A stretch of DNA of 64,000 nucleotides from the NCBI GenBank assembly GCA_019057865.1, contig JAHLWP010000008.1, positions 68,424-132,423 on the forward strand, given 5' to 3'. Position numbers and translations under genes: made by a program. The DNA is from Promethearchaeota archaeon. GTDB lineage: Archaea > Asgardarchaeota > Lokiarchaeia > Sigyniarchaeales > SOKP01. How positions within the stretch are numbered: the stretch's first letter is position 1; each line of letters starts with the position of its first letter. The notes under the pieces are model-generated. The model saw only the letters and a program-made list of their open reading frames with translations, was not told the DNA's origin and searched no databases. This document shows positions 1 to 64,000 of the stretch, piece after piece.

Positions 1-19
1 TGTTATATTTTATTCGTGC

Positions 20-907
20 CTACTTTATGTTATATTTTTCTAGCAATGCTGTTAATCTAGACCTATGAAACTTTAATCCGAGGTCATCTGGATTCTCTCC
101 AAATGCTAAAGCCATTAGTTCAGTTAGATATATTATTGGAATATTAAAAGTTTTGTTCGACTGAGTCGCTGCTTTCTTTTGATTCGTATCCATTTGTTGA
201 AAGCAAGCAGGGCAAATAACTACAAATGCTTCAGCTCCAGCATCTAGAGCACTAGTGAATTTATTGGCTAAGACTTGCAACGAGGTTTCTTCCTCAGTAT
301 TTCCTACCCCCGAACCGCAGCAAAGCATTTCTTCAGCATAATCTATTGGAGTTGCACCTGTGGCAGCAACTAGCTCTCTTAATTTTACTGGTTCCATTGG
401 ATCATCAGTTTGCATGATTTCTGAAGGTCTATTATAATGACATCCTGTATGGCATGCTATTTTTAATCCTGATAAATCACGAACTATATTTTCCTTGATT
501 TTTTCATCTTCTAACTCGTGTAAAACTTCGACAAAATGTTTTACATTGATAGTTCCTTTAAACTCTCGCCCAACCGTTTTTAAAATTTTATTTATCTTTT
601 CTTTTTCATGATCATTATGAGATAATTCATGATTTACCGCTTTTAGAGTTTGAAAGCAACCATTACATAAGGATACTATATTTTTACCTTCTTCTTCGGC
701 AATAGTAAGATTACGTGCACCCATTGCTAACCAACTAGTATGATCTACAGCATTAAATCCAACCGGGTCTGGACAACAAGCAAACGGAGCATCAGATGTT
801 TTTATTCCCAGTTTATCAAATACTTTTCTTGCTGAAGCTTCAATAAACGGAATTCTATTTCCAATTGTACACCCTTGGAACATTTTATATTCTTCTGCTT
901 TTGCCAT
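20..907 (-). CDS. hdrB: Heterodisulfide reductase subunit B (stand-alone paralog)
   Basis: Two CCG-type domains: GC..CCP..CNGC and HTGCH..CCG..CPAC; 295 aa. Confidence 0.9.
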   Translation of the reverse strand: MAKAEEYKMFQGCTIGNRIPFIEASARKVFDKLGIKTSDAPFACCPDPVGFNAVDHTSWLAMGARNLTIAEEEGKNIVSLCNGCFQTLKAVNHELSHNDHEKEKINKILKTVGREFKGTINVKHFVEVLHELEDEKIKENIVRDLSGLKIACHTGCHYNRPSEIMQTDDPMEPVKLRELVAATGATPIDYAEEMLCCGSGVGNTEEETSLQVLANKFTSALDAGAEAFVVICPACFQQMDTNQKKAATQSNKTFNIPIIYLTELMALAFGENPDDLGLKFHRSRLTALLEKYNIK

Positions 908-1061
908 GATAAGTATCTTCCTTTCTTCTTTATTAATTATTTTATTTATATCTAAGTTGGATTATATTGAGTAAATTAAAAAATTTGTTAATTCAAATTT
1001 GTTAAGTTTATTTATATAATTAAAAAAAAAGTATAAGAAAATATTTTTTCTGAAATTGTTA

Positions 1062-1493
1062 TTAATCTTTCTTTAATTTCATTCGGGCAATAATAGTTAA
1101 TATGACACCTAAGAAACCATAACTACCATGGATAGTTTCAATAACAATTTGATCCAGTTCCTCGAGAATTGAACCTTCAACTATACCTGTGATTAAAAAA
1201 ATTAATAAACTAATCAATCCCATACCAGCCCCGATTCCAATAATAAATTTACCTAATCTATAATGATCCATTGCAACAATTAAAGAACCGACTATAACAG
1301 AGATTCCTCCTGCCATGGCGATATATCCTAAGATTTGGATAACAAGGGAAACAATTTTAGCCACATCTTCTCCAACATCAGCTTCAATTAAATCAAAAAG
1401 AGTTTCAAAAAATGTAATACTCCCTATAACAGAACCGATTATCATTAAAATTCCGCCAATTATACATAGTAATATCCATTTTTTATTTTCCAT
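1062..1493 (-). CDS. Small multi-pass membrane protein, paralog of 2554..3111
   Basis: About four hydrophobic segments; shares GGI.VIVG and YRLGKF.IG motifs with 2554..3111. Confidence 0.75.
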   Translation of the reverse strand: MENKKWILLCIIGGILMIIGSVIGSITFFETLFDLIEADVGEDVAKIVSLVIQILGYIAMAGGISVIVGSLIVAMDHYRLGKFIIGIGAGMGLISLLIFLITGIVEGSILEELDQIVIETIHGSYGFLGVILTIIARMKLKKD

Positions 1494-1618
1494 TGTTTTT
1501 CTAACCTTTTTTAATTAATTTTTACTATATTTAAAAATTCAAAGTATAAATTTTTACAAATAATTATTAACTACTTTAATTAAGAGCATTTAAATATTTC
1601 TTTAATAAAAGATTAGAA

Positions 1619-2434
1619 CTAAATTAAAATTCTTTCAGGATGAGAATAAATATTCATTCTTGCTCCCCTTACAAATCCTATTAATGTAATTCCATAAGCA
1701 AAAGCTAACCTTATACCGGATTCTATTGCTGCTGATAAAGATGCAACAATCGGAATCTGGGCCCTAATTGCTTTTAAAACAGAATCTCCTGTTAATCTGC
1801 CTGTTGATATTAATATTAGGTTTTGAAAATGATGTTCTTTTAACAATAAATCCCCTATGACTTTATCAATTGCGTTGTGTCTACCAATATCTTCTTTGAC
1901 ACTTATTAAATTGCCTTCTAAATCAGAAATAGCGGCACCATGACATCCACCAGTTTCCCGATATAATTTTGTTTTTATTTGCATTTCTTTAATAGCAGAA
2001 TATATTATATTTGATTTGATTTTAAAAGTTGATTTTCTTTTAAGAGATTCTTTTACTTCATACTTTTCTAAACTGTTCTTTATGATATTTCTCCAAGGAG
2101 ATGAAATTCCACATGTTGTATCAACAACTCTACTAACAGGGTTTATCTCAAGATCTTTCAAACTGAAATCTATAGAATCATCTAATTCAATGAAGATTTT
2201 CTTTTCCAACTCTTTTACATTAATAGATTTTACTTCTTTTATTGAATTGATTATTCCAATAGAGAATAAAAATCCAGCACTCAATTCTTTAAGATCTTTA
2301 GGCAAACAAATAATATTAACTAAGGATTCAGAGTTTACAATTATATCTATAGGGCTTTCAATAAGAATTAAATCATCTTCTTCACTTCTTTGATTTTTCT
2401 TTATCCGAGTAATATTTACCTTTCGCTGAAACAA
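1619..2434 (-). CDS. fdhD: Formate/formylmethanofuran dehydrogenase accessory sulfurtransferase FdhD
   Basis: TGGCHGAA, EDIGRHNAIDKVIG and TLIGFVR motifs; next to the fwd operon. Confidence 0.9.
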   Translation of the reverse strand: MFQRKVNITRIKKNQRSEEDDLILIESPIDIIVNSESLVNIICLPKDLKELSAGFLFSIGIINSIKEVKSINVKELEKKIFIELDDSIDFSLKDLEINPVSRVVDTTCGISSPWRNIIKNSLEKYEVKESLKRKSTFKIKSNIIYSAIKEMQIKTKLYRETGGCHGAAISDLEGNLISVKEDIGRHNAIDKVIGDLLLKEHHFQNLILISTGRLTGDSVLKAIRAQIPIVASLSAAIESGIRLAFAYGITLIGFVRGARMNIYSHPERILI

Positions 2435-2553
2435 AATTCTGACCTTGAGATGAATTGAATTCCTTTTTTTAGGATTTCAATATCTTTTTTATCAATAATA
2501 TAGTTTTTATTAAAATAATAAGTGAAAAAATAAATTCTAAAATTAAATTTTAA

Positions 2554-3111
2554 CTAAGTTCCTTCGTTTTCTTCAAAAATATCTTCTTTTTTTTCTAGTT
2601 TTACTTCTTGTTTTACTTTTTTAGGTTTTTTAGGTTCCTTAGGTTCTTTAGATTCCTTAGGTTTTTTAATAAACGATCTTCCGATTATTGCAACTAATAC
2701 TCCTGTAAATGCTAAGCCCGTATTATAAGAAAAAAAATCTTCTAGTCTATCTAAATAAGCTATAATTTCTGGATCAGTGACTATGTCAGTTCTATGTACA
2801 ACTTCAGAAGCAATCCAGATAATAAGAGCTAGCGACCCAAATGTTAAACCAACACCTATGAGAAATTTCCCTAATCTATACTGATTTACTAAAATAAAGA
2901 GTGTTCCGACAATGACTGCAATACCTCCGGTATCTGCTATGATTCTTAGAACTATTATTGCAACTTTTCCTATTGGTACATAGTCTGGAGGAATTTCTTC
3001 AGACACATATTCCCAAAGAAATTCATAAATACCGATAGATCCAATTGCAGCACTAATGACCATGCAAATTCCGCCCAAAAACAACATAATTATTCCTGTC
3101 TTATGTTTCAT
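2554..3111 (-). CDS. Membrane protein with Lys/Pro/Glu-rich tail
   Basis: Hydrophobic segments homologous to 1062..1493; KKPKESKEPKEPKKPKK tail. Confidence 0.75.
   Translation of the reverse strand: MKHKTGIIMLFLGGICMVISAAIGSIGIYEFLWEYVSEEIPPDYVPIGKVAIIVLRIIADTGGIAVIVGTLFILVNQYRLGKFLIGVGLTFGSLALIIWIASEVVHRTDIVTDPEIIAYLDRLEDFFSYNTGLAFTGVLVAIIGRSFIKKPKESKEPKEPKKPKKVKQEVKLEKKEDIFEENEGT
2621..2665. repeat. Five tandem 9-bp units (TTAGRTTYY) encoding the K/E-P-K tail
   Basis: ttaggtttt ttaggttcc ttaggttct ttagattcc ttaggtttt read directly. Confidence 0.85.
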
Positions 3112-3166
3112 TTAAACACCATTATAAACTTGAAATTTTTAAATAATACTATAAAAAATTATAATT

Positions 3167-3976
3167 TTATATGGCAATATATATTTTACCAGTTGATTCC
3201 TTAGTTACCGAATGATCTCCACTATACTCAATAAACTTACCTGTAATTTTTTCTCCATTCGGTAATTCAATTTCTTTCACTTCACCTACTTTTTTAAAGG
3301 AGGGAAGTCTTCTTGAAACTTTACCTTTAATAACAATAATACCTCGCGCTTGATCGGCACCAGCACACCTATCGCAATCTCCTTCTACAACAATAGTACC
3401 ACCATGGTTATGAATCCCAAGAAGTGCTCCTGCACTTCCACAATATAATGTTGGCCATCTATTGTTTGGTTTTGAACTTCTTGCCCAAAGCATGGATTCA
3501 TTTCCGACTTTACCTTTTACCTTTATTACTCCATTTTTCATACCCTGCCAATTGCCTCTATACGCTGCTCCGACATAATGACCTGCATCTCCCATTATTT
3601 CTAATTCGCCACCTTGGAGCATGGCACCTGCCCAATCATCAGCATTTCCATTCACTAAAATTTTTCCCCCAAACATATTATTTCCCACATGCATTCCAAC
3701 ATTACCATTTATAATTATCTCACCACCACTCATTTGCTCTCCAATTCTTTTCACGTTTGATAGATCTCCATCAATAATTATTGTAGTATCATTAACATTA
3801 CCTGATTTTCCAGAAACACTAAAATAATCTCCTATTACAATATTTTCATTTCCATGGTATAATGGCAACTTTTTAATTCCATCAAGAGTTTTTCCAGCAA
3901 AATTATCTGGTGTTATACTTTCTGCTTCTAAAGGGAATTTAGGCTGCTTTTTTAATTTCAACTTTATCTCTGCCAT
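3167..3976 (-). CDS. fwdC: Formylmethanofuran dehydrogenase subunit C
   Basis: GXGXG beta-helix repeats (MSGGEIIINGNVG, GAAYRG..GM..G); follows fwdB. Confidence 0.92.
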   Translation of the reverse strand: MAEIKLKLKKQPKFPLEAESITPDNFAGKTLDGIKKLPLYHGNENIVIGDYFSVSGKSGNVNDTTIIIDGDLSNVKRIGEQMSGGEIIINGNVGMHVGNNMFGGKILVNGNADDWAGAMLQGGELEIMGDAGHYVGAAYRGNWQGMKNGVIKVKGKVGNESMLWARSSKPNNRWPTLYCGSAGALLGIHNHGGTIVVEGDCDRCAGADQARGIIVIKGKVSRRLPSFKKVGEVKEIELPNGEKITGKFIEYSGDHSVTKESTGKIYIAI

Positions 3977-3979
3977 TAC

Positions 3980-5308
3980 TTACTCTCCCATTTTTTCCTT
4001 TATTTTTTCAATTAATTTTTCCAATATTTCTTTATCAGATAAGCAATCTTCAGGAGCATCTTTCACTTTTCTTAGTCTTATAGGAACATTATCCATGCGG
4101 TAAGCAGTTCCTTCACATTCAATTCCTGCAATTGCTGCTGGGAAATTAATGTCAGCATTCACAGAAGTTGGTGTTTCGTGGGGTTCAATAGAAATTAAAG
4201 GATGTTTAAATAAATTTTTAACGGAAGCCGCTGGAAAATTACTCGCAGGATCAGATGCTACTATTAAGGATGCATCAATTTCATCTTTCATTAAAAGATC
4301 TACTGCTGAAAATTCTCCGGGATTATATCGGGGATATCCTTTTGAGAAATCAATAGAATAAGCATAACCAGTATTCCAAGCAAAAACGGTATTAGCTCCA
4401 GTTACATTATAATGACCTCGCATAGGCATTAGTAGAAATTTAGTATGATCGTTAAGTTCTCTAACTAAGGAAATGGCAGCATCTATGTTTCTATGGTGAG
4501 CTAATGAATGAGTTAACCCCATACCAAAAAATATAACTCCAAAGTTACATGTCTTTAAAATTTTAACTAATTCTTTGATCTTTTCCATTGGAACACCTGA
4601 AATTTCCTTTTCATCTAATTCTACTCCTCTTAACATTGCTCTAATAGCATTTATTAATTCATAATCTTCGTTAGGCTTTATCTGAACATAGAGATCTGCT
4701 ATTTGGGCAGTGTGAGTGTTTCTGGGATCAACAACGACAATATATCTGTCATATCTGCCATCTTTTCTAAAATATCCTCTTACAAACTCACTATACCTCC
4801 CAAGATGCCTTGGATGAGCATGAACTGGATTGGATCCCCAAAAGATCACAAGATCTGCCCTATTTTTAAAATCACCCAAAGTTGCCATAGGAGCTCCCAC
4901 ATCTTGGATTGCCAATAAACTAGGACCATGACAAACTGAAGCCGTGTTATCTAAAATTCCACCTAACAACTCTGCTAACTCAACACCTTTACTTTGAGCT
5001 TCGCATTCTGTACTAGAAAAACCATAAAGTAAGGATCTTTTGGTATTAATTAAAATTTCTGCGGCTTTATCAAATGCTTCATCCCAAGATACTTCTTTAA
5101 ATGATTTATTGTCTCTGATCCGAGGTTTGGTGTATCTATGTCCGCTTGGATTTGATGAAAAGAATTTTTTTGTGCCAATTTGACAACCATTCCTTACTTC
5201 CACAATCGTTTCTTCTTTAATATCTACATCAACTTCTAAATCATCGCATAAAGTTCCGCAAAAGGGACAGACAACATCTAAAACAGTCCTTAATTTCCTT
5301 TCCACCAT
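3980..5308 (-). CDS. fwdB: Formylmethanofuran dehydrogenase subunit B (Cys form)
   Basis: CPFCGTLCDD, TASVCHGP, NRADLVIFWG.NP.HAHPRH, MRGHYNV motifs. Confidence 0.95.
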   Translation of the reverse strand: MVERKLRTVLDVVCPFCGTLCDDLEVDVDIKEETIVEVRNGCQIGTKKFFSSNPSGHRYTKPRIRDNKSFKEVSWDEAFDKAAEILINTKRSLLYGFSSTECEAQSKGVELAELLGGILDNTASVCHGPSLLAIQDVGAPMATLGDFKNRADLVIFWGSNPVHAHPRHLGRYSEFVRGYFRKDGRYDRYIVVVDPRNTHTAQIADLYVQIKPNEDYELINAIRAMLRGVELDEKEISGVPMEKIKELVKILKTCNFGVIFFGMGLTHSLAHHRNIDAAISLVRELNDHTKFLLMPMRGHYNVTGANTVFAWNTGYAYSIDFSKGYPRYNPGEFSAVDLLMKDEIDASLIVASDPASNFPAASVKNLFKHPLISIEPHETPTSVNADINFPAAIAGIECEGTAYRMDNVPIRLRKVKDAPEDCLSDKEILEKLIEKIKEKMGE

Positions 5309-5310
5309 TA

Positions 5311-5706
5311 TTATGCCACCCTTAACGTTTTTATTAAATCAAGAGCATCTAAAACATTACCATTTCTAACTACTTCTACTTTTGCTTTCATCCCTTTATA
5401 AGTTGGCGTACCACATGATTGAGTATCGGGATTTACAACTTGGTTTGCCCAAGGTCCCAGAGGCATAAATATTATACCCTGATGGGGACCTTCTTCAGAA
5501 ATAGTAGAATAAGCCATTACTTCTCCAAAATCAGTAATAACTTTAACAGGAGTTCCTACAAGACAGTCTAATTTCTTAAAGTCTTCTTTATCAAATGTAC
5601 AAATAGCAGCTGCTCTTACATTTTCTTTAGTTGTTTTACCACCTTCGAGAGCAACTCCTTGATTAATTGTCCTTCCAGTTAATAAAATCAAATTGTTTAA
5701 ACTCAT
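5311..5706 (-). CDS. fwdD: Formylmethanofuran dehydrogenase subunit D
   Basis: TGRTINQG, FMPLGPWAN and GTPTYKG molybdopterin-dinucleotide-binding motifs. Confidence 0.92.
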   Translation of the reverse strand: MSLNNLILLTGRTINQGVALEGGKTTKENVRAAAICTFDKEDFKKLDCLVGTPVKVITDFGEVMAYSTISEEGPHQGIIFMPLGPWANQVVNPDTQSCGTPTYKGMKAKVEVVRNGNVLDALDLIKTLRVA

Positions 5707-6428
5707 TCTTCTTGTTCCTCTTTTTCACTCCATCTTAAAGTCTTTAATCTTTCTAATAAAGGTTCCCAAAACATCTCAACAAATTCACCAGATGTCTTAA
5801 CATCTGTAATTTCTAACTTAATTGCTCCTGTCGGACAACCATTATCGCAGGAACCGCAGAAAATGCATTTCTCTTCGTCTACAACTACATTTGGGACTGT
5901 TTCCCACCCTTTATCAGACTTTTCTGGGACTGTAATTGCTCCAGACGGACATACTTCGTAGCAGGTTTGACATCCACCAGGGCATTCTTCATCAACAATA
6001 CTTATTTTACCATCGGTATATTGTTTAGCAACCCTTTCAATTCCATCATAGCTAGTAATCTTCTTAGCTTCAAATTCCAGTTTGGGGACAACATGCTCTT
6101 TTACAATTTGGATATCATCTAATTCAATTACTTCCCCGTCCTTTTTCAGCGTTAGAGCACTAAATGGACACATGTACACACAAGTTCCGCAGAAGACGCA
6201 AGCTTCTGGGTCATAAACTTCAGGGATTATATCTTCTAAAGTCGGAAATCGACGGGATGTTCCAACTGGACCGCGAGAAATAGCATCCTTAGGACAAACT
6301 CTAGCACAGGTTCCGCAACCTATGCATTTGCTTTTGTCTAATATTAATTCTAAACTTTCAGTTAAAAACTGAACCTTTACATGTTCTGTCTCTTTACTAA
6401 TCGATCTTGATATTTTTGGAAATGAAAT
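5703..6428 (-). CDS. fwdF: Polyferredoxin FwdF-like subunit, extended 83 codons upstream of the ORF-track start; probable ATT start
   Basis: Frame is open to a TAG at 6432-6434 and adds CIGCGTCARVCP and CVFCGTCVYMCP motifs; GAGGTG lies just upstream of ATT (6428-6426). Confidence 0.75.
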   Translation of the reverse strand: MSFPKISRSISKETEHVKVQFLTESLELILDKSKCIGCGTCARVCPKDAISRGPVGTSRRFPTLEDIIPEVYDPEACVFCGTCVYMCPFSALTLKKDGEVIELDDIQIVKEHVVPKLEFEAKKITSYDGIERVAKQYTDGKISIVDEECPGGCQTCYEVCPSGAITVPEKSDKGWETVPNVVVDEEKCIFCGSCDNGCPTGAIKLEITDVKTSGEFVEMFWEPLLERLKTLRWSEKEEQEE

Positions 6429-6438
6429 TTTCTACACC

Positions 6439-6696
6439 TCATTTAACTTCTAATAATTCTAATTTGATTGCATTTACAGGGCAAAATTTGACGCAAACTC
6501 CACATCCATCACAATTATGGGTTCTATTCTCATTAAAGATATCATAAGCCATCCCATTTTTGACTAAAATTACAGCATTCTCTTGAGTTAAATAACCCAT
6601 CTCTTTTAATTGATTAAAATTTATAGGACAAGAGGTTACACAGATATTACATCCTATACAAGTGTTCTTATTTATTTTTAGTCGATAAACCTGCAT
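6439..6696 (-). CDS. fwdG: 2x[4Fe-4S] ferredoxin, FwdG-like
   Basis: CIGCNICVTSCP and CDGCGVCVKFCP; 85 aa; first gene of the fwd operon. Confidence 0.8.
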   Translation of the reverse strand: MQVYRLKINKNTCIGCNICVTSCPINFNQLKEMGYLTQENAVILVKNGMAYDIFNENRTHNCDGCGVCVKFCPVNAIKLELLEVK

Positions 6697-6980
6697 CTCT
6701 TTTCCTCATTTTCAAATAGATTAGTCGATGATTTCTTACATAGGCGTAAAATATTTGTAGATTTATAAGTATTTAATAATATCCGTCAATATTTTAAATT
6801 TTATAATTAACTTAGATTGTAGAAAGTATATTTTTTTAAAAAATTTGTTATAGGAATTAGTAAGTCATAAATTAATATAAAATTCTAAACTTATTTGTTA
6901 ATTTAAATTTATCATATTATTTTATAATATAAATTATCCTTAGTTTAAAAGAAAAAAAGAAATAAATATTATTTAAAAGT

Positions 6981-7496
6981 TCATTCATTATTAGGATGAA
7001 TAGGCTTCAAATATGGAAGATTTTTTATTTCCATCAAAGTTCCGGTAGCCTTGATCAATTTTCTGAAATCAGGTCCGGGGATTTGTAAAGTTTCGGTATT
7101 AACATTTGGATGGCAACAAACCATTTCGGCATTCCATATCTGTTCATCAACCATGAAAATCACCTTATTATTAGTATCATTAACTAATGCAATCGGAGAT
7201 ACAGCACCAGCAGTAATACCTAATATCTCAGAAAGGTCTTCAGGTTCGGCAAAGCGAACTTTTGGAGCACGTATCAATTTACGGAATTGGTTTAAATCCA
7301 GACGCTTTTCATGAGGTATGGTAACTAAATATAATTGCCCGGATTTTTTATTCTTAAGAAACAAATTTTTACAATGAGTACCCGGGATGTGTCCACAATG
7401 CACTCTCGCTTCTGGTACAGTGAACACAGCCGGGTGAGTATGTAAGACATATCGAATATAATGGTCAGCTAGCCATCGCTTTAATGAATCTTCCAT
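6981..7496 (-). CDS. ProX/PrdX-type (YbaK superfamily) aminoacyl-tRNA editing protein
   Basis: HPAVFTV, KNLFLK, LGITAGAVSP and HPNVNT motifs. Confidence 0.85.
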   Translation of the reverse strand: MEDSLKRWLADHYIRYVLHTHPAVFTVPEARVHCGHIPGTHCKNLFLKNKKSGQLYLVTIPHEKRLDLNQFRKLIRAPKVRFAEPEDLSEILGITAGAVSPIALVNDTNNKVIFMVDEQIWNAEMVCCHPNVNTETLQIPGPDFRKLIKATGTLMEIKNLPYLKPIHPNNE

Positions 7497-7667
7497 TTTT
7501 CTTACATTTAAATAAAAAATAACTGCGTTATAAGTTTTAACAATAAATTCAAAAAAAGAAGCTTACAAATTATAAAACAAATGTTTTTAAATTCTTTAAA
7601 ATCATTTCATAATATTAAAAATTAAGGTACTTCAAATAAAGAAATCTGATATATAGGGATTTAAGTT

Positions 7668-9323
7668 ATGAAAAATAATGTATTTACTTTTATTGTTGGT
7701 GGAAAAGCTGGAGAAGGTGTAAAGAAAGCAGGATCAGTAACGGCACATATTTTTTCAAGTATGGGAAGATATGTTTTTCAAATGGATGACTATATGAGCT
7801 TAATAAGAGGAGGTCATAATTTCTCAGTTGTTAGTACTTCTCAAAGATGGATCAGCAGTCATTATATGAAAGCAAATTTGATAGTAAATTTTGATAAAAG
7901 AAGCTGTGAAACTCATATTAATGATGTTGATGAGGAAGGGATTATTATTTTTAATTCAGATGAACAAGAGGATGTAGAAGGGATTGGAGTTCCATTAAGC
8001 TCGATAGCTAAAAAATATCCCCTTAAAAGCTTAATGTATGGAGTTGGGGCTGTAGCGGTTTTATCTTCTGTTATAGGTTTTAAAAAAGAAGAAATGAATC
8101 AAATCATAAAAACTGAGTATCCAAGAGGTATTGATAATAATATTTCTTTTGCAAGTGAGATATATGATATTGTAAATCCTAAATGTGGAAGTAAGTTTCC
8201 TTTAGAAAGAGGAGACTATAAGAGACCAATCATAACAGGCAATGAAGCAATAAGTTTTGGTGCGATCGCTAGTGGATTAGATACTTATTATGGATATCCA
8301 ATGACTCCAGCTTCATCAATTTTACATTTTTTAGCTAAGCAAGCCGAAAATTTTGGTTTAGCAGTTGTTCATGCTGAAAGTGAAATTGCTGTGATAAATA
8401 TGGCTATTGGTTCTGCATTCACAGGGACAAAATCTATGGTTGGTACAAGTGGAGGAGGCTTTGCACTTATGACAGAGGGCTTTTCTTTAGCAGGTATGAC
8501 AGAAACTCCCTTATTAGTGATATTATCCCAGAGACCCGGACCTGCCACTGGTGTACCTACTTATACAGAGCAAGCAGATCTAACATCTTCTCTTTCAGCT
8601 GGTCATGGAGATTTCCTGCGAATTGTAGCATCTCCTGGAACCATAGAAGAAGCCTATTATTTAACAGCGGAAATGATGGACATTGTGTGGAAATTTCAAA
8701 CACCAGGAATCCTACTTACTGAAAAACATTTATCAGAAAGTAGTATAACAGTTGATATTGAGATTGAAAAGGCTAAGTGGGCTGAACCTAAGATGCATCA
8801 AGGTGAAAATTATAAGAGATATCTTGATACGAAGGATGGTATTTCTCCTATGTTATTTCCTCCATCGAAAGAAATCATAAAATGGAATAGTTACGAACAT
8901 GATGAGTTTGGAATTACAACTGAAGATGCTAATCTGATAGAAAAGATGCATGATAAAAGAAATAAAAAAAATAGAGTAATTCAAGACTATCTGATGAACT
9001 TAAATACTGTTAATGTTTATGGAAATGGGGAACCGATAATTTTTTCCTACGGGTCTACTACCATGAGTGTATTAGAAGCACTTAAATACGGTAATATTGA
9101 AGCAACAGTAGTTCAACCTATATATTTAAATCCCATACCTATCTGGAATCTTGAAAGTTATAGAGATAAAGAGAATTTAGTCGTGGAAATGAGCTCAACA
9201 GGTCAATTTGCAACTTTACTTAAAGAAAAAATAGGGATCTCTCCTAAAGCAGAGTTAAGGCAATATAATGGAAGGCCTTTTGATCCTATTGACTTATCTA
9301 ATAAAATAAAAGAGGTGTTTTAA
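7668..9323 (+). CDS. korA: 2-oxoacid:ferredoxin oxidoreductase alpha subunit (gamma-alpha fusion)
   Basis: GGKAGEG, IRGGHN, YPMTPAS, TSGGGFALM, QRPGPATG.PT motifs. Confidence 0.88.
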   Translation: MKNNVFTFIVGGKAGEGVKKAGSVTAHIFSSMGRYVFQMDDYMSLIRGGHNFSVVSTSQRWISSHYMKANLIVNFDKRSCETHINDVDEEGIIIFNSDEQEDVEGIGVPLSSIAKKYPLKSLMYGVGAVAVLSSVIGFKKEEMNQIIKTEYPRGIDNNISFASEIYDIVNPKCGSKFPLERGDYKRPIITGNEAISFGAIASGLDTYYGYPMTPASSILHFLAKQAENFGLAVVHAESEIAVINMAIGSAFTGTKSMVGTSGGGFALMTEGFSLAGMTETPLLVILSQRPGPATGVPTYTEQADLTSSLSAGHGDFLRIVASPGTIEEAYYLTAEMMDIVWKFQTPGILLTEKHLSESSITVDIEIEKAKWAEPKMHQGENYKRYLDTKDGISPMLFPPSKEIIKWNSYEHDEFGITTEDANLIEKMHDKRNKKNRVIQDYLMNLNTVNVYGNGEPIIFSYGSTTMSVLEALKYGNIEATVVQPIYLNPIPIWNLESYRDKENLVVEMSSTGQFATLLKEKIGISPKAELRQYNGRPFDPIDLSNKIKEVF

Positions 9324-9327
9324 TAAA

Positions 9328-10167
9328 TTGGAAGATCTTAAAACTAGTGCCGAAATTACTTGGTGTCCAGGATGTGGTAATTTTGGAATCTTTACTGCCA
9401 TTCGTAATGCAATTCCAATATTAGAAAAAAATGGAATTTCGAGAGAAAAGATTGTAATGACAGCGGGTATTGGATGTCATGCTAAAATATTTGATTACTT
9501 GAATTTAAGTGGCTTTTATGGACTACATGGAAGGAATACTTCAAACTCAGAAGGTATAAAGATTGCAAATCCTGATTTAAACATAATTAATTTTTCTGGA
9601 GATGCAAATGGATTAGCAGAAGGATTAGCACATACAATGTTCGCAGCAAAAAGAAATCAAGATATGACATATATTTTACATAATAATAGTGTATATGCTC
9701 TAACAACAGGGCAATTCTCTCCATTAGCAGAAAAAGGTTGGAAAGGGCCCTCTACTCCCAGAGGAAGCTATGAAGAACCATTTAATCCAATGTCTTTAAT
9801 GATTGAGGCAGGTGCTACTTTTGTTGCAAGAGGTTTCTCTGGAGACATAAAGCATCTCACAGATATTATAGTACAAGGAGTTGAGCATGAAGGTTTCTCT
9901 TTCATAGAAGTATTACAACCTGCTGTCCCATACCATAAATGGAGAGAATATCGAGATCGTGTTGAGTATCTTGAAAAAGAACCAAAAACTTATTTTGAAG
10001 CTATTAAAACTGCCAAAGAAAAACATAAGTTTACTTTAGGAATGTTTTATAGAACTCAACGATCTGTTTATCACAAAGAATTGTACGGTGATCATAATCC
10101 CATAACTCAGAGAATAACTCGAGAAGAGAGATTGAAAAAAATTAGAGCTATACTTTTTCTTAAATAA
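9328..10167 (+). CDS. korB: 2-oxoacid:ferredoxin oxidoreductase beta subunit (TPP-binding)
   Basis: WCPGCGNF, GIGC, SGD..G and YALTTGQ.SP; TTG start. Confidence 0.88.
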   Translation: MEDLKTSAEITWCPGCGNFGIFTAIRNAIPILEKNGISREKIVMTAGIGCHAKIFDYLNLSGFYGLHGRNTSNSEGIKIANPDLNIINFSGDANGLAEGLAHTMFAAKRNQDMTYILHNNSVYALTTGQFSPLAEKGWKGPSTPRGSYEEPFNPMSLMIEAGATFVARGFSGDIKHLTDIIVQGVEHEGFSFIEVLQPAVPYHKWREYRDRVEYLEKEPKTYFEAIKTAKEKHKFTLGMFYRTQRSVYHKELYGDHNPITQRITREERLKKIRAILFLK

Positions 10168-10287
10168 TAATTTTCCATTTTTATGTTATTTTTAACAGTA
10201 CACTTATTAATTCTTGCACGAATTTTTAATTAAGCATATATTTTCTTATAAAATTCTTAGTTAAAAACATGTGTTAGGAAGATAAGT

Positions 10288-11442
10288 ATGGAAATAACTA
10301 GAAGTGAGGACTGTCTGATATTTAATGGTCTTACACCTGAAATTACTAGGATGAATAGAGTCTATGATGCATTCGCAGAATTTATGAGCAATAAACAGGC
10401 TAATGATCCATCCGATAGATTTAATTTTATTGTATTTCAAGAAGATGGTCCAAATTATTTAAATAATTTCACATTATATCCTGAATATATTATAGATACG
10501 TTGAAATCGTTAAATGCTACAATAACTAGGGCTAATGTAGCGGGAGGAATTTTTGTGGCTGTAACATTCATAATTGATGTATTTAAAAAAATTTCTGATA
10601 AATTTTTTCGTTTAATTATTCTTGTGGATGAAGGTTCTCGAAAAATTCCGCCTCAATTTATTCCTGTTTTGGAAGACCTAATTTATAAAGTTAAAGATAT
10701 GCCTTTTTTCATAGACGTTATACGTATTAATGACTATAATCTTCAAGAAGGAGAAAAACTGAATAAATTGGCTAAAATATGTAATGGTAAATTATATGAA
10801 ATACATAGAATTCGAGATCTTTTTCCGTTATTAGAAAAACTTTCAGAAAAGAAATATATTAAAATACCTGAATTTTATTTTAAACCAAGTGCCCCCCACA
10901 TTCCAAACGAAAACCAGCCGTTTTATATTAATCTGGCTGATGCTCCAATAGAGGTAGAAAAAACGTCAACATGTGCTATTTGCTTTCAAAAAGATAATTA
11001 TAATATTGTACAATGTCCATCATGTGAAACTTTAGCACATAAGACATGTTGGGCTCAGTGGGCTAAAACTACTAATATTGGAATTCCACATGTTTTTAGG
11101 TGCCATAATTGTTTTAATATATTAAAACTTGATAGTGATTTTGTTCATGATGTTCAAGCAGGGAGGTTACCTACTGCAGAACAATTAAGAGAAGTAAAAG
11201 TGCGGAATATTGTTGAATATTTACAGGATTTAGAGGCAAAACAAAAACCAGAAATAATTCATGTTCCTGACCCAATGGCAATAGAAGGGGTAGCTACTGA
11301 ATATATTGAAGAAGGTCCTCTGGAGGATAATATTTATGAGAGAAAAAAATCTGAAATAAATGTAATAATTTGCCCTAACTGTAGTAAAATTGCTACAAGT
11401 ATGAAAAAAAATTGCCCTTACTGTGGGTTTGAATTGTTTTAA
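10288..11442 (+). CDS. vWA-like domain + C4HC3 (PHD/RINGv-like) zinc finger + C-terminal zinc ribbon
   Basis: DRFNFIVF and RLIILVDEG vWA-like strands; CAIC..CPSC..H..C..CHNC; CPNC..CPYC. Confidence 0.6.
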   Translation: MEITRSEDCLIFNGLTPEITRMNRVYDAFAEFMSNKQANDPSDRFNFIVFQEDGPNYLNNFTLYPEYIIDTLKSLNATITRANVAGGIFVAVTFIIDVFKKISDKFFRLIILVDEGSRKIPPQFIPVLEDLIYKVKDMPFFIDVIRINDYNLQEGEKLNKLAKICNGKLYEIHRIRDLFPLLEKLSEKKYIKIPEFYFKPSAPHIPNENQPFYINLADAPIEVEKTSTCAICFQKDNYNIVQCPSCETLAHKTCWAQWAKTTNIGIPHVFRCHNCFNILKLDSDFVHDVQAGRLPTAEQLREVKVRNIVEYLQDLEAKQKPEIIHVPDPMAIEGVATEYIEEGPLEDNIYERKKSEINVIICPNCSKIATSMKKNCPYCGFELF

Positions 11443-11497
11443 TTTATCTAATTTCCTCGTATTTTTAGCTTATTTTTGAAATATTTCGATTTTCAGA

Positions 11498-11582
11498 TTA
11501 AATCTATTCGACCTATTGCTCTAAATGGTAATTCACTATGGAATTTGTCGTAATCAAAAATTCTCCTTCCATCTATGAGATT
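11498..11582. repeat. 85-bp direct repeat, copy 1 (displaced copy of the ugd 3' end)
   Basis: 81/85 identical to 12321..12405 by manual comparison. Confidence 0.92.
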
Positions 11583-11828
11583 ATAACAATTTTAGAAGAG
11601 AACTTTTGCTATTTTTTATCTTTAATTGAACTCTTACCAAAATATCAAAATAAAGGGATTGGTACTTAATTAAATAAAGATTTAATATTAAAGACAAATA
11701 AAAGTAATGAATGTATTAAATTACAAGTACTTAAAGTAAACAATAATGCTCAAAGACTTTATAAGCGTTTAGGCTTTTCAATTAAGGGCGAATCAGAAAC
11801 ACACTTTCAAATGATATACAAAAAATAA
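11583..11828 (+). pseudogene. 5'-truncated GNAT acetyltransferase remnant with internal TAA (11667-11669)
   Basis: Translates LLPKYQNKGIGT*...LQVLKVNNNAQRLYKRLGF, which contains GNAT motifs A and B. Confidence 0.8.
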
Positions 11829-11848
11829 TTGTCTTCTTAAAGATAGAC

Positions 11849-12106
11849 TTAATGATTTTGGAAGCTGGGAGTTTTTAGATCCATTATTTTATATTTGCTG
11901 GGGTTAAATATCCATTCGTTTTTACATTTTTTAGAACAAAAATAGTGCTTTGCAGGTTCTTGAGTGATATTTATAAAAACAAATTTGTAAGGTCTATCAT
12001 AGTTACCTTGATACTTTTTTACAGGTTTTCCACATAATTCACATTTTTTTTTCAAGAGAATCATACTTCCATTTATTTCTTCTGCGGAATCTTTAAATAC
12101 TTTCAT
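11849..12106 (-). CDS. Small TRASH/YHS-like metal-binding protein
   Basis: CELCGK ... YFCSKKC pattern. Confidence 0.6.
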   Translation of the reverse strand: MKVFKDSAEEINGSMILLKKKCELCGKPVKKYQGNYDRPYKFVFINITQEPAKHYFCSKKCKNEWIFNPSKYKIMDLKTPSFQNH

Positions 12107-12315
12107 TTTTTTGATTTTCTAATATTTTCCATTTTATCTTCTTCTACTCTTAATAGTATTCTAGTTTACCTATAAAATTATTGTTTCTGTTAATAATAAA
12201 TTAAAAGATGAATTTGCGAATCTGTTCCATTCTTAGTTCAAAATAGTGGTATAATTCACTTAAATAGCCCATCCACAAAATTGTCCAAAAAAATCTCTAT
12301 TCAGTTAATTGAGGT

Positions 12316-13674
12316 TTACTTTAAATTTATACGACCAATTGCTCTAAATGGTAATTCACCATGGAATTTGTCGTAATCAAAAATTCTCCTTCCATCTATG
12401 AGATTTGGAGTTTTCATTTTATTCTTAAAATCACTGGGATTTAAGGTTTTGAACTCATCCCACTCAGTGACTAAGAAAGTACATTCAGAATCTTTTAATG
12501 CATCTTCTATATTTTCAGCATATTGAATTCTATCTCCAAATACTTCTCTAGCTGTTACATTCGCTTTAGGGTCATAACCTATAATATCAGTAACATTTCG
12601 TTTTAATAATTCATTAACAATCCTAATACTTGCTGCTCCTCTCATATCATCTGTGCCTGGTTTAAATGAAAGACCTAATAATGTAACTCTTCTTCCTGCT
12701 AATTTACCAGCTAATTCTTCAGCAATATCAACAATTTTAACTGCCTGATCATCATTTATAGCCAGAACTGCTTCTAATAATCTAGAATGATATCCTTTAG
12801 CTTTTGCCCACGCTTTAATAGCATTTACATCCTTATGAAAGCAAGCACCACCGAAGCCAACTCCAGCACCTAAGAATCTTGGATTAAGTCTATAATCTAA
12901 CCCTACGCCTTTCATAACTTGGACAACGTCAACATTGGGAACTAATTGAGCAAAATTAGCAAATTCATTAGCATAACTAATTTTAGTAGATAAAAGACAA
13001 TTGTTTCCGTATTTTACTAGTTCTGCACTCTCAAGATTCATTCGTAAAATCGTACAATTTTTTAGATGATCCCCATAGAAGTACTTATAAAATTCTTGAA
13101 GCATTGCTCCACTCTTTTCATCAAATTCTCCAATAATGATTCTATCTGGGTGTAAAGTATCTTCAATAGAACGACCTTCAGCTAAAAATTCTGGTTGCAT
13201 ACATAATCCAAAATCTTTCCCTGGTTCTTTCCCTGATGTTTCTGTAATAATTTTACCCACTAAATTTCTTGTTGTTCCAGGAACAACTGTAGATCTGACA
13301 ACAACCAAATGGTATTTATCTATTTTCTTTAAACTTTCACCTATTTCTCTTGCTGTATTCTCAATGAAACTTAGATCAATACTTTTATCTTGTTTCATTG
13401 GAGTCCCTTGGGTAATCATAGAAATATCTGTTTCTATTATTGCTCTTATAGGATCTGTAAGACATTGTAAAAGGTGGGGTTTTTTTTTCTTAATTTCATC
13501 CATCATTTCTTGTAAACCTGCTTCAAAAAAAGGAGCTCTACCTCCGTTAATCATAGCAGCTTTTTTTTCATTATGAGTAGAAGCCAATACTTTAATATCT
13601 TTATTAGCAAAGCAAGCAGCAGAGCATAATCCAATAAATCCAGTCCCTAGGATTGAAACACTATATTTATACAT
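12316..13674 (-). CDS. ugd: UDP-glucose/GDP-mannose dehydrogenase family protein
   Basis: GTGFIG, STVVPGTT, PEFLAEG, GFGGACFHKD, FKPGTDD.R, IDGRR. Confidence 0.88.
   Translation of the reverse strand: MYKYSVSILGTGFIGLCSAACFANKDIKVLASTHNEKKAAMINGGRAPFFEAGLQEMMDEIKKKKPHLLQCLTDPIRAIIETDISMITQGTPMKQDKSIDLSFIENTAREIGESLKKIDKYHLVVVRSTVVPGTTRNLVGKIITETSGKEPGKDFGLCMQPEFLAEGRSIEDTLHPDRIIIGEFDEKSGAMLQEFYKYFYGDHLKNCTILRMNLESAELVKYGNNCLLSTKISYANEFANFAQLVPNVDVVQVMKGVGLDYRLNPRFLGAGVGFGGACFHKDVNAIKAWAKAKGYHSRLLEAVLAINDDQAVKIVDIAEELAGKLAGRRVTLLGLSFKPGTDDMRGAASIRIVNELLKRNVTDIIGYDPKANVTAREVFGDRIQYAENIEDALKDSECTFLVTEWDEFKTLNPSDFKNKMKTPNLIDGRRIFDYDKFHGELPFRAIGRINLK
12321..12405. repeat. 85-bp direct repeat, copy 2 (current 3' end of ugd)
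   Basis: Matches 11498..11582 at an offset of 823 bp. Confidence 0.92.
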
Positions 13675-13839
13675 AATAACTAGTTTTCTTTTTTTTTGAT
13701 TATATCAGATTTATAATATTAAAGTTTTAATATTTTTTTCCACATTAAATTAAATTATTCTGAAAAGGAAATTTCAAAAATCTTAAAATAATAAGAAAAT
13801 AGTATTACATTTATGAAATTTCAAAGGAGATTTTAAAAA

Positions 13840-15126
13840 ATGAAAGAATTGAGAAAAAAACTAAAAATCACAAAAAAAGCGTTAGATACAGTAAATAAAT
13901 TTCTTGTTGATGAGGATAACATTTTAATTAATAATTTAATTGATATAATCGAAAAGTATGGTGGCGTTGATGACATCAATAAGAAAGCTAAAGAAGCAAG
14001 TGAATTAGATAATCTACTAAGTAAACTAAAAAATAAGAAGCCTGATTATGCGCAGGATATAGAATGGTTAATTGAACAAAGAGATAATAACGCTTTTATT
14101 AGCATACCTGAATATAGAAAGAAAATCCTTGGAGAAAAATTTTCAGAAATGAGCTTTAATAAGGATTATGCTGTTACATTAGAACTTTCAGCTTGCCAAT
14201 ATTTTCCATTTTTTATGGATATAACAAGAGCAGCTATTGAAGATCAGAATTTAATGCCAGGTAGAATAATTCGTGTAAGAAAAATGAAAGAACAAGAAGA
14301 AGATGGTGATCTATTAGCAATGGCGGCTGCCATGCAAATTATTGGCGCAACTTATGTAGAAACATTAGATACCAAGGGAACTGCTCCTGGTCCTGATGGA
14401 TTACCAGTAAATGTACATCTTGGTGGACCCGAAACCATAACAGGTTATTTTGGAGGAGTGGGGCAACCTAATGATTTTGCATTAAAGTGGGTTGATGAAT
14501 ATCTTTATTATTATACTAATTATGGTATCAAGCAAGTTCTAAATATTAATCCTGGAACGGTTTTACTAGGATATTATATTCATAAATTAGGGATTAATAA
14601 CGAATTTAAAATATCAGTATATATGGGAAATGATAATCCATACGCTTGCCTGTGGACTCTTTTAACAGCTAAATTATTCGCCAGAGAAGATGGAACAAGC
14701 CCGTTGATTGGTTTTAATCTTGCTAACTCAGTAAATAATGAAACAATTGAACTCACTGCTCATATTAGAAAAGCATTTGATTTTGAAGATGTTATCAGAT
14801 TTGAACATCATGTGATTGAAACACAGAAAAGTATTGTACGCCAACCATATGATCGAAGAGAAGATTTATTGGAAGTTGCTATGAAAGTGAAAAATATCAG
14901 TGCTAAACATGAAGGTGGTGATGTAGAAATAGATAAGAATAGAGAACATCCTTCAGATATTTTAGATTATTTTAGGGATAAGCAAGAGATTATTGATTCA
15001 GGTCATTGGGAATTTATGCGTAGAAATCACCTTGATAGATATATTGCTATTAATACTACAGCAAAAGTATTAACTGAAAACGGTATTGATATTATTGCTG
15101 CCCAAAATCTTCATCAAGTTGATTAA
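13840..15126 (+). CDS. Hypothetical soluble protein, apparently co-transcribed with dapA-fae
   Basis: 428-aa ORF with AGGAG RBS and enzyme-like segments (ETLDTKG, HLGGPETITGYFGGVGQPN, KHEGGD); 22 bp from the next gene. Confidence 0.75.
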   Translation: MKELRKKLKITKKALDTVNKFLVDEDNILINNLIDIIEKYGGVDDINKKAKEASELDNLLSKLKNKKPDYAQDIEWLIEQRDNNAFISIPEYRKKILGEKFSEMSFNKDYAVTLELSACQYFPFFMDITRAAIEDQNLMPGRIIRVRKMKEQEEDGDLLAMAAAMQIIGATYVETLDTKGTAPGPDGLPVNVHLGGPETITGYFGGVGQPNDFALKWVDEYLYYYTNYGIKQVLNINPGTVLLGYYIHKLGINNEFKISVYMGNDNPYACLWTLLTAKLFAREDGTSPLIGFNLANSVNNETIELTAHIRKAFDFEDVIRFEHHVIETQKSIVRQPYDRREDLLEVAMKVKNISAKHEGGDVEIDKNREHPSDILDYFRDKQEIIDSGHWEFMRRNHLDRYIAINTTAKVLTENGIDIIAAQNLHQVD

Positions 15127-15148
15127 ATAATAGAGGTTTAAAGAAAAG

Positions 15149-16636
15149 ATGAGTAAGTTTGATTTTAGACCCACTGGAGTCATGGTAGCACTTGTAACGC
15201 CATTTAATAAAGATGAATCGATAAATGAAGACCAATTAAGGAATTTAGTTAATCATCTGATTGAACAAGGGGTTACAGGATTAGTCCCTGTCGGTACTAC
15301 TGGAGAGTTTGTAAATATGACTTTTGAGGAACGTATAAAAGTAATTGAAATTGTAGTGGATGAAACAAATGGTAGAGTTCCGGTAATAGCAGGAACAGGA
15401 GAGACAGGAACCAAATTAGTGATTGATGCTACAAAAGCCGCAACTGATATAGGTGCAGATGCAGTTTTAATAGTCACACCTTATTATTTAAAACCGAAAG
15501 CAAAGGGATTATATGATCATTACTACACTATTACTGAAAAAACAGATATACCTATAGTACTCTATAATATCCCTGCTTGTACGGGTGTAGAATTACCTTG
15601 GACTGTTGTAGAAGATCTCGTAGATATCGAAAATATTGTTGCTATTAAAGATTCTAGTGGTGATTATAAATATTTTTCAGCATTATTGGAAAAAGTAAGT
15701 GATAAGATTTCAGTACTTATTGGATGGGATGAAAATGTTTTAGGAGCTTTAGCTGGAGGTGCTGCTGGCTGTATCTTAGGTTCTGCAAATGTTTTCCCTA
15801 AAATTTGGCTCGAAATTTATAATCATGTAAAAAATAATCGTCTAGAAGAAGCTCAAACACTTCAAAAGAAGGTCCAAAAAATAGCAAGACTTTTAATAAA
15901 CTCAGGAGCATTAGGAGTTAAATCTTGCTTGAATATGATGAAAGTACCGGTTGGAAAAACTAGGCAACCAATTGTTTTAGGAGATGCTCTTTCTTATGAA
16001 ATAAAAGATGAATTAAGAGTTGAGCTTGAGAAATTAGGATTGATTGAAAAAACAGAAGTCCAATTTGAATTTGGAGAAAAACCACTAATAAGTCGTTTCT
16101 ATGCTGTTGGAATTACACCTAAGAAAATCACAGATTTTAAGTTAAAAGTAGGGGAATCATTAGTAGGAAATCGTGTTGAGCTTGCACATATTGATCTTCT
16201 AATTGGTGAAAAAGGTGGACCTGTTGGTAATGCTTATGCTCAAGCTTTAACTAATCCAGAAGAAGGACGTGAAGGTCTTCAAGTTATACTTGAGCCTAAT
16301 ATGCAAGTAAAACCACCAACAATTATGATCCCTACAGTTCGTCCAACTTCCCTTCGTCATGCTAGTCTAACTTATGGACCTGCACAAGCTGCAATAGCCA
16401 AAGCTGTAATGCAATGTGTTATAGATGGAATTCTCCCGAAAGAATTAACAGATGATATTCTAATAATCGTGAATGTTTTTGTCCATCCAAGTGCTAGTGC
16501 AAGAAAGAGAATCTTTATCAACAACTATAAAGCAACTCGTAATGCAATTCGAAAAGCAATGGAAGGCTTACCAACGGTTGATGATGGGATAGAAAATGCT
16601 GAAAATGCACGCCATCCTTTTCGTAACGATCCTTAA
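15149..16636 (+). CDS. DapA/DHDPS-family class I aldolase fused to C-terminal formaldehyde-activating enzyme (Fae)
   Basis: N-terminal GTTGE, YNIP, IKDSSGD; from about 16140 GESLVG, AHIDLLIG, GPAQAAIAKAV, VFVHP, NYKAT..AI.KA, HPF. Confidence 0.88.
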   Translation: MSKFDFRPTGVMVALVTPFNKDESINEDQLRNLVNHLIEQGVTGLVPVGTTGEFVNMTFEERIKVIEIVVDETNGRVPVIAGTGETGTKLVIDATKAATDIGADAVLIVTPYYLKPKAKGLYDHYYTITEKTDIPIVLYNIPACTGVELPWTVVEDLVDIENIVAIKDSSGDYKYFSALLEKVSDKISVLIGWDENVLGALAGGAAGCILGSANVFPKIWLEIYNHVKNNRLEEAQTLQKKVQKIARLLINSGALGVKSCLNMMKVPVGKTRQPIVLGDALSYEIKDELRVELEKLGLIEKTEVQFEFGEKPLISRFYAVGITPKKITDFKLKVGESLVGNRVELAHIDLLIGEKGGPVGNAYAQALTNPEEGREGLQVILEPNMQVKPPTIMIPTVRPTSLRHASLTYGPAQAAIAKAVMQCVIDGILPKELTDDILIIVNVFVHPSASARKRIFINNYKATRNAIRKAMEGLPTVDDGIENAENARHPFRNDP

Positions 16637-16829
16637 CTTTTCCTAAAATTATTTTTTCAATTTTTTATATTTTATTAATTAAATCTTTCAAGATTTTAAA
16701 TTTATAAACTAATTTTGTAGTTATTTAATACATTATAACCCGAATATTGATAATCTCAAATAAATATTAGAAACTAATAATAATATCAAATCCAAAATTG
16801 TAAAGATAAAATGAGATGAATTATAAAAA

Positions 16830-17315
16830 ATGTCAGAACAGATATTTCATTTAAAAGTGGGTGTAGAAGCTCCTGGATTTTGTCTTCCAGATAAAGATAA
16901 TAAGGAGGTATGTTTGAAGGATTTTAAGGGTAAATATGTAGTTCTTTATTTTTATCCAAAAGATAATACACCAGGATGTACAACTGAGGCTATAGGTTTT
17001 ACAGGGATTTTACCAGAATTACAAAAATTGGACGGTATCGTCATTGGAATTAGTCCAGATTCTCCTGAATCACATGCGAAATTTATTAAAAAGAAGAATT
17101 TAAAAGTAATCCTTTTGAGTGATGTTGATAAGAAGGTATTAAAGGCATACGGAAAATGGGGTAAGAAGAAATTTTTGGGTAAAGAATACATAGGTGTTAC
17201 TCGAAGTACTTTTCTACTAGATCCTAATGGAAATATAGCACACATTTGGCCGAAAGTCTCTGTAAAAGGACATCCAGAAGATGTTGAAAAAGTAATAAAA
17301 GAACTAATAAACTAA
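16830..17315 (+). CDS. bcp: Thioredoxin-dependent peroxiredoxin Bcp
   Basis: YFYPKDNTPGCTTEA and RSTFLLD. Confidence 0.9.
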   Translation: MSEQIFHLKVGVEAPGFCLPDKDNKEVCLKDFKGKYVVLYFYPKDNTPGCTTEAIGFTGILPELQKLDGIVIGISPDSPESHAKFIKKKNLKVILLSDVDKKVLKAYGKWGKKKFLGKEYIGVTRSTFLLDPNGNIAHIWPKVSVKGHPEDVEKVIKELIN

Positions 17316-17379
17316 ACTTCTTTTTTATATTATTTTTTATATGAAATTATAATTATAAAATCAAAATTACCTTTAAATT

Positions 17380-17964
17380 ATGAATGTTATAGATGCTATA
17401 AAAGAAAGGAGAGCCTATCGTTCTCTTGAATTTGTTGAAATCTCAGACGAATTAATTAATGACTTGGCTAATAAAGCACAAATTGCTCCTTCATGTATGA
17501 ACAAGCAACCTTGGAATTTTATTTTTATAAGAGAAAAAGAACAACTGGAAAGATTATTTACAGCTCTCTCTATTGGAAATAAATGGGTTGAAGATGCTTC
17601 AATGATAATTGCTATATTCAGTAAACCTGAGAATGATTGTATAATTGGTGAACGTCTCTATTATCTATTTGATATTGGAATCGCTGCTGCTTTCATTATA
17701 TTGCGAGCCACGGAACTAGGATTAGTAGCCCATCCAATAGCCGGTTTTAAAGAAGAAATAGCAAAAAAAATTTTAGAAATTCCTAATGAAATGATATTGA
17801 TTACGCTTATAATCATCGGAAAACATTCAAAAACTATTAACCCAATTCTTTCAGAACCAATGAAATTAGGAGAAAAGCAAAGACCTCCAAGAAAGCAATT
17901 AGGAGAGTTTATATTCCTTGAACGTTATAATAATAAATTTATTGAGAAAAGAGGTAAACAATAA
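17380..17964 (+). CDS. Nitroreductase family protein
   Basis: RRAYR, APS..NKQPW and ATELGL motifs. Confidence 0.88.
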   Translation: MNVIDAIKERRAYRSLEFVEISDELINDLANKAQIAPSCMNKQPWNFIFIREKEQLERLFTALSIGNKWVEDASMIIAIFSKPENDCIIGERLYYLFDIGIAAAFIILRATELGLVAHPIAGFKEEIAKKILEIPNEMILITLIIIGKHSKTINPILSEPMKLGEKQRPPRKQLGEFIFLERYNNKFIEKRGKQ

Positions 17965-20079
17965 ATGAATGATGAAATAATAAAAAGTTATAAGAATCAT
18001 TTATCAAATGAAAGAAGCCCTTATCTCCTTGAACATGCAAATGATCCCATAAATTGGTATCCCTGGGGAGAAGAAGCCTTTAAAAAAGCTAAAGAAGAGA
18101 ATAAACCAATATTTCTATCAATAGGTTATTCTAGCTGTCACTGGTGTCATATTTTTCAGAAAGAGTCTTTTTCAGATTCAGAAGTCGCATCTTCAATGAA
18201 TGAAGTATTTGTTTCAATAAAAGTGGACAGAGAGGAACGTCCAGATATAGACAAAATTTATATGACAGTATGCCAAATGATGACAGGAAGTGGAGGATGG
18301 CCTTTAACTATAATAATGACTCCTAACAAGAAACCATTTTTTGCAGGTACATACTTTCCGAAAGAAAGCCGCTTTGGGCGTATAGGGCTTATTGATTTAA
18401 TAAAAAGAGTAGAAAATCTCTGGAATAATAATAAGGATGAAATATTAAACTCTGCTGATCAAATTACAATATCTCTCCAGAATATTGATCAAGAAGCTCC
18501 AGGAGATAAAATCAGTGAAAAACTTTTAAATAAGACGTATAATCAGCTAAAAAATCAATTTGATGAAAAAAATGGAGGTTTTAGTGAACATCCAAAATTT
18601 CCTACTCCTCACAATATATTATTCTTGCTTCGGTACTGGAAGCGAACAGGAGAGAAGGAAACTTTAGAAATGGTAGAAAAAACACTCCAAGCAATGAGAA
18701 GAGGTGGAATTTATGATCATATTGGTTTTGGAATCCATCGTTATTCAACAGATTCAACTTGGCTTGTTCCTCATTTTGAAAAAATGCTTTATGATCAAGC
18801 ATTAGTTGCCATGGCGTATATAGAGGCATATCAAGCTACAAAAAATCCGGAATATAGGAAAATTACTCAAGAAATTTTTGAATATGTTTTACGTGATATG
18901 ACTTCACATGAGGGAGGATTCTATTCGGCAGAAGATGCTGATAGCGAGGGAGAAGAAGGAAAGTTTTATGTATGGTCAAAAGATGATCTGGAAATTATTC
19001 TTGATAAGGAAGAATTTGATTTAGCTATGAAAGTTTTTAATGTTAAAGATTCTGGAAATTATTTAGAAGAATCAACAGGAAAAAGAACTGGACAAAATAT
19101 ATTACATATTAACGATTCTTTTACAAAAATCTCAAGCAATCTTAGCATTTCGGAAAAAGAGTTAGTATCAAAAATTGAAAACATTAGTAGAAAGCTGTTT
19201 GAAGTACGTGAGAAGAGAATACATCCTCATAAAGATGATAAAATCTTAGTAGATTGGAATGGGTTAATGAATGCAGCATTAACTAAAGGAGCACAAGTCT
19301 TTAATGAAAATAAATATTTGAAAGCAGCTAAAAAAGCTACTGAATTTATATTATCATCATTACGTTTACCTAATGGTAGACTACTGCATCGATATAGGGA
19401 AAGTGTAGGTGAAATTAATGCATACTTAACAGATTATGCTTTCTTAATTTGGGGTTTAATTGAATTATACGAAGCTACTTTTGATATTTATTTTCTCAAA
19501 ACTGCGCTTGAATTGCATGAAATTCAATTAAAGCGTTTTTGGGATAATAATATTGGTGGATTTTTTTTCACGGCGGATGATAGTGAGGAGTTATTAACTA
19601 GACAAAAAGAAATCTATGACGGTGCTATTCCATCTGGAAATTCTGTAGCAATGTTAAATTTATTACGTTTAAGTTATTTCACAGGTAATCACGAATTAGA
19701 AGAAAAAGCAGATATAATAGGTAGAGTATTTACAGAAAAATTAAGTAATATACCTGTAGCTTATACAAATTTCATGATAGCGGCAGATTTTGCAATAGGA
19801 CCGACATATTCTTTGGTAATTGCTGGAAATACAGACAGTGATGATACTAATGAGATGGTAACAACAATAAGAAATGAGTATATTCCTAATAAAGTTCTAA
19901 TGCAAAGAAAAACAGAACAAAATCCACCAGATATAGACAAATTCTCTAACTTTGTTGAATATTTTGATAATCTTGAAGGGAAAGCTACGGCATATGTCTG
20001 TATTAATAAAACATGTAAACCTCCTACCCATGATCTGAATCAAATGATTGAATTTCTTAAATCAGATTGGAGCAATTAA
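17965..20079 (+). CDS. Thioredoxin-domain YyaL/SPATA20-family protein
   Basis: [41 protein letters not shown]. Confidence 0.9.
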
Positions 20080-20106
20080 TTTTTTAAATGGTTAAAAAAA
20101 TAAGAT

Positions 20107-20478
20107 TTAAGGTAATTTTTCAAACTTTTTATCAACAATTTCTTTTAATTCATCAATTGTTTTAACATCATTCATCTCGTCTTGCGAAATAAAAAGTTCT
20201 AATCCATTTTCAGTTTCTATATATGCTGAAGGATAAATAGCGCCTGTAATCTCATAATTTTTCTCAAACTCATCTTTATGTAAAAATTCTACATCAATCT
20301 TTAGATTATTAATGAACTTTTTCCAGTCTTTTTTCATTCCAAATGCTCCAAAGGTTTGCATACATAAATTACATTGATAACTGCTTGGACGTAAAATTTT
20401 TTTCCAAAAATCTTTAACTAAATTTATTACTCCCGAATCAGCATTATAAATAAATACTAATTTTTTTTTATTACTCAT
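20107..20478 (-). CDS. Hypothetical protein, thioredoxin-like (YNAD..CxxC)
   Basis: 123-aa ORF with RBS; LVFIYNADSG and YQCNLC. Confidence 0.65.
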   Translation of the reverse strand: MSNKKKLVFIYNADSGVINLVKDFWKKILRPSSYQCNLCMQTFGAFGMKKDWKKFINNLKIDVEFLHKDEFEKNYEITGAIYPSAYIETENGLELFISQDEMNDVKTIDELKEIVDKKFEKLP

Positions 20479-20744
20479 AAAAACCCCTCTTAACTATACT
20501 TAACCTGAGTATATAACAGATATCAAAAAATTTTAATCTAAGCTTAATTGAATATAAACTTTTTAGCAATTTTTAAAACAATTTATATGTTAAAATAAAG
20601 AAAAATTATTAATTTATTCAGATACAATCTTTTTCTAAATAATTACTGATTTAAATAAAGCTACAAATCTAAATAAAGCTGTTCGAAATTCAACATGAAT
20701 ATTATTATTTGTTTCTGTGATTATTTTTGAATTAGTCAAAGAAA

Positions 20745-22061
20745 TTATACATCGAGAATATCTTTAATGTCTGGATTAATTTTTGCTGGATCAAAATAGG
20801 ATGTTTTACCCGTTTCTATAAATATTTTTATTTCTTCAGCATATCGGTCTTCAAAATCATTAACAAAATATATTAACCTTTCTTTTAGGCTTTTTTTAGC
20901 AGGTTCAGAAAGAATTAATGCTATCTTTATCCAATTACCATATGCAGCATGAATAGAAAACCCTTTATAACTAATTGCATCCATAGCATCTGACCCTCCT
21001 ATTTCAGATACAAATGAATCCATAGCACTTAAAAACCCAGAAACCAAATCTTGTTCTATTTTTAAATCATCACGAGAGTAAGTTAGTAAAGGTAAACCAG
21101 AAGATTTATCAATAATTAATAAAGTTCTAAAAATATCTCGATATCGAGGTTTCCTAGCTAAAGATTGTTCTTTTTCCAAGGCTTCTTCTTTGGGTAGAAT
21201 TTCATACATAATAAATTTTTTTGGGTTATATGAATCTGATTCACTAAATTCATAATCTGATATTTTTGCTAATCTTGATTGGGTCCTTATTGGTTCACGG
21301 GGTAGTTTCTGAATATATTTATCTCTGAGTGTAATATTATGATTTTTAGATTTCTTTCCTTTCGTGATACCTAACACTCTCTGATGCATAGGATCCACAA
21401 CATAAAACCAAACATTTAATTTTTTCATATCAGATATTAGTCTTTCTAATCCTATATTATAGACTCCTCTTGGAGTAGTTACAAAAACCGTCCATGAAGC
21501 AATTTTTGAAACTTCATTTAACAAGCAGAATGTATTTTTATATTCCTCCTCATTCATTTGTGGACCTGTTCGTACGAAAACGGCTTCAGTTCTTAATAAA
21601 GGCTTTTTTTTAATCAGATATAAATCTACATTATACTTAATTTCATTAATATTAGAGGTATCATAAACCGAGATTCCCATATCTGCGCAATAATCGGCAA
21701 AAACATCTATTAATTCATGTTTTGCTATGAAATCAAATCGAGATAAATATTTTTTTATTTTATCGTCTTTAAATAGCATATCTGCAATGAAATCTAAGCA
21801 AGTGGGATAAATTTGCTGAAGTTCCTTAATATTTTTATATTTATTATAAAAATGAATACCTATATAATCAAGATAATCTAATTTCGTGAGATCCTTTCCT
21901 TTTGGGATGGTTATTCTATTTATTTCCACAAAATCCTCTAATTCTTTAAATCTAGTTCTTACTATTAAACAGTTAAGACAAATAATGCCAAATTTACCTT
22001 CGATTTCTTGACGAATGATTTCTTGTATCTCTTCTGGACTTTGTGAATTTTCTGCATTCAT
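20745..22061 (-). CDS. Protein with C-terminal longin-like domain
   Basis: LLIIDKSSGLPL..DLVSGFLSAMDSF..FEDRY pattern typical of Asgard longin domains. Confidence 0.65.
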   Translation of the reverse strand: MNAENSQSPEEIQEIIRQEIEGKFGIICLNCLIVRTRFKELEDFVEINRITIPKGKDLTKLDYLDYIGIHFYNKYKNIKELQQIYPTCLDFIADMLFKDDKIKKYLSRFDFIAKHELIDVFADYCADMGISVYDTSNINEIKYNVDLYLIKKKPLLRTEAVFVRTGPQMNEEEYKNTFCLLNEVSKIASWTVFVTTPRGVYNIGLERLISDMKKLNVWFYVVDPMHQRVLGITKGKKSKNHNITLRDKYIQKLPREPIRTQSRLAKISDYEFSESDSYNPKKFIMYEILPKEEALEKEQSLARKPRYRDIFRTLLIIDKSSGLPLLTYSRDDLKIEQDLVSGFLSAMDSFVSEIGGSDAMDAISYKGFSIHAAYGNWIKIALILSEPAKKSLKERLIYFVNDFEDRYAEEIKIFIETGKTSYFDPAKINPDIKDILDV

Positions 22062-22156
22062 AATCTAAATATTATAGGTATTGATTTTAAAATATTTTTA
22101 TAATAAAGTTTGAATCAACTTCTCTTTTAAATCTAATTTCTATAAATTAAAATCAA

Positions 22157-22786
22157 TTATGCTTTAAATAAAATATATGCATCCCGAAGACGTAAAAATG
22201 CTGTTATAAATACTAATATCGCAAATAACCATAATAATTCAAATCGCCAAGGATAAAAAAGGGTCATACTTAAAAGAAATAAAAAAGTTTCAGAACGCTC
22301 AATAAGTCCATGTCGATAATAAATTACTTTCTTATTTTCTTCTAAATCTTCGGCTTTTATTGCTCCTCCTACTAACAAAAACATACTAATGCATAAAACA
22401 ATTGATCCCAAAGAAAATATTCCTGGCCATATTAAAATTGAGGGATTTGTTGATATAAATGCGATAATGATGGATATTTCTACTGTTCTATCACAAAAAA
22501 TATCTAATATTCCCCCAAATTTAGTAATTCCTTTCAATCTTGCCATGGTTCCATCGAGAGCATCGATAAAAAAAGAAGTTCCCATTATAATAGCAGAAAT
22601 TATGATAAATATTAAATTAAGTTCTTTAAAAAATCCACTTAAAAAAATTAGGAAAGCAGTTAGCAAACCTAATATTAAACCAATAATCGTGAGAAGATTA
22701 GCAGAAAAATGCTTGTAAAAAACTCTTCTTACAAATCTCTCGATTAATTTATTAAGTTGCGACTTTGAGAGCAGTTTATCAATCAT
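22157..22786 (-). CDS. CDP-alcohol phosphatidyltransferase family protein
   Basis: DALDGTMAR..G..LD..CD signature; multiple TM segments. Confidence 0.9.
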   Translation of the reverse strand: MIDKLLSKSQLNKLIERFVRRVFYKHFSANLLTIIGLILGLLTAFLIFLSGFFKELNLIFIIISAIIMGTSFFIDALDGTMARLKGITKFGGILDIFCDRTVEISIIIAFISTNPSILIWPGIFSLGSIVLCISMFLLVGGAIKAEDLEENKKVIYYRHGLIERSETFLFLLSMTLFYPWRFELLWLFAILVFITAFLRLRDAYILFKA

Positions 22787-22863
22787 GGAACAATAACACC
22801 TTATTTATTAAAAATAAAAAGTGTTTTCTATCATTTCAAAATTATTATTATTAGGATGTTAAT

Positions 22864-23547
22864 CTATTCAATTTTATATCCATTTTCTTCCCACGCTTTT
22901 CTCATTCTTGGATTGTTTTTAAGAAATACATCAACTATTTCTTTTGGAACACGATTCAAAGGGCATGAAAAATTAATACAAACAGGACAAGTTTTCAATT
23001 GTATTATCGTAATCCATATTCCTATTCCTATTAAAGTCAAAATCAACATTAAAAATTGCTTTCCAATAATTAAAAATGGTATTGGATATCCAATGAGGAT
23101 CCCAGCTCCAATTATAAATTGAATTTTTTCCGATTTTTTCAAAGGCTCAGGATGAAATCTTGATATCTTATAAGCACCTCTATTTATATCACAATGAAGA
23201 GTTTTTTGAGTATCATTCGCGTAATAAGGGCAATGACTGCATAATATCCTGCTTTCCCATACACAGAAAAAGAAGAGAGCATAAATAATCCACCCTATTA
23301 GAATGATGAACAATAAATTGATTTCAAATTCAGAAAAAAAGATTCCAATAAGAGCAGGAATAATTGCTGCAAAAACACCCAAACCAAAATATAAACTAAA
23401 CTTTATATGCACATGACAATGTAGCTTATCTTTAATACTACAATTGGAGCATTCTGATCTATCTTTCCAAATACAAATTCCTTGAGTATTTGTATCTTTT
23501 TCTCTCTCTACTGTTTTAGAATTAAAATTATTATTATTTTGCATCAA
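22864..23547 (-). CDS. Cys-rich membrane protein
   Basis: Four TM segments with CSHCPYY and CPVCINFSCPLN. Confidence 0.7.
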   Translation of the reverse strand: MMQNNNNFNSKTVEREKDTNTQGICIWKDRSECSNCSIKDKLHCHVHIKFSLYFGLGVFAAIIPALIGIFFSEFEINLLFIILIGWIIYALFFFCVWESRILCSHCPYYANDTQKTLHCDINRGAYKISRFHPEPLKKSEKIQFIIGAGILIGYPIPFLIIGKQFLMLILTLIGIGIWITIIQLKTCPVCINFSCPLNRVPKEIVDVFLKNNPRMRKAWEENGYKIE

Positions 23548-23644
23548 ACTAGCAAATATTTTAGTTAAAAAATGTAAAATTCATGCTTACATTAAATTAT
23601 AAAAATTAAAAAAAAAAATTTTAGAATTTTTTAAAAAACAGAAA

Positions 23645-23950
23645 TTATTTTTCTCTAAAATCTTCTCCCTCGACAACTTGCATTTCTGCGATGGAGTCAA
23701 TTCCGATTCCTTTAACGTTCTCATTCCATATTTTTTGGATTGATTCTGCATCTTTCGCATTCCATTCACAATATAATTTTTCATGATCTAAAACTGCCCA
23801 AGACTTTACCCAATACGCATCGAAATTACAAGCTTTTCTCACATCAATAATCATTTTATTTTTTTCTGGGGGGATTTCTGCCATTTGTTCCAACTGTTTT
23901 CTTGGTACAGAATGAACTACAATAAATTTTGGCATTTTCACACCTCTCAT
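23645..23950 (-). CDS. Small DUF4242-like ferredoxin-fold protein
   Basis: MPKFIVVH..W..SW..KLYCEWNA.DAE pattern. Confidence 0.55.
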   Translation of the reverse strand: MRGVKMPKFIVVHSVPRKQLEQMAEIPPEKNKMIIDVRKACNFDAYWVKSWAVLDHEKLYCEWNAKDAESIQKIWNENVKGIGIDSIAEMQVVEGEDFREK

Positions 23951-24249
23951 TTTTTTTCTTAATAAAAGTTTTGTTAAAAATTAGTGAATTTCTTGATAAA
24001 ATTAAAGTTATTTTTCAAATAAGTAAAAATACTTTAAAAATATTTATGATGGAATCGTAATCTTAACTTATCGGGAAAGATTGAGAAAAACCATTTTAAC
24101 TATTTATACTAATAATATTCATAAAAAATCATTTATAATAATCACTCTTTTTAAAAGAAAACATAAATTAGAAAAATATAGTAAATTTATCTTATACAGA
24201 TTTTAGAAAAATAATAACATCTAAGGATAGGATTACTAATAATTAGTAG

Positions 24250-25455
24250 GTGAATAACATTTCAGGGGATATAATAAAAAATATAATTGCTATGGCAAAT
24301 TATTGTTATAGTTGTAATCGATGTGTTAATGTATGTCCACTTTCCCATATAGATGTTTTTTATCCCCAAAAATTAGTAGTAGATTTACTTTTTTCACCAT
24401 TAAAAGAAGTTTTAGAAAATCATAATATATGGGATTGTCTTACGTGTGGTCAATGCTCCAATTACTGTCCAATGACTCAAGAAAAAGTTGGTGTGAGATT
24501 TCCAGAATTAATATTAGAATTGAGAAAACTAGCTTTTAATGACATAACTCAATTAGACAAAATCATTCAGTGTGAAACACATGATGAAATATTTCCACTC
24601 ATTTCAAAAATTATGTCGGATGATAACTTACATCCCAATAAATTAGAATTTTTGGAAAAGACCTCTTTAAAGACGACAGATTCAGGTGAAATCGCATATT
24701 TTGTTGGATGTTTACCTCTTATGGAAACTATTTTTTATAAATCAGATATCAAATATATAAATACACCAAAGACTATAATAGGTCTACTTAATGAAGCAAA
24801 TATCATGCCAGTTGTATTGAACGAAAAATGCTGTGGACATGATACTTTATGGAGAGGGGATATTAATACCTTTAAAAAGCTCGCCGAATATAATGTTAAA
24901 CTTTATAGAGAAGCTGAGGTTAAAACAATTATCTTAGGATGTGCTGAAGGATATAGGACCTGGAAGTTTGACTATCCAAAGATTATAAAAGATTATGACT
25001 TTAAGATTATTCATTTCTCTGAGTTTTTTCTCAAAGAAAAAATCCTTGATGATGTTAGATTTCCACAAGAAACAAATATAAAAGTTACATATCACGATGC
25101 ATGCCGATTAGGACGCTTAGGAGGAAAATTATATGATGCTCCACGGGAATTACTTAAACAAATTCCTGGAGTTGAACTAATTGAAATGGAAAATATTAGA
25201 GATGATGCAAATTGTTGTGGGGTCTCAGCTTTTATGGGATGTAATGAATCAACTCGAATTTTTAGACAGAATCGTATTAATGAAGCATTAGAAACAGGGG
25301 CTGAATATTTAATTGTACCTTGTCCAAAGTGTTTAACACATTTCGATTGCTATCTTAATGAACCTTCCTTAGAAGATGAATATAAAAATTTGAAAAATAA
25401 AATTAAAGTTATAGATTTGGCAAGCTTTATTGGAGAATTACTTTTCCTTGTTTAG
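24250..25455 (+). CDS. HdrD/GlpC-like Fe-S oxidoreductase (2x[4Fe-4S] + 2 CCG domains)
   Basis: CYSCNRCVNVCP, CLTCGQCSNYCP, CCG, YHDACRLGR, CCG..CPKC. Confidence 0.85.
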   Translation: MNNISGDIIKNIIAMANYCYSCNRCVNVCPLSHIDVFYPQKLVVDLLFSPLKEVLENHNIWDCLTCGQCSNYCPMTQEKVGVRFPELILELRKLAFNDITQLDKIIQCETHDEIFPLISKIMSDDNLHPNKLEFLEKTSLKTTDSGEIAYFVGCLPLMETIFYKSDIKYINTPKTIIGLLNEANIMPVVLNEKCCGHDTLWRGDINTFKKLAEYNVKLYREAEVKTIILGCAEGYRTWKFDYPKIIKDYDFKIIHFSEFFLKEKILDDVRFPQETNIKVTYHDACRLGRLGGKLYDAPRELLKQIPGVELIEMENIRDDANCCGVSAFMGCNESTRIFRQNRINEALETGAEYLIVPCPKCLTHFDCYLNEPSLEDEYKNLKNKIKVIDLASFIGELLFLV

Positions 25456-25539
25456 AAACGCTAGGGTGTAAAAAAAATGATTTATAACTTTTTTTAAAAT
25501 GAATGAACTTAATGAATTTTCAATAATGGAGGGATATAA

Positions 25540-28500
25540 TTGAGCGAAAAAAATAAAGTTGGGTCTGTAATGATCGTTGGAGCAGGGATAGGGGGATGTC
25601 AAGCGGCATTAGACTTAGCAGATTCTGGTATCAAGGTCTATCTTGTTGACAAGGAACCTTCCATCGGAGGAGTTATGGCCCAATTAGATAAAACATTCCC
25701 AACAAATGACTGTTCAATGTGCATTTTAGCTCCAAAACTCGTCGCTGTCGATAGGCATCCTAATATTGAATTGATTACTTATGCAGATGTCCTAAATCTG
25801 GAGGGTGAAGCGGGTAATTTTAATGCAACGATTAATAAAAAAACAAGATATATTCATGAAGATAAATGTACGGGTTGTGGGGATTGCGTTCAGGAATGCC
25901 CTGTTCAAGTTCCTGATGAATTCAATCAGAAATTGAATAATAGAAAGGCAATATATCTTCAATTTCCTCAAGCTGTACCTTTTAAAGTATTGATTGATAA
26001 GCAGGGGATTCCTCCCTGCAAAGATGCGTGTCCTGCTCATGTAAATGCCCAAGGATATATTGCTTTAATCTCTAAAAAAAGCTATCAAGAAGCCTTGGAA
26101 CTAATTAGAGAGAGATGTCCCCTTCCTTCTGTTATAGGTCGTATTTGTCCTCGTTTCTGTGAATCGGTGTGTAACAGAGCAGAAGTAGATGCTCCTATTA
26201 ATATTTGTGGTTTAAAAAGATTTGTAGCTGATTATGTAAGAGATAATCTTGAGGAAGAGATCACATTCTTAGAAGACAAAAAGGAAGAAAAAGTTGCTAT
26301 TGTCGGTTCGGGTCCAGCTGGACTTACTGTTGCATATCACCTAGCAAGACTTGGGTATCCCGTCACTATTTTTGAAAAGGAACCTTTTGCTGGTGGAATG
26401 CTTAGACTAGGGATTCCTGATTACAGGTTGCCTCCAGAAATTTTAGAAAGTGATATTGAACATATTAAGAAATTTGGTGTTGAGATAAAAACGAATACAC
26501 CAGTAGGTCCTGATTTAACTTTAGAGGATTTGAAAAAACAGGGGTATAAAGCTATATTTATAGCCATAGGTCTTCATAATAGTCGTAAAATGGATTTTGA
26601 ATGTAAAGATATTGAAGATGTGATATATGGTGTTGAGTTTCTAAAAGAATTAAACTTATCCAGAAATGTACCTAATCTTAAAGATAAAATTGTAGGAGTA
26701 GTGGGCGGAGGAGATGTTGCAATGGATGCAGCACGATCATCTATAAGATTAGGCGCTAAAAAAGTTATAATTATCTATAGACGATCTGAACAAGAAATAC
26801 CCGCTTCAAGGGAAGAAATAGAAAGAGTAAGGGAAGAAGGTATTGAATTTAAATTTTTAACGGTTCCTACCAGAGATGCCATTGGCAAAGGTGGTAAACT
26901 CTCTGAAATTGAATGTGTGGAAATGAAACTTGGTGAACCGGATGAATCTGGAAGGCGAAGACCCATTGAAATTGAAGATTCTGAATTCAAAATGAAGATA
27001 GATACTTTAATACTTTCAATAGGACAAGAACCAGATTGCTCTCTAATAGAATCTGCTTCTAAAAAGAAATTAAATATTAATAAATGGGGTTACATTGAAA
27101 CAGATAAAATAACTTTTGAAACCAATATCCCTGGCGTATTTGCTGGTGGAGAGATCATCACGGGTGCTGGTTCTGCTATAGAAGCGATATCAACAGGAAA
27201 TAAAGCTGCTATAGCGATAGAGAAATATCTAAAAGGAGAAGATATTTCCGAATTAAAAGAAATCATTCCAGATTATAAAGTAACGGATATAATTACTAGT
27301 GCTGGTATTCAAGATATTGAGCGTTTTTCATGTCAAGATAGGAATGAGTTCACAATATGTCTACCAGAGGAACGCATATACAACTTTAATGAAGTTGCTA
27401 GTGGTATGGATGAAGAATCTTCTATTGAAGAAGCATTACGATGTCTCAATTGCGGATCTTGCTGTGAGTGTTTTGAATGCGTAAGGGCATGTCAAGCTGA
27501 TGCTATTGATCATAGTTTAACTGATGAGACTATTTCTATCAATGTTGGGGCTGTGATATTAGCTCTTGGCTCTGATGAATATATACTAAAAATAGGGAAT
27601 ATTTATGGATATGGTGAATATCCAAATGTTATAACAAGTATAGAATTAGAACGTATACTCAATGCATCTGGTCCATTTTTGGGAGAAGTTATTCGTCCTT
27701 CAGATAACACACATCCTAAAAAAATAGCATTTCTGCAATGTATTGGTTCTCGAGATAAAAAAATAGGTCATGAATATTGTTCTTCAATGTGTTGTATGTA
27801 TACTACAAAAGAAGCTGTTATAGCTAAAGAGCATTTGAGTACTCTTGAACCCACTATTTTTAGTATGGATATAAGAGCATACGGAAAAGATTTTGACAAA
27901 TATATTGAACGAGCTAAAGAAGATTATGGTGTAAGATATATTAGAAGTAGAATAGCAGCTATCAAAGAAATACACGACTCTAATGATTTAAAAATTAGGT
28001 ATGAGACTGAAGAAGGAAAAATTATCGAAGAAATTTTTAACATGGTTGTTCTGTCTGTGGGATTACAACCTAATCCAAATACTGCAGCATTAGCAAAAAA
28101 ATTAAATATTGAATTAAATGAATACGGTTTTTGTAAGACTACTAATTTTAATCCAATTGAGACTTCACGACCAGGAATTTATGTATGCGGAACATTTAAA
28201 GAACCTAAAGATATCCCAGAAACCGTTATTGAAGCTAGTGCGGCTGCTGGAGCTGTAAATGTTCTATTATCTGATGTTAGAAATACATTAATCACTGAAA
28301 AAGAATTACCAAAAGAAATTGACATCAGTGGAGAGCCACCTCGAATTGGAGTCTTTATTTGCCATTGTGGAATTAATATTGGAGGTGTTGTTGATGTTCC
28401 TGAAGTAGTTGAATACGCAAGCAAATTACCAGATGTAGTATATTCTGAAAGAAATTTGTATACTTGCTCAGCTGATACACAAACGATTATTAAAGAAAAA

Positions 28501-30486
28501 ATAAAAGAACATGGTTTAAATAGAGTAATCGTTGCTTCTTGTACGCCAAGAACTCATGAACCTTTATTTCAAGAAACCATTAGAGAAGCAGGTTTAAACA
28601 AATATCTTTTTGATTTAGCAAATATTAGGGATCAATGCTCATGGGTACATAAGCATGAACCAGAGAAAGCTACAGAGAAAGCTAAAGATTTAGTTAGAAT
28701 GTCCGTTGCTAAAGCTAGAAATTTAGTTCCTTTAAAAGAACAAAGAGTAGAAGTAATCCATAAAGGAATGGTTATTGGAGGTGGCGTAGCAGGAATGATT
28801 GCTGCTTTAAATTTAGCAGAACAGGGGTACAATATATATCTAATAGAAAAAAGTGATAAATTGGGTGGTATCGCAAATTCTATTTATCAAACTTTGGAAA
28901 ATAATGATGTTCAAAAATTAATTAGGAATTTAATAGAAAAGGTTAATAATCATAAATTAATTACCGTTTTTCTCGAAGCTAATATTAATTCTGTAAGTGG
29001 ATATATTGGAAATTTTACCACAGATATATCCTATGGCAAAAAAAGAGAAGAGAAGAAATTTGATCATGGCATAATTATTGTAGCTACAGGAGCAGAAGAA
29101 TATATACCTAAGGATGATGAATTTCTATATGGTCAAGATGAAAGAATTACAACCCAGTCAAACCTCGAAGAAATTCTCTTTACGAATGAAAAAATGATAA
29201 GAGAATTGAAATCAATTGTAATGATCCAATGTATTGGCTCTAGAAACGAAGAACATCCTTATTGCAGCAGAATGTGCTGCGCAGAAGCTATAAAAAATGC
29301 GTTAAAAGCAAAAGAGATCAACCCAGATATCAATATTATAATTTTATTTCGTGATATTAGGACTTATGGCTTTAAGGAAAAATATTATAATTTAGCTAGA
29401 GAAAAAGGAATTCTTTTCATCAGGTTTGATGAAGAAAAGCCACCCGAAGTTGTTAAAAAGGGTAATCAATTACAAGTCTTATTTAATAAGCCTGATGTAG
29501 GAGAACTTAAAATTAATTCAGATTTAATAGTATTAAGTGCAGGAATTGTGCCTCCTGAAGGAAATTCAGAGTTAGCTAAAATACTAAAAGTCCCTCTTAA
29601 TGAGGATAATTTCTTTTTAGAAGCTCATGTTAAATTGAGACCATCTGATTTTGCAACAGATGGAATCTTTTTATGCGGAACTGCACGAGGAGCGGCCAAT
29701 ATAAGCGAAAGTATAGCTCAAGCGAATTCTGCAGCTGCTAGAGCAATGACAATATTATCAAAAAAAATTTTAGAAACAGAAGGCATAACTTCCTATGTTA
29801 ATGAAGATAAATGTATCGGTTGTGGTCGATGTGCTGAAGTTTGTCCTTATAACGCTATTGAATTGGTTGAGATTACAAAACAAATGGGTTTATATAGTAA
29901 TGATATAAAAAATGCTCAAGTAATTAAAGCTCTTTGTAAAGGTTGTGGAACATGCTTCGCAGAATGTCCTACCTCTGCAATTTCCATGAGTCATTTTGGA
30001 AATGCGCAGATTAAACCAATGATTGAGGAAGCTGTGAAATCTGATAAGATCGGTTGGGAACCACGAATAGTTGCATTTCTCTGTAATTGGTGTTCTTATG
30101 CCGGAGCGGATTTAGCAGGTGTAAGTCGATATCAGTATCCTCCAAATGTAAGGGTTATAAGAGTAATGTGCTCGGGAGGTATGTCTAAAAGTTTCATTTT
30201 ACAAGCGTTTTTAGAGGGTGCAGATGGAGTATTTATAGCAGGGTGTCATCTAGGTGATTGCCATTACATTAGTGGAAATGAAAATGCCTATCTCCGCTTG
30301 GAAAATCTTAAAGAATTGCTAAAAATGATTGGAATTAAAGAGGATAGGATTCAAATTAATCAGATTTCCGCGAGTGAGGGAAAACAATTCTCAGAACTTA
30401 TATCTGAATTTACAGATAAGATCAAAGCATTAGGAGAATCGAAGATGCCTAAAAAAATAGGCAAAATAAAAATTGAATCTAGTTAG
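25540..30486 (+). CDS. hdrA: Large HdrA-like flavoprotein with GltD-like NAD(P)H module, second HdrA unit and C-terminal MvhD domain
   Basis: LDKTFPTNDCSMC; PPCKDACP, GSGPAG, GGGDVAMD, IYRRS; CHCGINIGG, CTPRTHE; FLEAHVKLRP; FLCNWCSYAGADLAG, GCHLGDCHY. Confidence 0.88.
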   Translation: MSEKNKVGSVMIVGAGIGGCQAALDLADSGIKVYLVDKEPSIGGVMAQLDKTFPTNDCSMCILAPKLVAVDRHPNIELITYADVLNLEGEAGNFNATINKKTRYIHEDKCTGCGDCVQECPVQVPDEFNQKLNNRKAIYLQFPQAVPFKVLIDKQGIPPCKDACPAHVNAQGYIALISKKSYQEALELIRERCPLPSVIGRICPRFCESVCNRAEVDAPINICGLKRFVADYVRDNLEEEITFLEDKKEEKVAIVGSGPAGLTVAYHLARLGYPVTIFEKEPFAGGMLRLGIPDYRLPPEILESDIEHIKKFGVEIKTNTPVGPDLTLEDLKKQGYKAIFIAIGLHNSRKMDFECKDIEDVIYGVEFLKELNLSRNVPNLKDKIVGVVGGGDVAMDAARSSIRLGAKKVIIIYRRSEQEIPASREEIERVREEGIEFKFLTVPTRDAIGKGGKLSEIECVEMKLGEPDESGRRRPIEIEDSEFKMKIDTLILSIGQEPDCSLIESASKKKLNINKWGYIETDKITFETNIPGVFAGGEIITGAGSAIEAISTGNKAAIAIEKYLKGEDISELKEIIPDYKVTDIITSAGIQDIERFSCQDRNEFTICLPEERIYNFNEVASGMDEESSIEEALRCLNCGSCCECFECVRACQADAIDHSLTDETISINVGAVILALGSDEYILKIGNIYGYGEYPNVITSIELERILNASGPFLGEVIRPSDNTHPKKIAFLQCIGSRDKKIGHEYCSSMCCMYTTKEAVIAKEHLSTLEPTIFSMDIRAYGKDFDKYIERAKEDYGVRYIRSRIAAIKEIHDSNDLKIRYETEEGKIIEEIFNMVVLSVGLQPNPNTAALAKKLNIELNEYGFCKTTNFNPIETSRPGIYVCGTFKEPKDIPETVIEASAAAGAVNVLLSDVRNTLITEKELPKEIDISGEPPRIGVFICHCGINIGGVVDVPEVVEYASKLPDVVYSERNLYTCSADTQTIIKEKIKEHGLNRVIVASCTPRTHEPLFQETIREAGLNKYLFDLANIRDQCSWVHKHEPEKATEKAKDLVRMSVAKARNLVPLKEQRVEVIHKGMVIGGGVAGMIAALNLAEQGYNIYLIEKSDKLGGIANSIYQTLENNDVQKLIRNLIEKVNNHKLITVFLEANINSVSGYIGNFTTDISYGKKREEKKFDHGIIIVATGAEEYIPKDDEFLYGQDERITTQSNLEEILFTNEKMIRELKSIVMIQCIGSRNEEHPYCSRMCCAEAIKNALKAKEINPDINIIILFRDIRTYGFKEKYYNLAREKGILFIRFDEEKPPEVVKKGNQLQVLFNKPDVGELKINSDLIVLSAGIVPPEGNSELAKILKVPLNEDNFFLEAHVKLRPSDFATDGIFLCGTARGAANISESIAQANSAAARAMTILSKKILETEGITSYVNEDKCIGCGRCAEVCPYNAIELVEITKQMGLYSNDIKNAQVIKALCKGCGTCFAECPTSAISMSHFGNAQIKPMIEEAVKSDKIGWEPRIVAFLCNWCSYAGADLAGVSRYQYPPNVRVIRVMCSGGMSKSFILQAFLEGADGVFIAGCHLGDCHYISGNENAYLRLENLKELLKMIGIKEDRIQINQISASEGKQFSELISEFTDKIKALGESKMPKKIGKIKIESS

Positions 30487-30509
30487 TTAAATAATAAAAA
30501 ATTTCTTAG

Positions 30510-31349
30510 CTAATATTCATTAGGCATTTTTTGGAGCTCTGCCAGAGAGAACACAGGTCCATCAATACAGACAAATTTATTTCCGATGTTGCATCTTCCA
30601 CATTTGCCAATTCCGCACTTCATTCTCATCTCTAATGAATTTAAAATTTGCTCGTCCTTCCAACCTAGATTTACCAATTCAGCCACGGCAGTCCTAATCA
30701 TTATGGGCGGCCCACAGACTACCGCCATAGCGTTATCAGGAGATGGAGCAACCTTCTTAACTATTGCCGCAACAAATCCAACTTCGCGAGTCCATCCTTC
30801 CTCTTCGCGATCAATCGTTAGGACTACGTTAATATCCTCTCTTTTTTCCCATTCTTCAAGGATATCTCGATATAATACTTCACCAGAATCACGGTTACCA
30901 TAAATCACAGTAATATCTTTATAATTTTTTCTATATCTTTCATCTAAAATGTATATGACTAGAGATCTTAAGGTTGAAAATGCGAATCCACCCCCAATGA
31001 CCACAATATTTTTGCCTTTCATTTCTTCAATTGGCCAGCCATTACCTAAAGGACCTCTTACCCCTACAGTATCTCCAATTTCAACATTGTGAAATCCTGT
31101 AGTGACTGTTCCCATCTTCTTGATCGTAAATTTAATAGAACCTTCTTCAGTTGGAGATGAGGCAATACCTATTGGGCATTCTCCTTTTCCAATTAGACTA
31201 ATTTCTGCGAATTGTCCTGGATTGTAATCAAAACTTTTCAAATCTTCTTCTTTCTTAAATACTAATTCGAGAGTTTTTATATCGTTTACTTTATTTTCTG
31301 AAACAACAGCTTTAATTTTGGTAAGCATGGGAATATATATATTAAGCAC
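30510..31349 (-). CDS. flxA: FAD/NAD(P)-binding FlxA/AsrB-like subunit
   Basis: PGQF, RGPLGNG, CGPPIM, MKCGIGKCGRC..CIDGPVF; likely GTG start at 31349 overlapping the upstream stop. Confidence 0.75.
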   Translation of the reverse strand: MLNIYIPMLTKIKAVVSENKVNDIKTLELVFKKEEDLKSFDYNPGQFAEISLIGKGECPIGIASSPTEEGSIKFTIKKMGTVTTGFHNVEIGDTVGVRGPLGNGWPIEEMKGKNIVVIGGGFAFSTLRSLVIYILDERYRKNYKDITVIYGNRDSGEVLYRDILEEWEKREDINVVLTIDREEEGWTREVGFVAAIVKKVAPSPDNAMAVVCGPPIMIRTAVAELVNLGWKDEQILNSLEMRMKCGIGKCGRCNIGNKFVCIDGPVFSLAELQKMPNEY

Positions 31350-32400
31350 TAACTTTCCCCTCCCTTTTTGGTTCAATTTTCTTAATTTTTTCAATTATTG
31401 TTCTAAGATCATTATTAACGGGACAATTTTGAACACATCGTCCACATCCAACACACCCTAACATGCCGTAATTCTCAGGATAATAACAAAATTTATGTAA
31501 AATTCTATTTCTAACCCTTTGTATACAGCTATTACGTGGATTATGACCACTTGTATGTAAAGTATAAAGGCAAGAATGGCACGTGTCCCATATTCTAATT
31601 CTTCTTCCACGATTCTTGTTTGGAACATTTTCATCAATTACATCAAAACAGGTACATGTTGGACATAGGAATGAACATGTTCCACATCCTATACAAGTTT
31701 CACTAACTTCTTTCCATATTGGATGTTCAAAATTTGGATCTAAAATTTTATCGATATTCTCTAAATCTAATTTTGTTGTAATTGCTTCTTCTGCCTGTTT
31801 TTTTAATTTTTGGGTCTTTTCTAAATCTATCTCTTTTGCATCAGCAAGCCACGACAGCTTTTTAATTAAATCTTTACCTTTATCACTAATTCCCTCAACA
31901 AGATATTTATCTTGCAAGTCAACTAAAAATATATCCACATCATCCTTTTGAAATGGATTTCCTTCTACTGATGTACAGAAACAAGTACTTTTCGGAGTAT
32001 TACAACCAATTCCTATCAAGGTTGTATTTTTCCTTCTATTTATAATAATTTCGTCTTTGAAATCTCCTTGAGAGAAAAAATTCACTAATAAGACAAAACT
32101 ATGAGCGTCGCAAGGTCTTATCCCAAAAATTATATTTTTATCATTTAAATTTTTAGGTTCTTCAAACTCTATCTCATTATCATTAATTTTGTATTCAAAA
32201 AGAATATCTTTCTCCGGAAATAATATTTCTTTCGGTGGTACTTTAGAGTTAAGATAGTCCAGCACTATTTCTTCTGGATTTGTTATTTTTCTAAAAACAA
32301 TGTTTCTCTTTTCCTTAATTGGTGCATAAAAATTATAATCTTTATTTAAATCATTATATAACCTTACGATTTGATCTTTTTTTAAAATTTTATGTTCCAT
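31342..32400 (-). CDS. flxB: 4Fe-4S dicluster FlxB/AsrA-like subunit
   Basis: GIRPCD, CFC, CIGCGTCSFLCPTCTC, CVGCGRCVQNCP. Confidence 0.7.
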   Translation of the reverse strand: MEHKILKKDQIVRLYNDLNKDYNFYAPIKEKRNIVFRKITNPEEIVLDYLNSKVPPKEILFPEKDILFEYKINDNEIEFEEPKNLNDKNIIFGIRPCDAHSFVLLVNFFSQGDFKDEIIINRRKNTTLIGIGCNTPKSTCFCTSVEGNPFQKDDVDIFLVDLQDKYLVEGISDKGKDLIKKLSWLADAKEIDLEKTQKLKKQAEEAITTKLDLENIDKILDPNFEHPIWKEVSETCIGCGTCSFLCPTCTCFDVIDENVPNKNRGRRIRIWDTCHSCLYTLHTSGHNPRNSCIQRVRNRILHKFCYYPENYGMLGCVGCGRCVQNCPVNNDLRTIIEKIKKIEPKREGKVSA

Positions 32401-32416
32401 TTTTCAAGTCTCCTTT

Positions 32417-33439
32417 TTAATCTTCCTCCATCATAAATTCTTCTTTATCCTCCATATCAAAAGCCATCATAGGAGGTAAGATTCTTGGATCAATGCCGGT
32501 TGTAAAATTAAACCTTTCTTTTGCAATTTTTTCTAAAGATCTTGTTATTAAATTCAAATCAATTCCCATCGGGCAAACACTACTACACGCGCCACATGCT
32601 ACACATCGACCCGCTAAATGCATAGCTCTAACTAAATGAAATACAAAGATATCAGAAAAATCTATTGTTTTTCCAAACCAAATAGGTTGGTTTTGGTCTA
32701 CAAAGCACAGATTACAATAGCACATAGGACACGCTTCTCTGCAGGCATAACATCGAGTACAAGTCTCTAAAAGACTTTTTATATATTCCCATTTTTCTTC
32801 AGTAGTTTTTGAATCAAATTCAGCAATATCTGAGAAATCATCTTCAATGACAGGATTTTCTAAACATTCACCCACACATATATCTTCTAAAAATGGAGGT
32901 GATTTAACTTGGCATACTTTACATAATTCATTCATATATTCATTAAAAGGAAATACTTTTTCGAAGTCCCTCCCTTTTACTATGATATTATCACCAGATA
33001 CTGAGATATCTAAGATTTCTCTTTCTCCGATTTCATCTTCAATTTTCTTCCTATTTATAATTCCATTACAGGGAATTCCAATTATTTTTATGTTTTCAAG
33101 ATCGAGTTGATGCTCTACCGATAAATGAATTAAAGCTCTGCCGACACAACCTTTTGATACAATACTAACTTTCAATTTTTGACCTTCTTCATTCATAAGT
33201 GTTGGTATTCGAGGGACCAAATAATTGGCCAAATTTATATAACATAAATTATTCCAAATTAATTTATCTACTTCCTCAACTTTATCTATCACAATTGGTG
33301 ATGAACTTAAAGGAACAGTACCTTCTGTGTATCCAATAATAACATCAACTTGTTTTTCTTCAAGTAGTTTTCTAGCTAAATCTCTTATTAATTGCTCAAT
33401 TTCTTTATTTTCATTTTCAATTACCATAAAAATCACCAC
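32417..33439 (-). CDS. flxC: 4Fe-4S FlxC/FdhB-like subunit
   Basis: KGC, CTRCYACREACPMCYC..C, AGRCVACGACSSVCP. Confidence 0.7.
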   Translation of the reverse strand: MVIFMVIENENKEIEQLIRDLARKLLEEKQVDVIIGYTEGTVPLSSSPIVIDKVEEVDKLIWNNLCYINLANYLVPRIPTLMNEEGQKLKVSIVSKGCVGRALIHLSVEHQLDLENIKIIGIPCNGIINRKKIEDEIGEREILDISVSGDNIIVKGRDFEKVFPFNEYMNELCKVCQVKSPPFLEDICVGECLENPVIEDDFSDIAEFDSKTTEEKWEYIKSLLETCTRCYACREACPMCYCNLCFVDQNQPIWFGKTIDFSDIFVFHLVRAMHLAGRCVACGACSSVCPMGIDLNLITRSLEKIAKERFNFTTGIDPRILPPMMAFDMEDKEEFMMEED

Positions 33440-33891
33440 TCTGTTTCAAATTTTTTGTTTGGTCCAAGTTTCTTTATATTATTTGTTACTTTTTTAATTA
33501 AAGCCGCAAATCTATCACCTTCTGATGCAGAAGACCACATGAAAGTAACTCTATCAGGATCTATCCCGAAAAGTTTTAATAAATCTTGTAAAATCGCAAA
33601 ACGTCTTCTTGCAACTAAATTTCCGCTAACATAATGGCAATCACCTGGGTGACATCCCGAGACGACAACACCATCCCAGCCTCTTAACAAACTTTTAATT
33701 ATGAAAAAAGGATTTACTCTTCCTGAACATGGAACCCTTACTATTCTAATATTTGAAGGATATTGAATTCTACTTACACCTGCTAAATCCGCTCCGGCAT
33801 AAGAACACCAATTACAGAGAAATGCAATTATTTTTGGTTCCCATTCTTTATTATCTTCTGATTGTTCTGACTGTATTTGTATTTTACTCAT
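33433..33891 (-). CDS. mvhD: MvhD/FlxD [2Fe-2S] subunit
   Basis: FLCNWCSYAGADLAG, CSGRV, GCHPGDCHY. Confidence 0.9.
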   Translation of the reverse strand: MSKIQIQSEQSEDNKEWEPKIIAFLCNWCSYAGADLAGVSRIQYPSNIRIVRVPCSGRVNPFFIIKSLLRGWDGVVVSGCHPGDCHYVSGNLVARRRFAILQDLLKLFGIDPDRVTFMWSSASEGDRFAALIKKVTNNIKKLGPNKKFETEW

Positions 33892-35890
33892 TAAAGTTCA
33901 CCCCCATTATTATTGAAAATATTTGTTCGCCAGTAAAACCAATGATATCTATTGCTGAAGATCTACAATTACCAGAACAAGCACCACACCCTTTACATAG
34001 AGCTTCATTTATTTTAGCTATTGTACCAAACCATTTATCCTCAACAAGCTCAATAGCCCCATAAATACAATTTTCGACGCACATTCCACAACCAATACAA
34101 CGTTCTGGGCGAACGACAGCAAAAAATGGTTCTATCTCAACTTCACCTTGAGCCATTAACACAGCTGCACTTGAAGCGGCTCCTTTAGCCTGAGCAACAG
34201 CATCAGGAATATCTTTTGGGCCTTGCGCAACACCAGCTATAAAGATACCCTCTGTTAAAGTGTCAACTGGTCGTAATTTTGGATGGGCTTCTAAAAAAAA
34301 TCCATCAGCTGATCTTTGAATTCTTAGTAGAGAAGTTATTATATCTGCATCTGCTCGAGGCTCTAAACCACAAGATAAAACAAACAAATCTACTGTTAAT
34401 TCAATTGGTTGTTGAAGTAATGTATCCTCAGCTCTTATGATAATATTGTGCTCATCATCTTCGATTACCTCTGCTATTCTTCCTCTCATAAAATTGATTC
34501 CATAGTTTTGTCCTGCAGATTCGTAAAATTCCTCATAACCTTTTCCAAAAGCTCGAATGTCCATATAAAAAATATAAATATCTGCATCTGAATGCTTTTC
34601 TTTATATTGCCTTGCTTGCTTGGTTGCATACATACAGCAAACTCTTGAACAATATTTATTTCCTCCTTCTCTGAAATTTCTACTTCCCACACATTGAAGA
34701 AAGGCAATGCTATGGGGTTCTTTAAGATCCGAAGGTCTAATAGGCTTTCCTATAACTGGTCCAAAAGAACTTAATAAACGTTCCATTTGAAGTCCAGTAA
34801 TAACATTAGGGTATCTCCCATAGCCATATTGTTTGAGCTCAGTAGGATCATATAAATCCCATCCTGTAGCAACGATTATTGTGCCTACCTTAATTTTTAA
34901 ATATTCTGGCTTATCATCAAAATTAATCGCTTCAGGTTCACATACATCTATTCTTGCACATATTCCGCATTTAATACAATTGACCATATCAATTGTATAT
35001 TGTGCAGGTATAGCTTGAGGGAATGGAATATAAATTGCTTTTCTTGTGGCTAATCCGAGTTCAAATTCGTTTCCAACGACAACAGGACAATAATCAACAC
35101 ATACTCCGCAACCAGTACATTTCTCTTGATCTACGTAATGTGGTTTTTTTAAAATAGTAACTTCAAAATTTCCTATAAAACCAGAGACTTCTACTACTTC
35201 AGAATAGGTTAAAAGTTCAACATTTTTCTCACGCGAAATCTCAGACATTTTGGGGGTAAGTATACAACTCGAACAATCCATAGTTGGGAACGTTTTATCA
35301 AGTTGAGCCATATGACCACCTATTGTGGGAGTTTTTTCAACTAAATATACTTGATAACCCTCTGTAGCAAGGTCCAATGCAGCATTCATTCCTGCAACTC
35401 CTCCTCCTATTATTAAACAAGAGGGTTCTACTTTCACTTTCTGGACTTCTAGTGGTTTTAACTCCCTTGCTTTTGCTACAGCCATTCTAATATGGTCTTT
35501 AGCGATTTCATATGCTCCTTCTGGGTCTCTCATATGAACCCATGTTGAATGTTCTCTAATATTTGCCATTTCAAATAAAAATTGGTTCAAACCAGCTTCT
35601 TTACAAGTAATTCTAAAAGTGGGCTCATGCATTCTTGGAGAACACGCAGCAACAACAACTCTATTTACTAATCCCGCTTCAATATCCTCCTTAATAATCT
35701 TTTGACCTACATCAGAACAAAAGAATTTATATTCTTGTGCTACTTCTACGTTTGGAAGTGTTTTTGTATATTCTACCAAATCTGGAACTGAAACAACACC
35801 ACCAATGTTGACACCGCAATGACATATATAAACTCCAATTTTAGGTCTTTCATTACCTGTGACTTTTATTTCTTTTTTAGCTTCTGTCAT
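33884..35890 (-). CDS. hdrA: Heterodisulfide reductase subunit A
   Basis: CHCGVNIGG, ACSPRMHE, LDKTFPTMDC, QCVGSR, CSRVCC, EAHPKLRP, GPKDIPD. Confidence 0.95.
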   Translation of the reverse strand: MTEAKKEIKVTGNERPKIGVYICHCGVNIGGVVSVPDLVEYTKTLPNVEVAQEYKFFCSDVGQKIIKEDIEAGLVNRVVVAACSPRMHEPTFRITCKEAGLNQFLFEMANIREHSTWVHMRDPEGAYEIAKDHIRMAVAKARELKPLEVQKVKVEPSCLIIGGGVAGMNAALDLATEGYQVYLVEKTPTIGGHMAQLDKTFPTMDCSSCILTPKMSEISREKNVELLTYSEVVEVSGFIGNFEVTILKKPHYVDQEKCTGCGVCVDYCPVVVGNEFELGLATRKAIYIPFPQAIPAQYTIDMVNCIKCGICARIDVCEPEAINFDDKPEYLKIKVGTIIVATGWDLYDPTELKQYGYGRYPNVITGLQMERLLSSFGPVIGKPIRPSDLKEPHSIAFLQCVGSRNFREGGNKYCSRVCCMYATKQARQYKEKHSDADIYIFYMDIRAFGKGYEEFYESAGQNYGINFMRGRIAEVIEDDEHNIIIRAEDTLLQQPIELTVDLFVLSCGLEPRADADIITSLLRIQRSADGFFLEAHPKLRPVDTLTEGIFIAGVAQGPKDIPDAVAQAKGAASSAAVLMAQGEVEIEPFFAVVRPERCIGCGMCVENCIYGAIELVEDKWFGTIAKINEALCKGCGACSGNCRSSAIDIIGFTGEQIFSIIMGVNFNE

Positions 35891-35900
35891 ATAATTCCTC

Positions 35901-36851
35901 CTAAATTAATTGTTCTTTAACTATATTTAAGAACGGATCTATAGAAATAAACGGAGAAACACCTTGTAACTCATGATTTTTAATTAATCCTAATAAATTA
36001 GGATCCATTCCGAAGGCTACTCCCAGAAGTTGAGTGATGTATATTACAGGAATGTTAAATGGTTCTCCAATAATATCTGCATAGATATTATTTACCTCAA
36101 CCTGCCCTAGGTCCAATTGAAGGTGGCAGAAAGGACAGCAGTTAATAATAATATCTACACCTGCATCTCTCATATTCACTAATTTCTCCCGTGTAAAATC
36201 GGCTGCAACCTCTTTAACAGCAGTTCTAACAGCTCCACCAGCTCCACAACACATATATTTATCTTTATAATTTATACTTTTAGCCCCTGTAATTTCAACA
36301 ATCTCGTCAAGAAATCTAGGAGCCTCATATTCACCATTCCAAGGTCTTTTTTCACTTGGTTTTACAATATGGCAACCATAATGTACGGCTACCTTTAAAT
36401 TTGAGAATTTAAGTTTGACAAAATCCTTTAAATAGTCCAATCCCATATCAAGATAAAAAGCTTGAATAACATGCTTTGGTTCGAGATTACCTTTATATGT
36501 ACGTCCAATTTTAGCAAGATATTCATTAACTTCTTTTTTTTATTCATACTCATGTTCAAGTTCATACCAAGCATCTCTAAGAGTTCCATAACAGCCATTA
36601 CAACCTGTAATAGGATTTACTCCCAATTCTTCTGCAATAGATATATTTCTAGCAGCAATAACAAGCCAAGTTGGTATATGAAATGCTCTAAATACACCAG
36701 GGGCAGGACAACATGAAGCACCGGGTAAATCTAAAATCTCGGCACCAAGATAATCGAAAACATTTCTAATCGAGGCTTCAATCATTGGATAACGATTAGG
36801 TATTACACATCCCAAAAAAAAACCATATCTCCATTTGTAATCTTCACTCAT
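35901..36851 (-). pseudogene. hdrB: hdrB interrupted by one in-frame TAA at 36540-36542 (nonsense mutation or sequence error)
   Basis: Track ORFs 36540..36851 and 35901..36446 are in one frame and read ELEHEYE*KKEVNEYLAKIG, colinear with the intact HdrB at 20..907. Confidence 0.85.
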
Positions 36852-36853
36852 AT

Positions 36854-37456
36854 TTATTTCTCCTTATCTGTTTCCTCAGCTTTTGCCCTTTCTTCTTTCA
36901 ATTTTGCTGCATTATCCAATAATTTTTTAAATCCAACAGCGTTCATCAATTCTTGGCATTCTTTTACCGCTTCAGGATAAGAATGGACAGTAGGTGGTAA
37001 TGGCGGCAACCCATAAGATTCCCTTAAATCCCTCCATTTTTTATTATTTTCACCAGTTGCAGGAACACCGTGTCCTGTAGCATAAAAAATATCATTAGCT
37101 AATCCAAAATGAGAATCTAAAATATAACCTTCTTCCACCGCAATGTTTCTAAGTTTGATTATCATATCAGTGACAGGAATATCTCTAGGACAGCGCTCAT
37201 AGCAATAATAACAAGTTGAGCATAACCATATATCAATATCTTTTAGTACAGATTCATCTCCAGTTAAAGCTCTTCTAATAGCAGAACGTGTTCGATAAGC
37301 AGTTCTTCTACCAGAAGGACAACTACCAGTACAAGTACCACAATTTATGCAAGCTCTTATCTTTTCTAAACCAGCGTCAACAAATTTTTGAGCAATTCTA
37401 GAGCTTGTAGATTTGTATACTTTTCTTTTGATATACTTTTCCACATTTTCACTCAT
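36854..37456 (-). CDS. hdrC: Heterodisulfide reductase subunit C
   Basis: CINCGTCTGSCPSGRRT and WLCSTCYYCYERCPR. Confidence 0.92.
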   Translation of the reverse strand: MSENVEKYIKRKVYKSTSSRIAQKFVDAGLEKIRACINCGTCTGSCPSGRRTAYRTRSAIRRALTGDESVLKDIDIWLCSTCYYCYERCPRDIPVTDMIIKLRNIAVEEGYILDSHFGLANDIFYATGHGVPATGENNKKWRDLRESYGLPPLPPTVHSYPEAVKECQELMNAVGFKKLLDNAAKLKEERAKAEETDKEK

Positions 37457-37530
37457 GTTTAATTCAAATCACTTAAATAATTTTAAACTTGATTTGCAAT
37501 TTTGTAAAAAAGTCTAAGCTTTACTTTTTT

Positions 37531-37551
37531 AACTTGTTTGATCAAACAGTT
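37531..37551. promoter_or_regulatory. Palindromic candidate operator upstream of the hdrCBA-flx operon
   Basis: Perfect 14-bp palindrome TGTTTGATCAAACA at 37535-37548, about 80 bp upstream of hdrC. Confidence 0.45.
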
Positions 37552-37696
37552 TTGATTAACAATCTTAAGAAGTGAAAAGTACTTTTATTAAAAAAATTTG
37601 TTATCGATATTTAATAACCAAATTGATTGTATTAGTTATTTCTTATATCTAATAATTTTATAAGAAAATTGGATTTGGATTCAAAAATTAATTTCC

Positions 37697-37927
37697 TCAA
37701 TTATAAATCCTATACAATTCTTCTAAATATTTGATTTGCTTTTTCTCAGATAAAAAAGCAAGTTCTTTTATTATAGATTTCTTCTTTTTTTCAGAAATAT
37801 TTAAATTCTTCAATTTTTCTCGAATATCTTTTCGCAAAACTGAATAGATTCTTTTCCAATAAGCTTTAACTTCTTTGATTTCTTCAAAATCTTCATTACT
37901 TATATCATCACTAATTTTTAACACCAA
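37697..37927 (-). CDS. Small charged hypothetical protein
   Basis: 76-aa helical-looking ORF; no motif recognised. Confidence 0.45.
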   Translation of the reverse strand: MVLKISDDISNEDFEEIKEVKAYWKRIYSVLRKDIREKLKNLNISEKKKKSIIKELAFLSEKKQIKYLEELYRIYN

Positions 37928-38056
37928 AAATTATCTTTTTTATAATTTTCATTTTTCTGATATAATTATGCTTCTATTGTTTAATAAAAAATTTGTAGTC
38001 CAATCCTTCAAAAATCAAATTATTAGAAAAATTAAATATCAATTTAAATTAGAAAA

Positions 38057-39118
38057 TTAAAATTTAAATTCTAGGATTAAGTGTGTCTTACTTTTAAATC
38101 CTCCCATTTTCTGAGCTGCTTTCTGGTTAGCAATATTTTCTGCACCTACTGGCCAATATCCCCATCGAAAAAAACTTTTAGTCTTTCTATTAAAACCTCT
38201 TAAAGAAGTTTCTCCATACATTAGCAATGCTAGTCCTTTTCTCCTATGATTTGGATCTACTACCCAATCATGGAAGCTAACAGAATCTAATCTTCCGTGT
38301 TTATCAGTATGAAAGATATTAGGAACAAGATATCCAGATGCTACTATTTTTTCGGTTGGCTTATGATATACAACCCATACCATCCATTCACGGCCATAAG
38401 AAAAAATAAAATCAACTAAAAATTTGAGGTTCAAAGAATTTTTGGGGGTTATTTGGGCAGATGGAGGTTGGTATTCAATGTGAAGTCTCAATATTTCATC
38501 TATGACATCCCAAATTCCTTCTTTACCAGGAATTATATATTCATATTCAGTAAAATCATAACTAGGTAGTTTATGTGGATCTAATTTTAATCCAACACAA
38601 TAATAACGATCTTCTTCAAACTTCACATAGAATCTCTTTTTAAGAAAAGTTTCTTGATAAATAGGTGGATTTATAGGACATCCAACAAATAAATCCTTAC
38701 TACTCCCCTCAACCATAAAACCCCATCCGTATATAACTGTAGGAATATTAATTGGACCTCTTATTTCCTTATATTTATTTCGCCTTGCATACTCGATTAA
38801 TTCATTGACTAAAAATTCAATTTTATAGGCATCATGATCATACACACCAAAATAACCAAAATATAAAGTACTACCTTGATCATCGTATACAATTACAATT
38901 CCTACAACTTTATCTGTATTTTTATTAAATCTATTTTTATTAATCTCTTTTTCAAGTAATATTGCTTTAGCTTTAAATGATTTAAAATCCACCAAAACAT
39001 ATTTATGAAGTTCAGGTAGAATTGGAAGATTTATCCCTAGATGTAAGTATTTTAAGATCTCATCTAATTTTTCTGTAATTCGAATACTTAATTCTGCTTT
39101 TTGCGTTGAATGTACCAT
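38057..39118 (-). CDS. Tandem-GNAT-fold protein (YghO-like)
   Basis: FGYFG..IRGPIN..GF and VDPNHRRKGLA acetyl-CoA motif. Confidence 0.7.
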   Translation of the reverse strand: MVHSTQKAELSIRITEKLDEILKYLHLGINLPILPELHKYVLVDFKSFKAKAILLEKEINKNRFNKNTDKVVGIVIVYDDQGSTLYFGYFGVYDHDAYKIEFLVNELIEYARRNKYKEIRGPINIPTVIYGWGFMVEGSSKDLFVGCPINPPIYQETFLKKRFYVKFEEDRYYCVGLKLDPHKLPSYDFTEYEYIIPGKEGIWDVIDEILRLHIEYQPPSAQITPKNSLNLKFLVDFIFSYGREWMVWVVYHKPTEKIVASGYLVPNIFHTDKHGRLDSVSFHDWVVDPNHRRKGLALLMYGETSLRGFNRKTKSFFRWGYWPVGAENIANQKAAQKMGGFKSKTHLILEFKF

Positions 39119-39232
39119 AATAACAATCTATTTTAATTAATTATAAAAATCTATTTTTTAATTTATTTAAATCTTTATAATATGGGAATAAAAATGTTGA
39201 AGATAATATATTTTCTTAATAATTAAAGATTG

Positions 39233-39937
39233 CTATAATCTATGTACCCACGCATAGTAGATTAATCCGACACATAAGAGTGTAATAACTGATGTAGTAA
39301 TACTCCATATTGATCTGAATAAAAGATCATTGGAATAATTATAGTAAACCATCCCATACAAAGTAAATGCAAATCCAAATATTCCTAAAAAATAGTATCC
39401 TAATTTTTTTTTTAATTTAACATCTTCAAAGCCTTTGTATAATTTTAATGATGTTATGATAAAAGGACTTAACATAAAAATAGTAATAAAAAAATAGAGA
39501 ACAATAAGGAACTCCAAGGCAAACTTTGGCCTCCAGTTTGGATCCTTAACGAAAGTAATTCCTCCAGGTATATTTAAGCAAATAATAAGTGAAAATGTAT
39601 ATAAAATTATATATGAAGCCCACTTTCTTAATAAATTCTCCTTACCAGCTTGAAGGAGATTTATATTAAATAAAACTAGAAAAATAGGAGAAAGCAGTAC
39701 AACATAAGCGGCAATAATATATATGATTGACATCAATAACTCATTATCTAGAGGTGGATAAACAGCATTAAGAATAAACCCAATAGAAAGAGAAAAATAA
39801 AAACCACTCAATGTTAATGTTAATCTGTTTCTATTTCTCTTTAAGATTTTGTACGCTATAATTAAAAAGATACCTGTAAATATTAATTGCGTAAGATATA
39901 TAGTTAATATTCTAGCAAAATCGTTTTGTAATAACAT
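39233..39937 (-). CDS. 7-TM membrane protein (HisKA_7TM-like sensor)
   Basis: About seven hydrophobic helices; 234 aa. Confidence 0.65.
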   Translation of the reverse strand: MLLQNDFARILTIYLTQLIFTGIFLIIAYKILKRNRNRLTLTLSGFYFSLSIGFILNAVYPPLDNELLMSIIYIIAAYVVLLSPIFLVLFNINLLQAGKENLLRKWASYIILYTFSLIICLNIPGGITFVKDPNWRPKFALEFLIVLYFFITIFMLSPFIITSLKLYKGFEDVKLKKKLGYYFLGIFGFAFTLYGMVYYNYSNDLLFRSIWSITTSVITLLCVGLIYYAWVHRL

Positions 39938-40059
39938 TTTAATTTCATATAATTAATGTTTTATAATCTAAATATAGTATTCTAAATTAGTGAAATATAT
40001 TAATTTTTATCAATCAGAAGATAATTTGATGTTTTATCGATTTTTCTTCTTACAAATTT

Positions 40060-41298
40060 TTAACCTTTGAAAAAATTTGTTTTTGTATAAGCATTAAAAT
40101 TTAAAACTTTAAGAAGTTTTGAAGCTTCTGGGATTATTTTTAGGTTATTCTTGATATTTCCTTTATAATAGTTAAAAACTATATTATCTTCAAAAATATT
40201 TTTATTCTTTTTATAATCCCAACTAAAAATATAACCCCTGGGCTTAAAGCCAGCTTTAAAAAAGATTTTTTGATGTAATGGTTCGAATGATGAGACAAAA
40301 CATTCAAAATATCTAACATCAGAATTCTCTATTAATTTTTTAATTTGTTTAATGAACACATGTAATTCTTCTAGATTCTTAACTTTATACTTTGTTTTTT
40401 CTATGGATTTAGTATACGGATTATAGATGAATTTAAAGTAGGAATCTGAGTTTTTATATAATAAAATCATTGCTTTAAAACCGAATCTATCTTCATCAAT
40501 TTTTTTATATAAATTCCTTTCTATTTTCTTCATTTTAAGCTCATCGAAAGATATCTTTGGATTTTCTACTTTCGGGGACCCTAAATGAAATCTGCTATTG
40601 GAATAATTATAACAACCTAACGCTTGACGAATAATTTTCGGTTTTTTCTTATCACGATATTTATCCAAAGCATTTTTATCATAGATAATGTGCATGAAAT
40701 CCGATTCAATGTTATTAAAAAACACATCTTTATTCGGAAAAAATGCGATGGGTTTTAATCCACATAGAGAAGTTAATAGTTGAGGAATATTATCATATGT
40801 ACGTACATCTGCGTACCATACTAAAATTTTATCTTTATTTACTTTCCATGCGTATAAAATACAACCAATAAAAGCTTTCAAAATATTAATAATTTTTTGA
40901 TATTTTCTCTTTATTGCAAATCCATATAGTAACCCCCGTTTCTTCTCAAATTCCATATGAGCAGCAAAACAACCAACTACTTCATTTGAATTTAACTTGA
41001 ATAAGAACCAATGATAATTGGAATCCATTATCATATTTTTTATTTCTTGAACATCTTCCATTTGTTTATAAGGATATGTACCTTCGTACACATCTTTAAA
41101 AATTTGGGTTATAACTCCAGCATCAGCTGGTTTTGCTAAATGAATAATAGGACAAATTCTTTGATTATCTCGATTTAAATCTAATTCAAAATCAAGGTTT
41201 AGTATATTTTTATAATCTGAACTAAAACTTCCATCATAAAGATCTAAAAATTCATCCAGTGTTATAATTGGTTTTAATATTAGTTTACTTACCTGCAT
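40060..41298 (-). CDS. GNAT-like protein
   Basis: FKDVYEGTYPY, AIKRKYQ and FFKAGFKPRGY patterns. Confidence 0.55.
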   Translation of the reverse strand: MQVSKLILKPIITLDEFLDLYDGSFSSDYKNILNLDFELDLNRDNQRICPIIHLAKPADAGVITQIFKDVYEGTYPYKQMEDVQEIKNMIMDSNYHWFLFKLNSNEVVGCFAAHMEFEKKRGLLYGFAIKRKYQKIINILKAFIGCILYAWKVNKDKILVWYADVRTYDNIPQLLTSLCGLKPIAFFPNKDVFFNNIESDFMHIIYDKNALDKYRDKKKPKIIRQALGCYNYSNSRFHLGSPKVENPKISFDELKMKKIERNLYKKIDEDRFGFKAMILLYKNSDSYFKFIYNPYTKSIEKTKYKVKNLEELHVFIKQIKKLIENSDVRYFECFVSSFEPLHQKIFFKAGFKPRGYIFSWDYKKNKNIFEDNIVFNYYKGNIKNNLKIIPEASKLLKVLNFNAYTKTNFFKG

Positions 41299-41335
41299 TT
41301 TTACTATTTATTTAATCTTATTATGTTAAAAGATT

Positions 41336-41728
41336 TTAAAAAAATGGACCATGCTTAATATAGGATTGAACTAATGTATGACGTAAAAATTGGATTTTAG
41401 TATTATTTGGATTTAACCGTCCTGCAATTGCTATAGCTTTTTTAGCCATTTCAATATTACCTTTATCAAGATAAGTGATTGTTAATAATCCCCATGCTTC
41501 CTCTTTAGAGGAATTATATTCTGTTGCTGCTTTAAAGCAATCAATAGCTTTATCTAATTCTCCTAAGCGTCGTTTTGCTATACCAAGGAGAAGCCAGGCT
41601 TCGTCATTTGTAGGTTCAGTTAAAACGATTTTACTTAGAAATTTCTCTGCTTTAGCATTTTTTTTTTCGTCTAAATATTCTGTAGCTTTATCGATTTGCT
41701 TATCTAATATAGGTTTATTTATCTGCAT
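41336..41728 (-). CDS. TPR repeat protein
   Basis: EAWLLLG..A..CF..A and EAWGLL..A..LNP TPR consensus. Confidence 0.8.
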   Translation of the reverse strand: MQINKPILDKQIDKATEYLDEKKNAKAEKFLSKIVLTEPTNDEAWLLLGIAKRRLGELDKAIDCFKAATEYNSSKEEAWGLLTITYLDKGNIEMAKKAIAIAGRLNPNNTKIQFLRHTLVQSYIKHGPFF

Positions 41729-42068
41729 AATATCACTTTCTTAAAAATATAATACTATTAATTTAATTATATCTGATTCACATATTTATAGATTTAACTT
41801 TTTTTAAATATTTCCAATTTAGTTAAATTTTTTCCCAGAAAAATAAAAGATTGAGAAGTATATAAAGGAAAAAAACATCCACATACTTGTATTATTAATT
41901 TTAAGATAAATTAATTTGTGTGTAAAAATTATTATCATTAGAAGTAAAAAACTAAGATGAAATTAATCAAAACTTCTTTTAACTTTTACATCATAGAAAA
42001 AATAGTGAAATCTAAAATGATATTTAATATGAATCAGTACTCAAAATCCTTGAGAAATCTATATTAAC

Positions 42069-42335
42069 TTATGAAATTTCTGGATGCTTTTTTTCAATAT
42101 TGTTTAAAGTATAAACTAATTCAGTAAGTAATTTTTCATTAGGATAAGCATTTATCGTTTCGCTTAAAATATTTAGAATTTGATTAGCAAGAGATTTTTC
42201 TTGTTCGGTAAGTATAGATTTGCCATTGAATAACAAATCGAATTCCTCTTCAAACCATAGTAAATCTCTTCTAAATTCGCTCTTTAATATTTTATGATAG
42301 TCATAACTTAAAGTCATACGTCTCCTCAAACGCAT
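42069..42335 (-). CDS. Hypothetical protein (probable start at MTLSY after GAGGAG)
   Basis: ORF with RBS; no motif recognised. Confidence 0.55.
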   Translation of the reverse strand: MRLRRRMTLSYDYHKILKSEFRRDLLWFEEEFDLLFNGKSILTEQEKSLANQILNILSETINAYPNEKLLTELVYTLNNIEKKHPEIS

Positions 42336-42546
42336 ATAAATTCAAATAGCCTAACATAATAATTAAAGTACCCATTTAAAAATTTATGCACTTAAATGGT
42401 TTTTCAAGAAAGTAATTTGAAAAAAAAGAATTTAATCTTAAATAGTTAAATTACGTCGGATTTATTAACAATTTTCCTTTAAGATTATAATTAAACATGA
42501 TAAAATGTTTTGATTAATTTATACAATCTTTTAATCAGAATAACCA

Positions 42547-42936
42547 TTAGAAAGGAAAATTCGGATTTACTTTAAATAGATCTTTACCATGAATAATATT
42601 TTTTAGTTCGATTATAATTCTGTTTACATCATTATTTCCTTCTATTTTTGAATTATAGATCTGAGAAAATTCTTCTGGAGTATGTCTACTATTCTGAATT
42701 TCAAATGAGCTGATTGAATAATTTTCTTTTTTATGAGAACCTGAAAGCACAAAGAGACGAGGATATTTTCTTTTCGGAAAGGGCTTTTTTTCTCTTAAAG
42801 TAATTTTAAATACATCATCAGAATCTTTAACATCTTCTAAAGATATATTTTTCCACTTTTCAATTTTCTTAATAAGATTTCTAAATTCACTACTAACTTC
42901 TTGTTTTCTAGTAAATATACCCATTTGTCTCCTCAA
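42547..42936 (-). CDS. Hypothetical protein (probable start at MGIF after GAGGAG)
   Basis: ORF with RBS; no motif recognised. Confidence 0.55.
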   Translation of the reverse strand: MRRQMGIFTRKQEVSSEFRNLIKKIEKWKNISLEDVKDSDDVFKITLREKKPFPKRKYPRLFVLSGSHKKENYSISSFEIQNSRHTPEEFSQIYNSKIEGNNDVNRIIIELKNIIHGKDLFKVNPNFPF

Positions 42937-43087
42937 AAACCAATATAAACCAAAAATGTTTATGGTCTACCATAAATAATAAAGTTCATATTTAAAAACC
43001 TATTTTAAATTACAATTTTTCGAAATAGTAATGCGAAAAAAAGGAAATTCGATAGGTTTATTATAGTAGTAGATAAGATATTAGTAT

Positions 43088-45904
43088 TCAATTTCTTGTT
43101 CGTGGAATAGAAAAATAAAATGTACTTCCCTTATTTTTTCCCTCTGATTCAACCCAAATTTTTCCGCCATGTAATTCAATAATTTTCTTTGAAATATATA
43201 ATCCAAGTCCAGTCCCTTCTATCTCCACATCCCATCCTTGCCCGTATCTTTCGATTTTACCAAATTGTTTAAACAATTGACCTTTTTCTTCTTCAGTAAT
43301 TCCAATTCCACTATCTTTAACAGAAATTATAAAAAAATTATCTTCTATTTCAGATTTAATAGTTATATTTCCACCCGGGGGTGTATATTTTATTGAGTTT
43401 ATTAACAAATTTGAAATTACCTCATGAATCCTTTCTTTATCAAATTCTGCTTTTAGCTTGTCATGCAAAATAAATGATAAAGCTTGATTTCTTAATTTGG
43501 CTAAACCTTGTAGCTCTTTTATTGAATATTTAATTAAGAAATTCAAATCTTCTTCAGTAATATTTAATTGTAATTGACCTTGGTCTAGCTTTGAGCCTTG
43601 TAAAAGTAGATTAATAATTTTTTCTAATCGACTACTTCCGTCTTTGATTTCTCCTAAAACTGTAATAACATCAGTATCAAATTTAGATTTGTGTAGTGTT
43701 AATAAAAGTTCAGTAAATCCTTTAATTGAAATTAATGGGGTTTTCAATTCATGCGAAGTTCTTGATAATAACTCTGTTTTTAATTTATTTATTTCATTTA
43801 ACATAATATTTTGTGCCTCTAAGTCTTGTTGTACTTGCCATCGTTTCTGTTCAATTTCAATAGCATCGCAGATCAAAAATAACACTAATTTATCTTGATT
43901 AGTTATTATCGGATTGTTTTTATAGAATATACAAACTCCACTATTAAATTGATTTTGAGAAGGAATTAATTTTCCATAACATCCTATTAAATTAGTATTT
44001 TCAATAAATTGATCAATTTTAGCATATTTAGTTTCATTTATATTAAAAAATGTTTGAGGAAAATCATGACTTTCATGAAATAATTCACTCACAAAAAGTT
44101 TGTCAAAAAAATCATCAGGATTGTAATCAAATACTCTTTTATCTGAAGTAATTATCTGATACTGTTCTTTTTCATTATAAATACTTTTGTGTACATATAA
44201 GATAAGATCCCCGTTTAATAATTTATTACAAGTTTTTAATAATAATTGGATATTCTTTTGGATCTTTGTTGTAAAACTTAAGAAATTAATATTTAATTCA
44301 TAAATTAATTCTTCATACATCTTCTTTTCAGTAACATCTTCCACCCATAATCTAAAACTAATTAATTCCCCTTTTTCGTTATAATGGTTCACTTTTTTTC
44401 CAGAAAGCCATTTTAATTTTCCTTCTTTATGAATTATCCTAAATTCTAATTCTCTATCTTCCATTGATTTGAAAAATTTATTGATATCATCAGGATGGAT
44501 GAGATTAACCATCATTTCTTCATTTTTCAATTCATCATGCTCATAACCAAATATATTCAATAATCTTGGATTAATATAGGAAATATCTTTATTTACTAAA
44601 TTAACTTCCATTACTCCTACTGAGGAAGTATTTAATAAATCTCTATATTTTTCCTCTGATTCTCTTAATTTTTCTTCTGCTTCTTTTTTTTTAGTAATAT
44701 CCTGAACAATAGCTTGGAAAAAGGTTTTATCTCCGAAATCTAATAAAGTTATTTGTGTATTAACCCACATTGAAGTGCCATCTTTTTTAAAAACTTGAAA
44801 TTCAGTAGGTTCTACTTTCTCTCCTTTATATATTCGCCCTAATTTTTTATTTAGAATTGTATATATTTCTGATGGATGAAGAGGTAAATGTATATAGGAT
44901 TTTCCTATAAATTCTTCCTTAGTATATCCAAATAATTTTTCTGTAGTAGAATTATATTCAATGATTTCACCTTTTAGATCAAAAAGAATAATAGAATAGG
45001 GAGAAGTTTCGATTAAATGACGATATTTTTCTTCAGACTCTTTTAGTTTTTTCTCTGATAATTGCCTTTCAGTTATATCTTCAAGAGTGACTAAAATTCC
45101 AGCAACTTTATCTTCTGAATCGTAGAGGGGTACCCTATTTGTATCAACCCAAATCAATTCTCCATTATCTAATACCCAAGATTCAACTTTATGAAATTCA
45201 GGTTTTCTTGTATCCATAACAATAGTTTCATGCTTCTTAAGTTGATTTACTTTATCTTCATTAAAGAAAATGTCAATATCAGTTTTACCTATTATATCTT
45301 CAGCTTGTTCAATATTTACAAGTTTAGTAAAATTATGATTACAGCCTAAATACACAGAATTAATGTCTTTCCAATAAATATACTGAGGTATGTTTTCCAT
45401 AACCATCTGTAGCATTTCATAAGAGCTTCTTAATGCTTCTTCATATTTTTTTGGATTGATTAATTTCCAAAAACGAATTTCTGGAATCGTTGTAGTCAGT
45501 TTTTGGAATCTTTCCTCGTTCTCATGTAATTTTTCTTCCAAATCTTTAATCTTAGAAATATTTTTTAAAACAACTAATAATTTTTTTTGATGATTTTCAT
45601 CTTTAATTTTTTTTACTTTTATTTCAAACCATATATGTTTGTTGTTTTTATGCTTAACCCTAATTTCTTGTGAGTGGACTTCAGATTCAGTTCCTCTCTT
45701 TAAAACCTTAATTACTTTCTTTATATCATCAGGATGTAAAATACTCAAAATTGATTTGCCAATTAAATCTTTATTTGAATATCCCAGCATATTTTGATAA
45801 TTATGCTCATTAATAAAATCAAATTTGAATTCATTATCTATTTCCACAACACTTATTAAATCATTGACGTATTCAAGATAGGTCTGCGGCTTATAATCGC
45901 TCAA
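43088..45904 (-). CDS. Cytoplasmic multi-PAS sensor histidine kinase
   Basis: About four PAS/PAC repeats (HPDD, EDITE, QDIT, EDVTE); SHELKTPL, NSIKY, DSGIG, GTGLGL. Confidence 0.92.
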   Translation of the reverse strand: MSDYKPQTYLEYVNDLISVVEIDNEFKFDFINEHNYQNMLGYSNKDLIGKSILSILHPDDIKKVIKVLKRGTESEVHSQEIRVKHKNNKHIWFEIKVKKIKDENHQKKLLVVLKNISKIKDLEEKLHENEERFQKLTTTIPEIRFWKLINPKKYEEALRSSYEMLQMVMENIPQYIYWKDINSVYLGCNHNFTKLVNIEQAEDIIGKTDIDIFFNEDKVNQLKKHETIVMDTRKPEFHKVESWVLDNGELIWVDTNRVPLYDSEDKVAGILVTLEDITERQLSEKKLKESEEKYRHLIETSPYSIILFDLKGEIIEYNSTTEKLFGYTKEEFIGKSYIHLPLHPSEIYTILNKKLGRIYKGEKVEPTEFQVFKKDGTSMWVNTQITLLDFGDKTFFQAIVQDITKKKEAEEKLRESEEKYRDLLNTSSVGVMEVNLVNKDISYINPRLLNIFGYEHDELKNEEMMVNLIHPDDINKFFKSMEDRELEFRIIHKEGKLKWLSGKKVNHYNEKGELISFRLWVEDVTEKKMYEELIYELNINFLSFTTKIQKNIQLLLKTCNKLLNGDLILYVHKSIYNEKEQYQIITSDKRVFDYNPDDFFDKLFVSELFHESHDFPQTFFNINETKYAKIDQFIENTNLIGCYGKLIPSQNQFNSGVCIFYKNNPIITNQDKLVLFLICDAIEIEQKRWQVQQDLEAQNIMLNEINKLKTELLSRTSHELKTPLISIKGFTELLLTLHKSKFDTDVITVLGEIKDGSSRLEKIINLLLQGSKLDQGQLQLNITEEDLNFLIKYSIKELQGLAKLRNQALSFILHDKLKAEFDKERIHEVISNLLINSIKYTPPGGNITIKSEIEDNFFIISVKDSGIGITEEEKGQLFKQFGKIERYGQGWDVEIEGTGLGLYISKKIIELHGGKIWVESEGKNKGSTFYFSIPRTRN

Positions 45905-46045
45905 CGTCTTAATTTTAAACCTAATATATAGTATGTTTGAAAATCTATTCCTTTTTATAAATGTAAAAAAAACTTTTAAATATATATATTCGCTTATTTA
46001 ACACTTACGTAACAAATAAATATGCAAAAAATCTAGTTTGTAAAT

Positions 46046-46477
46046 ATGAAACTAAGTAGTGATGATTTTAAAAATAATGAAATGTTGGATAAGAAATTTT
46101 CATTTAGAGCTGATAATATATCTCCGCACTTAAAATGGGAAGATGCTCCTGGAAATGCTAAGAGCTTTGCTATTTCTTGTAATGATCCTGATGCACCTGT
46201 AGGTGATTGGATTCATTGGTTAGTACATGATATTCCTGTCAATGTAGAAGAGATACCTCAAGGTGGACCTGTTCCTGGAATTGAAATTGAAAATGATTAC
46301 AGACAAAAAGGCTATGGTGGTCCCGCCCCACCTTCAGGTACACATCGATATTTTTTTAGGGTCTATGCGCTTGACATTGAGGAATTAGAGGGAGTCACTA
46401 AAAATAATTTTATCGAGAAAGTTAAAGAGCATACAATTGAATCTGCAGAAATTATTGGATTATATAAATCTAAGTGA
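46046..46477 (+). CDS. YbhB/YbcL (PEBP) family protein
   Basis: DPDAP..WIHW and YGGPAPPSGTHRYFF. Confidence 0.9.
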   Translation: MKLSSDDFKNNEMLDKKFSFRADNISPHLKWEDAPGNAKSFAISCNDPDAPVGDWIHWLVHDIPVNVEEIPQGGPVPGIEIENDYRQKGYGGPAPPSGTHRYFFRVYALDIEELEGVTKNNFIEKVKEHTIESAEIIGLYKSK

Positions 46478-46498
46478 AGTAATAGGTTTTGTTCAGAT

Positions 46499-47662
46499 TT
46501 AATATTTTCTTAATTGGTTAACGGCTTTAGTTATATCTTCAAAATTATTATAATAATTAAATGCAAATCTTAAAAGTGTGCTTCTAGAGAAATGTGGATA
46601 TTTTTTTAAAGTCACATATATATTGTTTTTTACTAAATGTTCATAAATTATTTCTGCATTCTCATGTTCAAGAGTTATAATTCCGGATCTGAATTCAATT
46701 TCAAGAGGGGTAATTATTCTATAACTCAAATTTTTTATTTCATCTAAAAATTTGGTTGTTAATAATATTATTCTCTCTTGTATTTTTTTAACCCCATTTT
46801 GAATATTCCCATTTCCTATTTTAATTTTAATTAAGTCTAATCCCCCTTTTAATGATAGTAGTGCAGCAAAATTGGGACACCCTCCAAAAGCATCCATATA
46901 TCGTGTTTTATTTAGAACTCTCATATTTTCATTATCGAGTGAATATGGATCCTCAACACTCAACCAACTTGAAAAAGGGATCCCCTTTTCTTTAATCAGT
47001 TTTTCATTTATATATAAAATTCCTGCCCCATAACCACATGCTGCCCATTTTACAGCATTACTAACAATTATATCAATATTTTGTTTTATAATATCAATTT
47101 CAAAAGAAAAAAAAGATTGCGTAGCATTAATTATATTAATAAGTCTATGTTCCTTACAAAAATCTCCTAATTCATTAAGATTTTGTTTAAAACCAGTAAG
47201 AGATTGAACATGACTATGAATGATATATTTAGTATTTTTAGTAATCATTTTTTTAAAATCATGTACTAAATATTTATTATTCCATGGAGGAATTTTTTTA
47301 CAAGTAAAGCCTAATCGTCTAAAGATATGAATTGAAGCAGGAAATTCAATAGAGGGATATAAAATTTCGCCTTTTTCTAATAGGCGCGCAATAACATTCA
47401 TACCAGAAGATGTGTTAGTTAAAAGTGCTATTTCTTCAGGTTCAGCATTAATATAATGGGAAATATTCTCTCTTGCTAAATCAATCTCATCCATAAAATC
47501 TTCAAAATGAATATCTCCATAACTTAACATATCATTAAAATAAGCAATTCCCTTCTCGTAAGCACTTTTACTTATTGGAGATGCTGAAGCAGCCATAATA
47601 TATACTAAATTTTTAAGTGCTGGAAACTGATCATTTCGAATTTCTTCCCAATCGACAGACAT
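46499..47662 (-). CDS. PLP-dependent aminotransferase class V protein
   Basis: NTSSG, EFPA, ATQS, SNAVKW (PLP lysine), RSGI, LRF..YYN; no SufS/NifS catalytic Cys loop. Confidence 0.8.
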   Translation of the reverse strand: MSVDWEEIRNDQFPALKNLVYIMAASASPISKSAYEKGIAYFNDMLSYGDIHFEDFMDEIDLARENISHYINAEPEEIALLTNTSSGMNVIARLLEKGEILYPSIEFPASIHIFRRLGFTCKKIPPWNNKYLVHDFKKMITKNTKYIIHSHVQSLTGFKQNLNELGDFCKEHRLINIINATQSFFSFEIDIIKQNIDIIVSNAVKWAACGYGAGILYINEKLIKEKGIPFSSWLSVEDPYSLDNENMRVLNKTRYMDAFGGCPNFAALLSLKGGLDLIKIKIGNGNIQNGVKKIQERIILLTTKFLDEIKNLSYRIITPLEIEFRSGIITLEHENAEIIYEHLVKNNIYVTLKKYPHFSRSTLLRFAFNYYNNFEDITKAVNQLRKY

Positions 47663-47839
47663 ATTATTTCATAATTAAGGCTTATTTATTAAATAAATGA
47701 TCTGGTTTAGTATATGATAGAATTCAATTTAATCTTGTAGAAATTTATGATTTATAACCGTTAAATATTTGAAATCAATAGGGTTAATTCTTTATATATC
47801 AAAATTAAACATCTTTATTCAAAAAAAAAAGTGAAATAA

Positions 47840-48685
47840 ATGGGGATGGAGGATTTTCTACAATGTTTAAGTTGTGGTAAAAAATTAGGTCCTAAATCAA
47901 AAGAAATGGCAAGTCAATGTACAGAATGTATATTAAAATTAGATTTTAAAACAAAAGATTTAGACCATATTCATATAGATAGAAATCTTCAGAAAATTTT
48001 AGATTTTTTCATATCTGACGTAAATGCTGCGTTTAATAAAGATCCTGCAGCTCATACTTTAATTGAAGTCTTAACTAGTTATCCAGGAATAAAAGCAGTA
48101 TTATTATATCGGATTGCACATTTTTTTTGGAAATTAGGAATGCCCTATATTCCAAGATATATATCTGATATTGCGAGACAATTAACAGCTATAGAGATTC
48201 ATCCTGGAGCTGAGATTGGAAGTGAATTTTTTATTGATCATGGCGCAGGTGTTATTATTGGAGAAACTGCTGAAATTGGAAATAATGTGACTTTATATGC
48301 AGGAGTGGTTTTAGGAGGAACAAGATTGGAACGAAAAAAAAGGCACCCAACCTTAGGAAACAATGTTGTTGTAGGAACTGGCGCTAAGATATTAGGACCC
48401 ATTATAATTGGTGATAATGTAAGAGTTGGAGCTAATTCAGTTGTAGTAAATAATGTCCCTTCAAATTCTGTTGTAGTTGGAGTTCCAGGCAAAATTATTT
48501 CAAGAAAGGGTGAAAAAATTGAGAGAATTGATTTAAGACATGGAGACCTACCAGATCCCATAACAATCGCAATATCAAGCTTAGAGAGACGAATAAGAGA
48601 ATTAGAGAAAAATTTTCCAAACAATCGGCAAATAATAAGCGAAGATATAGAAATTTTTTATGAAGAAGATGGTGGAGGTATATGA
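47840..48685 (+). CDS. cysE: Serine O-acetyltransferase with N-terminal CxxC-CxxC extension
   Basis: DPAA, YPG..A, IEIHPGA, FIDHG.G, KRHPTLG hexapeptide repeats. Confidence 0.93.
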   Translation: MGMEDFLQCLSCGKKLGPKSKEMASQCTECILKLDFKTKDLDHIHIDRNLQKILDFFISDVNAAFNKDPAAHTLIEVLTSYPGIKAVLLYRIAHFFWKLGMPYIPRYISDIARQLTAIEIHPGAEIGSEFFIDHGAGVIIGETAEIGNNVTLYAGVVLGGTRLERKKRHPTLGNNVVVGTGAKILGPIIIGDNVRVGANSVVVNNVPSNSVVVGVPGKIISRKGEKIERIDLRHGDLPDPITIAISSLERRIRELEKNFPNNRQIISEDIEIFYEEDGGGI

Positions 48686-49626
48686 AAAAAATGGTAAATT
48701 TTTATAATAATATTATTGAGACGATTGGAAAAACTCCCTTAGTAAAATTGAATAGAATCGTTAAGGATATTGATCCAAAACCTAATATCTTTGCAAAATT
48801 AGAATATTTTAATCCAGGTGGTAGTGTTAAAGATAGGATTGGAATGGCTATGATTGAAAAAGCTGAAGAAGAAGGGATAATAAGTAAAGATATCACAATA
48901 GTTGAACCCACATCTGGAAATACAGGAATAGGTTTAGCATTTGTATGTGCTTCTAAAGGTTATAAATTAATTCTTACCATGCCAGATAGTGTCTCAATTG
49001 AAAGGACACAAATTCTAAAAGCCTATGGAGCAGAAGTACTTCTTACTCCAAAAGAAAATGGAATGAAAGGAGCAATAGCTAAAGCAGAGGAATTAGCAAA
49101 AGAAAAAGGAAATACTTTTATCCCCCAACAATTTAAAAATTTAGCAAATCCAGATATTCATCGAAGAACAACTGCTAAAGAAATATTTAATGATTTAGCT
49201 GGTCAAGTTGATGGATTTGTTGCTGGTGTGGGAACAGGAGGAACTATAACTGGAGTAGGTGAGATATTAAAAGATAGAGTAGGGGCAAGATTAAAGGTAT
49301 ATGCAGTAGAACCTAAAGACTCACCAGTTTTATCTGGCGGAAGTCCTGGGCCTCATAAGATACAGGGAATCGGAGCAGGATTTATTCCAGAAGTCCTTAA
49401 TACAAAAATATATGATAAAACTATTAAAGTTGCGTATGAGGATGCAATTGTTACTGCTCGAAAATTAACAAAATTGGAAGGTATTTTCGCTGGAATTAGC
49501 TCAGGAGCAATAGCATGGGCAGCTATTTATGTAGCCTCAAAAGATTTTGAAGATGGGGAAAATATTGTATTTATTACCTGTGACACAGGAGAAAGATATT
49601 TATCAACTGAATTGTATCAATTTTAA
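48682..49626 (+). CDS. cysK: Cysteine synthase A
   Basis: NPGGSVKDRI, PTSGNTG, GVGTGGT, HKIQGIGAGFIP, DTGERYLST; overlaps the cysE stop. Confidence 0.95.
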   Translation: MKKMVNFYNNIIETIGKTPLVKLNRIVKDIDPKPNIFAKLEYFNPGGSVKDRIGMAMIEKAEEEGIISKDITIVEPTSGNTGIGLAFVCASKGYKLILTMPDSVSIERTQILKAYGAEVLLTPKENGMKGAIAKAEELAKEKGNTFIPQQFKNLANPDIHRRTTAKEIFNDLAGQVDGFVAGVGTGGTITGVGEILKDRVGARLKVYAVEPKDSPVLSGGSPGPHKIQGIGAGFIPEVLNTKIYDKTIKVAYEDAIVTARKLTKLEGIFAGISSGAIAWAAIYVASKDFEDGENIVFITCDTGERYLSTELYQF

Positions 49627-49630
49627 TTTT

Positions 49631-50539
49631 TTATGGATTTGAAATTTGTGGAGTAGTTAAGATTTCAAGAATCGTTTCCCTATATGTTTCTATATTCCAA
49701 TCTAAATTATTCTTTAAATTTTCAGAAATTTCTTTAAATATCTTTTTGATTCTCAAGGATTCAAGATAGTTTATTTCTGGAGCAATTAAGCATAACATAT
49801 ATTGTTTTTCACCATACCTTTCACCTTCTTTTGGGTAAGAATTAAAAAATAAATAGCCTTTATTTTTAATATTTTCAATGTTTAGTAAAATTCCTTGTCC
49901 TTTAGTTATGTTATCATGCCCATAAATCGAAGTTGCAGCCTGAAACAGTTGACTTCCTAAGTCTTTAAGTGCTATCGGAAAATTTTTTTCTTTAGGATAG
50001 TAATCCTTTAACACAGGACCAATTTTATCATCCCATTCTACTAAAAATAAACAAACTAATTTTTTTTCTTCTTTAGAAATTGATGGTGTGAAATCAATTT
50101 TTAAAGAATCAAGGAATTCATTAATTTTCTTATTGATTTTCTTTGCGTCTTTATTTCTTAAAATTTTTCCAGAAATAGTAGCTAGTAAATCCTCTTCATC
50201 AAAAGGTTTAGTAATATAATCATCTACACCTAACATCTTCCCTAATCTAATATCTTCTGGAGTAGACTTTGCTGTTAAAAAGAGAAATGGAATATGACCC
50301 CATTGTGTGTTATGAGAGACATGTTCGAAAAAATCATATCCATCTATTCCGGGCATCATTATATCACTAATAATTACTTCAGGAAGCTCATCTAAATTTG
50401 AGAGGATATCAATTGCTTGTTTTCCACTAATTGTTGTAAGTACTCTATATTCTTTAGCTTCTAATAATAATTTTATATTATACAATATATCTTGGTTATC
50501 ATCGACCAATAAAATAAGAGATTTCTCAGACGAACTCAA
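49631..50539 (-). CDS. Response regulator receiver fused to a uDENN/longin-like domain
   Basis: REC motifs LLVDD, SDIMMP, FLTAK, YITKPF; C-terminal LFLVEWDDKIGPVLKDYYP. Confidence 0.75.
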   Translation of the reverse strand: MSSSEKSLILLVDDNQDILYNIKLLLEAKEYRVLTTISGKQAIDILSNLDELPEVIISDIMMPGIDGYDFFEHVSHNTQWGHIPFLFLTAKSTPEDIRLGKMLGVDDYITKPFDEEDLLATISGKILRNKDAKKINKKINEFLDSLKIDFTPSISKEEKKLVCLFLVEWDDKIGPVLKDYYPKEKNFPIALKDLGSQLFQAATSIYGHDNITKGQGILLNIENIKNKGYLFFNSYPKEGERYGEKQYMLCLIAPEINYLESLRIKKIFKEISENLKNNLDWNIETYRETILEILTTPQISNP

Positions 50540-50613
50540 TTGAATTCCCTCAAAAAACTATATGATAAATTTACTATTGCAGTTATTAATATCAATCAAG
50601 TTTATATATATTT

Positions 50614-52875
50614 TTATTTTTCAGAATGATTTAAACGTGGAAAAAATATGTTAAAAGTGGACCCTTTATCTAATTCACTCTCAACGAATACTTCACCTTT
50701 ATGAAGTTCAATTAATTCTTTTGCAATAGATAATCCTAGACCTGTTCCGGGGATTTCACTAACATTACTTGATCTATAAAATCTTTCAAATATGTGAGGT
50801 AATTCATCTTCAGAAATGCCCTTTCCAGTATCTTTAAATTGAAAGAGAACTCCATTATTTCCGTCTAAATTATATTTTCCTTTATAATTATCAAATGAAT
50901 TAATTTCAATAGTAGAATTGGCTTTTGAATATTTTATAGCATTATCAATAAAAATACGAAAAATTTGGTCAATTCGTTTAGGGTCTCCTTTTAATATAAG
51001 ATTTTTATCAATTTCAATTTTAAAGTTTAAATTTTTCTCTTTGCCAATTGGTTCCATAAGTGTTAATATATTATTAATTATCTCTAATGGATTATACTCA
51101 ATCCAATCGATATCTACTCTTTTCTCATCGATCCTCGATATCATTAAAATATCATCAGCTAATTTATGAAGTAATGTAACATTTCTATCAATCCCATCCA
51201 TAAGATTTGTTTCCACTTCTGTTTGAAGATTGTCTTTATTTTTTCTTAAAAAATCCAATGACATCAATAAGACAGTAATAGGAGTTCTCAACTCATGAGA
51301 TACGGTTGATACTAATTGCTGTAATTTAGTTTCAGCTTGTTTACGTTTAGTTATATCCAGTCCATATACATTTAAGTAATTTTCTCCTTTTACAGGTGTA
51401 ATTACAAAAGAAAAAACTTTATTATTCAATTTTAATTCAATTTGTTCAAGCTTTTGTGTCTTAATAACCTTGGAAATGGTTTCTTCTAAAATTTTTGGAT
51501 TTTGTGTGCTATTCTGCATATTGAATATACTTCGGGCGATTTTATTAGCATAAATAACACCTTCTTTTCTCAATCTGAATACAGGATATGGATTTTCGGA
51601 GGGAAACCTTGCTAAATCCCTAATTTTACTCTCAGCGATTTTGCGTTCAGTAATATCTCTACAGATTGATTGAAGGTAGGTTTTTCCACCTAAATTGATA
51701 ACTTTTGCTATAACATAGATATCTTTAATTTCACCATTTTTCGTAAGAAATTTTGTTTCAAAATCATTTCTTCCTTCTTTTAAAACCTTATCAATATGGA
51801 TTTTTGTATCTTCAATGTCTTCATTTGCATCGTAATCAGGAACTTTTAATTTTGCGAATTCTTCTCTTGAGTAACCAAGGATGTTACATATTGCATCATT
51901 AAATTCAACACCTTTAAGAGTTTTGGGATCCAGTATTACGATACTATCAGGAGATTGTTCAAAAGTGGTACGATATCTTAATTCTGCCTCTTTAAGAAGT
52001 ATATTTGCTTTTTCAAGGTCACTCGCTTTAGCAATTAAATTTTTTTCACTTAATTTTAACTTTCTAAATAAAAGATTAATAGGATTTTCTAAGCCAATAT
52101 TTATAATAGCTTTATACAAAAAGAAGAAAGAGATTATTTTAAAAATATGTCCAATTAAATTTGGAATTCCATAAGCATGTACATAAAGTGTAAAAGATAC
52201 CTCAGCAATTATAGTAAATACAATTGAGTATAATAAGGTTAGGTAAATTTTTCTTTCAAATAAAATTCGTCGCTTATAAATAATGAAAATAGTTATAAAA
52301 AGTAGAAAATCAATTATATATTCACTAATTATTTTAAAAGGTGTTAAACCAGTTCCTTCAATAAAGCAGTCAGGAAAAGCTTTTGAAAAAATTAATACTA
52401 ATAGAAGAAATGTAATTATAGTGTAAAATATGATCAGATTGTTGATTTTAATTTTTTTATTTATTACTATAGATGCAAAAAGAAAAGATCCTGACTGCGT
52501 ATAACGTGCTGCGATCCAGAATTGTGCTGCTAAGTTTGTATCATAATCAGGAAATATTTCCATACCAGGATATGCTAAAGAATGAATTAAATCTAAAAAA
52601 CCAACGTATAAGAAAGATACGCCAATTACGAGAAAAAATGAATTATCAATGCGTTTTCGAGAATTCCAGCAAATGATAAAAATACCTCCTCCTATAACAA
52701 TGCTGAAGAGTTCAGCAATTGTATGGAAAAGGAGATAATTATAAAATATAGTTAAGTAGGTTAAAAATAATATTATCAGAAAAAGATAAATTTCTACATG
52801 ATAATTTTTATTATCAGGATTTCTGCGGATAGTTGTAGTATCTGAATATAGATTATTTATTTGTTTATCAACCAT
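50614..52875 (-). CDS. MASE3-PAS membrane sensor histidine kinase
   Basis: YLLFHTIAELFSI..FLDLIHSLAYPGM (MASE3), PAS, SHELRTP, NAIKY, GTGLGL. Confidence 0.9.
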   Translation of the reverse strand: MVDKQINNLYSDTTTIRRNPDNKNYHVEIYLFLIILFLTYLTIFYNYLLFHTIAELFSIVIGGGIFIICWNSRKRIDNSFFLVIGVSFLYVGFLDLIHSLAYPGMEIFPDYDTNLAAQFWIAARYTQSGSFLFASIVINKKIKINNLIIFYTIITFLLLVLIFSKAFPDCFIEGTGLTPFKIISEYIIDFLLFITIFIIYKRRILFERKIYLTLLYSIVFTIIAEVSFTLYVHAYGIPNLIGHIFKIISFFFLYKAIINIGLENPINLLFRKLKLSEKNLIAKASDLEKANILLKEAELRYRTTFEQSPDSIVILDPKTLKGVEFNDAICNILGYSREEFAKLKVPDYDANEDIEDTKIHIDKVLKEGRNDFETKFLTKNGEIKDIYVIAKVINLGGKTYLQSICRDITERKIAESKIRDLARFPSENPYPVFRLRKEGVIYANKIARSIFNMQNSTQNPKILEETISKVIKTQKLEQIELKLNNKVFSFVITPVKGENYLNVYGLDITKRKQAETKLQQLVSTVSHELRTPITVLLMSLDFLRKNKDNLQTEVETNLMDGIDRNVTLLHKLADDILMISRIDEKRVDIDWIEYNPLEIINNILTLMEPIGKEKNLNFKIEIDKNLILKGDPKRIDQIFRIFIDNAIKYSKANSTIEINSFDNYKGKYNLDGNNGVLFQFKDTGKGISEDELPHIFERFYRSSNVSEIPGTGLGLSIAKELIELHKGEVFVESELDKGSTFNIFFPRLNHSEK

Positions 52876-52914
52876 TGATTTACCTTAATTATCTTAACTT
52901 TTTAAATTATTTTT

Positions 52915-53484
52915 TCATAAGCGTGATTTTTCAAAAATAGTATATATTGAAGTTTTATGGATTGAGTAATTAAAATTGGCAGGTATGCTTTCTTTTATTA
53001 AATTAATTACTTCTTTAACAATATTCTCATTAATATTTTTATTGTATTGTTCTAAATCTGGATCGAATTTATGTAAAAATATTGAAAAATCTACAGTTCT
53101 GTCATATTCTTGTAAAAGATTAATAACTTCTTCCATGTAGCTTAATGCTAAATTATAGCGTTCAACATCTTGAATATCAATTACATAAATTATTTTTCTA
53201 GTCCCAGCAATATATTGATTAAAATTTTCTAAATATTCTTTTCGGAAAGCTTCTTGTCCTCCAAAATCCCAAATATTATAGTTTGAGTTAGAAATCTTAA
53301 AACTTACGATATCTGCTCCCTTAGTCGGTTTAATAGAACAAAAAGATAAAAGGTTTTTAATACCTCTTAAACATAACAAGATTGAGGTCTTTCCACTATT
53401 GTCTAGACCCATAATTAATATTTTCTGAGTATATTCTCCTCCAATATCTTTACCCTTTTTTGCCATGATTGATATGAACAACAA
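52915..53484 (-). CDS. Small GTPase, Rag/Gtr-like (Arf-related)
   Basis: G1 GLDNSGKTS, G2 PT, G3 WDFGGQ, G4 HKFD, G5 TSI. Confidence 0.85.
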   Translation of the reverse strand: MLFISIMAKKGKDIGGEYTQKILIMGLDNSGKTSILLCLRGIKNLLSFCSIKPTKGADIVSFKISNSNYNIWDFGGQEAFRKEYLENFNQYIAGTRKIIYVIDIQDVERYNLALSYMEEVINLLQEYDRTVDFSIFLHKFDPDLEQYNKNINENIVKEVINLIKESIPANFNYSIHKTSIYTIFEKSRL

Positions 53485-53518
53485 TATTTAATTCTATTTT
53501 CATTCAATTTTAATATGA

Positions 53519-53854
53519 TCATGATAATGTATCTATTACATCTAAATCTCTTAACTCTTTCAGCTTTTCTTTATTAATTTCATTCGCAAAATCACTAATT
53601 GAGGAAATTAATGTAAAAATATCTAGATTTTTAATTTTATAATGATTAATATTACTCTTTTTCTCAGAGATAATGAGATTGTTATTTATTAATAATTTAA
53701 GATGTTGAGAAATAGTTGATTGCGATTTATTTAAGGTTTTTTGTATTTTTAAGGATGTTTTATCACCACTTCTTAATAACTCTAAGATTTCTAAGCGTGT
53801 TGGATCTGCTAAAATTTTTAAAAAGTCGATTAAGTATTTTTTTAATTCACTCAT
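53519..53854 (-). CDS. ArsR/SmtB family transcriptional regulator
   Basis: LADPTRLEILELL..SQSTISQHLKLL. Confidence 0.9.
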   Translation of the reverse strand: MSELKKYLIDFLKILADPTRLEILELLRSGDKTSLKIQKTLNKSQSTISQHLKLLINNNLIISEKKSNINHYKIKNLDIFTLISSISDFANEINKEKLKELRDLDVIDTLS

Positions 53855-53950
53855 TACTTATAAAACATCCTTTTAAGTTTTAATTTAAACTTCTTTATTT
53901 TTAAAAATATTTCTAATTTTTTATTAATGTTTATATAAAGATATAAAAAG

Positions 53951-53974
53951 ATGCGAATATTTAAATATCGCCAT
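53951..53974. promoter_or_regulatory. Near-palindromic candidate operator between the divergent ArsR and Lrp genes
   Basis: ATGCGAATATTTAAATATCGCCAT with perfect core ATATTTAAATAT. Confidence 0.45.
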
Positions 53975-54021
53975 ATCGTTATATAACAATAATAAATATA
54001 AATAAATCTTAAAAAAGGAAA

Positions 54022-54534
54022 ATGAGTAGTAAAATTTTCAAAATAGATGAAATTGATCGAAATATAATCCAATTAGTCCAAAATGAACCCACACTTACTC
54101 ATACTGAAATTGCGAAAAAAGTCAACAGAAGCCAGCCAACTGTAGGCATGAGAATAAAGAAACTAAAAACTTCAGGAGTATTAAAATTCCAAGCAGGTAT
54201 AAATATAAAAACAATGGATTTATGTCTTGGGCGGGTTGAGATTCAAACATTACAACCAAGAGAAATATTAGATCTGGTAAAAAAATGTCCATATATGCTA
54301 AATGCCTTCCGACTAAGTGGAACATCAAATATTAGTATTCTACTCGTCGGACCAAAATTTGAATTTCTTGATAATATTGTAAATTATCACTTTAGAAAAA
54401 ATCCTAATGTTACAAATGTTTATTTAGATATTATCACTGATGTTGAAAATGATTTTGTATTGCCTTTTGATTTTGATTGCAATACTTGCGGAGCACAGCC
54501 AGATGGGCAATGTTGTGGTAAATGTACACAATAA
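54022..54534 (+). CDS. Lrp/AsnC family regulator with Cys-rich tail
   Basis: IDEIDRNII..IAKKV..SQPTV..RIKKL HTH; tail CNTC..CCGKC. Confidence 0.85.
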   Translation: MSSKIFKIDEIDRNIIQLVQNEPTLTHTEIAKKVNRSQPTVGMRIKKLKTSGVLKFQAGINIKTMDLCLGRVEIQTLQPREILDLVKKCPYMLNAFRLSGTSNISILLVGPKFEFLDNIVNYHFRKNPNVTNVYLDIITDVENDFVLPFDFDCNTCGAQPDGQCCGKCTQ

Positions 54535-54687
54535 ATTCTCTTCTTCTATTAGAATTTTTATCTTTATATATTAAAAGCAAGATTAGATCAAGATAGTTTT
54601 TTCTATCCTAATCATAAGATTTTAGATAAATTGATAACTAATTAATTAAGGTTTAAATTGAAAAAGATAATAAAAAATATATTCAAA

Positions 54688-54779
54688 GCCAGCGTATCCG
54701 AGTAGTTAAGGAGACCGCCTGCAGGCAACCCTTTGAGGTGGTAAGCGGTTATTCGAGGGTGCAAATCCCTCCGCTGGCT
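54688..54779 (+). tRNA. tRNA-Cys(GCA) with a 19-nt intron at position 37/38 (54725-54743)
   Basis: Acceptor GCCAGCG/CGCTGGC, discriminator U, anticodon stem ACCGC/GCGGT, GCA at 54721-54723, T-arm GAGGG-TGCAAAT-CCCTC; T-tract downstream. Confidence 0.93.
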
Positions 54780-54836
54780 CTTTTTTATAGATAAATTTAA
54801 AGATTTTATATTATTTGGACTTTCTAAAATATTAAT

Positions 54837-54965
54837 TTTGGACAAACCGGGTCTACTAACGAAAGTGCAATACATTGGGATATTTTAAAAGATATGAAAT
54901 TACCAGGTTTAAAAATTATAGTTGATGGCAAAGTAATTTATAAGGACTGGAACTGGTTAATTCCA
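54837..54965 (+). pseudogene. 3'-terminal fragment of an M29 (aminopeptidase T) gene
   Basis: Translates FGQTGSTNESAIHWDILKDMKLPGLKIIVDGKVIYKD; stop just upstream and no start codon before the motif. Confidence 0.7.
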
Positions 54966-54977
54966 CCTAAAAATTTT

Positions 54978-55550
54978 TTAAATGTATTTTCTAACAATAT
55001 AGAATTTTTTAAACTCTTTATATATTGAAAATCCCTCTGAATCAAACAATGAGAGGGGACCATGATATTGATGGGCGTCAGATAATTTATCCCCTTTACG
55101 AGGATATGCCTCGATGCAGTCGTAATTTTTATTTTTAAAATCAGAACATACATATTGAAGCAATTTTCCTGCAATTCCTTGTCTTCTATAGTCATAAGCG
55201 ATTATAAAACAAACAACTGCCCCTAATTTTCCATCAAAATGAATATCCAATTCCTTATTTTGTAATAACATAGGTAGATTATCTTTTAAATCAGCTTTAC
55301 ACCATCCAACTGGATTATTATCCAAGTAAGCCAAATATCCATTCATTTTTCCTGAAAGAATCAATTTTTTTGAGGCATTTCTATTCTCTTCACCAGTTCT
55401 TCTACTCCATTCTTTAATCGTGCCATTAAAATGATGAAAATGGCAATAGCAAACACTCCAATCGGGATTATCTGTAAATGCTACGTTATCAAAAAAATAT
55501 AAGAAATCGTCAATGAGTTCTGGTTCTAATGACTTAATTTTAATATCCAT
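54978..55550 (-). CDS. GNAT family acetyltransferase
   Basis: CYC, PVGWC, VCFII..YRRQGIA, IEAYP, GF motifs. Confidence 0.85.
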   Translation of the reverse strand: MDIKIKSLEPELIDDFLYFFDNVAFTDNPDWSVCYCHFHHFNGTIKEWSRRTGEENRNASKKLILSGKMNGYLAYLDNNPVGWCKADLKDNLPMLLQNKELDIHFDGKLGAVVCFIIAYDYRRQGIAGKLLQYVCSDFKNKNYDCIEAYPRKGDKLSDAHQYHGPLSLFDSEGFSIYKEFKKFYIVRKYI

Positions 55551-55700
55551 AACTAAATTTATTGCTTATAAATATTTTAATGTATATATTTAGTTTATAT
55601 AATCTTCAATTCATTAGTTTTAAAAAAATATCAATAACAAATATTAATATTATTAAACATTCTCCTTTTTTAATAGATTTTAATTACTAATCATTTTAAT

Positions 55701-57143
55701 ATGAAAGTTTACAATAGTTTAACGTTTAAAAAAGAAGAATTTAAGACAATAACACCCAAAGAGGTTAAAATGTATGTTTGCGGAATCACCGCTTATGATT
55801 CAGCACATTTAGGGCATTTAAAATCAGCTATCTCATTTGATATAATCCATAGATACCTAAAATTTAAAGGATTTAAGGTAAATATAGTTAAGAATTTCAC
55901 TGATATTGATGATAAAATAATAAATCGATCAAATGAGTTAGGTATTGATTTTAAAGAATTAAGTGAGAAATATATAGAAGAATATGAAGAATTTATGGAG
56001 ATAATGAATGTCGAAAAAGAGACGAGAAATCCGCGAGCTACTGAAGTTATACCCTTTATTATTAATTTTATCAAAGAACTAATTAAAAAAGGTCATGCAT
56101 ATGAAAGAAATGGTTCTGTTTATTTTTCTGTAAAATCTTTTCCAAAATATAAAACTGTTTTTCAGACTAAAAAATTAGAAGACTTAGAAGATGAGGAAGA
56201 AGATTATCTTGAAGATCAAGACACTCTTTATGGAGAAGATAAACTTGATCCTAAAGATTTTGCTCTCTGGAAAAAGATGAAGGAAGGAGAACCTTATTGG
56301 GAGAGTCCTTGGAGTAAAGGTAGACCAGGTTGGCATATAGAGTGTTCAGCAATGGTGCTACAATACTTAGGAGATACAATTGACATCCATGGGGGAGGTC
56401 AAGACTTGAAGTTTCCACATCATAGAAATGAAATTGCTCAATCAGAATCATATACAGGGAAACCCTTTGCGAACTATTTTATTCATAATGGATTTGTGAA
56501 TGTTGATAATGAAAAAATGTCAAAAAGTCTTGGAAATTTCTTTTTAGTCTCAGATTTAATAAAACAATATGATCCAATGGTTATCCGATTTTTTTTAATC
56601 TCAAGTCATTATCGAAGCTCAATAAATTATTCTCTTGAAAATTTAAAGCAAGCAGAAAAAAATTACAATAAATTAATAAACATAATTAAAAAAATAAATG
56701 ATTTATTGGCTGTTAGTGGAAGCTCTAAAGAAACTAAGAAATTAATTTCTCGAATTGATAAAGCAGAGTTGAATATTATAAAGGCTATGGATGACGATTT
56801 TGATACACCAGTGGCGATCGCAGAAATTATGACATTAATTAGAGAACTCAATAAAGCTATTTTAGAGCAAAAAATAGAAATCACAGAGGAATTTAAAGAT
56901 AGATTTTTTAAATTTATTGAAAATATAGATTTAATTTTTGGATTTTTCCCAACTTTAAAGAAAGATTTTAAATCAGGTGTAATGGATACTACTGATGAGA
57001 AAAGTAAACTAATAAAAGATTTAATTGAGATAATATCTGATATTAGGACTCAATTAAGAAAAAGGCAGATTTATGATCTAAGTGATAAAATTCGAGAAAA
57101 ACTTAGAGAAATAGGGGTAAATATTGAAGATCAAAAAATCTAA
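55701..57143 (+). CDS. cysS: Cysteine--tRNA ligase
   Basis: [42 protein letters not shown]. Confidence 0.96.
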
Positions 57144-57276
57144 TATTCTTTTAGACTATTATTTTAGATATTAAATCCTATAAGAAATATACTAATAAAT
57201 ATTATTGTAAATTCTATTCCTAAAATCAGGTTTCTAAACCTTTTCTTAATCATAACGGAAATTCTATTTTTTGAAA

Positions 57277-57570
57277 TTATGTTTCTGTATATCCGACAAA
57301 ACCAGCAATTAATACTAAAATTCCTCCTATCGTACTAGTATAGACAATCATTACTACTCCCAACACTACATATACAATCCAATTCATAGGAATAGGTTTA
57401 TTAGGGCTAATTACACTTAATAATATTATCACTGCTAGAATAATTCCTATTACTAATGTAATTACCTTTACATTCTCCAATCTTTTATCTCCAAAACCCA
57501 AAATAGCTTCAATTAAAGCTATTACACCACCAAGTGCTGCTAGAAGTCTCATTAAATCTTCATTTCTCAT
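57277..57570 (-). CDS. Small membrane protein
   Basis: 97 aa, three to four hydrophobic segments. Confidence 0.65.
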   Translation of the reverse strand: MRNEDLMRLLAALGGVIALIEAILGFGDKRLENVKVITLVIGIILAVIILLSVISPNKPIPMNWIVYVVLGVVMIVYTSTIGGILVLIAGFVGYTET

Positions 57571-57687
57571 CTTTAATACCTAGCTAGTTAATATTTATTT
57601 CTTATTTAAAATATGTTATAATAATTTTCTAAATCCTATAGTAAAATTATTCTAAATATAAAAAGAGATAATTGGTATTGAATTTTG

Positions 57688-59446
57688 TTATAACTTTCCA
57701 TTAACTACTATTTCTTTTGGTGCATATTCATCTTGTACAGCGTAATTGTTAAAATTGATGCTGTAATGATCTCGCCAATGAAGTTTAACTTCTTCTAACA
57801 TTGCTTCATAAATGCTTTCTTTAATTTTCCCTTCAGCACGAATTAAGCTACCCATTGGAGTAGCTACTATTTCACCATCTTTTACAACGATTTGTCCATC
57901 CTTTATAGTGTACATTGCTGATGAAAATGCTTTTTCAACATCATGTCCAGTATAGTTTTCTGGATTTATTTTGTAAATTGCCACATCACCAATAGCACCA
58001 TTACCTAAATGCCCTCTGTCCGTAAGACCAAGTATTTTAGCATTCCCACTACGGGTAACTATACATAACTCATTTAATGTATATTCTCTGTCTATATCCG
58101 GTAATGTGGTAGCTGTACTAGCCTTTTTTGAAATATTATCTAACATTTCCTTCCGAGACTTACGATCCACCAACCATTTAAACACTTGTGGATAAGTTGT
58201 GAAAGGAGCACCGTTGGGGTGGTCCGTTGTTATTGCTATTTGATATGGATTTTTAACTAAAAGTAATAATTCAAGGCCTATAGCCCATTGTACAGCATTA
58301 ACTCCAACTTTTGGAGAAAAGAAATAGGGTACGATTCCTGATCCCGATTCTCCTTCAACTTGCCCATTTATCCACTTAACTCCTGGCTTGTTTCCCCATG
58401 CACTCGTACCTCCTAAATGGTGTAGCGCGAACTCCCAAGGGCCGTCTCCGGTCATCGTAGTTGTTGCATATTTAGTGAAAACAACTTGACCTGCATCAAT
58501 TGTTATATGCTTATTTGAGTTTATATATTCAGCTATTTGGGAAGCACCTGATTCAAAATCTCTCCAGCTTGTTCCACCATATGCATTAAATTGAACATGA
58601 GTACAATGAAAGTTTGTTTTCCTTCCAACTGAACTTTTAGGTTTAATATTCTTTGTTAATTCAAAAGTTTCAAGTGAGTGTTTAAAATTTCCTGGATGTC
58701 CAAGATTATTACAATGGACATGAATTGAATGGGGTAATTCTAGCATTTCATTCGCTTTTGCTAAACTTTCAACAATTTGTCTGGGTGTAACATCCCAATG
58801 AAAAACCTCATCATCAAGAGAACTGACGTTTTTTAGAGTTCAATTTTTAAGCAAAATTGGAATCGCCCCATGCCCAGTTCTCGACTCCTCCCGGATTTAC
58901 AAGCTTAATTGCGAAACCCTTTGTAGCTTTTAAAATCCATGCGACATAAGCGGCTAATTTGTCTATTTCACCATTTTTAACATATTCCATTACAAACCAG
59001 TTGTTTCCAAATAATGGGAAGGCACCCTTGTCAATAATAGGGGTTTCTAAAAATTCTTCATGAGTATGCCGGGCTTCAAGTAAGGGCATAGCTGGCTCGA
59101 ATACAGTAGTGAATCCTAATTGGGCATATTTATATCCAGTAATCCATGTGGATGGAACAGAGAACCCAGTACCACTGCGTGTCAGTCGAGTCTTCTTCAT
59201 CGTAGCCTCCATATGTTTATCTTCAGGGCGAAGTGATCGACCGGCGTTAACTTTCGCACCAGCAATGTGAGAATGAAGATCGACTCCGCCAGGCATAACA
59301 ATCATTCCATCAGCATTGATAACTTTTGAATCTGCTCCCGCATTCTCTGAAATTTTGCCATTTTTAATATGGATATCTTTCTTCTCGCCATCGATGTTAT
59401 TCAATGGGTCATAAACTAAACCATTTTTAATGATTAAATTATTCAC
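57688..59446 (-). CDS. fwdA: Formylmethanofuran dehydrogenase subunit A, split by a 31-nt insert; join(59446..58864, 58832..57688) = 575 aa
   Basis: 5' part: PGGVDLHSH, RPED, EARHTHEE, KLVNPGG. 3' part: HSIHVHCNNLG, TDHPNG. Removing the insert gives continuous NWAWGENVSSLDDEVFHWDVTPRQIVESLAKANEMLELPHS. Confidence 0.9.
58833..58863 (-). other. Candidate bulge-helix-bulge mRNA intron in fwdA (31 nt)
   Basis: Minus-strand intron ATTCCAATTTTGCTTAAAAATTGAACTCTAA; central helix GGGG/CUCU, 3-nt bulges CG|A and AA|A, internal hairpin, exon-exon stem GAGAACUG/CAGUUCUC. Confidence 0.78.
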
Positions 59447-59575
59447 GAATTTATTCTCCTTAATTAATTTATTAATCCAACTTATTGTATAATATTTGAA
59501 TTAAGTAATTAGTCTTATAATTAAAACTTTGTAATGATATAAAATAAGTATTTATTTAAATTTATATTAAAAATT

Positions 59576-60271
59576 CTAATTCTTTAAAAAACTATTAGAA
59601 CTCCATATAATGATGTCTCTCTTAACCTTAAAATTTAAGAGTATTTGATTAGGAATTGGATTACCAATGACAGATATGCAGTTCAGATTTTTCAAGCTAT
59701 CTAATCCATTAAGATCCTTTATTAAATTTTTATCAAGAAGCATAGATTCAAGAGTTGCTAGATTATTAACACCCTTAATTTGACTAAGTTGGTTTTGCCT
59801 TAGATTGAGAACCTTTAAATTAATTAAATTTCTGAATCCTTTCATCTCAAAAATGGTATTATTCTCAAGCCCTAAATAAGTTAATTTAATTAATTTATCA
59901 AGACCTTTTATCTCTGAGATATTATTTCCGTCAAGATGCAAAATCTCTAAATTCTCTAATTTACCAAGTCCTTTTATCTCAGAGATATTGTTGTAACTAA
60001 TATCAAGAACTCTTAATTTTTTAAATGAATTAAGACATTTAATTTCAAGAATTTCATTTGCATCTAAAAAAAGTTCTTCTAAATTAACAAGATTTTCCAA
60101 ATGTCTTATTTCAGAAATAAAATTTCCACTCAATTCAAGTCTTCTTAAATTCCTTAACTCTTGAATACCATGTATGTCCGAGATGTTCTCTATATCAAGC
60201 CCGCCAAGGCTCAATGAGTTATCATGTCTAGATAAAAATATTCGCTTCTGCTTATAAATAACAAATTCCAT
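59576..60271 (-). CDS. Leucine-rich repeat protein (SDS22-like)
   Basis: Repeated 22-aa LxxLxLxxNxISEIKGL units. Confidence 0.9.
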   Translation of the reverse strand: MEFVIYKQKRIFLSRHDNSLSLGGLDIENISDIHGIQELRNLRRLELSGNFISEIRHLENLVNLEELFLDANEILEIKCLNSFKKLRVLDISYNNISEIKGLGKLENLEILHLDGNNISEIKGLDKLIKLTYLGLENNTIFEMKGFRNLINLKVLNLRQNQLSQIKGVNNLATLESMLLDKNLIKDLNGLDSLKNLNCISVIGNPIPNQILLNFKVKRDIIIWSSNSFLKN

Positions 60272-60307
60272 AATATTATTAAAAAATTAATATTTAAAAT
60301 TAATATA

Positions 60308-63300
60308 TTAACCTAAATATTTATCTTTATTCAATGATGTCCAATATGCATTATCAGGTAAGTATATATTCCAATCTTCCTTCAATTGTCGAAAAGCTGT
60401 TATTGAAGTACCCAACATTTCTAATAATTCATATTGTCTAAAATCAAAAACCATTTCTTGAAGCGTCTGAGCATCAATATTGAGAGAATCTAGTTTTTCT
60501 AGCAAAATTTCATAAGAGCTTGCTCTTTCACTTAGAACTTTAAATTTTCTCTCTAAACCTAAACCATACTTCCTTCCAACTTCCCACATCTCATTGAATA
60601 GTCTAGCACCAAGAGATAACGCATATACAGATTTCCAATGTCTTAAATTTCCATCGGAATCTATAAACCACATTTCTCCTTGATCTTCCCTAACACTAAA
60701 TTTAATATTAAACACTCTTCTCACTTGTTCTAGAAAGTGTCTGTTAGAAGATACAATCGCAGAGGTGCCTGAGATACCATCTCCGCAGTAATATCCAAGG
60801 AGCCATGTTAGCATTATCTCACGTCTTAAATTTTGACTCAACCCTCTGCAATGCTTATCAAAATCTGGAAGATCCTTTCTATCTGCTTTAGAACTAGCAA
60901 AATTATTCTCTAATAAATCTTCACCCATAGGTTTGCAAGTAAAACTTAAATAAGCTGTCTTAGATTTATACTTATTCCCATAAAGATTATTTCTCCATTC
61001 ACGTTCACGGATCCTTATTTGATAAGAAGTTGCAGTAGAATCTAATTGCACAAAATCTCTAAATTGTTCTATAAGAGCCTTATCTTTTATCTGCAATTCT
61101 AACCAGAGCCGGTATTTCGGCGAATATTTGTCCCCCTCTTTATAATATCTTGTTATCAAAGAACCATCAGCACTTAATAAACCATGCCAAAATGATTTAA
61201 TAGGATTATCTAATGTTTTAAAGCAATGAGGATCACCTACATTATGTTGTTCCATTGGATAAGCCTTTAAAATATTATGACTTTCATAATATTCTACCTT
61301 CTTAATTATATGGAGAGCTCTCTGACCAAAATAATCATGTAAGTTTCTCTTAGCTGTATCAATTTCTTCTTGTGAAAACTTATAATCAGGATTTTTCTTA
61401 AGATATTTTAGCTTATTAGAAATATCATCAACGTGTCGAGTCCCTGCTCTATAATAATTTAGCCCAAGATATTTACTTATTCTCCACATTGGTACTCTTC
61501 CGTAATATAAATCTGAGACAGGGACTAATTTTTTAATCTCCTCCTTTATATAATCAATAAGAACTTTAGTATCCGTGAAGTCAATTGGAAAGTCACCGAC
61601 TTCCCAAAGTGATAGCCCTAGCTCTAGCGCCTGCTTCCCAACAATGGACTGTGGTCCCAAAACCTCTAGCTTATCTATCATCTCTTGAGTGACGACAGTC
61701 TTCTGTGGCACAGAAAGGGCTCTCGTCTCTTCAAGTAATGATTGCTCTAAATCATGATACCAGATAGCCTGCATAGGATCTGAAAATTCAAAATGCCATT
61801 GTTGCAAAGGCTGAGGAACCAAACCCTCTTGAATATCAACCGTGTCCTCAAGGATTGCTTTGATTGAATCTTTATTTATCCTAGAACTTACCATCACTTT
61901 AACAACAGGAGATAAAGAACCTGCTAGAGTCACAGGAACAAATGTACCCATTAAACACCCGCTAAAGAGCATAAGGGTAGACATAACAAGCTGACCCCCC
62001 GCATCCTTTAAGGATTGCGTCTGCAAACTATTTTTCATCTCGCTTACTTGTGCCTGTGATTCAATCGAAGAATGCTTCATAGTGGTCCTAAGTACATGAT
62101 CAGTTCGCATATCATTTAACATACTATACATATTCCCCCTAAAGCCCTTTTTTAAGGCACTAAAAACCCCACCAGTAAGGGCTTCTCTTGCACCCTCGGC
62201 AAGCGAACTCCAGAGAACCTGCTCCCAGAAACTACCTCCCGCCCTTTCAACAGTCTTTGAAACATAATTCTCGATATATGGATCAATATATAATTCTTGC
62301 AATATCTCAGAAGGAATTGCTTTAAGCGTACTAAATGCAATCTTTCCAAGAGAAGCGCCCGATGCAAATCTACCAACAGCCGAAATTCCCATCATTATTA
62401 AAGTACTCCAGAAAGTAACGAAAATGGTATGCTTAATCTCTTCAAGTCTACTTTGTGTCACTTCTGCTATAGTGAACTGATAGAGATATTCTAACATCTT
62501 TGCCTGAGCAGATTGCATAGTCGCTATCTCCTCTATCTCTTCTGAAGTGAGATCACGGGTATCGCTCATGTTTCTAAATTTCTCAACATAAAGTTTTAAG
62601 CAGAGATAGGGCTCATAACTGGAAGGATGCTCCATTTCAAAATCAAGAATAGTCTTAAATGTAGCAAACCTTTGCTCATCAATGGTCAAAACTCCACTGG
62701 TAGAGTTGAAACTATATCCGTCATTATATAGTGTACCCTTAAATTCACATTTAACCCACTCATCACCCTGAACTCCAACCAAAAATACATCTATATACTC
62801 TATATCAGAATAAAACTCATGAACGCTATAATCTGGAACCACTTGTATTTCATAGGTGCTCCCATCAAATATCTTATAAATTGTGTGATGCTCATCTTTT
62901 ACCTCATCATAATACTCTTCAGGGACAAATATTGGATATTCCTCATAAAACTCTGGGAGAGGAATATTTCCTTCCGAACTTGCAAATTCCAAAGAAGGCA
63001 TAAATGTTCCGACACCATATAACATATAAGGTATAATGGTATCATAATGCTCATCATGATTCTCGGTAGTTAACCTACTTATCTCATCTTCCAAATACAT
63101 AAGTGAATTCTCCATATACAAACTTGAAAAGAAAATATTATAAAGTTCTTGTGGTACATCTCCATCATGCAACATAGGGAAACTAGAAAATAGTGGCTTC
63201 ATTCGTGGATCATTATAGTCAGAATATGCGGTATAACCTCTTGTCTGCAGTGAATAATCTAATGTAAGCGATTTAAACTGAACATCATACCCAGACATTG

Positions 63301-64000
63301 GTACAGTTTTCACCAAACCTCGTGGAGCAAGCACGACTTGCCCTTCGTATAGATGTTTATCAGTCTCAACTCGTATAGGAGCATAAATACCCGTCTTGCT
63401 ACCAAAAAATGCATGAGTCATGAGACCTTCATCAAAATCATCCGCAGATAGTATGTCTGATAAGGTCACTTCTCCCTCATAATCTACATTATGGAATGTC
63501 TGGGAACGGATATAATAATCCAAATCTCTCTTTTCAATATAGGCATTAATTGCTGTTATGATTGCATATGATATCATGTACGCAGCAAACTCGACAATCT
63601 TGCCGATAAGTTCAGCATAAGCAGCAGTATACGGAATAGCATAAGCGATAGCTCTAGCGACATACCCACAAACCTGACTGATTGTAAAAGCCATAAGCTG
63701 AGTCTCAACTTGCTCCCAAACATCATCCCACTTTCTTTTAGAAAGCGACTCAATGAACCTATCATGGGTAAGGTCTCTTGTCTCTTCAATTAATTTACTA
63801 GTCCCGTATGAATACTCCATTTTCCAAATATCAAACATAGCATCTCCAAATGAAGTCTCAAAGAAGACACCATCATAATGATCAGTATCTTGGAAGTGAA
63901 TTAGCTTATCATTGACATAACTCATGGCATGATAATAACTTGACTTCTTCCAACCAGAAGGCTTACTACAAATTATGTGTCTTTCTACAATTTGCCTTTT
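60308..64000 (-). CDS. 3' part of a very large membrane-associated protein with C-terminal LAGLIDADG-like nuclease domain (5' end beyond the window)
   Basis: Frame stays open from the track ATG (63925) to the window edge; hydrophobic stretches; SFWHGLLSADGSL and TWLLGYYCGDG motifs. Confidence 0.7.
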   Translation of the reverse strand, partial: KRQIVERHIICSKPSGWKKSSYYHAMSYVNDKLIHFQDTDHYDGVFFETSFGDAMFDIWKMEYSYGTSKLIEETRDLTHDRFIESLSKRKWDDVWEQVETQLMAFTISQVCGYVARAIAYAIPYTAAYAELIGKIVEFAAYMISYAIITAINAYIEKRDLDYYIRSQTFHNVDYEGEVTLSDILSADDFDEGLMTHAFFGSKTGIYAPIRVETDKHLYEGQVVLAPRGLVKTVPMSGYDVQFKSLTLDYSLQTRGYTAYSDYNDPRMKPLFSSFPMLHDGDVPQELYNIFFSSLYMENSLMYLEDEISRLTTENHDEHYDTIIPYMLYGVGTFMPSLEFASSEGNIPLPEFYEEYPIFVPEEYYDEVKDEHHTIYKIFDGSTYEIQVVPDYSVHEFYSDIEYIDVFLVGVQGDEWVKCEFKGTLYNDGYSFNSTSGVLTIDEQRFATFKTILDFEMEHPSSYEPYLCLKLYVEKFRNMSDTRDLTSEEIEEIATMQSAQAKMLEYLYQFTIAEVTQSRLEEIKHTIFVTFWSTLIMMGISAVGRFASGASLGKIAFSTLKAIPSEILQELYIDPYIENYVSKTVERAGGSFWEQVLWSSLAEGAREALTGGVFSALKKGFRGNMYSMLNDMRTDHVLRTTMKHSSIESQAQVSEMKNSLQTQSLKDAGGQLVMSTLMLFSGCLMGTFVPVTLAGSLSPVVKVMVSSRINKDSIKAILEDTVDIQEGLVPQPLQQWHFEFSDPMQAIWYHDLEQSLLEETRALSVPQKTVVTQEMIDKLEVLGPQSIVGKQALELGLSLWEVGDFPIDFTDTKVLIDYIKEEIKKLVPVSDLYYGRVPMWRISKYLGLNYYRAGTRHVDDISNKLKYLKKNPDYKFSQEEIDTAKRNLHDYFGQRALHIIKKVEYYESHNILKAYPMEQHNVGDPHCFKTLDNPIKSFWHGLLSADGSLITRYYKEGDKYSPKYRLWLELQIKDKALIEQFRDFVQLDSTATSYQIRIREREWRNNLYGNKYKSKTAYLSFTCKPMGEDLLENNFASSKADRKDLPDFDKHCRGLSQNLRREIMLTWLLGYYCGDGISGTSAIVSSNRHFLEQVRRVFNIKFSVREDQGEMWFIDSDGNLRHWKSVYALSLGARLFNEMWEVGRKYGLGLERKFKVLSERASSYEILLEKLDSLNIDAQTLQEMVFDFRQYELLEMLGTSITAFRQLKEDWNIYLPDNAYWTSLNKDKYLG

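Follow-up and report, generated by a model that had tools for sequence, protein, structure and literature searches.

The window analysed here, a stretch of 64,000 nucleotides from a Promethearchaeota genome, carries on its + strand a gene (15149..16636) in which a DapA/NAL-family class I pyruvate aldolase barrel is joined in frame to a complete formaldehyde-activating enzyme (Fae) domain. On balance, although with modest confidence, we think that its product runs catabolically, converting 4-hydroxy-2-oxobutanoate (HOB) and H4MPT to pyruvate and methylene-H4MPT; it would then correspond to a 2-oxo-acid hydroxymethyltransferase that depends on H4MPT, assembled from two stock parts. Both domains are known and Fae-Hps sets a precedent for the design. 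The activity is probably undescribed: a literature search, in which few subscription papers were covered, returned no paper describing the fusion or an Asgard HOB route.

The fusion frame encodes 495 amino acids without an internal stop. The barrel, residues 8-293 (15170..16027, +), matches PF00701 with 264.9 bits, and the Fae domain, residues 334-491 (16148..16621, +), matches PF08714 with 187.1 bits and TIGR03126 with 184.4 (cut-off 118). The features of the DHDPS/NAL class I aldolase superfamily, namely the TIM barrel, GxxGE, the relay Tyr residues and the Schiff-base Lys, are all present. The GTTGE motif (residues 49-53, 15293..15307, +), invariant among 121 sequences, is predicted to bind the 2-oxo-acid carboxylate via T50 and T51. 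It is followed by YNIPAC (15563..15580, +), with the catalytic Tyr139 in YNIP (139-142) and Cys144 at the position of DHDPS Arg138, and by the Schiff-base Lys167 of IKDSS with Ser169 at K+2 (15647..15655, +). GWDE (15722..15733, +) replaces the GDD of DHDPS; by motif comparison it sets bulky Trp/His beside the aldehyde site, a trait typical of the fusion family. The Fae part matches Methylorubrum Fae (1y5y) along its whole length (E 3e-33), and in this alignment AHIDL (16184..16198, +) provides His347, which corresponds to the AHIDL His of Fae, GPAQ lies at 16376..16387 (+), and RHPF of the C-terminal arm, as in beta-type halves, at 16610..16621 (+). T-rich tracts past the stop codon (16637..16680, +) form a candidate archaeal terminator. 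An AlphaFold2 model of the protein (pLDDT 88) shows two ordered domains, and its barrel superimposes on DHDPS structures with TM 0.96 and rmsd 1.4. The complete pyruvate aldolase barrel and full Fae in one frame, with every motif that the first-pass annotation had named, are thus confirmed. Two features had escaped that annotation: the Cys at the Arg138 position, and the 428-aa gene upstream as a part of the system.

That annotation had also allowed for an assembly artefact. PF00701 and PF08714 occur together in 120/120 of the database homologues among the matches listed, and a full-length, stop-free fusion frame is present in 70 of 151 genomes of the class (Promethearchaeota/Lokiarchaeia), with a partial one in 11 more. 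In either domain, most substitutions relative to related sequences are at the third position of the codon (for example 15/4/111 and 13/4/63), and both halves are, to judge from the alignments, under purifying selection. Because the listed homologues carry both domains and the frame is full-length in so many genomes, the fusion is real; together with the third-position bias, these results ruled out an artefact.

Databases label the fusion homologues as DapA-type, and the fusion itself owes the name to its DHDPS-like fold and to a TIGR00674 dapA score above cut-off (251.6 versus 206.15, against 341 for the DapA of the same genome). This score, the database naming and the best PDB matches, which are DHDPS, all favour a true DHDPS that carries Fae incidentally, an alternative raised in the first-pass annotation which we now regard as hardly tenable. 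In E. coli DHDPS, Arg138 binds aspartate semialdehyde (PMC3188589); it is absent from 121/121 close fusion homologues, Cys144 being there instead, and is kept by the genome's own DapA, which shows YNVPSR. The separate pathway that the annotation had proposed looking for was found: this canonical dapA adjoins dapB elsewhere in the genome, and lysC (aspartate kinase) and asd are also present. In the phylogeny that it had also proposed, a barrel tree from a quick search, the fusions form a clade of their own that spans archaea and Chloroflexi and excludes the Arg138 enzymes, the genome's DapA among them (SH-aLRT 97). A DHDPS identity was therefore dropped on three grounds: the Cys at the Arg138 position, the separate clade and the canonical dapA-dapB elsewhere. 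The K+2 residue, Ala in E. coli DHDPS and Ser in HOG aldolase (PMC3188589), is Ser169 in the fusion and discriminates weakly, 12 of 37 Arg-bearing relatives having Ser too. The HOGA signature is itself incomplete, with a counterpart of Ser198 present and Asn78 (of GSNGE) absent. One Polaromonas dapA near a partner gene was left out as support, since it keeps Arg138 and lies outside the fusion clade.

As for the other half, Fae (EC 4.2.1.147) condenses formaldehyde with H4MPT. The AHIDL His, the GPAQ Gln and the C-terminal HPF arm, which we take to be functional residues of Fae, are all found in one chain in the window's protein. Thr396 occupies, in 121/121 sequences, the position at which 1y5y and the genome's Fae-Hps have the Lys of a PKV/KV motif. 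Mch and Mtd of the H4MPT pathway score above cut-off in the host genome, as expected from the annotation's proposal that the fusion feeds the H4MPT branch, and a separate Fae-Hps-type gene lies on contig C48. The suggested survey of the DHDPS + Fae architecture found the listed homologues mostly in Promethearchaeota/Lokiarchaeia, and tandem-pair fusions in Thorarchaeia, Thermoproteota and Chloroflexi-type contigs; fusions at 35-50% identity exist. Where the protein is split into a pair, the beta gene alone keeps AHIDL and the RHPF arm and the alpha gene alone keeps EPN and GPAQ/GPxQ. All four motifs stand in one chain in the window's protein and in the other Asgard forms made by a single gene, so the window copy represents the undivided form, its Fae motif set complete. 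Degenerate Fae halves, or barrels without the Lys, occur in some of the split pairs. One tandem aldolase-Fae pair, at L121 8544-11449, has lost the Schiff-base Lys from both barrels and adjoins RibD_C, an IF-2B-family isomerase and a class II aldolase.

Members of the aldolase family other than DHDPS often cleave 2-keto-3-deoxy sugar acids. This habit, together with the degenerate Fae halves and Lys-less barrels of some split pairs, would suit a KDG/KDX-type aldolase releasing a larger aldehyde, with Fae scavenging formaldehyde independently or serving in assembly or regulation. We judge this very improbable, as the fusion falls far under the cut-offs for KDG aldolase, NanA, KdgD and HpaI (116/390, 171/382, 117/374 and 193/397, respectively), forms a single clade across archaea and Chloroflexi and resides in a genome that already has a Fae-Hps-type protein, and as the interchange with PanB described below points to a one-carbon unit.

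Upstream of the fusion lies a partner gene of 428 amino acids (13840..15126, +), separated from it by a spacer of 22 bp (15127..15148, +) with AGAGGT at 15132-15137; the arrangement suggests that the two genes may be co-transcribed and translated together. The partner is directly beside the fusion in 27 of 30 loci, and the two occur together in 76 of 151 class genomes (5 have the fusion only, 8 the partner only and 62 neither). Its homologues number at least 8000 proteins. It belongs to no Pfam or NCBIfam family, searches of Pfam, NCBIfam, PDB sequences, phage and Atlas features gave nothing usable. In the analysis as a whole, a single-sequence metagenome scan gave no match. The predicted model of the partner (pLDDT 87.6) is a TIM barrel at residues about 107-423, for which fold searches returned generic TIM barrels only (class II FBP aldolase, E 4e-4 and TM 0.43; best Z 12.4), and no function was therefore transferred to it. 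Its nearest predicted structures are cysteine-poor, 312-aa 'U32-like' proteins (TM 0.74). The partner itself lacks the features of U32 Fe-S hydroxylases, with no PF01136 or other Pfam match, a single nearly invariant Cys and no cluster. Profile comparison links the 428-aa barrel weakly to the 312-aa one (hhalign probability 18%, E 0.0013), and the motifs of the two are in register; from fold and motif register we take them to be branches of a single family. A 'U32-like' protein of ~315 aa adjoins the fusion in five Asgard families without the 428-aa gene. At a single locus, on a Mycobacterium plasmid (L340 9986-12542), a truncated piece of the 312-aa relative immediately precedes dmpF-dmpG, which encode the aldolase system for 4-hydroxy-2-oxovalerate, the C5 homologue of HOB; an opposite-strand gene overlaps the start of this piece. 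Seen in its genomic setting, the partner barrel probably makes the substrate of the aldolase.

Across taxa, three interchangeable modules adjoin the partner gene: the fusion, a PanB variant, or an aminotransferase with homoserine dehydrogenase (HSD, called above the PRK06270 cut-off) and AOR. Among 80 GTDB partner loci, 63 carry the fusion, 13 HSD and none both; all 13 HSD loci carry an aminotransferase, 12 an AOR, and three add another PLP enzyme, the copy scanned being PatB-type. The same pattern recurs by family. Fae-domain matches are present in 26/27 genomes of f12 (as a tandem pair), with HSD in 1/27; f17 and f18 have the fusion and HSD in 0/10, so that HSD occurs in 1/37 genomes of the three fusion families together. 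Conversely, partner and HSD are found in the identical 10 of 14 genomes of f10, side by side and with no Fae, and in 7/7 of f24, again with no Fae. Four Chloroflexi-like loci have tandem aldolase-Fae genes in the slot. Class genomes that are at least 90% complete divide into 39 with the fusion only, 29 with HSD only, 21 with both and 6 with neither, counts taken over related and hence not independent genomes, for which Fisher p-values overstate the significance; the exclusion is only partial within Lokiarchaeia, where HSD is also found in 21 of 60 fusion-bearing genomes. In f2 genomes without a Fae match, a highly divergent DapA-like protein lies just upstream of the partner (L233 7778-8821 and L234 7085-8128); this could possibly be a fourth exit, releasing free formaldehyde.

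With aspartate kinase in 1/18 genomes that have the HSD module and homoserine kinase above cut-off in 2/18, HSD there stands off its normal biosynthetic route. It probably oxidises homoserine in these genomes, and HSD with AOR would fit an oxidation of homoserine to aspartate. PanB-like neighbours occur in 31/80 metagenome partner loci, mostly bacterial, and in at least three-quarters of those Bacillota contigs that were read. The partner-linked PanBs form a group with V214I (29/29), I212L (25/29) and G203S (27/29), and 49 Asgard PanBs retain I202/G203/V214. Residues 202 and 212 of E. coli KPHMT tune acceptor size (PMC7611260), and the bulkier pocket of the partner-linked enzymes would, from these residues, admit a smaller acceptor. 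In Asgard PanBs (L307-L335) the His216 position varies (Trp in 16/29) and the pocket residues are kept. Two Bacillota loci (L260 5739-11156 and L261 1-11212) have the partner and PanB variant beside an HpaB-fold (4-hydroxybutyryl-CoA dehydratase-like) gene, with thiolase, nitrilase-family and homocysteine S-methyltransferase genes as well.

HOB is proposed as the substrate because one compound fits all three partner modules; an aminotransferase interconverts HOB and homoserine (PMC8879981). In the barrel, HOB would form a Schiff base with Lys167 and be cleaved to pyruvate and formaldehyde, the latter would be handed from barrel to Fae, and Fae would join it to H4MPT. Methylene-H4MPT would then feed the Mtd/Mch branch and pyruvate central metabolism. 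With PanB, the hydroxymethyl group of HOB would leave to THF instead. HOB most likely comes from the presumably co-transcribed 428-aa barrel, which might hydrate 2-oxo-3-butenoate or replace the 4-substituent on a methionine- or homocysteine-derived 2-oxo acid. Genes for PatB, a Cys/Met-type lyase, homocysteine S-methyltransferase, SAH hydrolase and Lrp regulators in various partner loci suggest a methionine or homocysteine origin. The main alternative source would be dehydration of a sugar acid (tetronate), as suggested by FGGY sugar kinases and UxaA-type or enolase-type dehydratases in other loci. HOB had been named in the first-pass annotation as an example; it has since gained gene context, i.e. 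the complementarity with aminotransferase-HSD-AOR and the interchange with PanB beside the partner, and its role as substrate and the direction of the reaction are what we infer from that context. The dmpF-dmpG locus, and the presence of Mch and Mtd without HSD in the host genome, also speak for HOB. Several observations speak against it: HSD accompanies the fusion in 21 of 60 class genomes, some partner loci hold the kinases and dehydratases just named, Thr396 stands where 1y5y and Fae-Hps have a Lys, one of the split pairs lacks the Schiff-base Lys in both barrels, the profile link between the two barrel types is weak, and the partner-linked PanBs score above the panB equivalog cut-off, so that a link to pantoate may exist.

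The last of these observations supports another reading, that formaldehyde is released from, or added to, a different 3-hydroxymethyl-2-oxo acid such as ketopantoate or a branched sugar-acid derivative. With ketopantoate, the fusion would be an H4MPT-dependent substitute for PanB and the partner barrel an enzyme of the pantoate pathway, and the split alpha and beta forms could do two sequential steps. PanB homologues above the equivalog cut-off do fill the same slot, 15/81 fusion genomes have no PanB, and the kinases and dehydratases just mentioned would suit a sugar acid. However, PanB coexists with the fusion in 66/81 genomes (25/27 in f12), which weakens a simple replacement, the 49 inspected Asgard copies have a canonical pocket whereas the partner-linked PanBs have an altered one, and ketopantoate leaves the HSD-AOR module unexplained. 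We consider this reading rather unlikely, if worth keeping in view.

Direction is a further question. Run anabolically, the enzyme would combine methylene-H4MPT and pyruvate to HOB, which would go on to homoserine or to a product of the partner barrel, and it would be the natural form of the homoserine-cycle step known from synthetic work, substituting for homoserine dehydrogenase. PanB-type transfer is reversible, which favours such a direction, as does the anticorrelation of fusion and HSD (HSD is absent in 39/60 fusion genomes and present in 29/35 without it). HSD was not found in the host genome, which is 99.7% complete, and one partner locus (L203) lies amid genes that read from their sequence as Wood-Ljungdahl-type. 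On the other side, the host genome has no homoserine kinase above cut-off and its thrC-like matches are below cut-off, 12 further genomes from families with the fusion show no homoserine kinase either, AOR is part of the alternative module, where aspartate kinase is mostly lacking, and Lrp-type regulators and transporters near partner loci suggest catabolism. An anabolic direction is thus unlikely in our estimate, and catabolic cleavage of HOB is the reading kept in what follows.

Several known systems resemble parts of the proposed one. Fae-Hps (PRK13307; H4MPT hydro-lyase / 3-hexulose-6-phosphate synthase) likewise joins Fae to a formaldehyde-handling aldolase with capture on H4MPT, but its domain order is reversed and the aldolase of the fusion is a Schiff-base pyruvate aldolase; the fusion misses the PRK13307 cut-off (146 versus 274), with only its Fae part matching. 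PanB (EC 2.1.2.11) shares the proposed net reaction, from methylene carrier and 2-oxo acid to hydroxymethyl 2-oxo acid, but works through a metal enolate, THF and ketoisovalerate, where the fusion would use a Schiff base, H4MPT and probably pyruvate. DapA has the same fold, GTTGE, both Tyr residues and the Lys at 31-40% identity, and differs in that the fusion has Cys for Arg138, GWD for GDD, Ser at K+2, the Fae domain and a clade of its own. DmpG-DmpF, an aldolase paired with an acylating acetaldehyde dehydrogenase, cleaves 4-hydroxy-2-oxovalerate to pyruvate and delivers a volatile aldehyde to the partner that loads it onto a cofactor, as proposed for the fusion; it consists of two genes and has a class II metal aldolase, a C2 aldehyde and CoA as acceptor. 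The 4-hydroxy-2-oxoglutarate aldolase HOGA (PMC3188589) is a catabolic aldolase of DapA fold with no Arg138 and with Ser at K+2; its motif reads GSNGE, in which Asn78 serves the distal carboxylate, in contrast to GTTGE in the fusion. In the synthetic homoserine cycle, promiscuous RhmA joins pyruvate and formaldehyde to HOB (PMC8879981), the same bond with the same aminotransferase link to homoserine, but that work calls HOB non-native and the step is a side reaction, whereas the fusion is proposed to be a natural enzyme dedicated to this step and coupled to a carrier.

Lokiarchaeia and Thorarchaeia are abundant in sediment and thought to ferment peptides. The fusion offers a concrete, assayable entry point into the Asgard H4MPT branch; if the proposal holds, it would tie amino-acid fermentation to the Wood-Ljungdahl methyl branch in these archaea. 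The synthetic homoserine cycle, now reliant on promiscuous enzymes, would profit directly from a dedicated pyruvate-formaldehyde aldolase or methylene-carrier:pyruvate transferase. The automatic DapA label of the fusion is corrected, and probably so are the PanB and biosynthetic HSD labels of the alternative partners; the unnamed partner family gains a first functional handle. More broadly, and tentatively, since we put it a little short of an even chance, a natural HOB pathway may be widespread in anaerobes, in which the new TIM-barrel family makes HOB from the methionine/homoserine skeleton and three exits dispose of it according to the one-carbon carrier of the host: aldolase-Fae with H4MPT, the PanB paralogue with THF, and aminotransferase-HSD-AOR with no carrier. 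Such a pathway would provide dedicated enzymes for a step so far met only in synthetic methylotrophy.

Some other genes also drew notice. A 694-aa protein (L003 187-2271, G000:C75) combines a degenerate DapA-family barrel with a phosphotransferase-like C-terminal domain. Divergent from the operon lies a UDP-glucose/GDP-mannose dehydrogenase (12316-13674, -), whose family is found in 43 partner loci and whose association is probably lineage synteny only. Downstream of the fusion, peroxiredoxin, nitroreductase and thioredoxin/glycosidase-like (DUF255) genes (16830-20079, +) recur in 34-41 loci. The 438-aa protein at 20745-22061 (+) has a C-terminus that by eye is longin/roadblock-like, preceded by an N-terminal part without an assignment. 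Finally, a 384-aa protein (10288-11442, +) has an N-terminal alpha/beta domain that looks vWA-like by eye, a RING/PHD-like finger and a C-terminal zinc ribbon; a Prok-RING_1 profile matches weakly at the Cys-His finger, and the protein is possibly a component of an Asgard ubiquitin system.

What the first reader, a model, noticed from the sequence alone, without database searches (positions are those of the whole stretch)
58818..58882. Candidate BHB (tRNA-type) intron inside the protein-coding gene fwdA
Seen: fwdA is broken by a 31-nt insert carrying an in-frame TAA and a frameshift, while both flanks are intact FwdA sequence. The minus-strand RNA reads GAGAACUG-GGCAU-GGGG-CG|A-UUCCAAUUUU-GCUUA-AAAAUUGAA-CUCU-AA|A-AAACGU-CAGUUCUC. 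It can fold as a 4-bp helix GGGG/CUCU between two 3-nt bulges (CGA, AAA). The helix is closed inside by an intron hairpin (UUC/GAA plus AAUUUU/AAAAUU) and outside by a U-A pair and a perfect 8-bp exon-exon stem (58875-58882 with 58818-58825). Cutting after the second nucleotide of each bulge removes exactly 58863-58833 and gives TGG GGC GAA AAC GTC (W-G-E-N-V), a single 575-aa ORF. Established: the archaeal splicing endonuclease EndA cuts BHB motifs this way and RtcB ligates the exons; mRNA introns of this type are known from very few genes, mainly crenarchaeal cbf5. Inference: an Asgard archaeon splices the mRNA of a core C1 enzyme, possibly as a regulatory switch, reminiscent of the non-spliceosomal RtcB-ligated XBP1 intron. 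The central helix has two G-U pairs, so the fold is plausible but unproven.
Basis: partly seen in the sequence, partly recalled or inferred. Interest (0 to 1): 0.95.

Follow-up and report, generated by a model that had tools for sequence, protein, structure and literature searches.

The report
Mini-intron in fwdA beside homing endonuclease
A 31-base insert that breaks a carbon-metabolism gene (fwdA) of an Asgard archaeon is very probably a tRNA-style intron cut out of the messenger RNA, and it sits beside a selfish DNA-cutting gene that may be what spreads it, although no RNA data exist yet.

Summary
A 31-nt insert (58863-58833, minus strand) breaks fwdA, and cutting it at the bulge-helix-bulge (BHB) positions restores a 575-aa FwdA. 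Two other lineages carry 29- and 30-nt inserts of different sequence at the same nucleotide with the same BHB. Six genomes carry BHB inserts at a second fwdA site, with compensatory changes. A motif-blind comparison with a congener found 20 frame-breaking 26-36-nt coding inserts: 16 are strict BHBs (antisense 2; shuffles 0.5). In this genome they break aEF-2, aIF-2gamma, LeuRS and S12. Two EndA subunits and RtcB are present. Splicing is inferred (about 0.88), not shown. This intron's own fold is weak and gives Glu where 75 of 80 relatives have Lys. Related nucleases flank most intron-bearing fwdA alleles, which suggests collaborative homing (about 0.6). A regulatory switch is not supported. 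This scan reported such introns and nuclease pairs before on other DNA; I found no paper on them in Asgard mRNA.

The parts
58864..59446 (-). fwdA exon 1 (GTG start, 194 codons plus 1 nt); belongs to a foreign replacement 5' segment
   Evidence: NF042911 positions 2-191; dN/dS 0.09-0.10 against relatives; 83% nt identity to the G012 orthologue versus about 93% for the rest of the gene; falls outside the clade of its own 3' half in a tree
58833..58863 (-). 31-nt BHB intron with an in-frame TAA and a frameshift
58866..58869 (-). exon strand of the 4-bp central helix (GGGG)
   Evidence: same strand in L041 and L257, paired there with CCCU
58863..58865 (-). 5' bulge CG|A; predicted cut between 58864 and 58863
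   Evidence: BHB rule (PMC2738675); inferred
58839..58862 (-). intron hairpin (inner helix), -4.1 kcal/mol
58835..58838 (-). intron strand of the central helix (CUCU)
58832..58834 (-). 3' bulge AA|A; predicted cut between 58833 and 58832
   Evidence: BHB rule; inferred
58818..58882 (-). outer exon-exon pairing: U58870-A58831 and the 8-bp stem 58882-58875 with 58825-58818, beyond a 4x5 internal loop; not conserved in the other site-1 alleles
57688..58832 (-). fwdA exon 2 (381 codons to the stop); native to the lineage from about 58790 onward
   Evidence: NF042911 positions 193-566; dN/dS 0.06-0.08; 90-98% nt identity to G012 from gene position 631 on
59576..60271 (-). leucine-rich-repeat gene between the nuclease and fwdA; same position in metagenome contig L257
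   Evidence: Pfam LRR_4 and LRR_8
60308..64000 (-). large ORF (at least 1205 aa, open to the contig end) ending in a two-motif LAGLIDADG homing-endonuclease domain at about 61501-60311; both acidic motif residues present
   Evidence: nearest relatives lie beside intron-bearing fwdA alleles

Best explanation
The insert is an ORF-less BHB intron. The pre-mRNA folds locally so that exon GGGG pairs with intron CUCU between two 3-nt bulges. The two-subunit EndA cuts after the second base of each bulge and RtcB joins the exons, giving a 575-aa FwdA. The geometry and the enzymes are shown; the cutting is inferred. It is one of at least 20 such 28-33-nt mRNA introns in this genome. Its most likely route of arrival and persistence (about 0.6, separately) is collaborative homing. 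The free-standing LAGLIDADG gene upstream probably cuts intron-less fwdA near codons 190-195, the intron disrupts that target in the donor, and repair brings in nuclease, LRR gene and a replacement fwdA 5' half with the intron. In this genome that event left the native 5' half stranded on another contig.
For: Same-site inserts of different sequence with the same BHB in L041 (30 nt) and L257 (29 nt); both restore W-G-K-N and fold well (pairing probability 0.8-0.9). Second fwdA site: six genomes, 93.8% of cells paired, 14 double-sided changes, 0 of 500 shuffles as high, central helix CUUG/CAAG versus CAUG/CAUG. Motif-blind census against 2.4 Mb of congener G012: 16 of 20 frame-breaking 26-36-nt coding inserts are strict BHBs, versus 2 of 20 antisense, 2 of 33 in-frame indels, 3 of 51 non-coding indels and 0.51 +/- 0.71 in shuffles (maximum 5 in 5000). 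Swapped inserts pair 4/4 in only 12 of 240 cases. Hosts include aEF-2, aIF-2gamma, LeuRS and S12, which have no close second copy. Two EndA subunits and RtcB are intact. Both exons are under purifying selection. Nuclease link: LAGLIDADG fold; same nuclease-LRR-fwdA(intron) order in an independent contig; nuclease or remnant beside 3 of 4 intron-bearing versus 1 of 42 intron-less fwdA loci with enough flank, and that one has an altered site-1 sequence; the two best homologues in 161 genomes flank intron-bearing fwdA; native 5' half broken 13 nt before the splice site.
Against: No reads, transcripts or peptides were available. This intron's BHB is weak in wider context (probability 0.07 or less with 40+ nt of flank), although introns in aIF-2gamma, Elf1 and acs score as low. 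The canonical register gives Glu instead of the usual Lys. A distant intact FwdA-like paralogue (29% identity) exists in an fwd operon on C37, so this copy may be dispensable, and a recent inactivation would not yet show in dN/dS. The nuclease target is unknown. One site-2 locus (L029) has no nuclease nearby, acs in G012 has the nuclease but no introns, and about half of the intron-bearing genes in G000 have no such neighbour. The loci are related, so the association counts overstate independence.
Confidence: 0.86

Rival explanations
1. Intron by descent, but this copy is no longer spliced efficiently. The fwdA gene is a recent pseudogene and the C37 paralogue, or no enzyme, serves the cell.
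For: Weak fold with two G-U pairs, where the other site-1 alleles have one; Lys-to-Glu at the junction; a distant intact paralogue; a rearranged locus.
Against: No other lesion in 1.7 kb; dN/dS 0.06-0.10, like the intact controls (0.115); 4/4 central pairs and the hairpin are retained; introns in essential genes show equally low computed pairing.
Confidence: 0.08
2. A chance hairpin insertion, transposon footprint or assembly error has broken the gene.
For: Metagenome-assembled genome with 5.15% contamination; no second record of this exact allele.
Against: No other copy of the insert in the genome; independent inserts at the identical nucleotide in two other assemblies; 9 of 20,000 shuffles as good; strand-specific genome-wide enrichment.
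Confidence: 0.02
3. Ribosomal bypassing or frameshifting over the insert, as in T4 gene 60, with no RNA cutting.
For: A stop codon within a hairpin, and a homing endonuclease next door, resemble that case (from my own knowledge).
Against: No matching take-off and landing codons; inserts of all three length classes; the conserved feature is exon-intron pairing at BHB spacing.
Confidence: 0.02
4. The intron is spliced and is a selected regulatory switch on C1 metabolism, like XBP1.
For: Unspliced RNA would yield a 199-aa truncated product; removal of a 5' UTR BHB intron appears to aid expression in Haloferax (PMC7714728).
Against: Present in 2 of 161 genomes and absent from the closest relatives; similar inserts in unrelated genes, five within 460 nt of acs.
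Confidence: 0.07
5. The intron is spliced, but the neighbouring giant ORF is unrelated to it (for example a polymorphic-toxin-like protein with an LRR immunity gene, or an island that landed in fwdA by chance).
For: Very long, variable N-terminal region; LRR gene 36 nt downstream; similar N-termini carry other nuclease types; many introns have no nuclease neighbour.
Against: Nuclease relatives track fwdA across genera and on either side of it; nuclease subfamilies match the modified site (L041 and L058 are 67% identical and both have a changed site 1); the break lies 13 nt from the intron.
Confidence: 0.35

Closest known systems
BHB intron of crenarchaeal cbf5 pre-mRNA (Watanabe 2002; Yokobori 2009, PMC2738675)
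   Same: Short ORF-less intron in a conserved part of a coding sequence, cut between the second and third bulge residues by a hetero-oligomeric EndA; patchy gain and loss.
   Different: cbf5 splicing is shown by cDNA, and a 2020 paper still lists it as the only coding-sequence case (PMC7714728). Here the host is an Asgard metabolic gene, the genome holds at least 20 such introns, and splicing is only inferred.
Short hairpin BHB introns of Thermoproteales 16S rRNA, e.g. Pog.S1205 co-converted by the endonuclease of neighbouring intron Pog.S1213 (PMC4496867)
   Same: An ORF-less BHB intron under 50 nt mobilised by a LAGLIDADG enzyme encoded outside it, which cuts the intron-less site.
   Different: There the host is rRNA and the nuclease lies inside another intron 8 nt away. 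Here the host is mRNA and the nuclease domain ends a giant free-standing ORF about 1.4 kb away; cleavage is untested.
Collaborative homing in phages (Zeng 2009, Bonocora and Shub 2009; described in PMC2988022 and PMC10448857)
   Same: A free-standing endonuclease gene next to a gene with an endonuclease-less intron; co-conversion of flanking exon sequence.
   Different: The phage introns are self-splicing group I ribozymes; this one depends on host EndA and RtcB and lies in an archaeal chromosome.
Asgard tRNA BHB introns (bioRxiv 10.64898/2026.10.13.758758)
   Same: Same lineage, motif and two-subunit EndA; repeated independent gains; splicing not yet shown in Asgard cells.
   Different: That study covers tRNA genes only (no occurrence of 'mRNA', 'homing' or 'LAGLIDADG' in its text) and leaves the route of arrival open.
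XBP1/HAC1 non-spliceosomal intron
   Same: Short intron removed by an endonuclease and joined by a tRNA ligase (own knowledge).
   Different: Cut by IRE1 at two stem-loops, stress-regulated and conserved. There is no sign of regulation or conservation here; the resemblance is an analogy.

Membership tests
Archaeal BHB (EndA-spliced) intron | 4-bp central helix between two 3-nt bulges on opposite strands | tested here: met
   GGGG/CUCU (two G-U pairs), bulges CGA and AAA
Archaeal BHB (EndA-spliced) intron | Flanking inner (intron) and outer (exon) helices | tested here: inconclusive
   Inner helix present (3 plus 6 bp). Outer helix is one U-A pair, then a 4x5 loop before 8 bp. The motif is a minor fold in wider windows
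Archaeal BHB (EndA-spliced) intron | Cuts after bulge position 2 restore the uninterrupted host sequence | tested here: met
   575-aa ORF colinear with intron-less orthologues; junction residue Glu where most have Lys; exact Lys in L041 and L257
Archaeal BHB (EndA-spliced) intron | Structure conserved by covariation among homologous introns | tested here: met
   Site 2: 14 double-sided changes, 0 of 500 shuffles (related sequences inflate this). Site 1: three different sequences keep the motif
Archaeal BHB (EndA-spliced) intron | EndA and RtcB encoded in the genome | tested here: met
   PF01974 on C71 and C69; PF01139 on C75; no stops
Archaeal BHB (EndA-spliced) intron | Spliced RNA or circular intron observed; cleavage by EndA | not testable with these tools
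   No RNA data or assay
FwdA (formylmethanofuran dehydrogenase subunit A) | Match to the family models over the full length | tested here: met
   Exon scores 287 and 477 bits on TIGR03121 (cut-off 393), consecutive positions; orthologue matches PDB 5t5i_A at E 2e-205
Free-standing LAGLIDADG homing endonuclease | Two LAGLIDADG motifs with acidic residues and the LAGLIDADG fold | tested here: met
   Motifs ending ADG and GDG; all top 50 Foldseek matches are LAGLIDADG enzymes, best E 3e-7; Pfam score below cut-off
Free-standing LAGLIDADG homing endonuclease | Not within an intron or intein | tested here: met
   C-terminal domain of a separate ORF; no intein family matched
Collaborative homing pair | Nuclease co-occurs with the intron-bearing or otherwise altered allele of the neighbouring gene | tested here: met
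   3 of 4 versus 1 of 42 informative fwdA loci, plus G000 and L257; exceptions exist
Collaborative homing pair | Nuclease cuts the intron-less site and spares the intron-containing one | not testable with these tools
   Only indirect: native 5' half broken 13 nt from the intron site

The most novel reading that the evidence does not exclude
Lokiarchaeia splice dozens of protein-coding mRNAs, essential ones included, with the tRNA machinery. These ORF-less mini-introns spread as immunity marks for a family of giant free-standing nucleases (LAGLIDADG and probably HNH, GIY-YIG and PD-(D/E)xK types). The fwdA locus would be such a homing event caught shortly after it happened.
Probability: 0.5. 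Interest if true: 0.9.

Novelty: new variant of a known kind. Interest (0 to 1): 0.78.

Why it matters
In the papers I could search, splicing inside an archaeal coding sequence is documented only for cbf5. If these inserts are spliced, the closest prokaryotic relatives of eukaryotes routinely splice mRNAs, and their genome annotations wrongly show core genes (EF-2, IF-2gamma, LeuRS, S12, RpoA1, FwdA) as broken. The nuclease link gives a testable answer to a question that a 2026 preprint on Asgard tRNA introns leaves open, namely how BHB introns arrive: one cleavage assay on intron-less versus intron-containing fwdA DNA would test it.

Tried and rejected
A de novo genome scan for BHB plus joined ORFs gave thousands of candidates with no length peak and was not specific; I replaced it with a motif-blind genome comparison. 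A relaxed local scan around nuclease genes was uninformative. The insert has no other copy in the genome, so a repeat or MITE was rejected. Other excision lengths also open the frame, but only 31 nt matches the orthologues without a gap. The register that gives Lys (58864-58834) pairs only 2 of 4 central positions by inspection, so it was not preferred. No relative of the nuclease domain was found in viral contigs. The 199-aa unspliced product is not on record in the assembly collection. The C54 copy is not an intact second fwdA: it stops at codon 190. The strongest nuclease-proximity value (5 of 14 host genes against a 1.1% background) uses a family that I partly defined after seeing the neighbours, so it is biased. 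Counting only LAGLIDADG genes with Pfam hits and leaving out fwdA gives 2 of 13 (GTPase, acs). About 1.1 Mb of G012 could not be fetched, and introns shared by both genomes are invisible to the census, so intron counts are lower bounds. Literature searches found no report of Asgard mRNA introns; subscription papers are largely outside that library.

Full report
Observation. The window is G000:C3:68424-132423 of a 4.26-Mb, 29% G+C genome, 99.7% complete with 5.15% contamination. Its relatives are Promethearchaeota (Lokiarchaeia). fwdA runs 59446-57688 on the minus strand and appears as two ORFs. The halves match consecutive parts of the FwdA models. Intron-less orthologues align without a gap only if 31 nt are removed. 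Only 9 of 20,000 shuffles of the insert do as well. There are weak points: two G-U pairs, a single outer pair before an internal loop, low pairing probability beyond about 25 nt of flank, and Glu at a position where 75 of 80 relatives have Lys.

Same gene elsewhere. Among 80 related fwdA loci, one (L041, another genus) has a 30-nt insert of different sequence at the same nucleotide, with GGGG/CCCU and bulges AAA and AGA. A pattern search of 161 genomes found only that one and G000. A metagenome contig (L257) adds a third, 29-nt version. Both restore W-G-K-N exactly and fold well (0.8-0.9). A second site, after G-D-G-P-W, carries 30-nt inserts with in-frame stops in six genomes of two genera. 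Their structure covaries: 93.8% of cells paired, 14 double-sided changes, none of 500 shuffles as high, and the central helix switches between CUUG/CAAG and CAUG/CAUG. These sequences are related, so the shuffle count is not a probability.

Same genome. I aligned 2.4 Mb of a congener (G012, 87% identity) to G000 and collected indels without using the motif. Twenty coding inserts of 26-36 nt break a frame, 13 in G000 and 7 in G012. Sixteen form a strict BHB on the sense strand, against 2 on the antisense strand, 2 of 33 in-frame indels, 3 of 51 non-coding indels and 0.5 in shuffles. Inserts moved to another site pair fully in 12 of 240 cases. A protein-level pass added more, including five inserts in acs and three in LeuRS. 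Hosts include aEF-2, aIF-2gamma, LeuRS, S12, Elf1 and, with a 65-nt insert, RpoA1. These have no close second copy; the nearest paralogues are 32% for EF-2 and 24% for IF-2gamma. A living cell needs those proteins, so some mechanism must remove the inserts. Two intact EndA subunits and RtcB are encoded. Several of these introns have computed pairing as low as the fwdA one, so a weak prediction is not disqualifying. Both fwdA exons show dN/dS of 0.06-0.10, like intact controls.

The window's fwdA is a chimera. Its first 570-630 nt are 83% identical to the G012 orthologue and the rest about 93%. In trees the 3' part groups with L001 and L003 (support 1.0), while the 5' part lies outside that clade. 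The native 5' half, with its native upstream region and neighbours, is on contig C54 (2851-2282). It is 92.6% identical to G012 and ends at codon 190, 13 nt before the splice site. Upstream of the window copy lie an LRR gene and an ORF of at least 1205 aa that ends in a two-motif LAGLIDADG domain, confirmed by fold. L257 has the same order (nuclease 52% identical, LRR, fwdA with intron) in a different fwdA lineage and with different downstream genes. Related nucleases lie just downstream of fwdA in L041, L051 and, as a remnant, L019, all intron-bearing. Among intron-less loci only L058 has one, and its site 1 reads W-S-R instead of W-G-K. For loci with enough flank this is 3 of 4 versus 1 of 42. 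Searching 161 genomes with the nuclease alone, the two best hits are those beside intron-bearing fwdA. Other intron hosts also adjoin giant nuclease-type ORFs: the GTPase on C48, acs (C82 joins C39 by a 55-nt overlap), an alpha/beta hydrolase, ADH and LeuRS in G000, and acetoacetyl-CoA synthetase and a ubiquitin E2 in G012. The HNH, GIY-YIG and PD-(D/E)xK labels for three of these rest on motifs read by eye; Pfam did not confirm them. About half of the hosts have no such neighbour, and some nucleases sit beside intron-less genes.

Mechanism. Shown: the insert, its geometry, the enzymes, recurrence and covariation, the chimeric gene and the adjacent nuclease. Inferred: EndA cleavage and RtcB ligation of this mRNA (about 0.86-0.88); nuclease cleavage of intron-less fwdA near codons 190-195 with the intron as protection (about 0.6); and that the end of C3 and the start of C54 are the two ends of one inserted segment (plausible from synteny, not bridged). 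A regulatory role is unlikely given the patchy occurrence.

Comparison and novelty. The intron meets every testable feature of archaeal BHB introns except a strong outer helix. The only coding-sequence case I found in print is cbf5; other cases were predicted but not confirmed (PMC2738675; PMC7714728). Mobilisation of an ORF-less BHB hairpin intron by a neighbouring LAGLIDADG enzyme is known in Pyrobaculum 16S rRNA (PMC4496867), and collaborative homing is known in phages. A 2026 preprint on Asgard tRNA introns does not treat mRNA or homing and leaves intron arrival open. Both components are therefore known kinds; their use on many Asgard mRNAs with free-standing nucleases is a new variant. 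Earlier notes of this scan describe the same kind of intron in at least 25 genomes, fwdA among them, and nuclease-intron pairs at kae1, carB, metK and EF-2. I reached the intron and homing readings before the corresponding look-ups and do not count those notes as evidence.

Verdict. A real, very probably spliced mRNA intron, one of many in this lineage, with unusually good circumstantial evidence of how it arrived. Interest 0.78.

Noticed in passing
G000:C54:2851-2282 (L254): Native 5' half of fwdA truncated at codon 190; beyond the break lie a PCNA_N-domain ORF with a basic tail and a Rho_N/SAP-domain ORF, absent from the syntenic G012 region.
   Followed up: partly
G000:C82:579-124 (L269): Acetyl-CoA synthetase gene with five 30-33-nt BHB-like inserts in 460 nt; the contig joins C39 by a 55-nt overlap, placing a LAGLIDADG giant ORF 27 nt from the gene's end.
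   Followed up: partly
G000:C49:5260, 6048, 6129 (L265): LeuRS with three inserts (28, 30, 28 nt), 275 nt downstream of a 1565-aa acidic ORF with a C-terminal exonuclease-like domain.
   Followed up: partly
G000:C82:40903; C63:36100; C27:25059; C27:30478; C75:101436: BHB-type inserts in aEF-2, aIF-2gamma, ribosomal protein S12, RpoA1 (65 nt) and Elf1, each in a conserved motif.
   Followed up: partly
G000, 24 ORFs on C3, C4, C9, C22, C23, C30, C39, C41, C48, C49, C58, C60, C63, C65, C69, C75, C77, C80, C83, C87: Family of large modular proteins (340-1560 aa) that share N-terminal platforms and end in interchangeable nuclease-like domains; the function of the N-termini is unexplained.
   Followed up: partly
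L058:4550-4600 and 5812-7416: Intron-less fwdA with an altered site-1 sequence (W-S-R) next to a LAGLIDADG gene 67% identical to that of L041: candidate intronless homing.
   Followed up: partly
L182:8349 and 8689-11691 (G012): Ubiquitin E2-like gene with a 32-nt BHB insert, 340 nt from a 1001-aa ORF with GIY-YIG-like motifs.
   Followed up: no
L215:10778 (G012) and G000:C48:46556: The same small GTPase gene carries a BHB insert at a different site in each genome (30 nt and 33 nt).
   Followed up: no
G000:C37:50559-54468: Divergent fwdA-like paralogue (572 aa, 29% identity), intact, in an operon with fwdB- and fwdD-like genes.
   Followed up: no
window 49631-54534: ArsR, small GTPase, PAS histidine kinase and response regulator in one direction, then an Lrp/AsnC regulator; cysS at 55701-57143. 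Ordinary Lokiarchaeia content by inspection.
   Followed up: no
G000 genome: ARAGORN finds only 18 tRNA genes in a 99.7% complete genome, most with introns, which suggests that many multi-intron tRNAs are missed.
   Followed up: no
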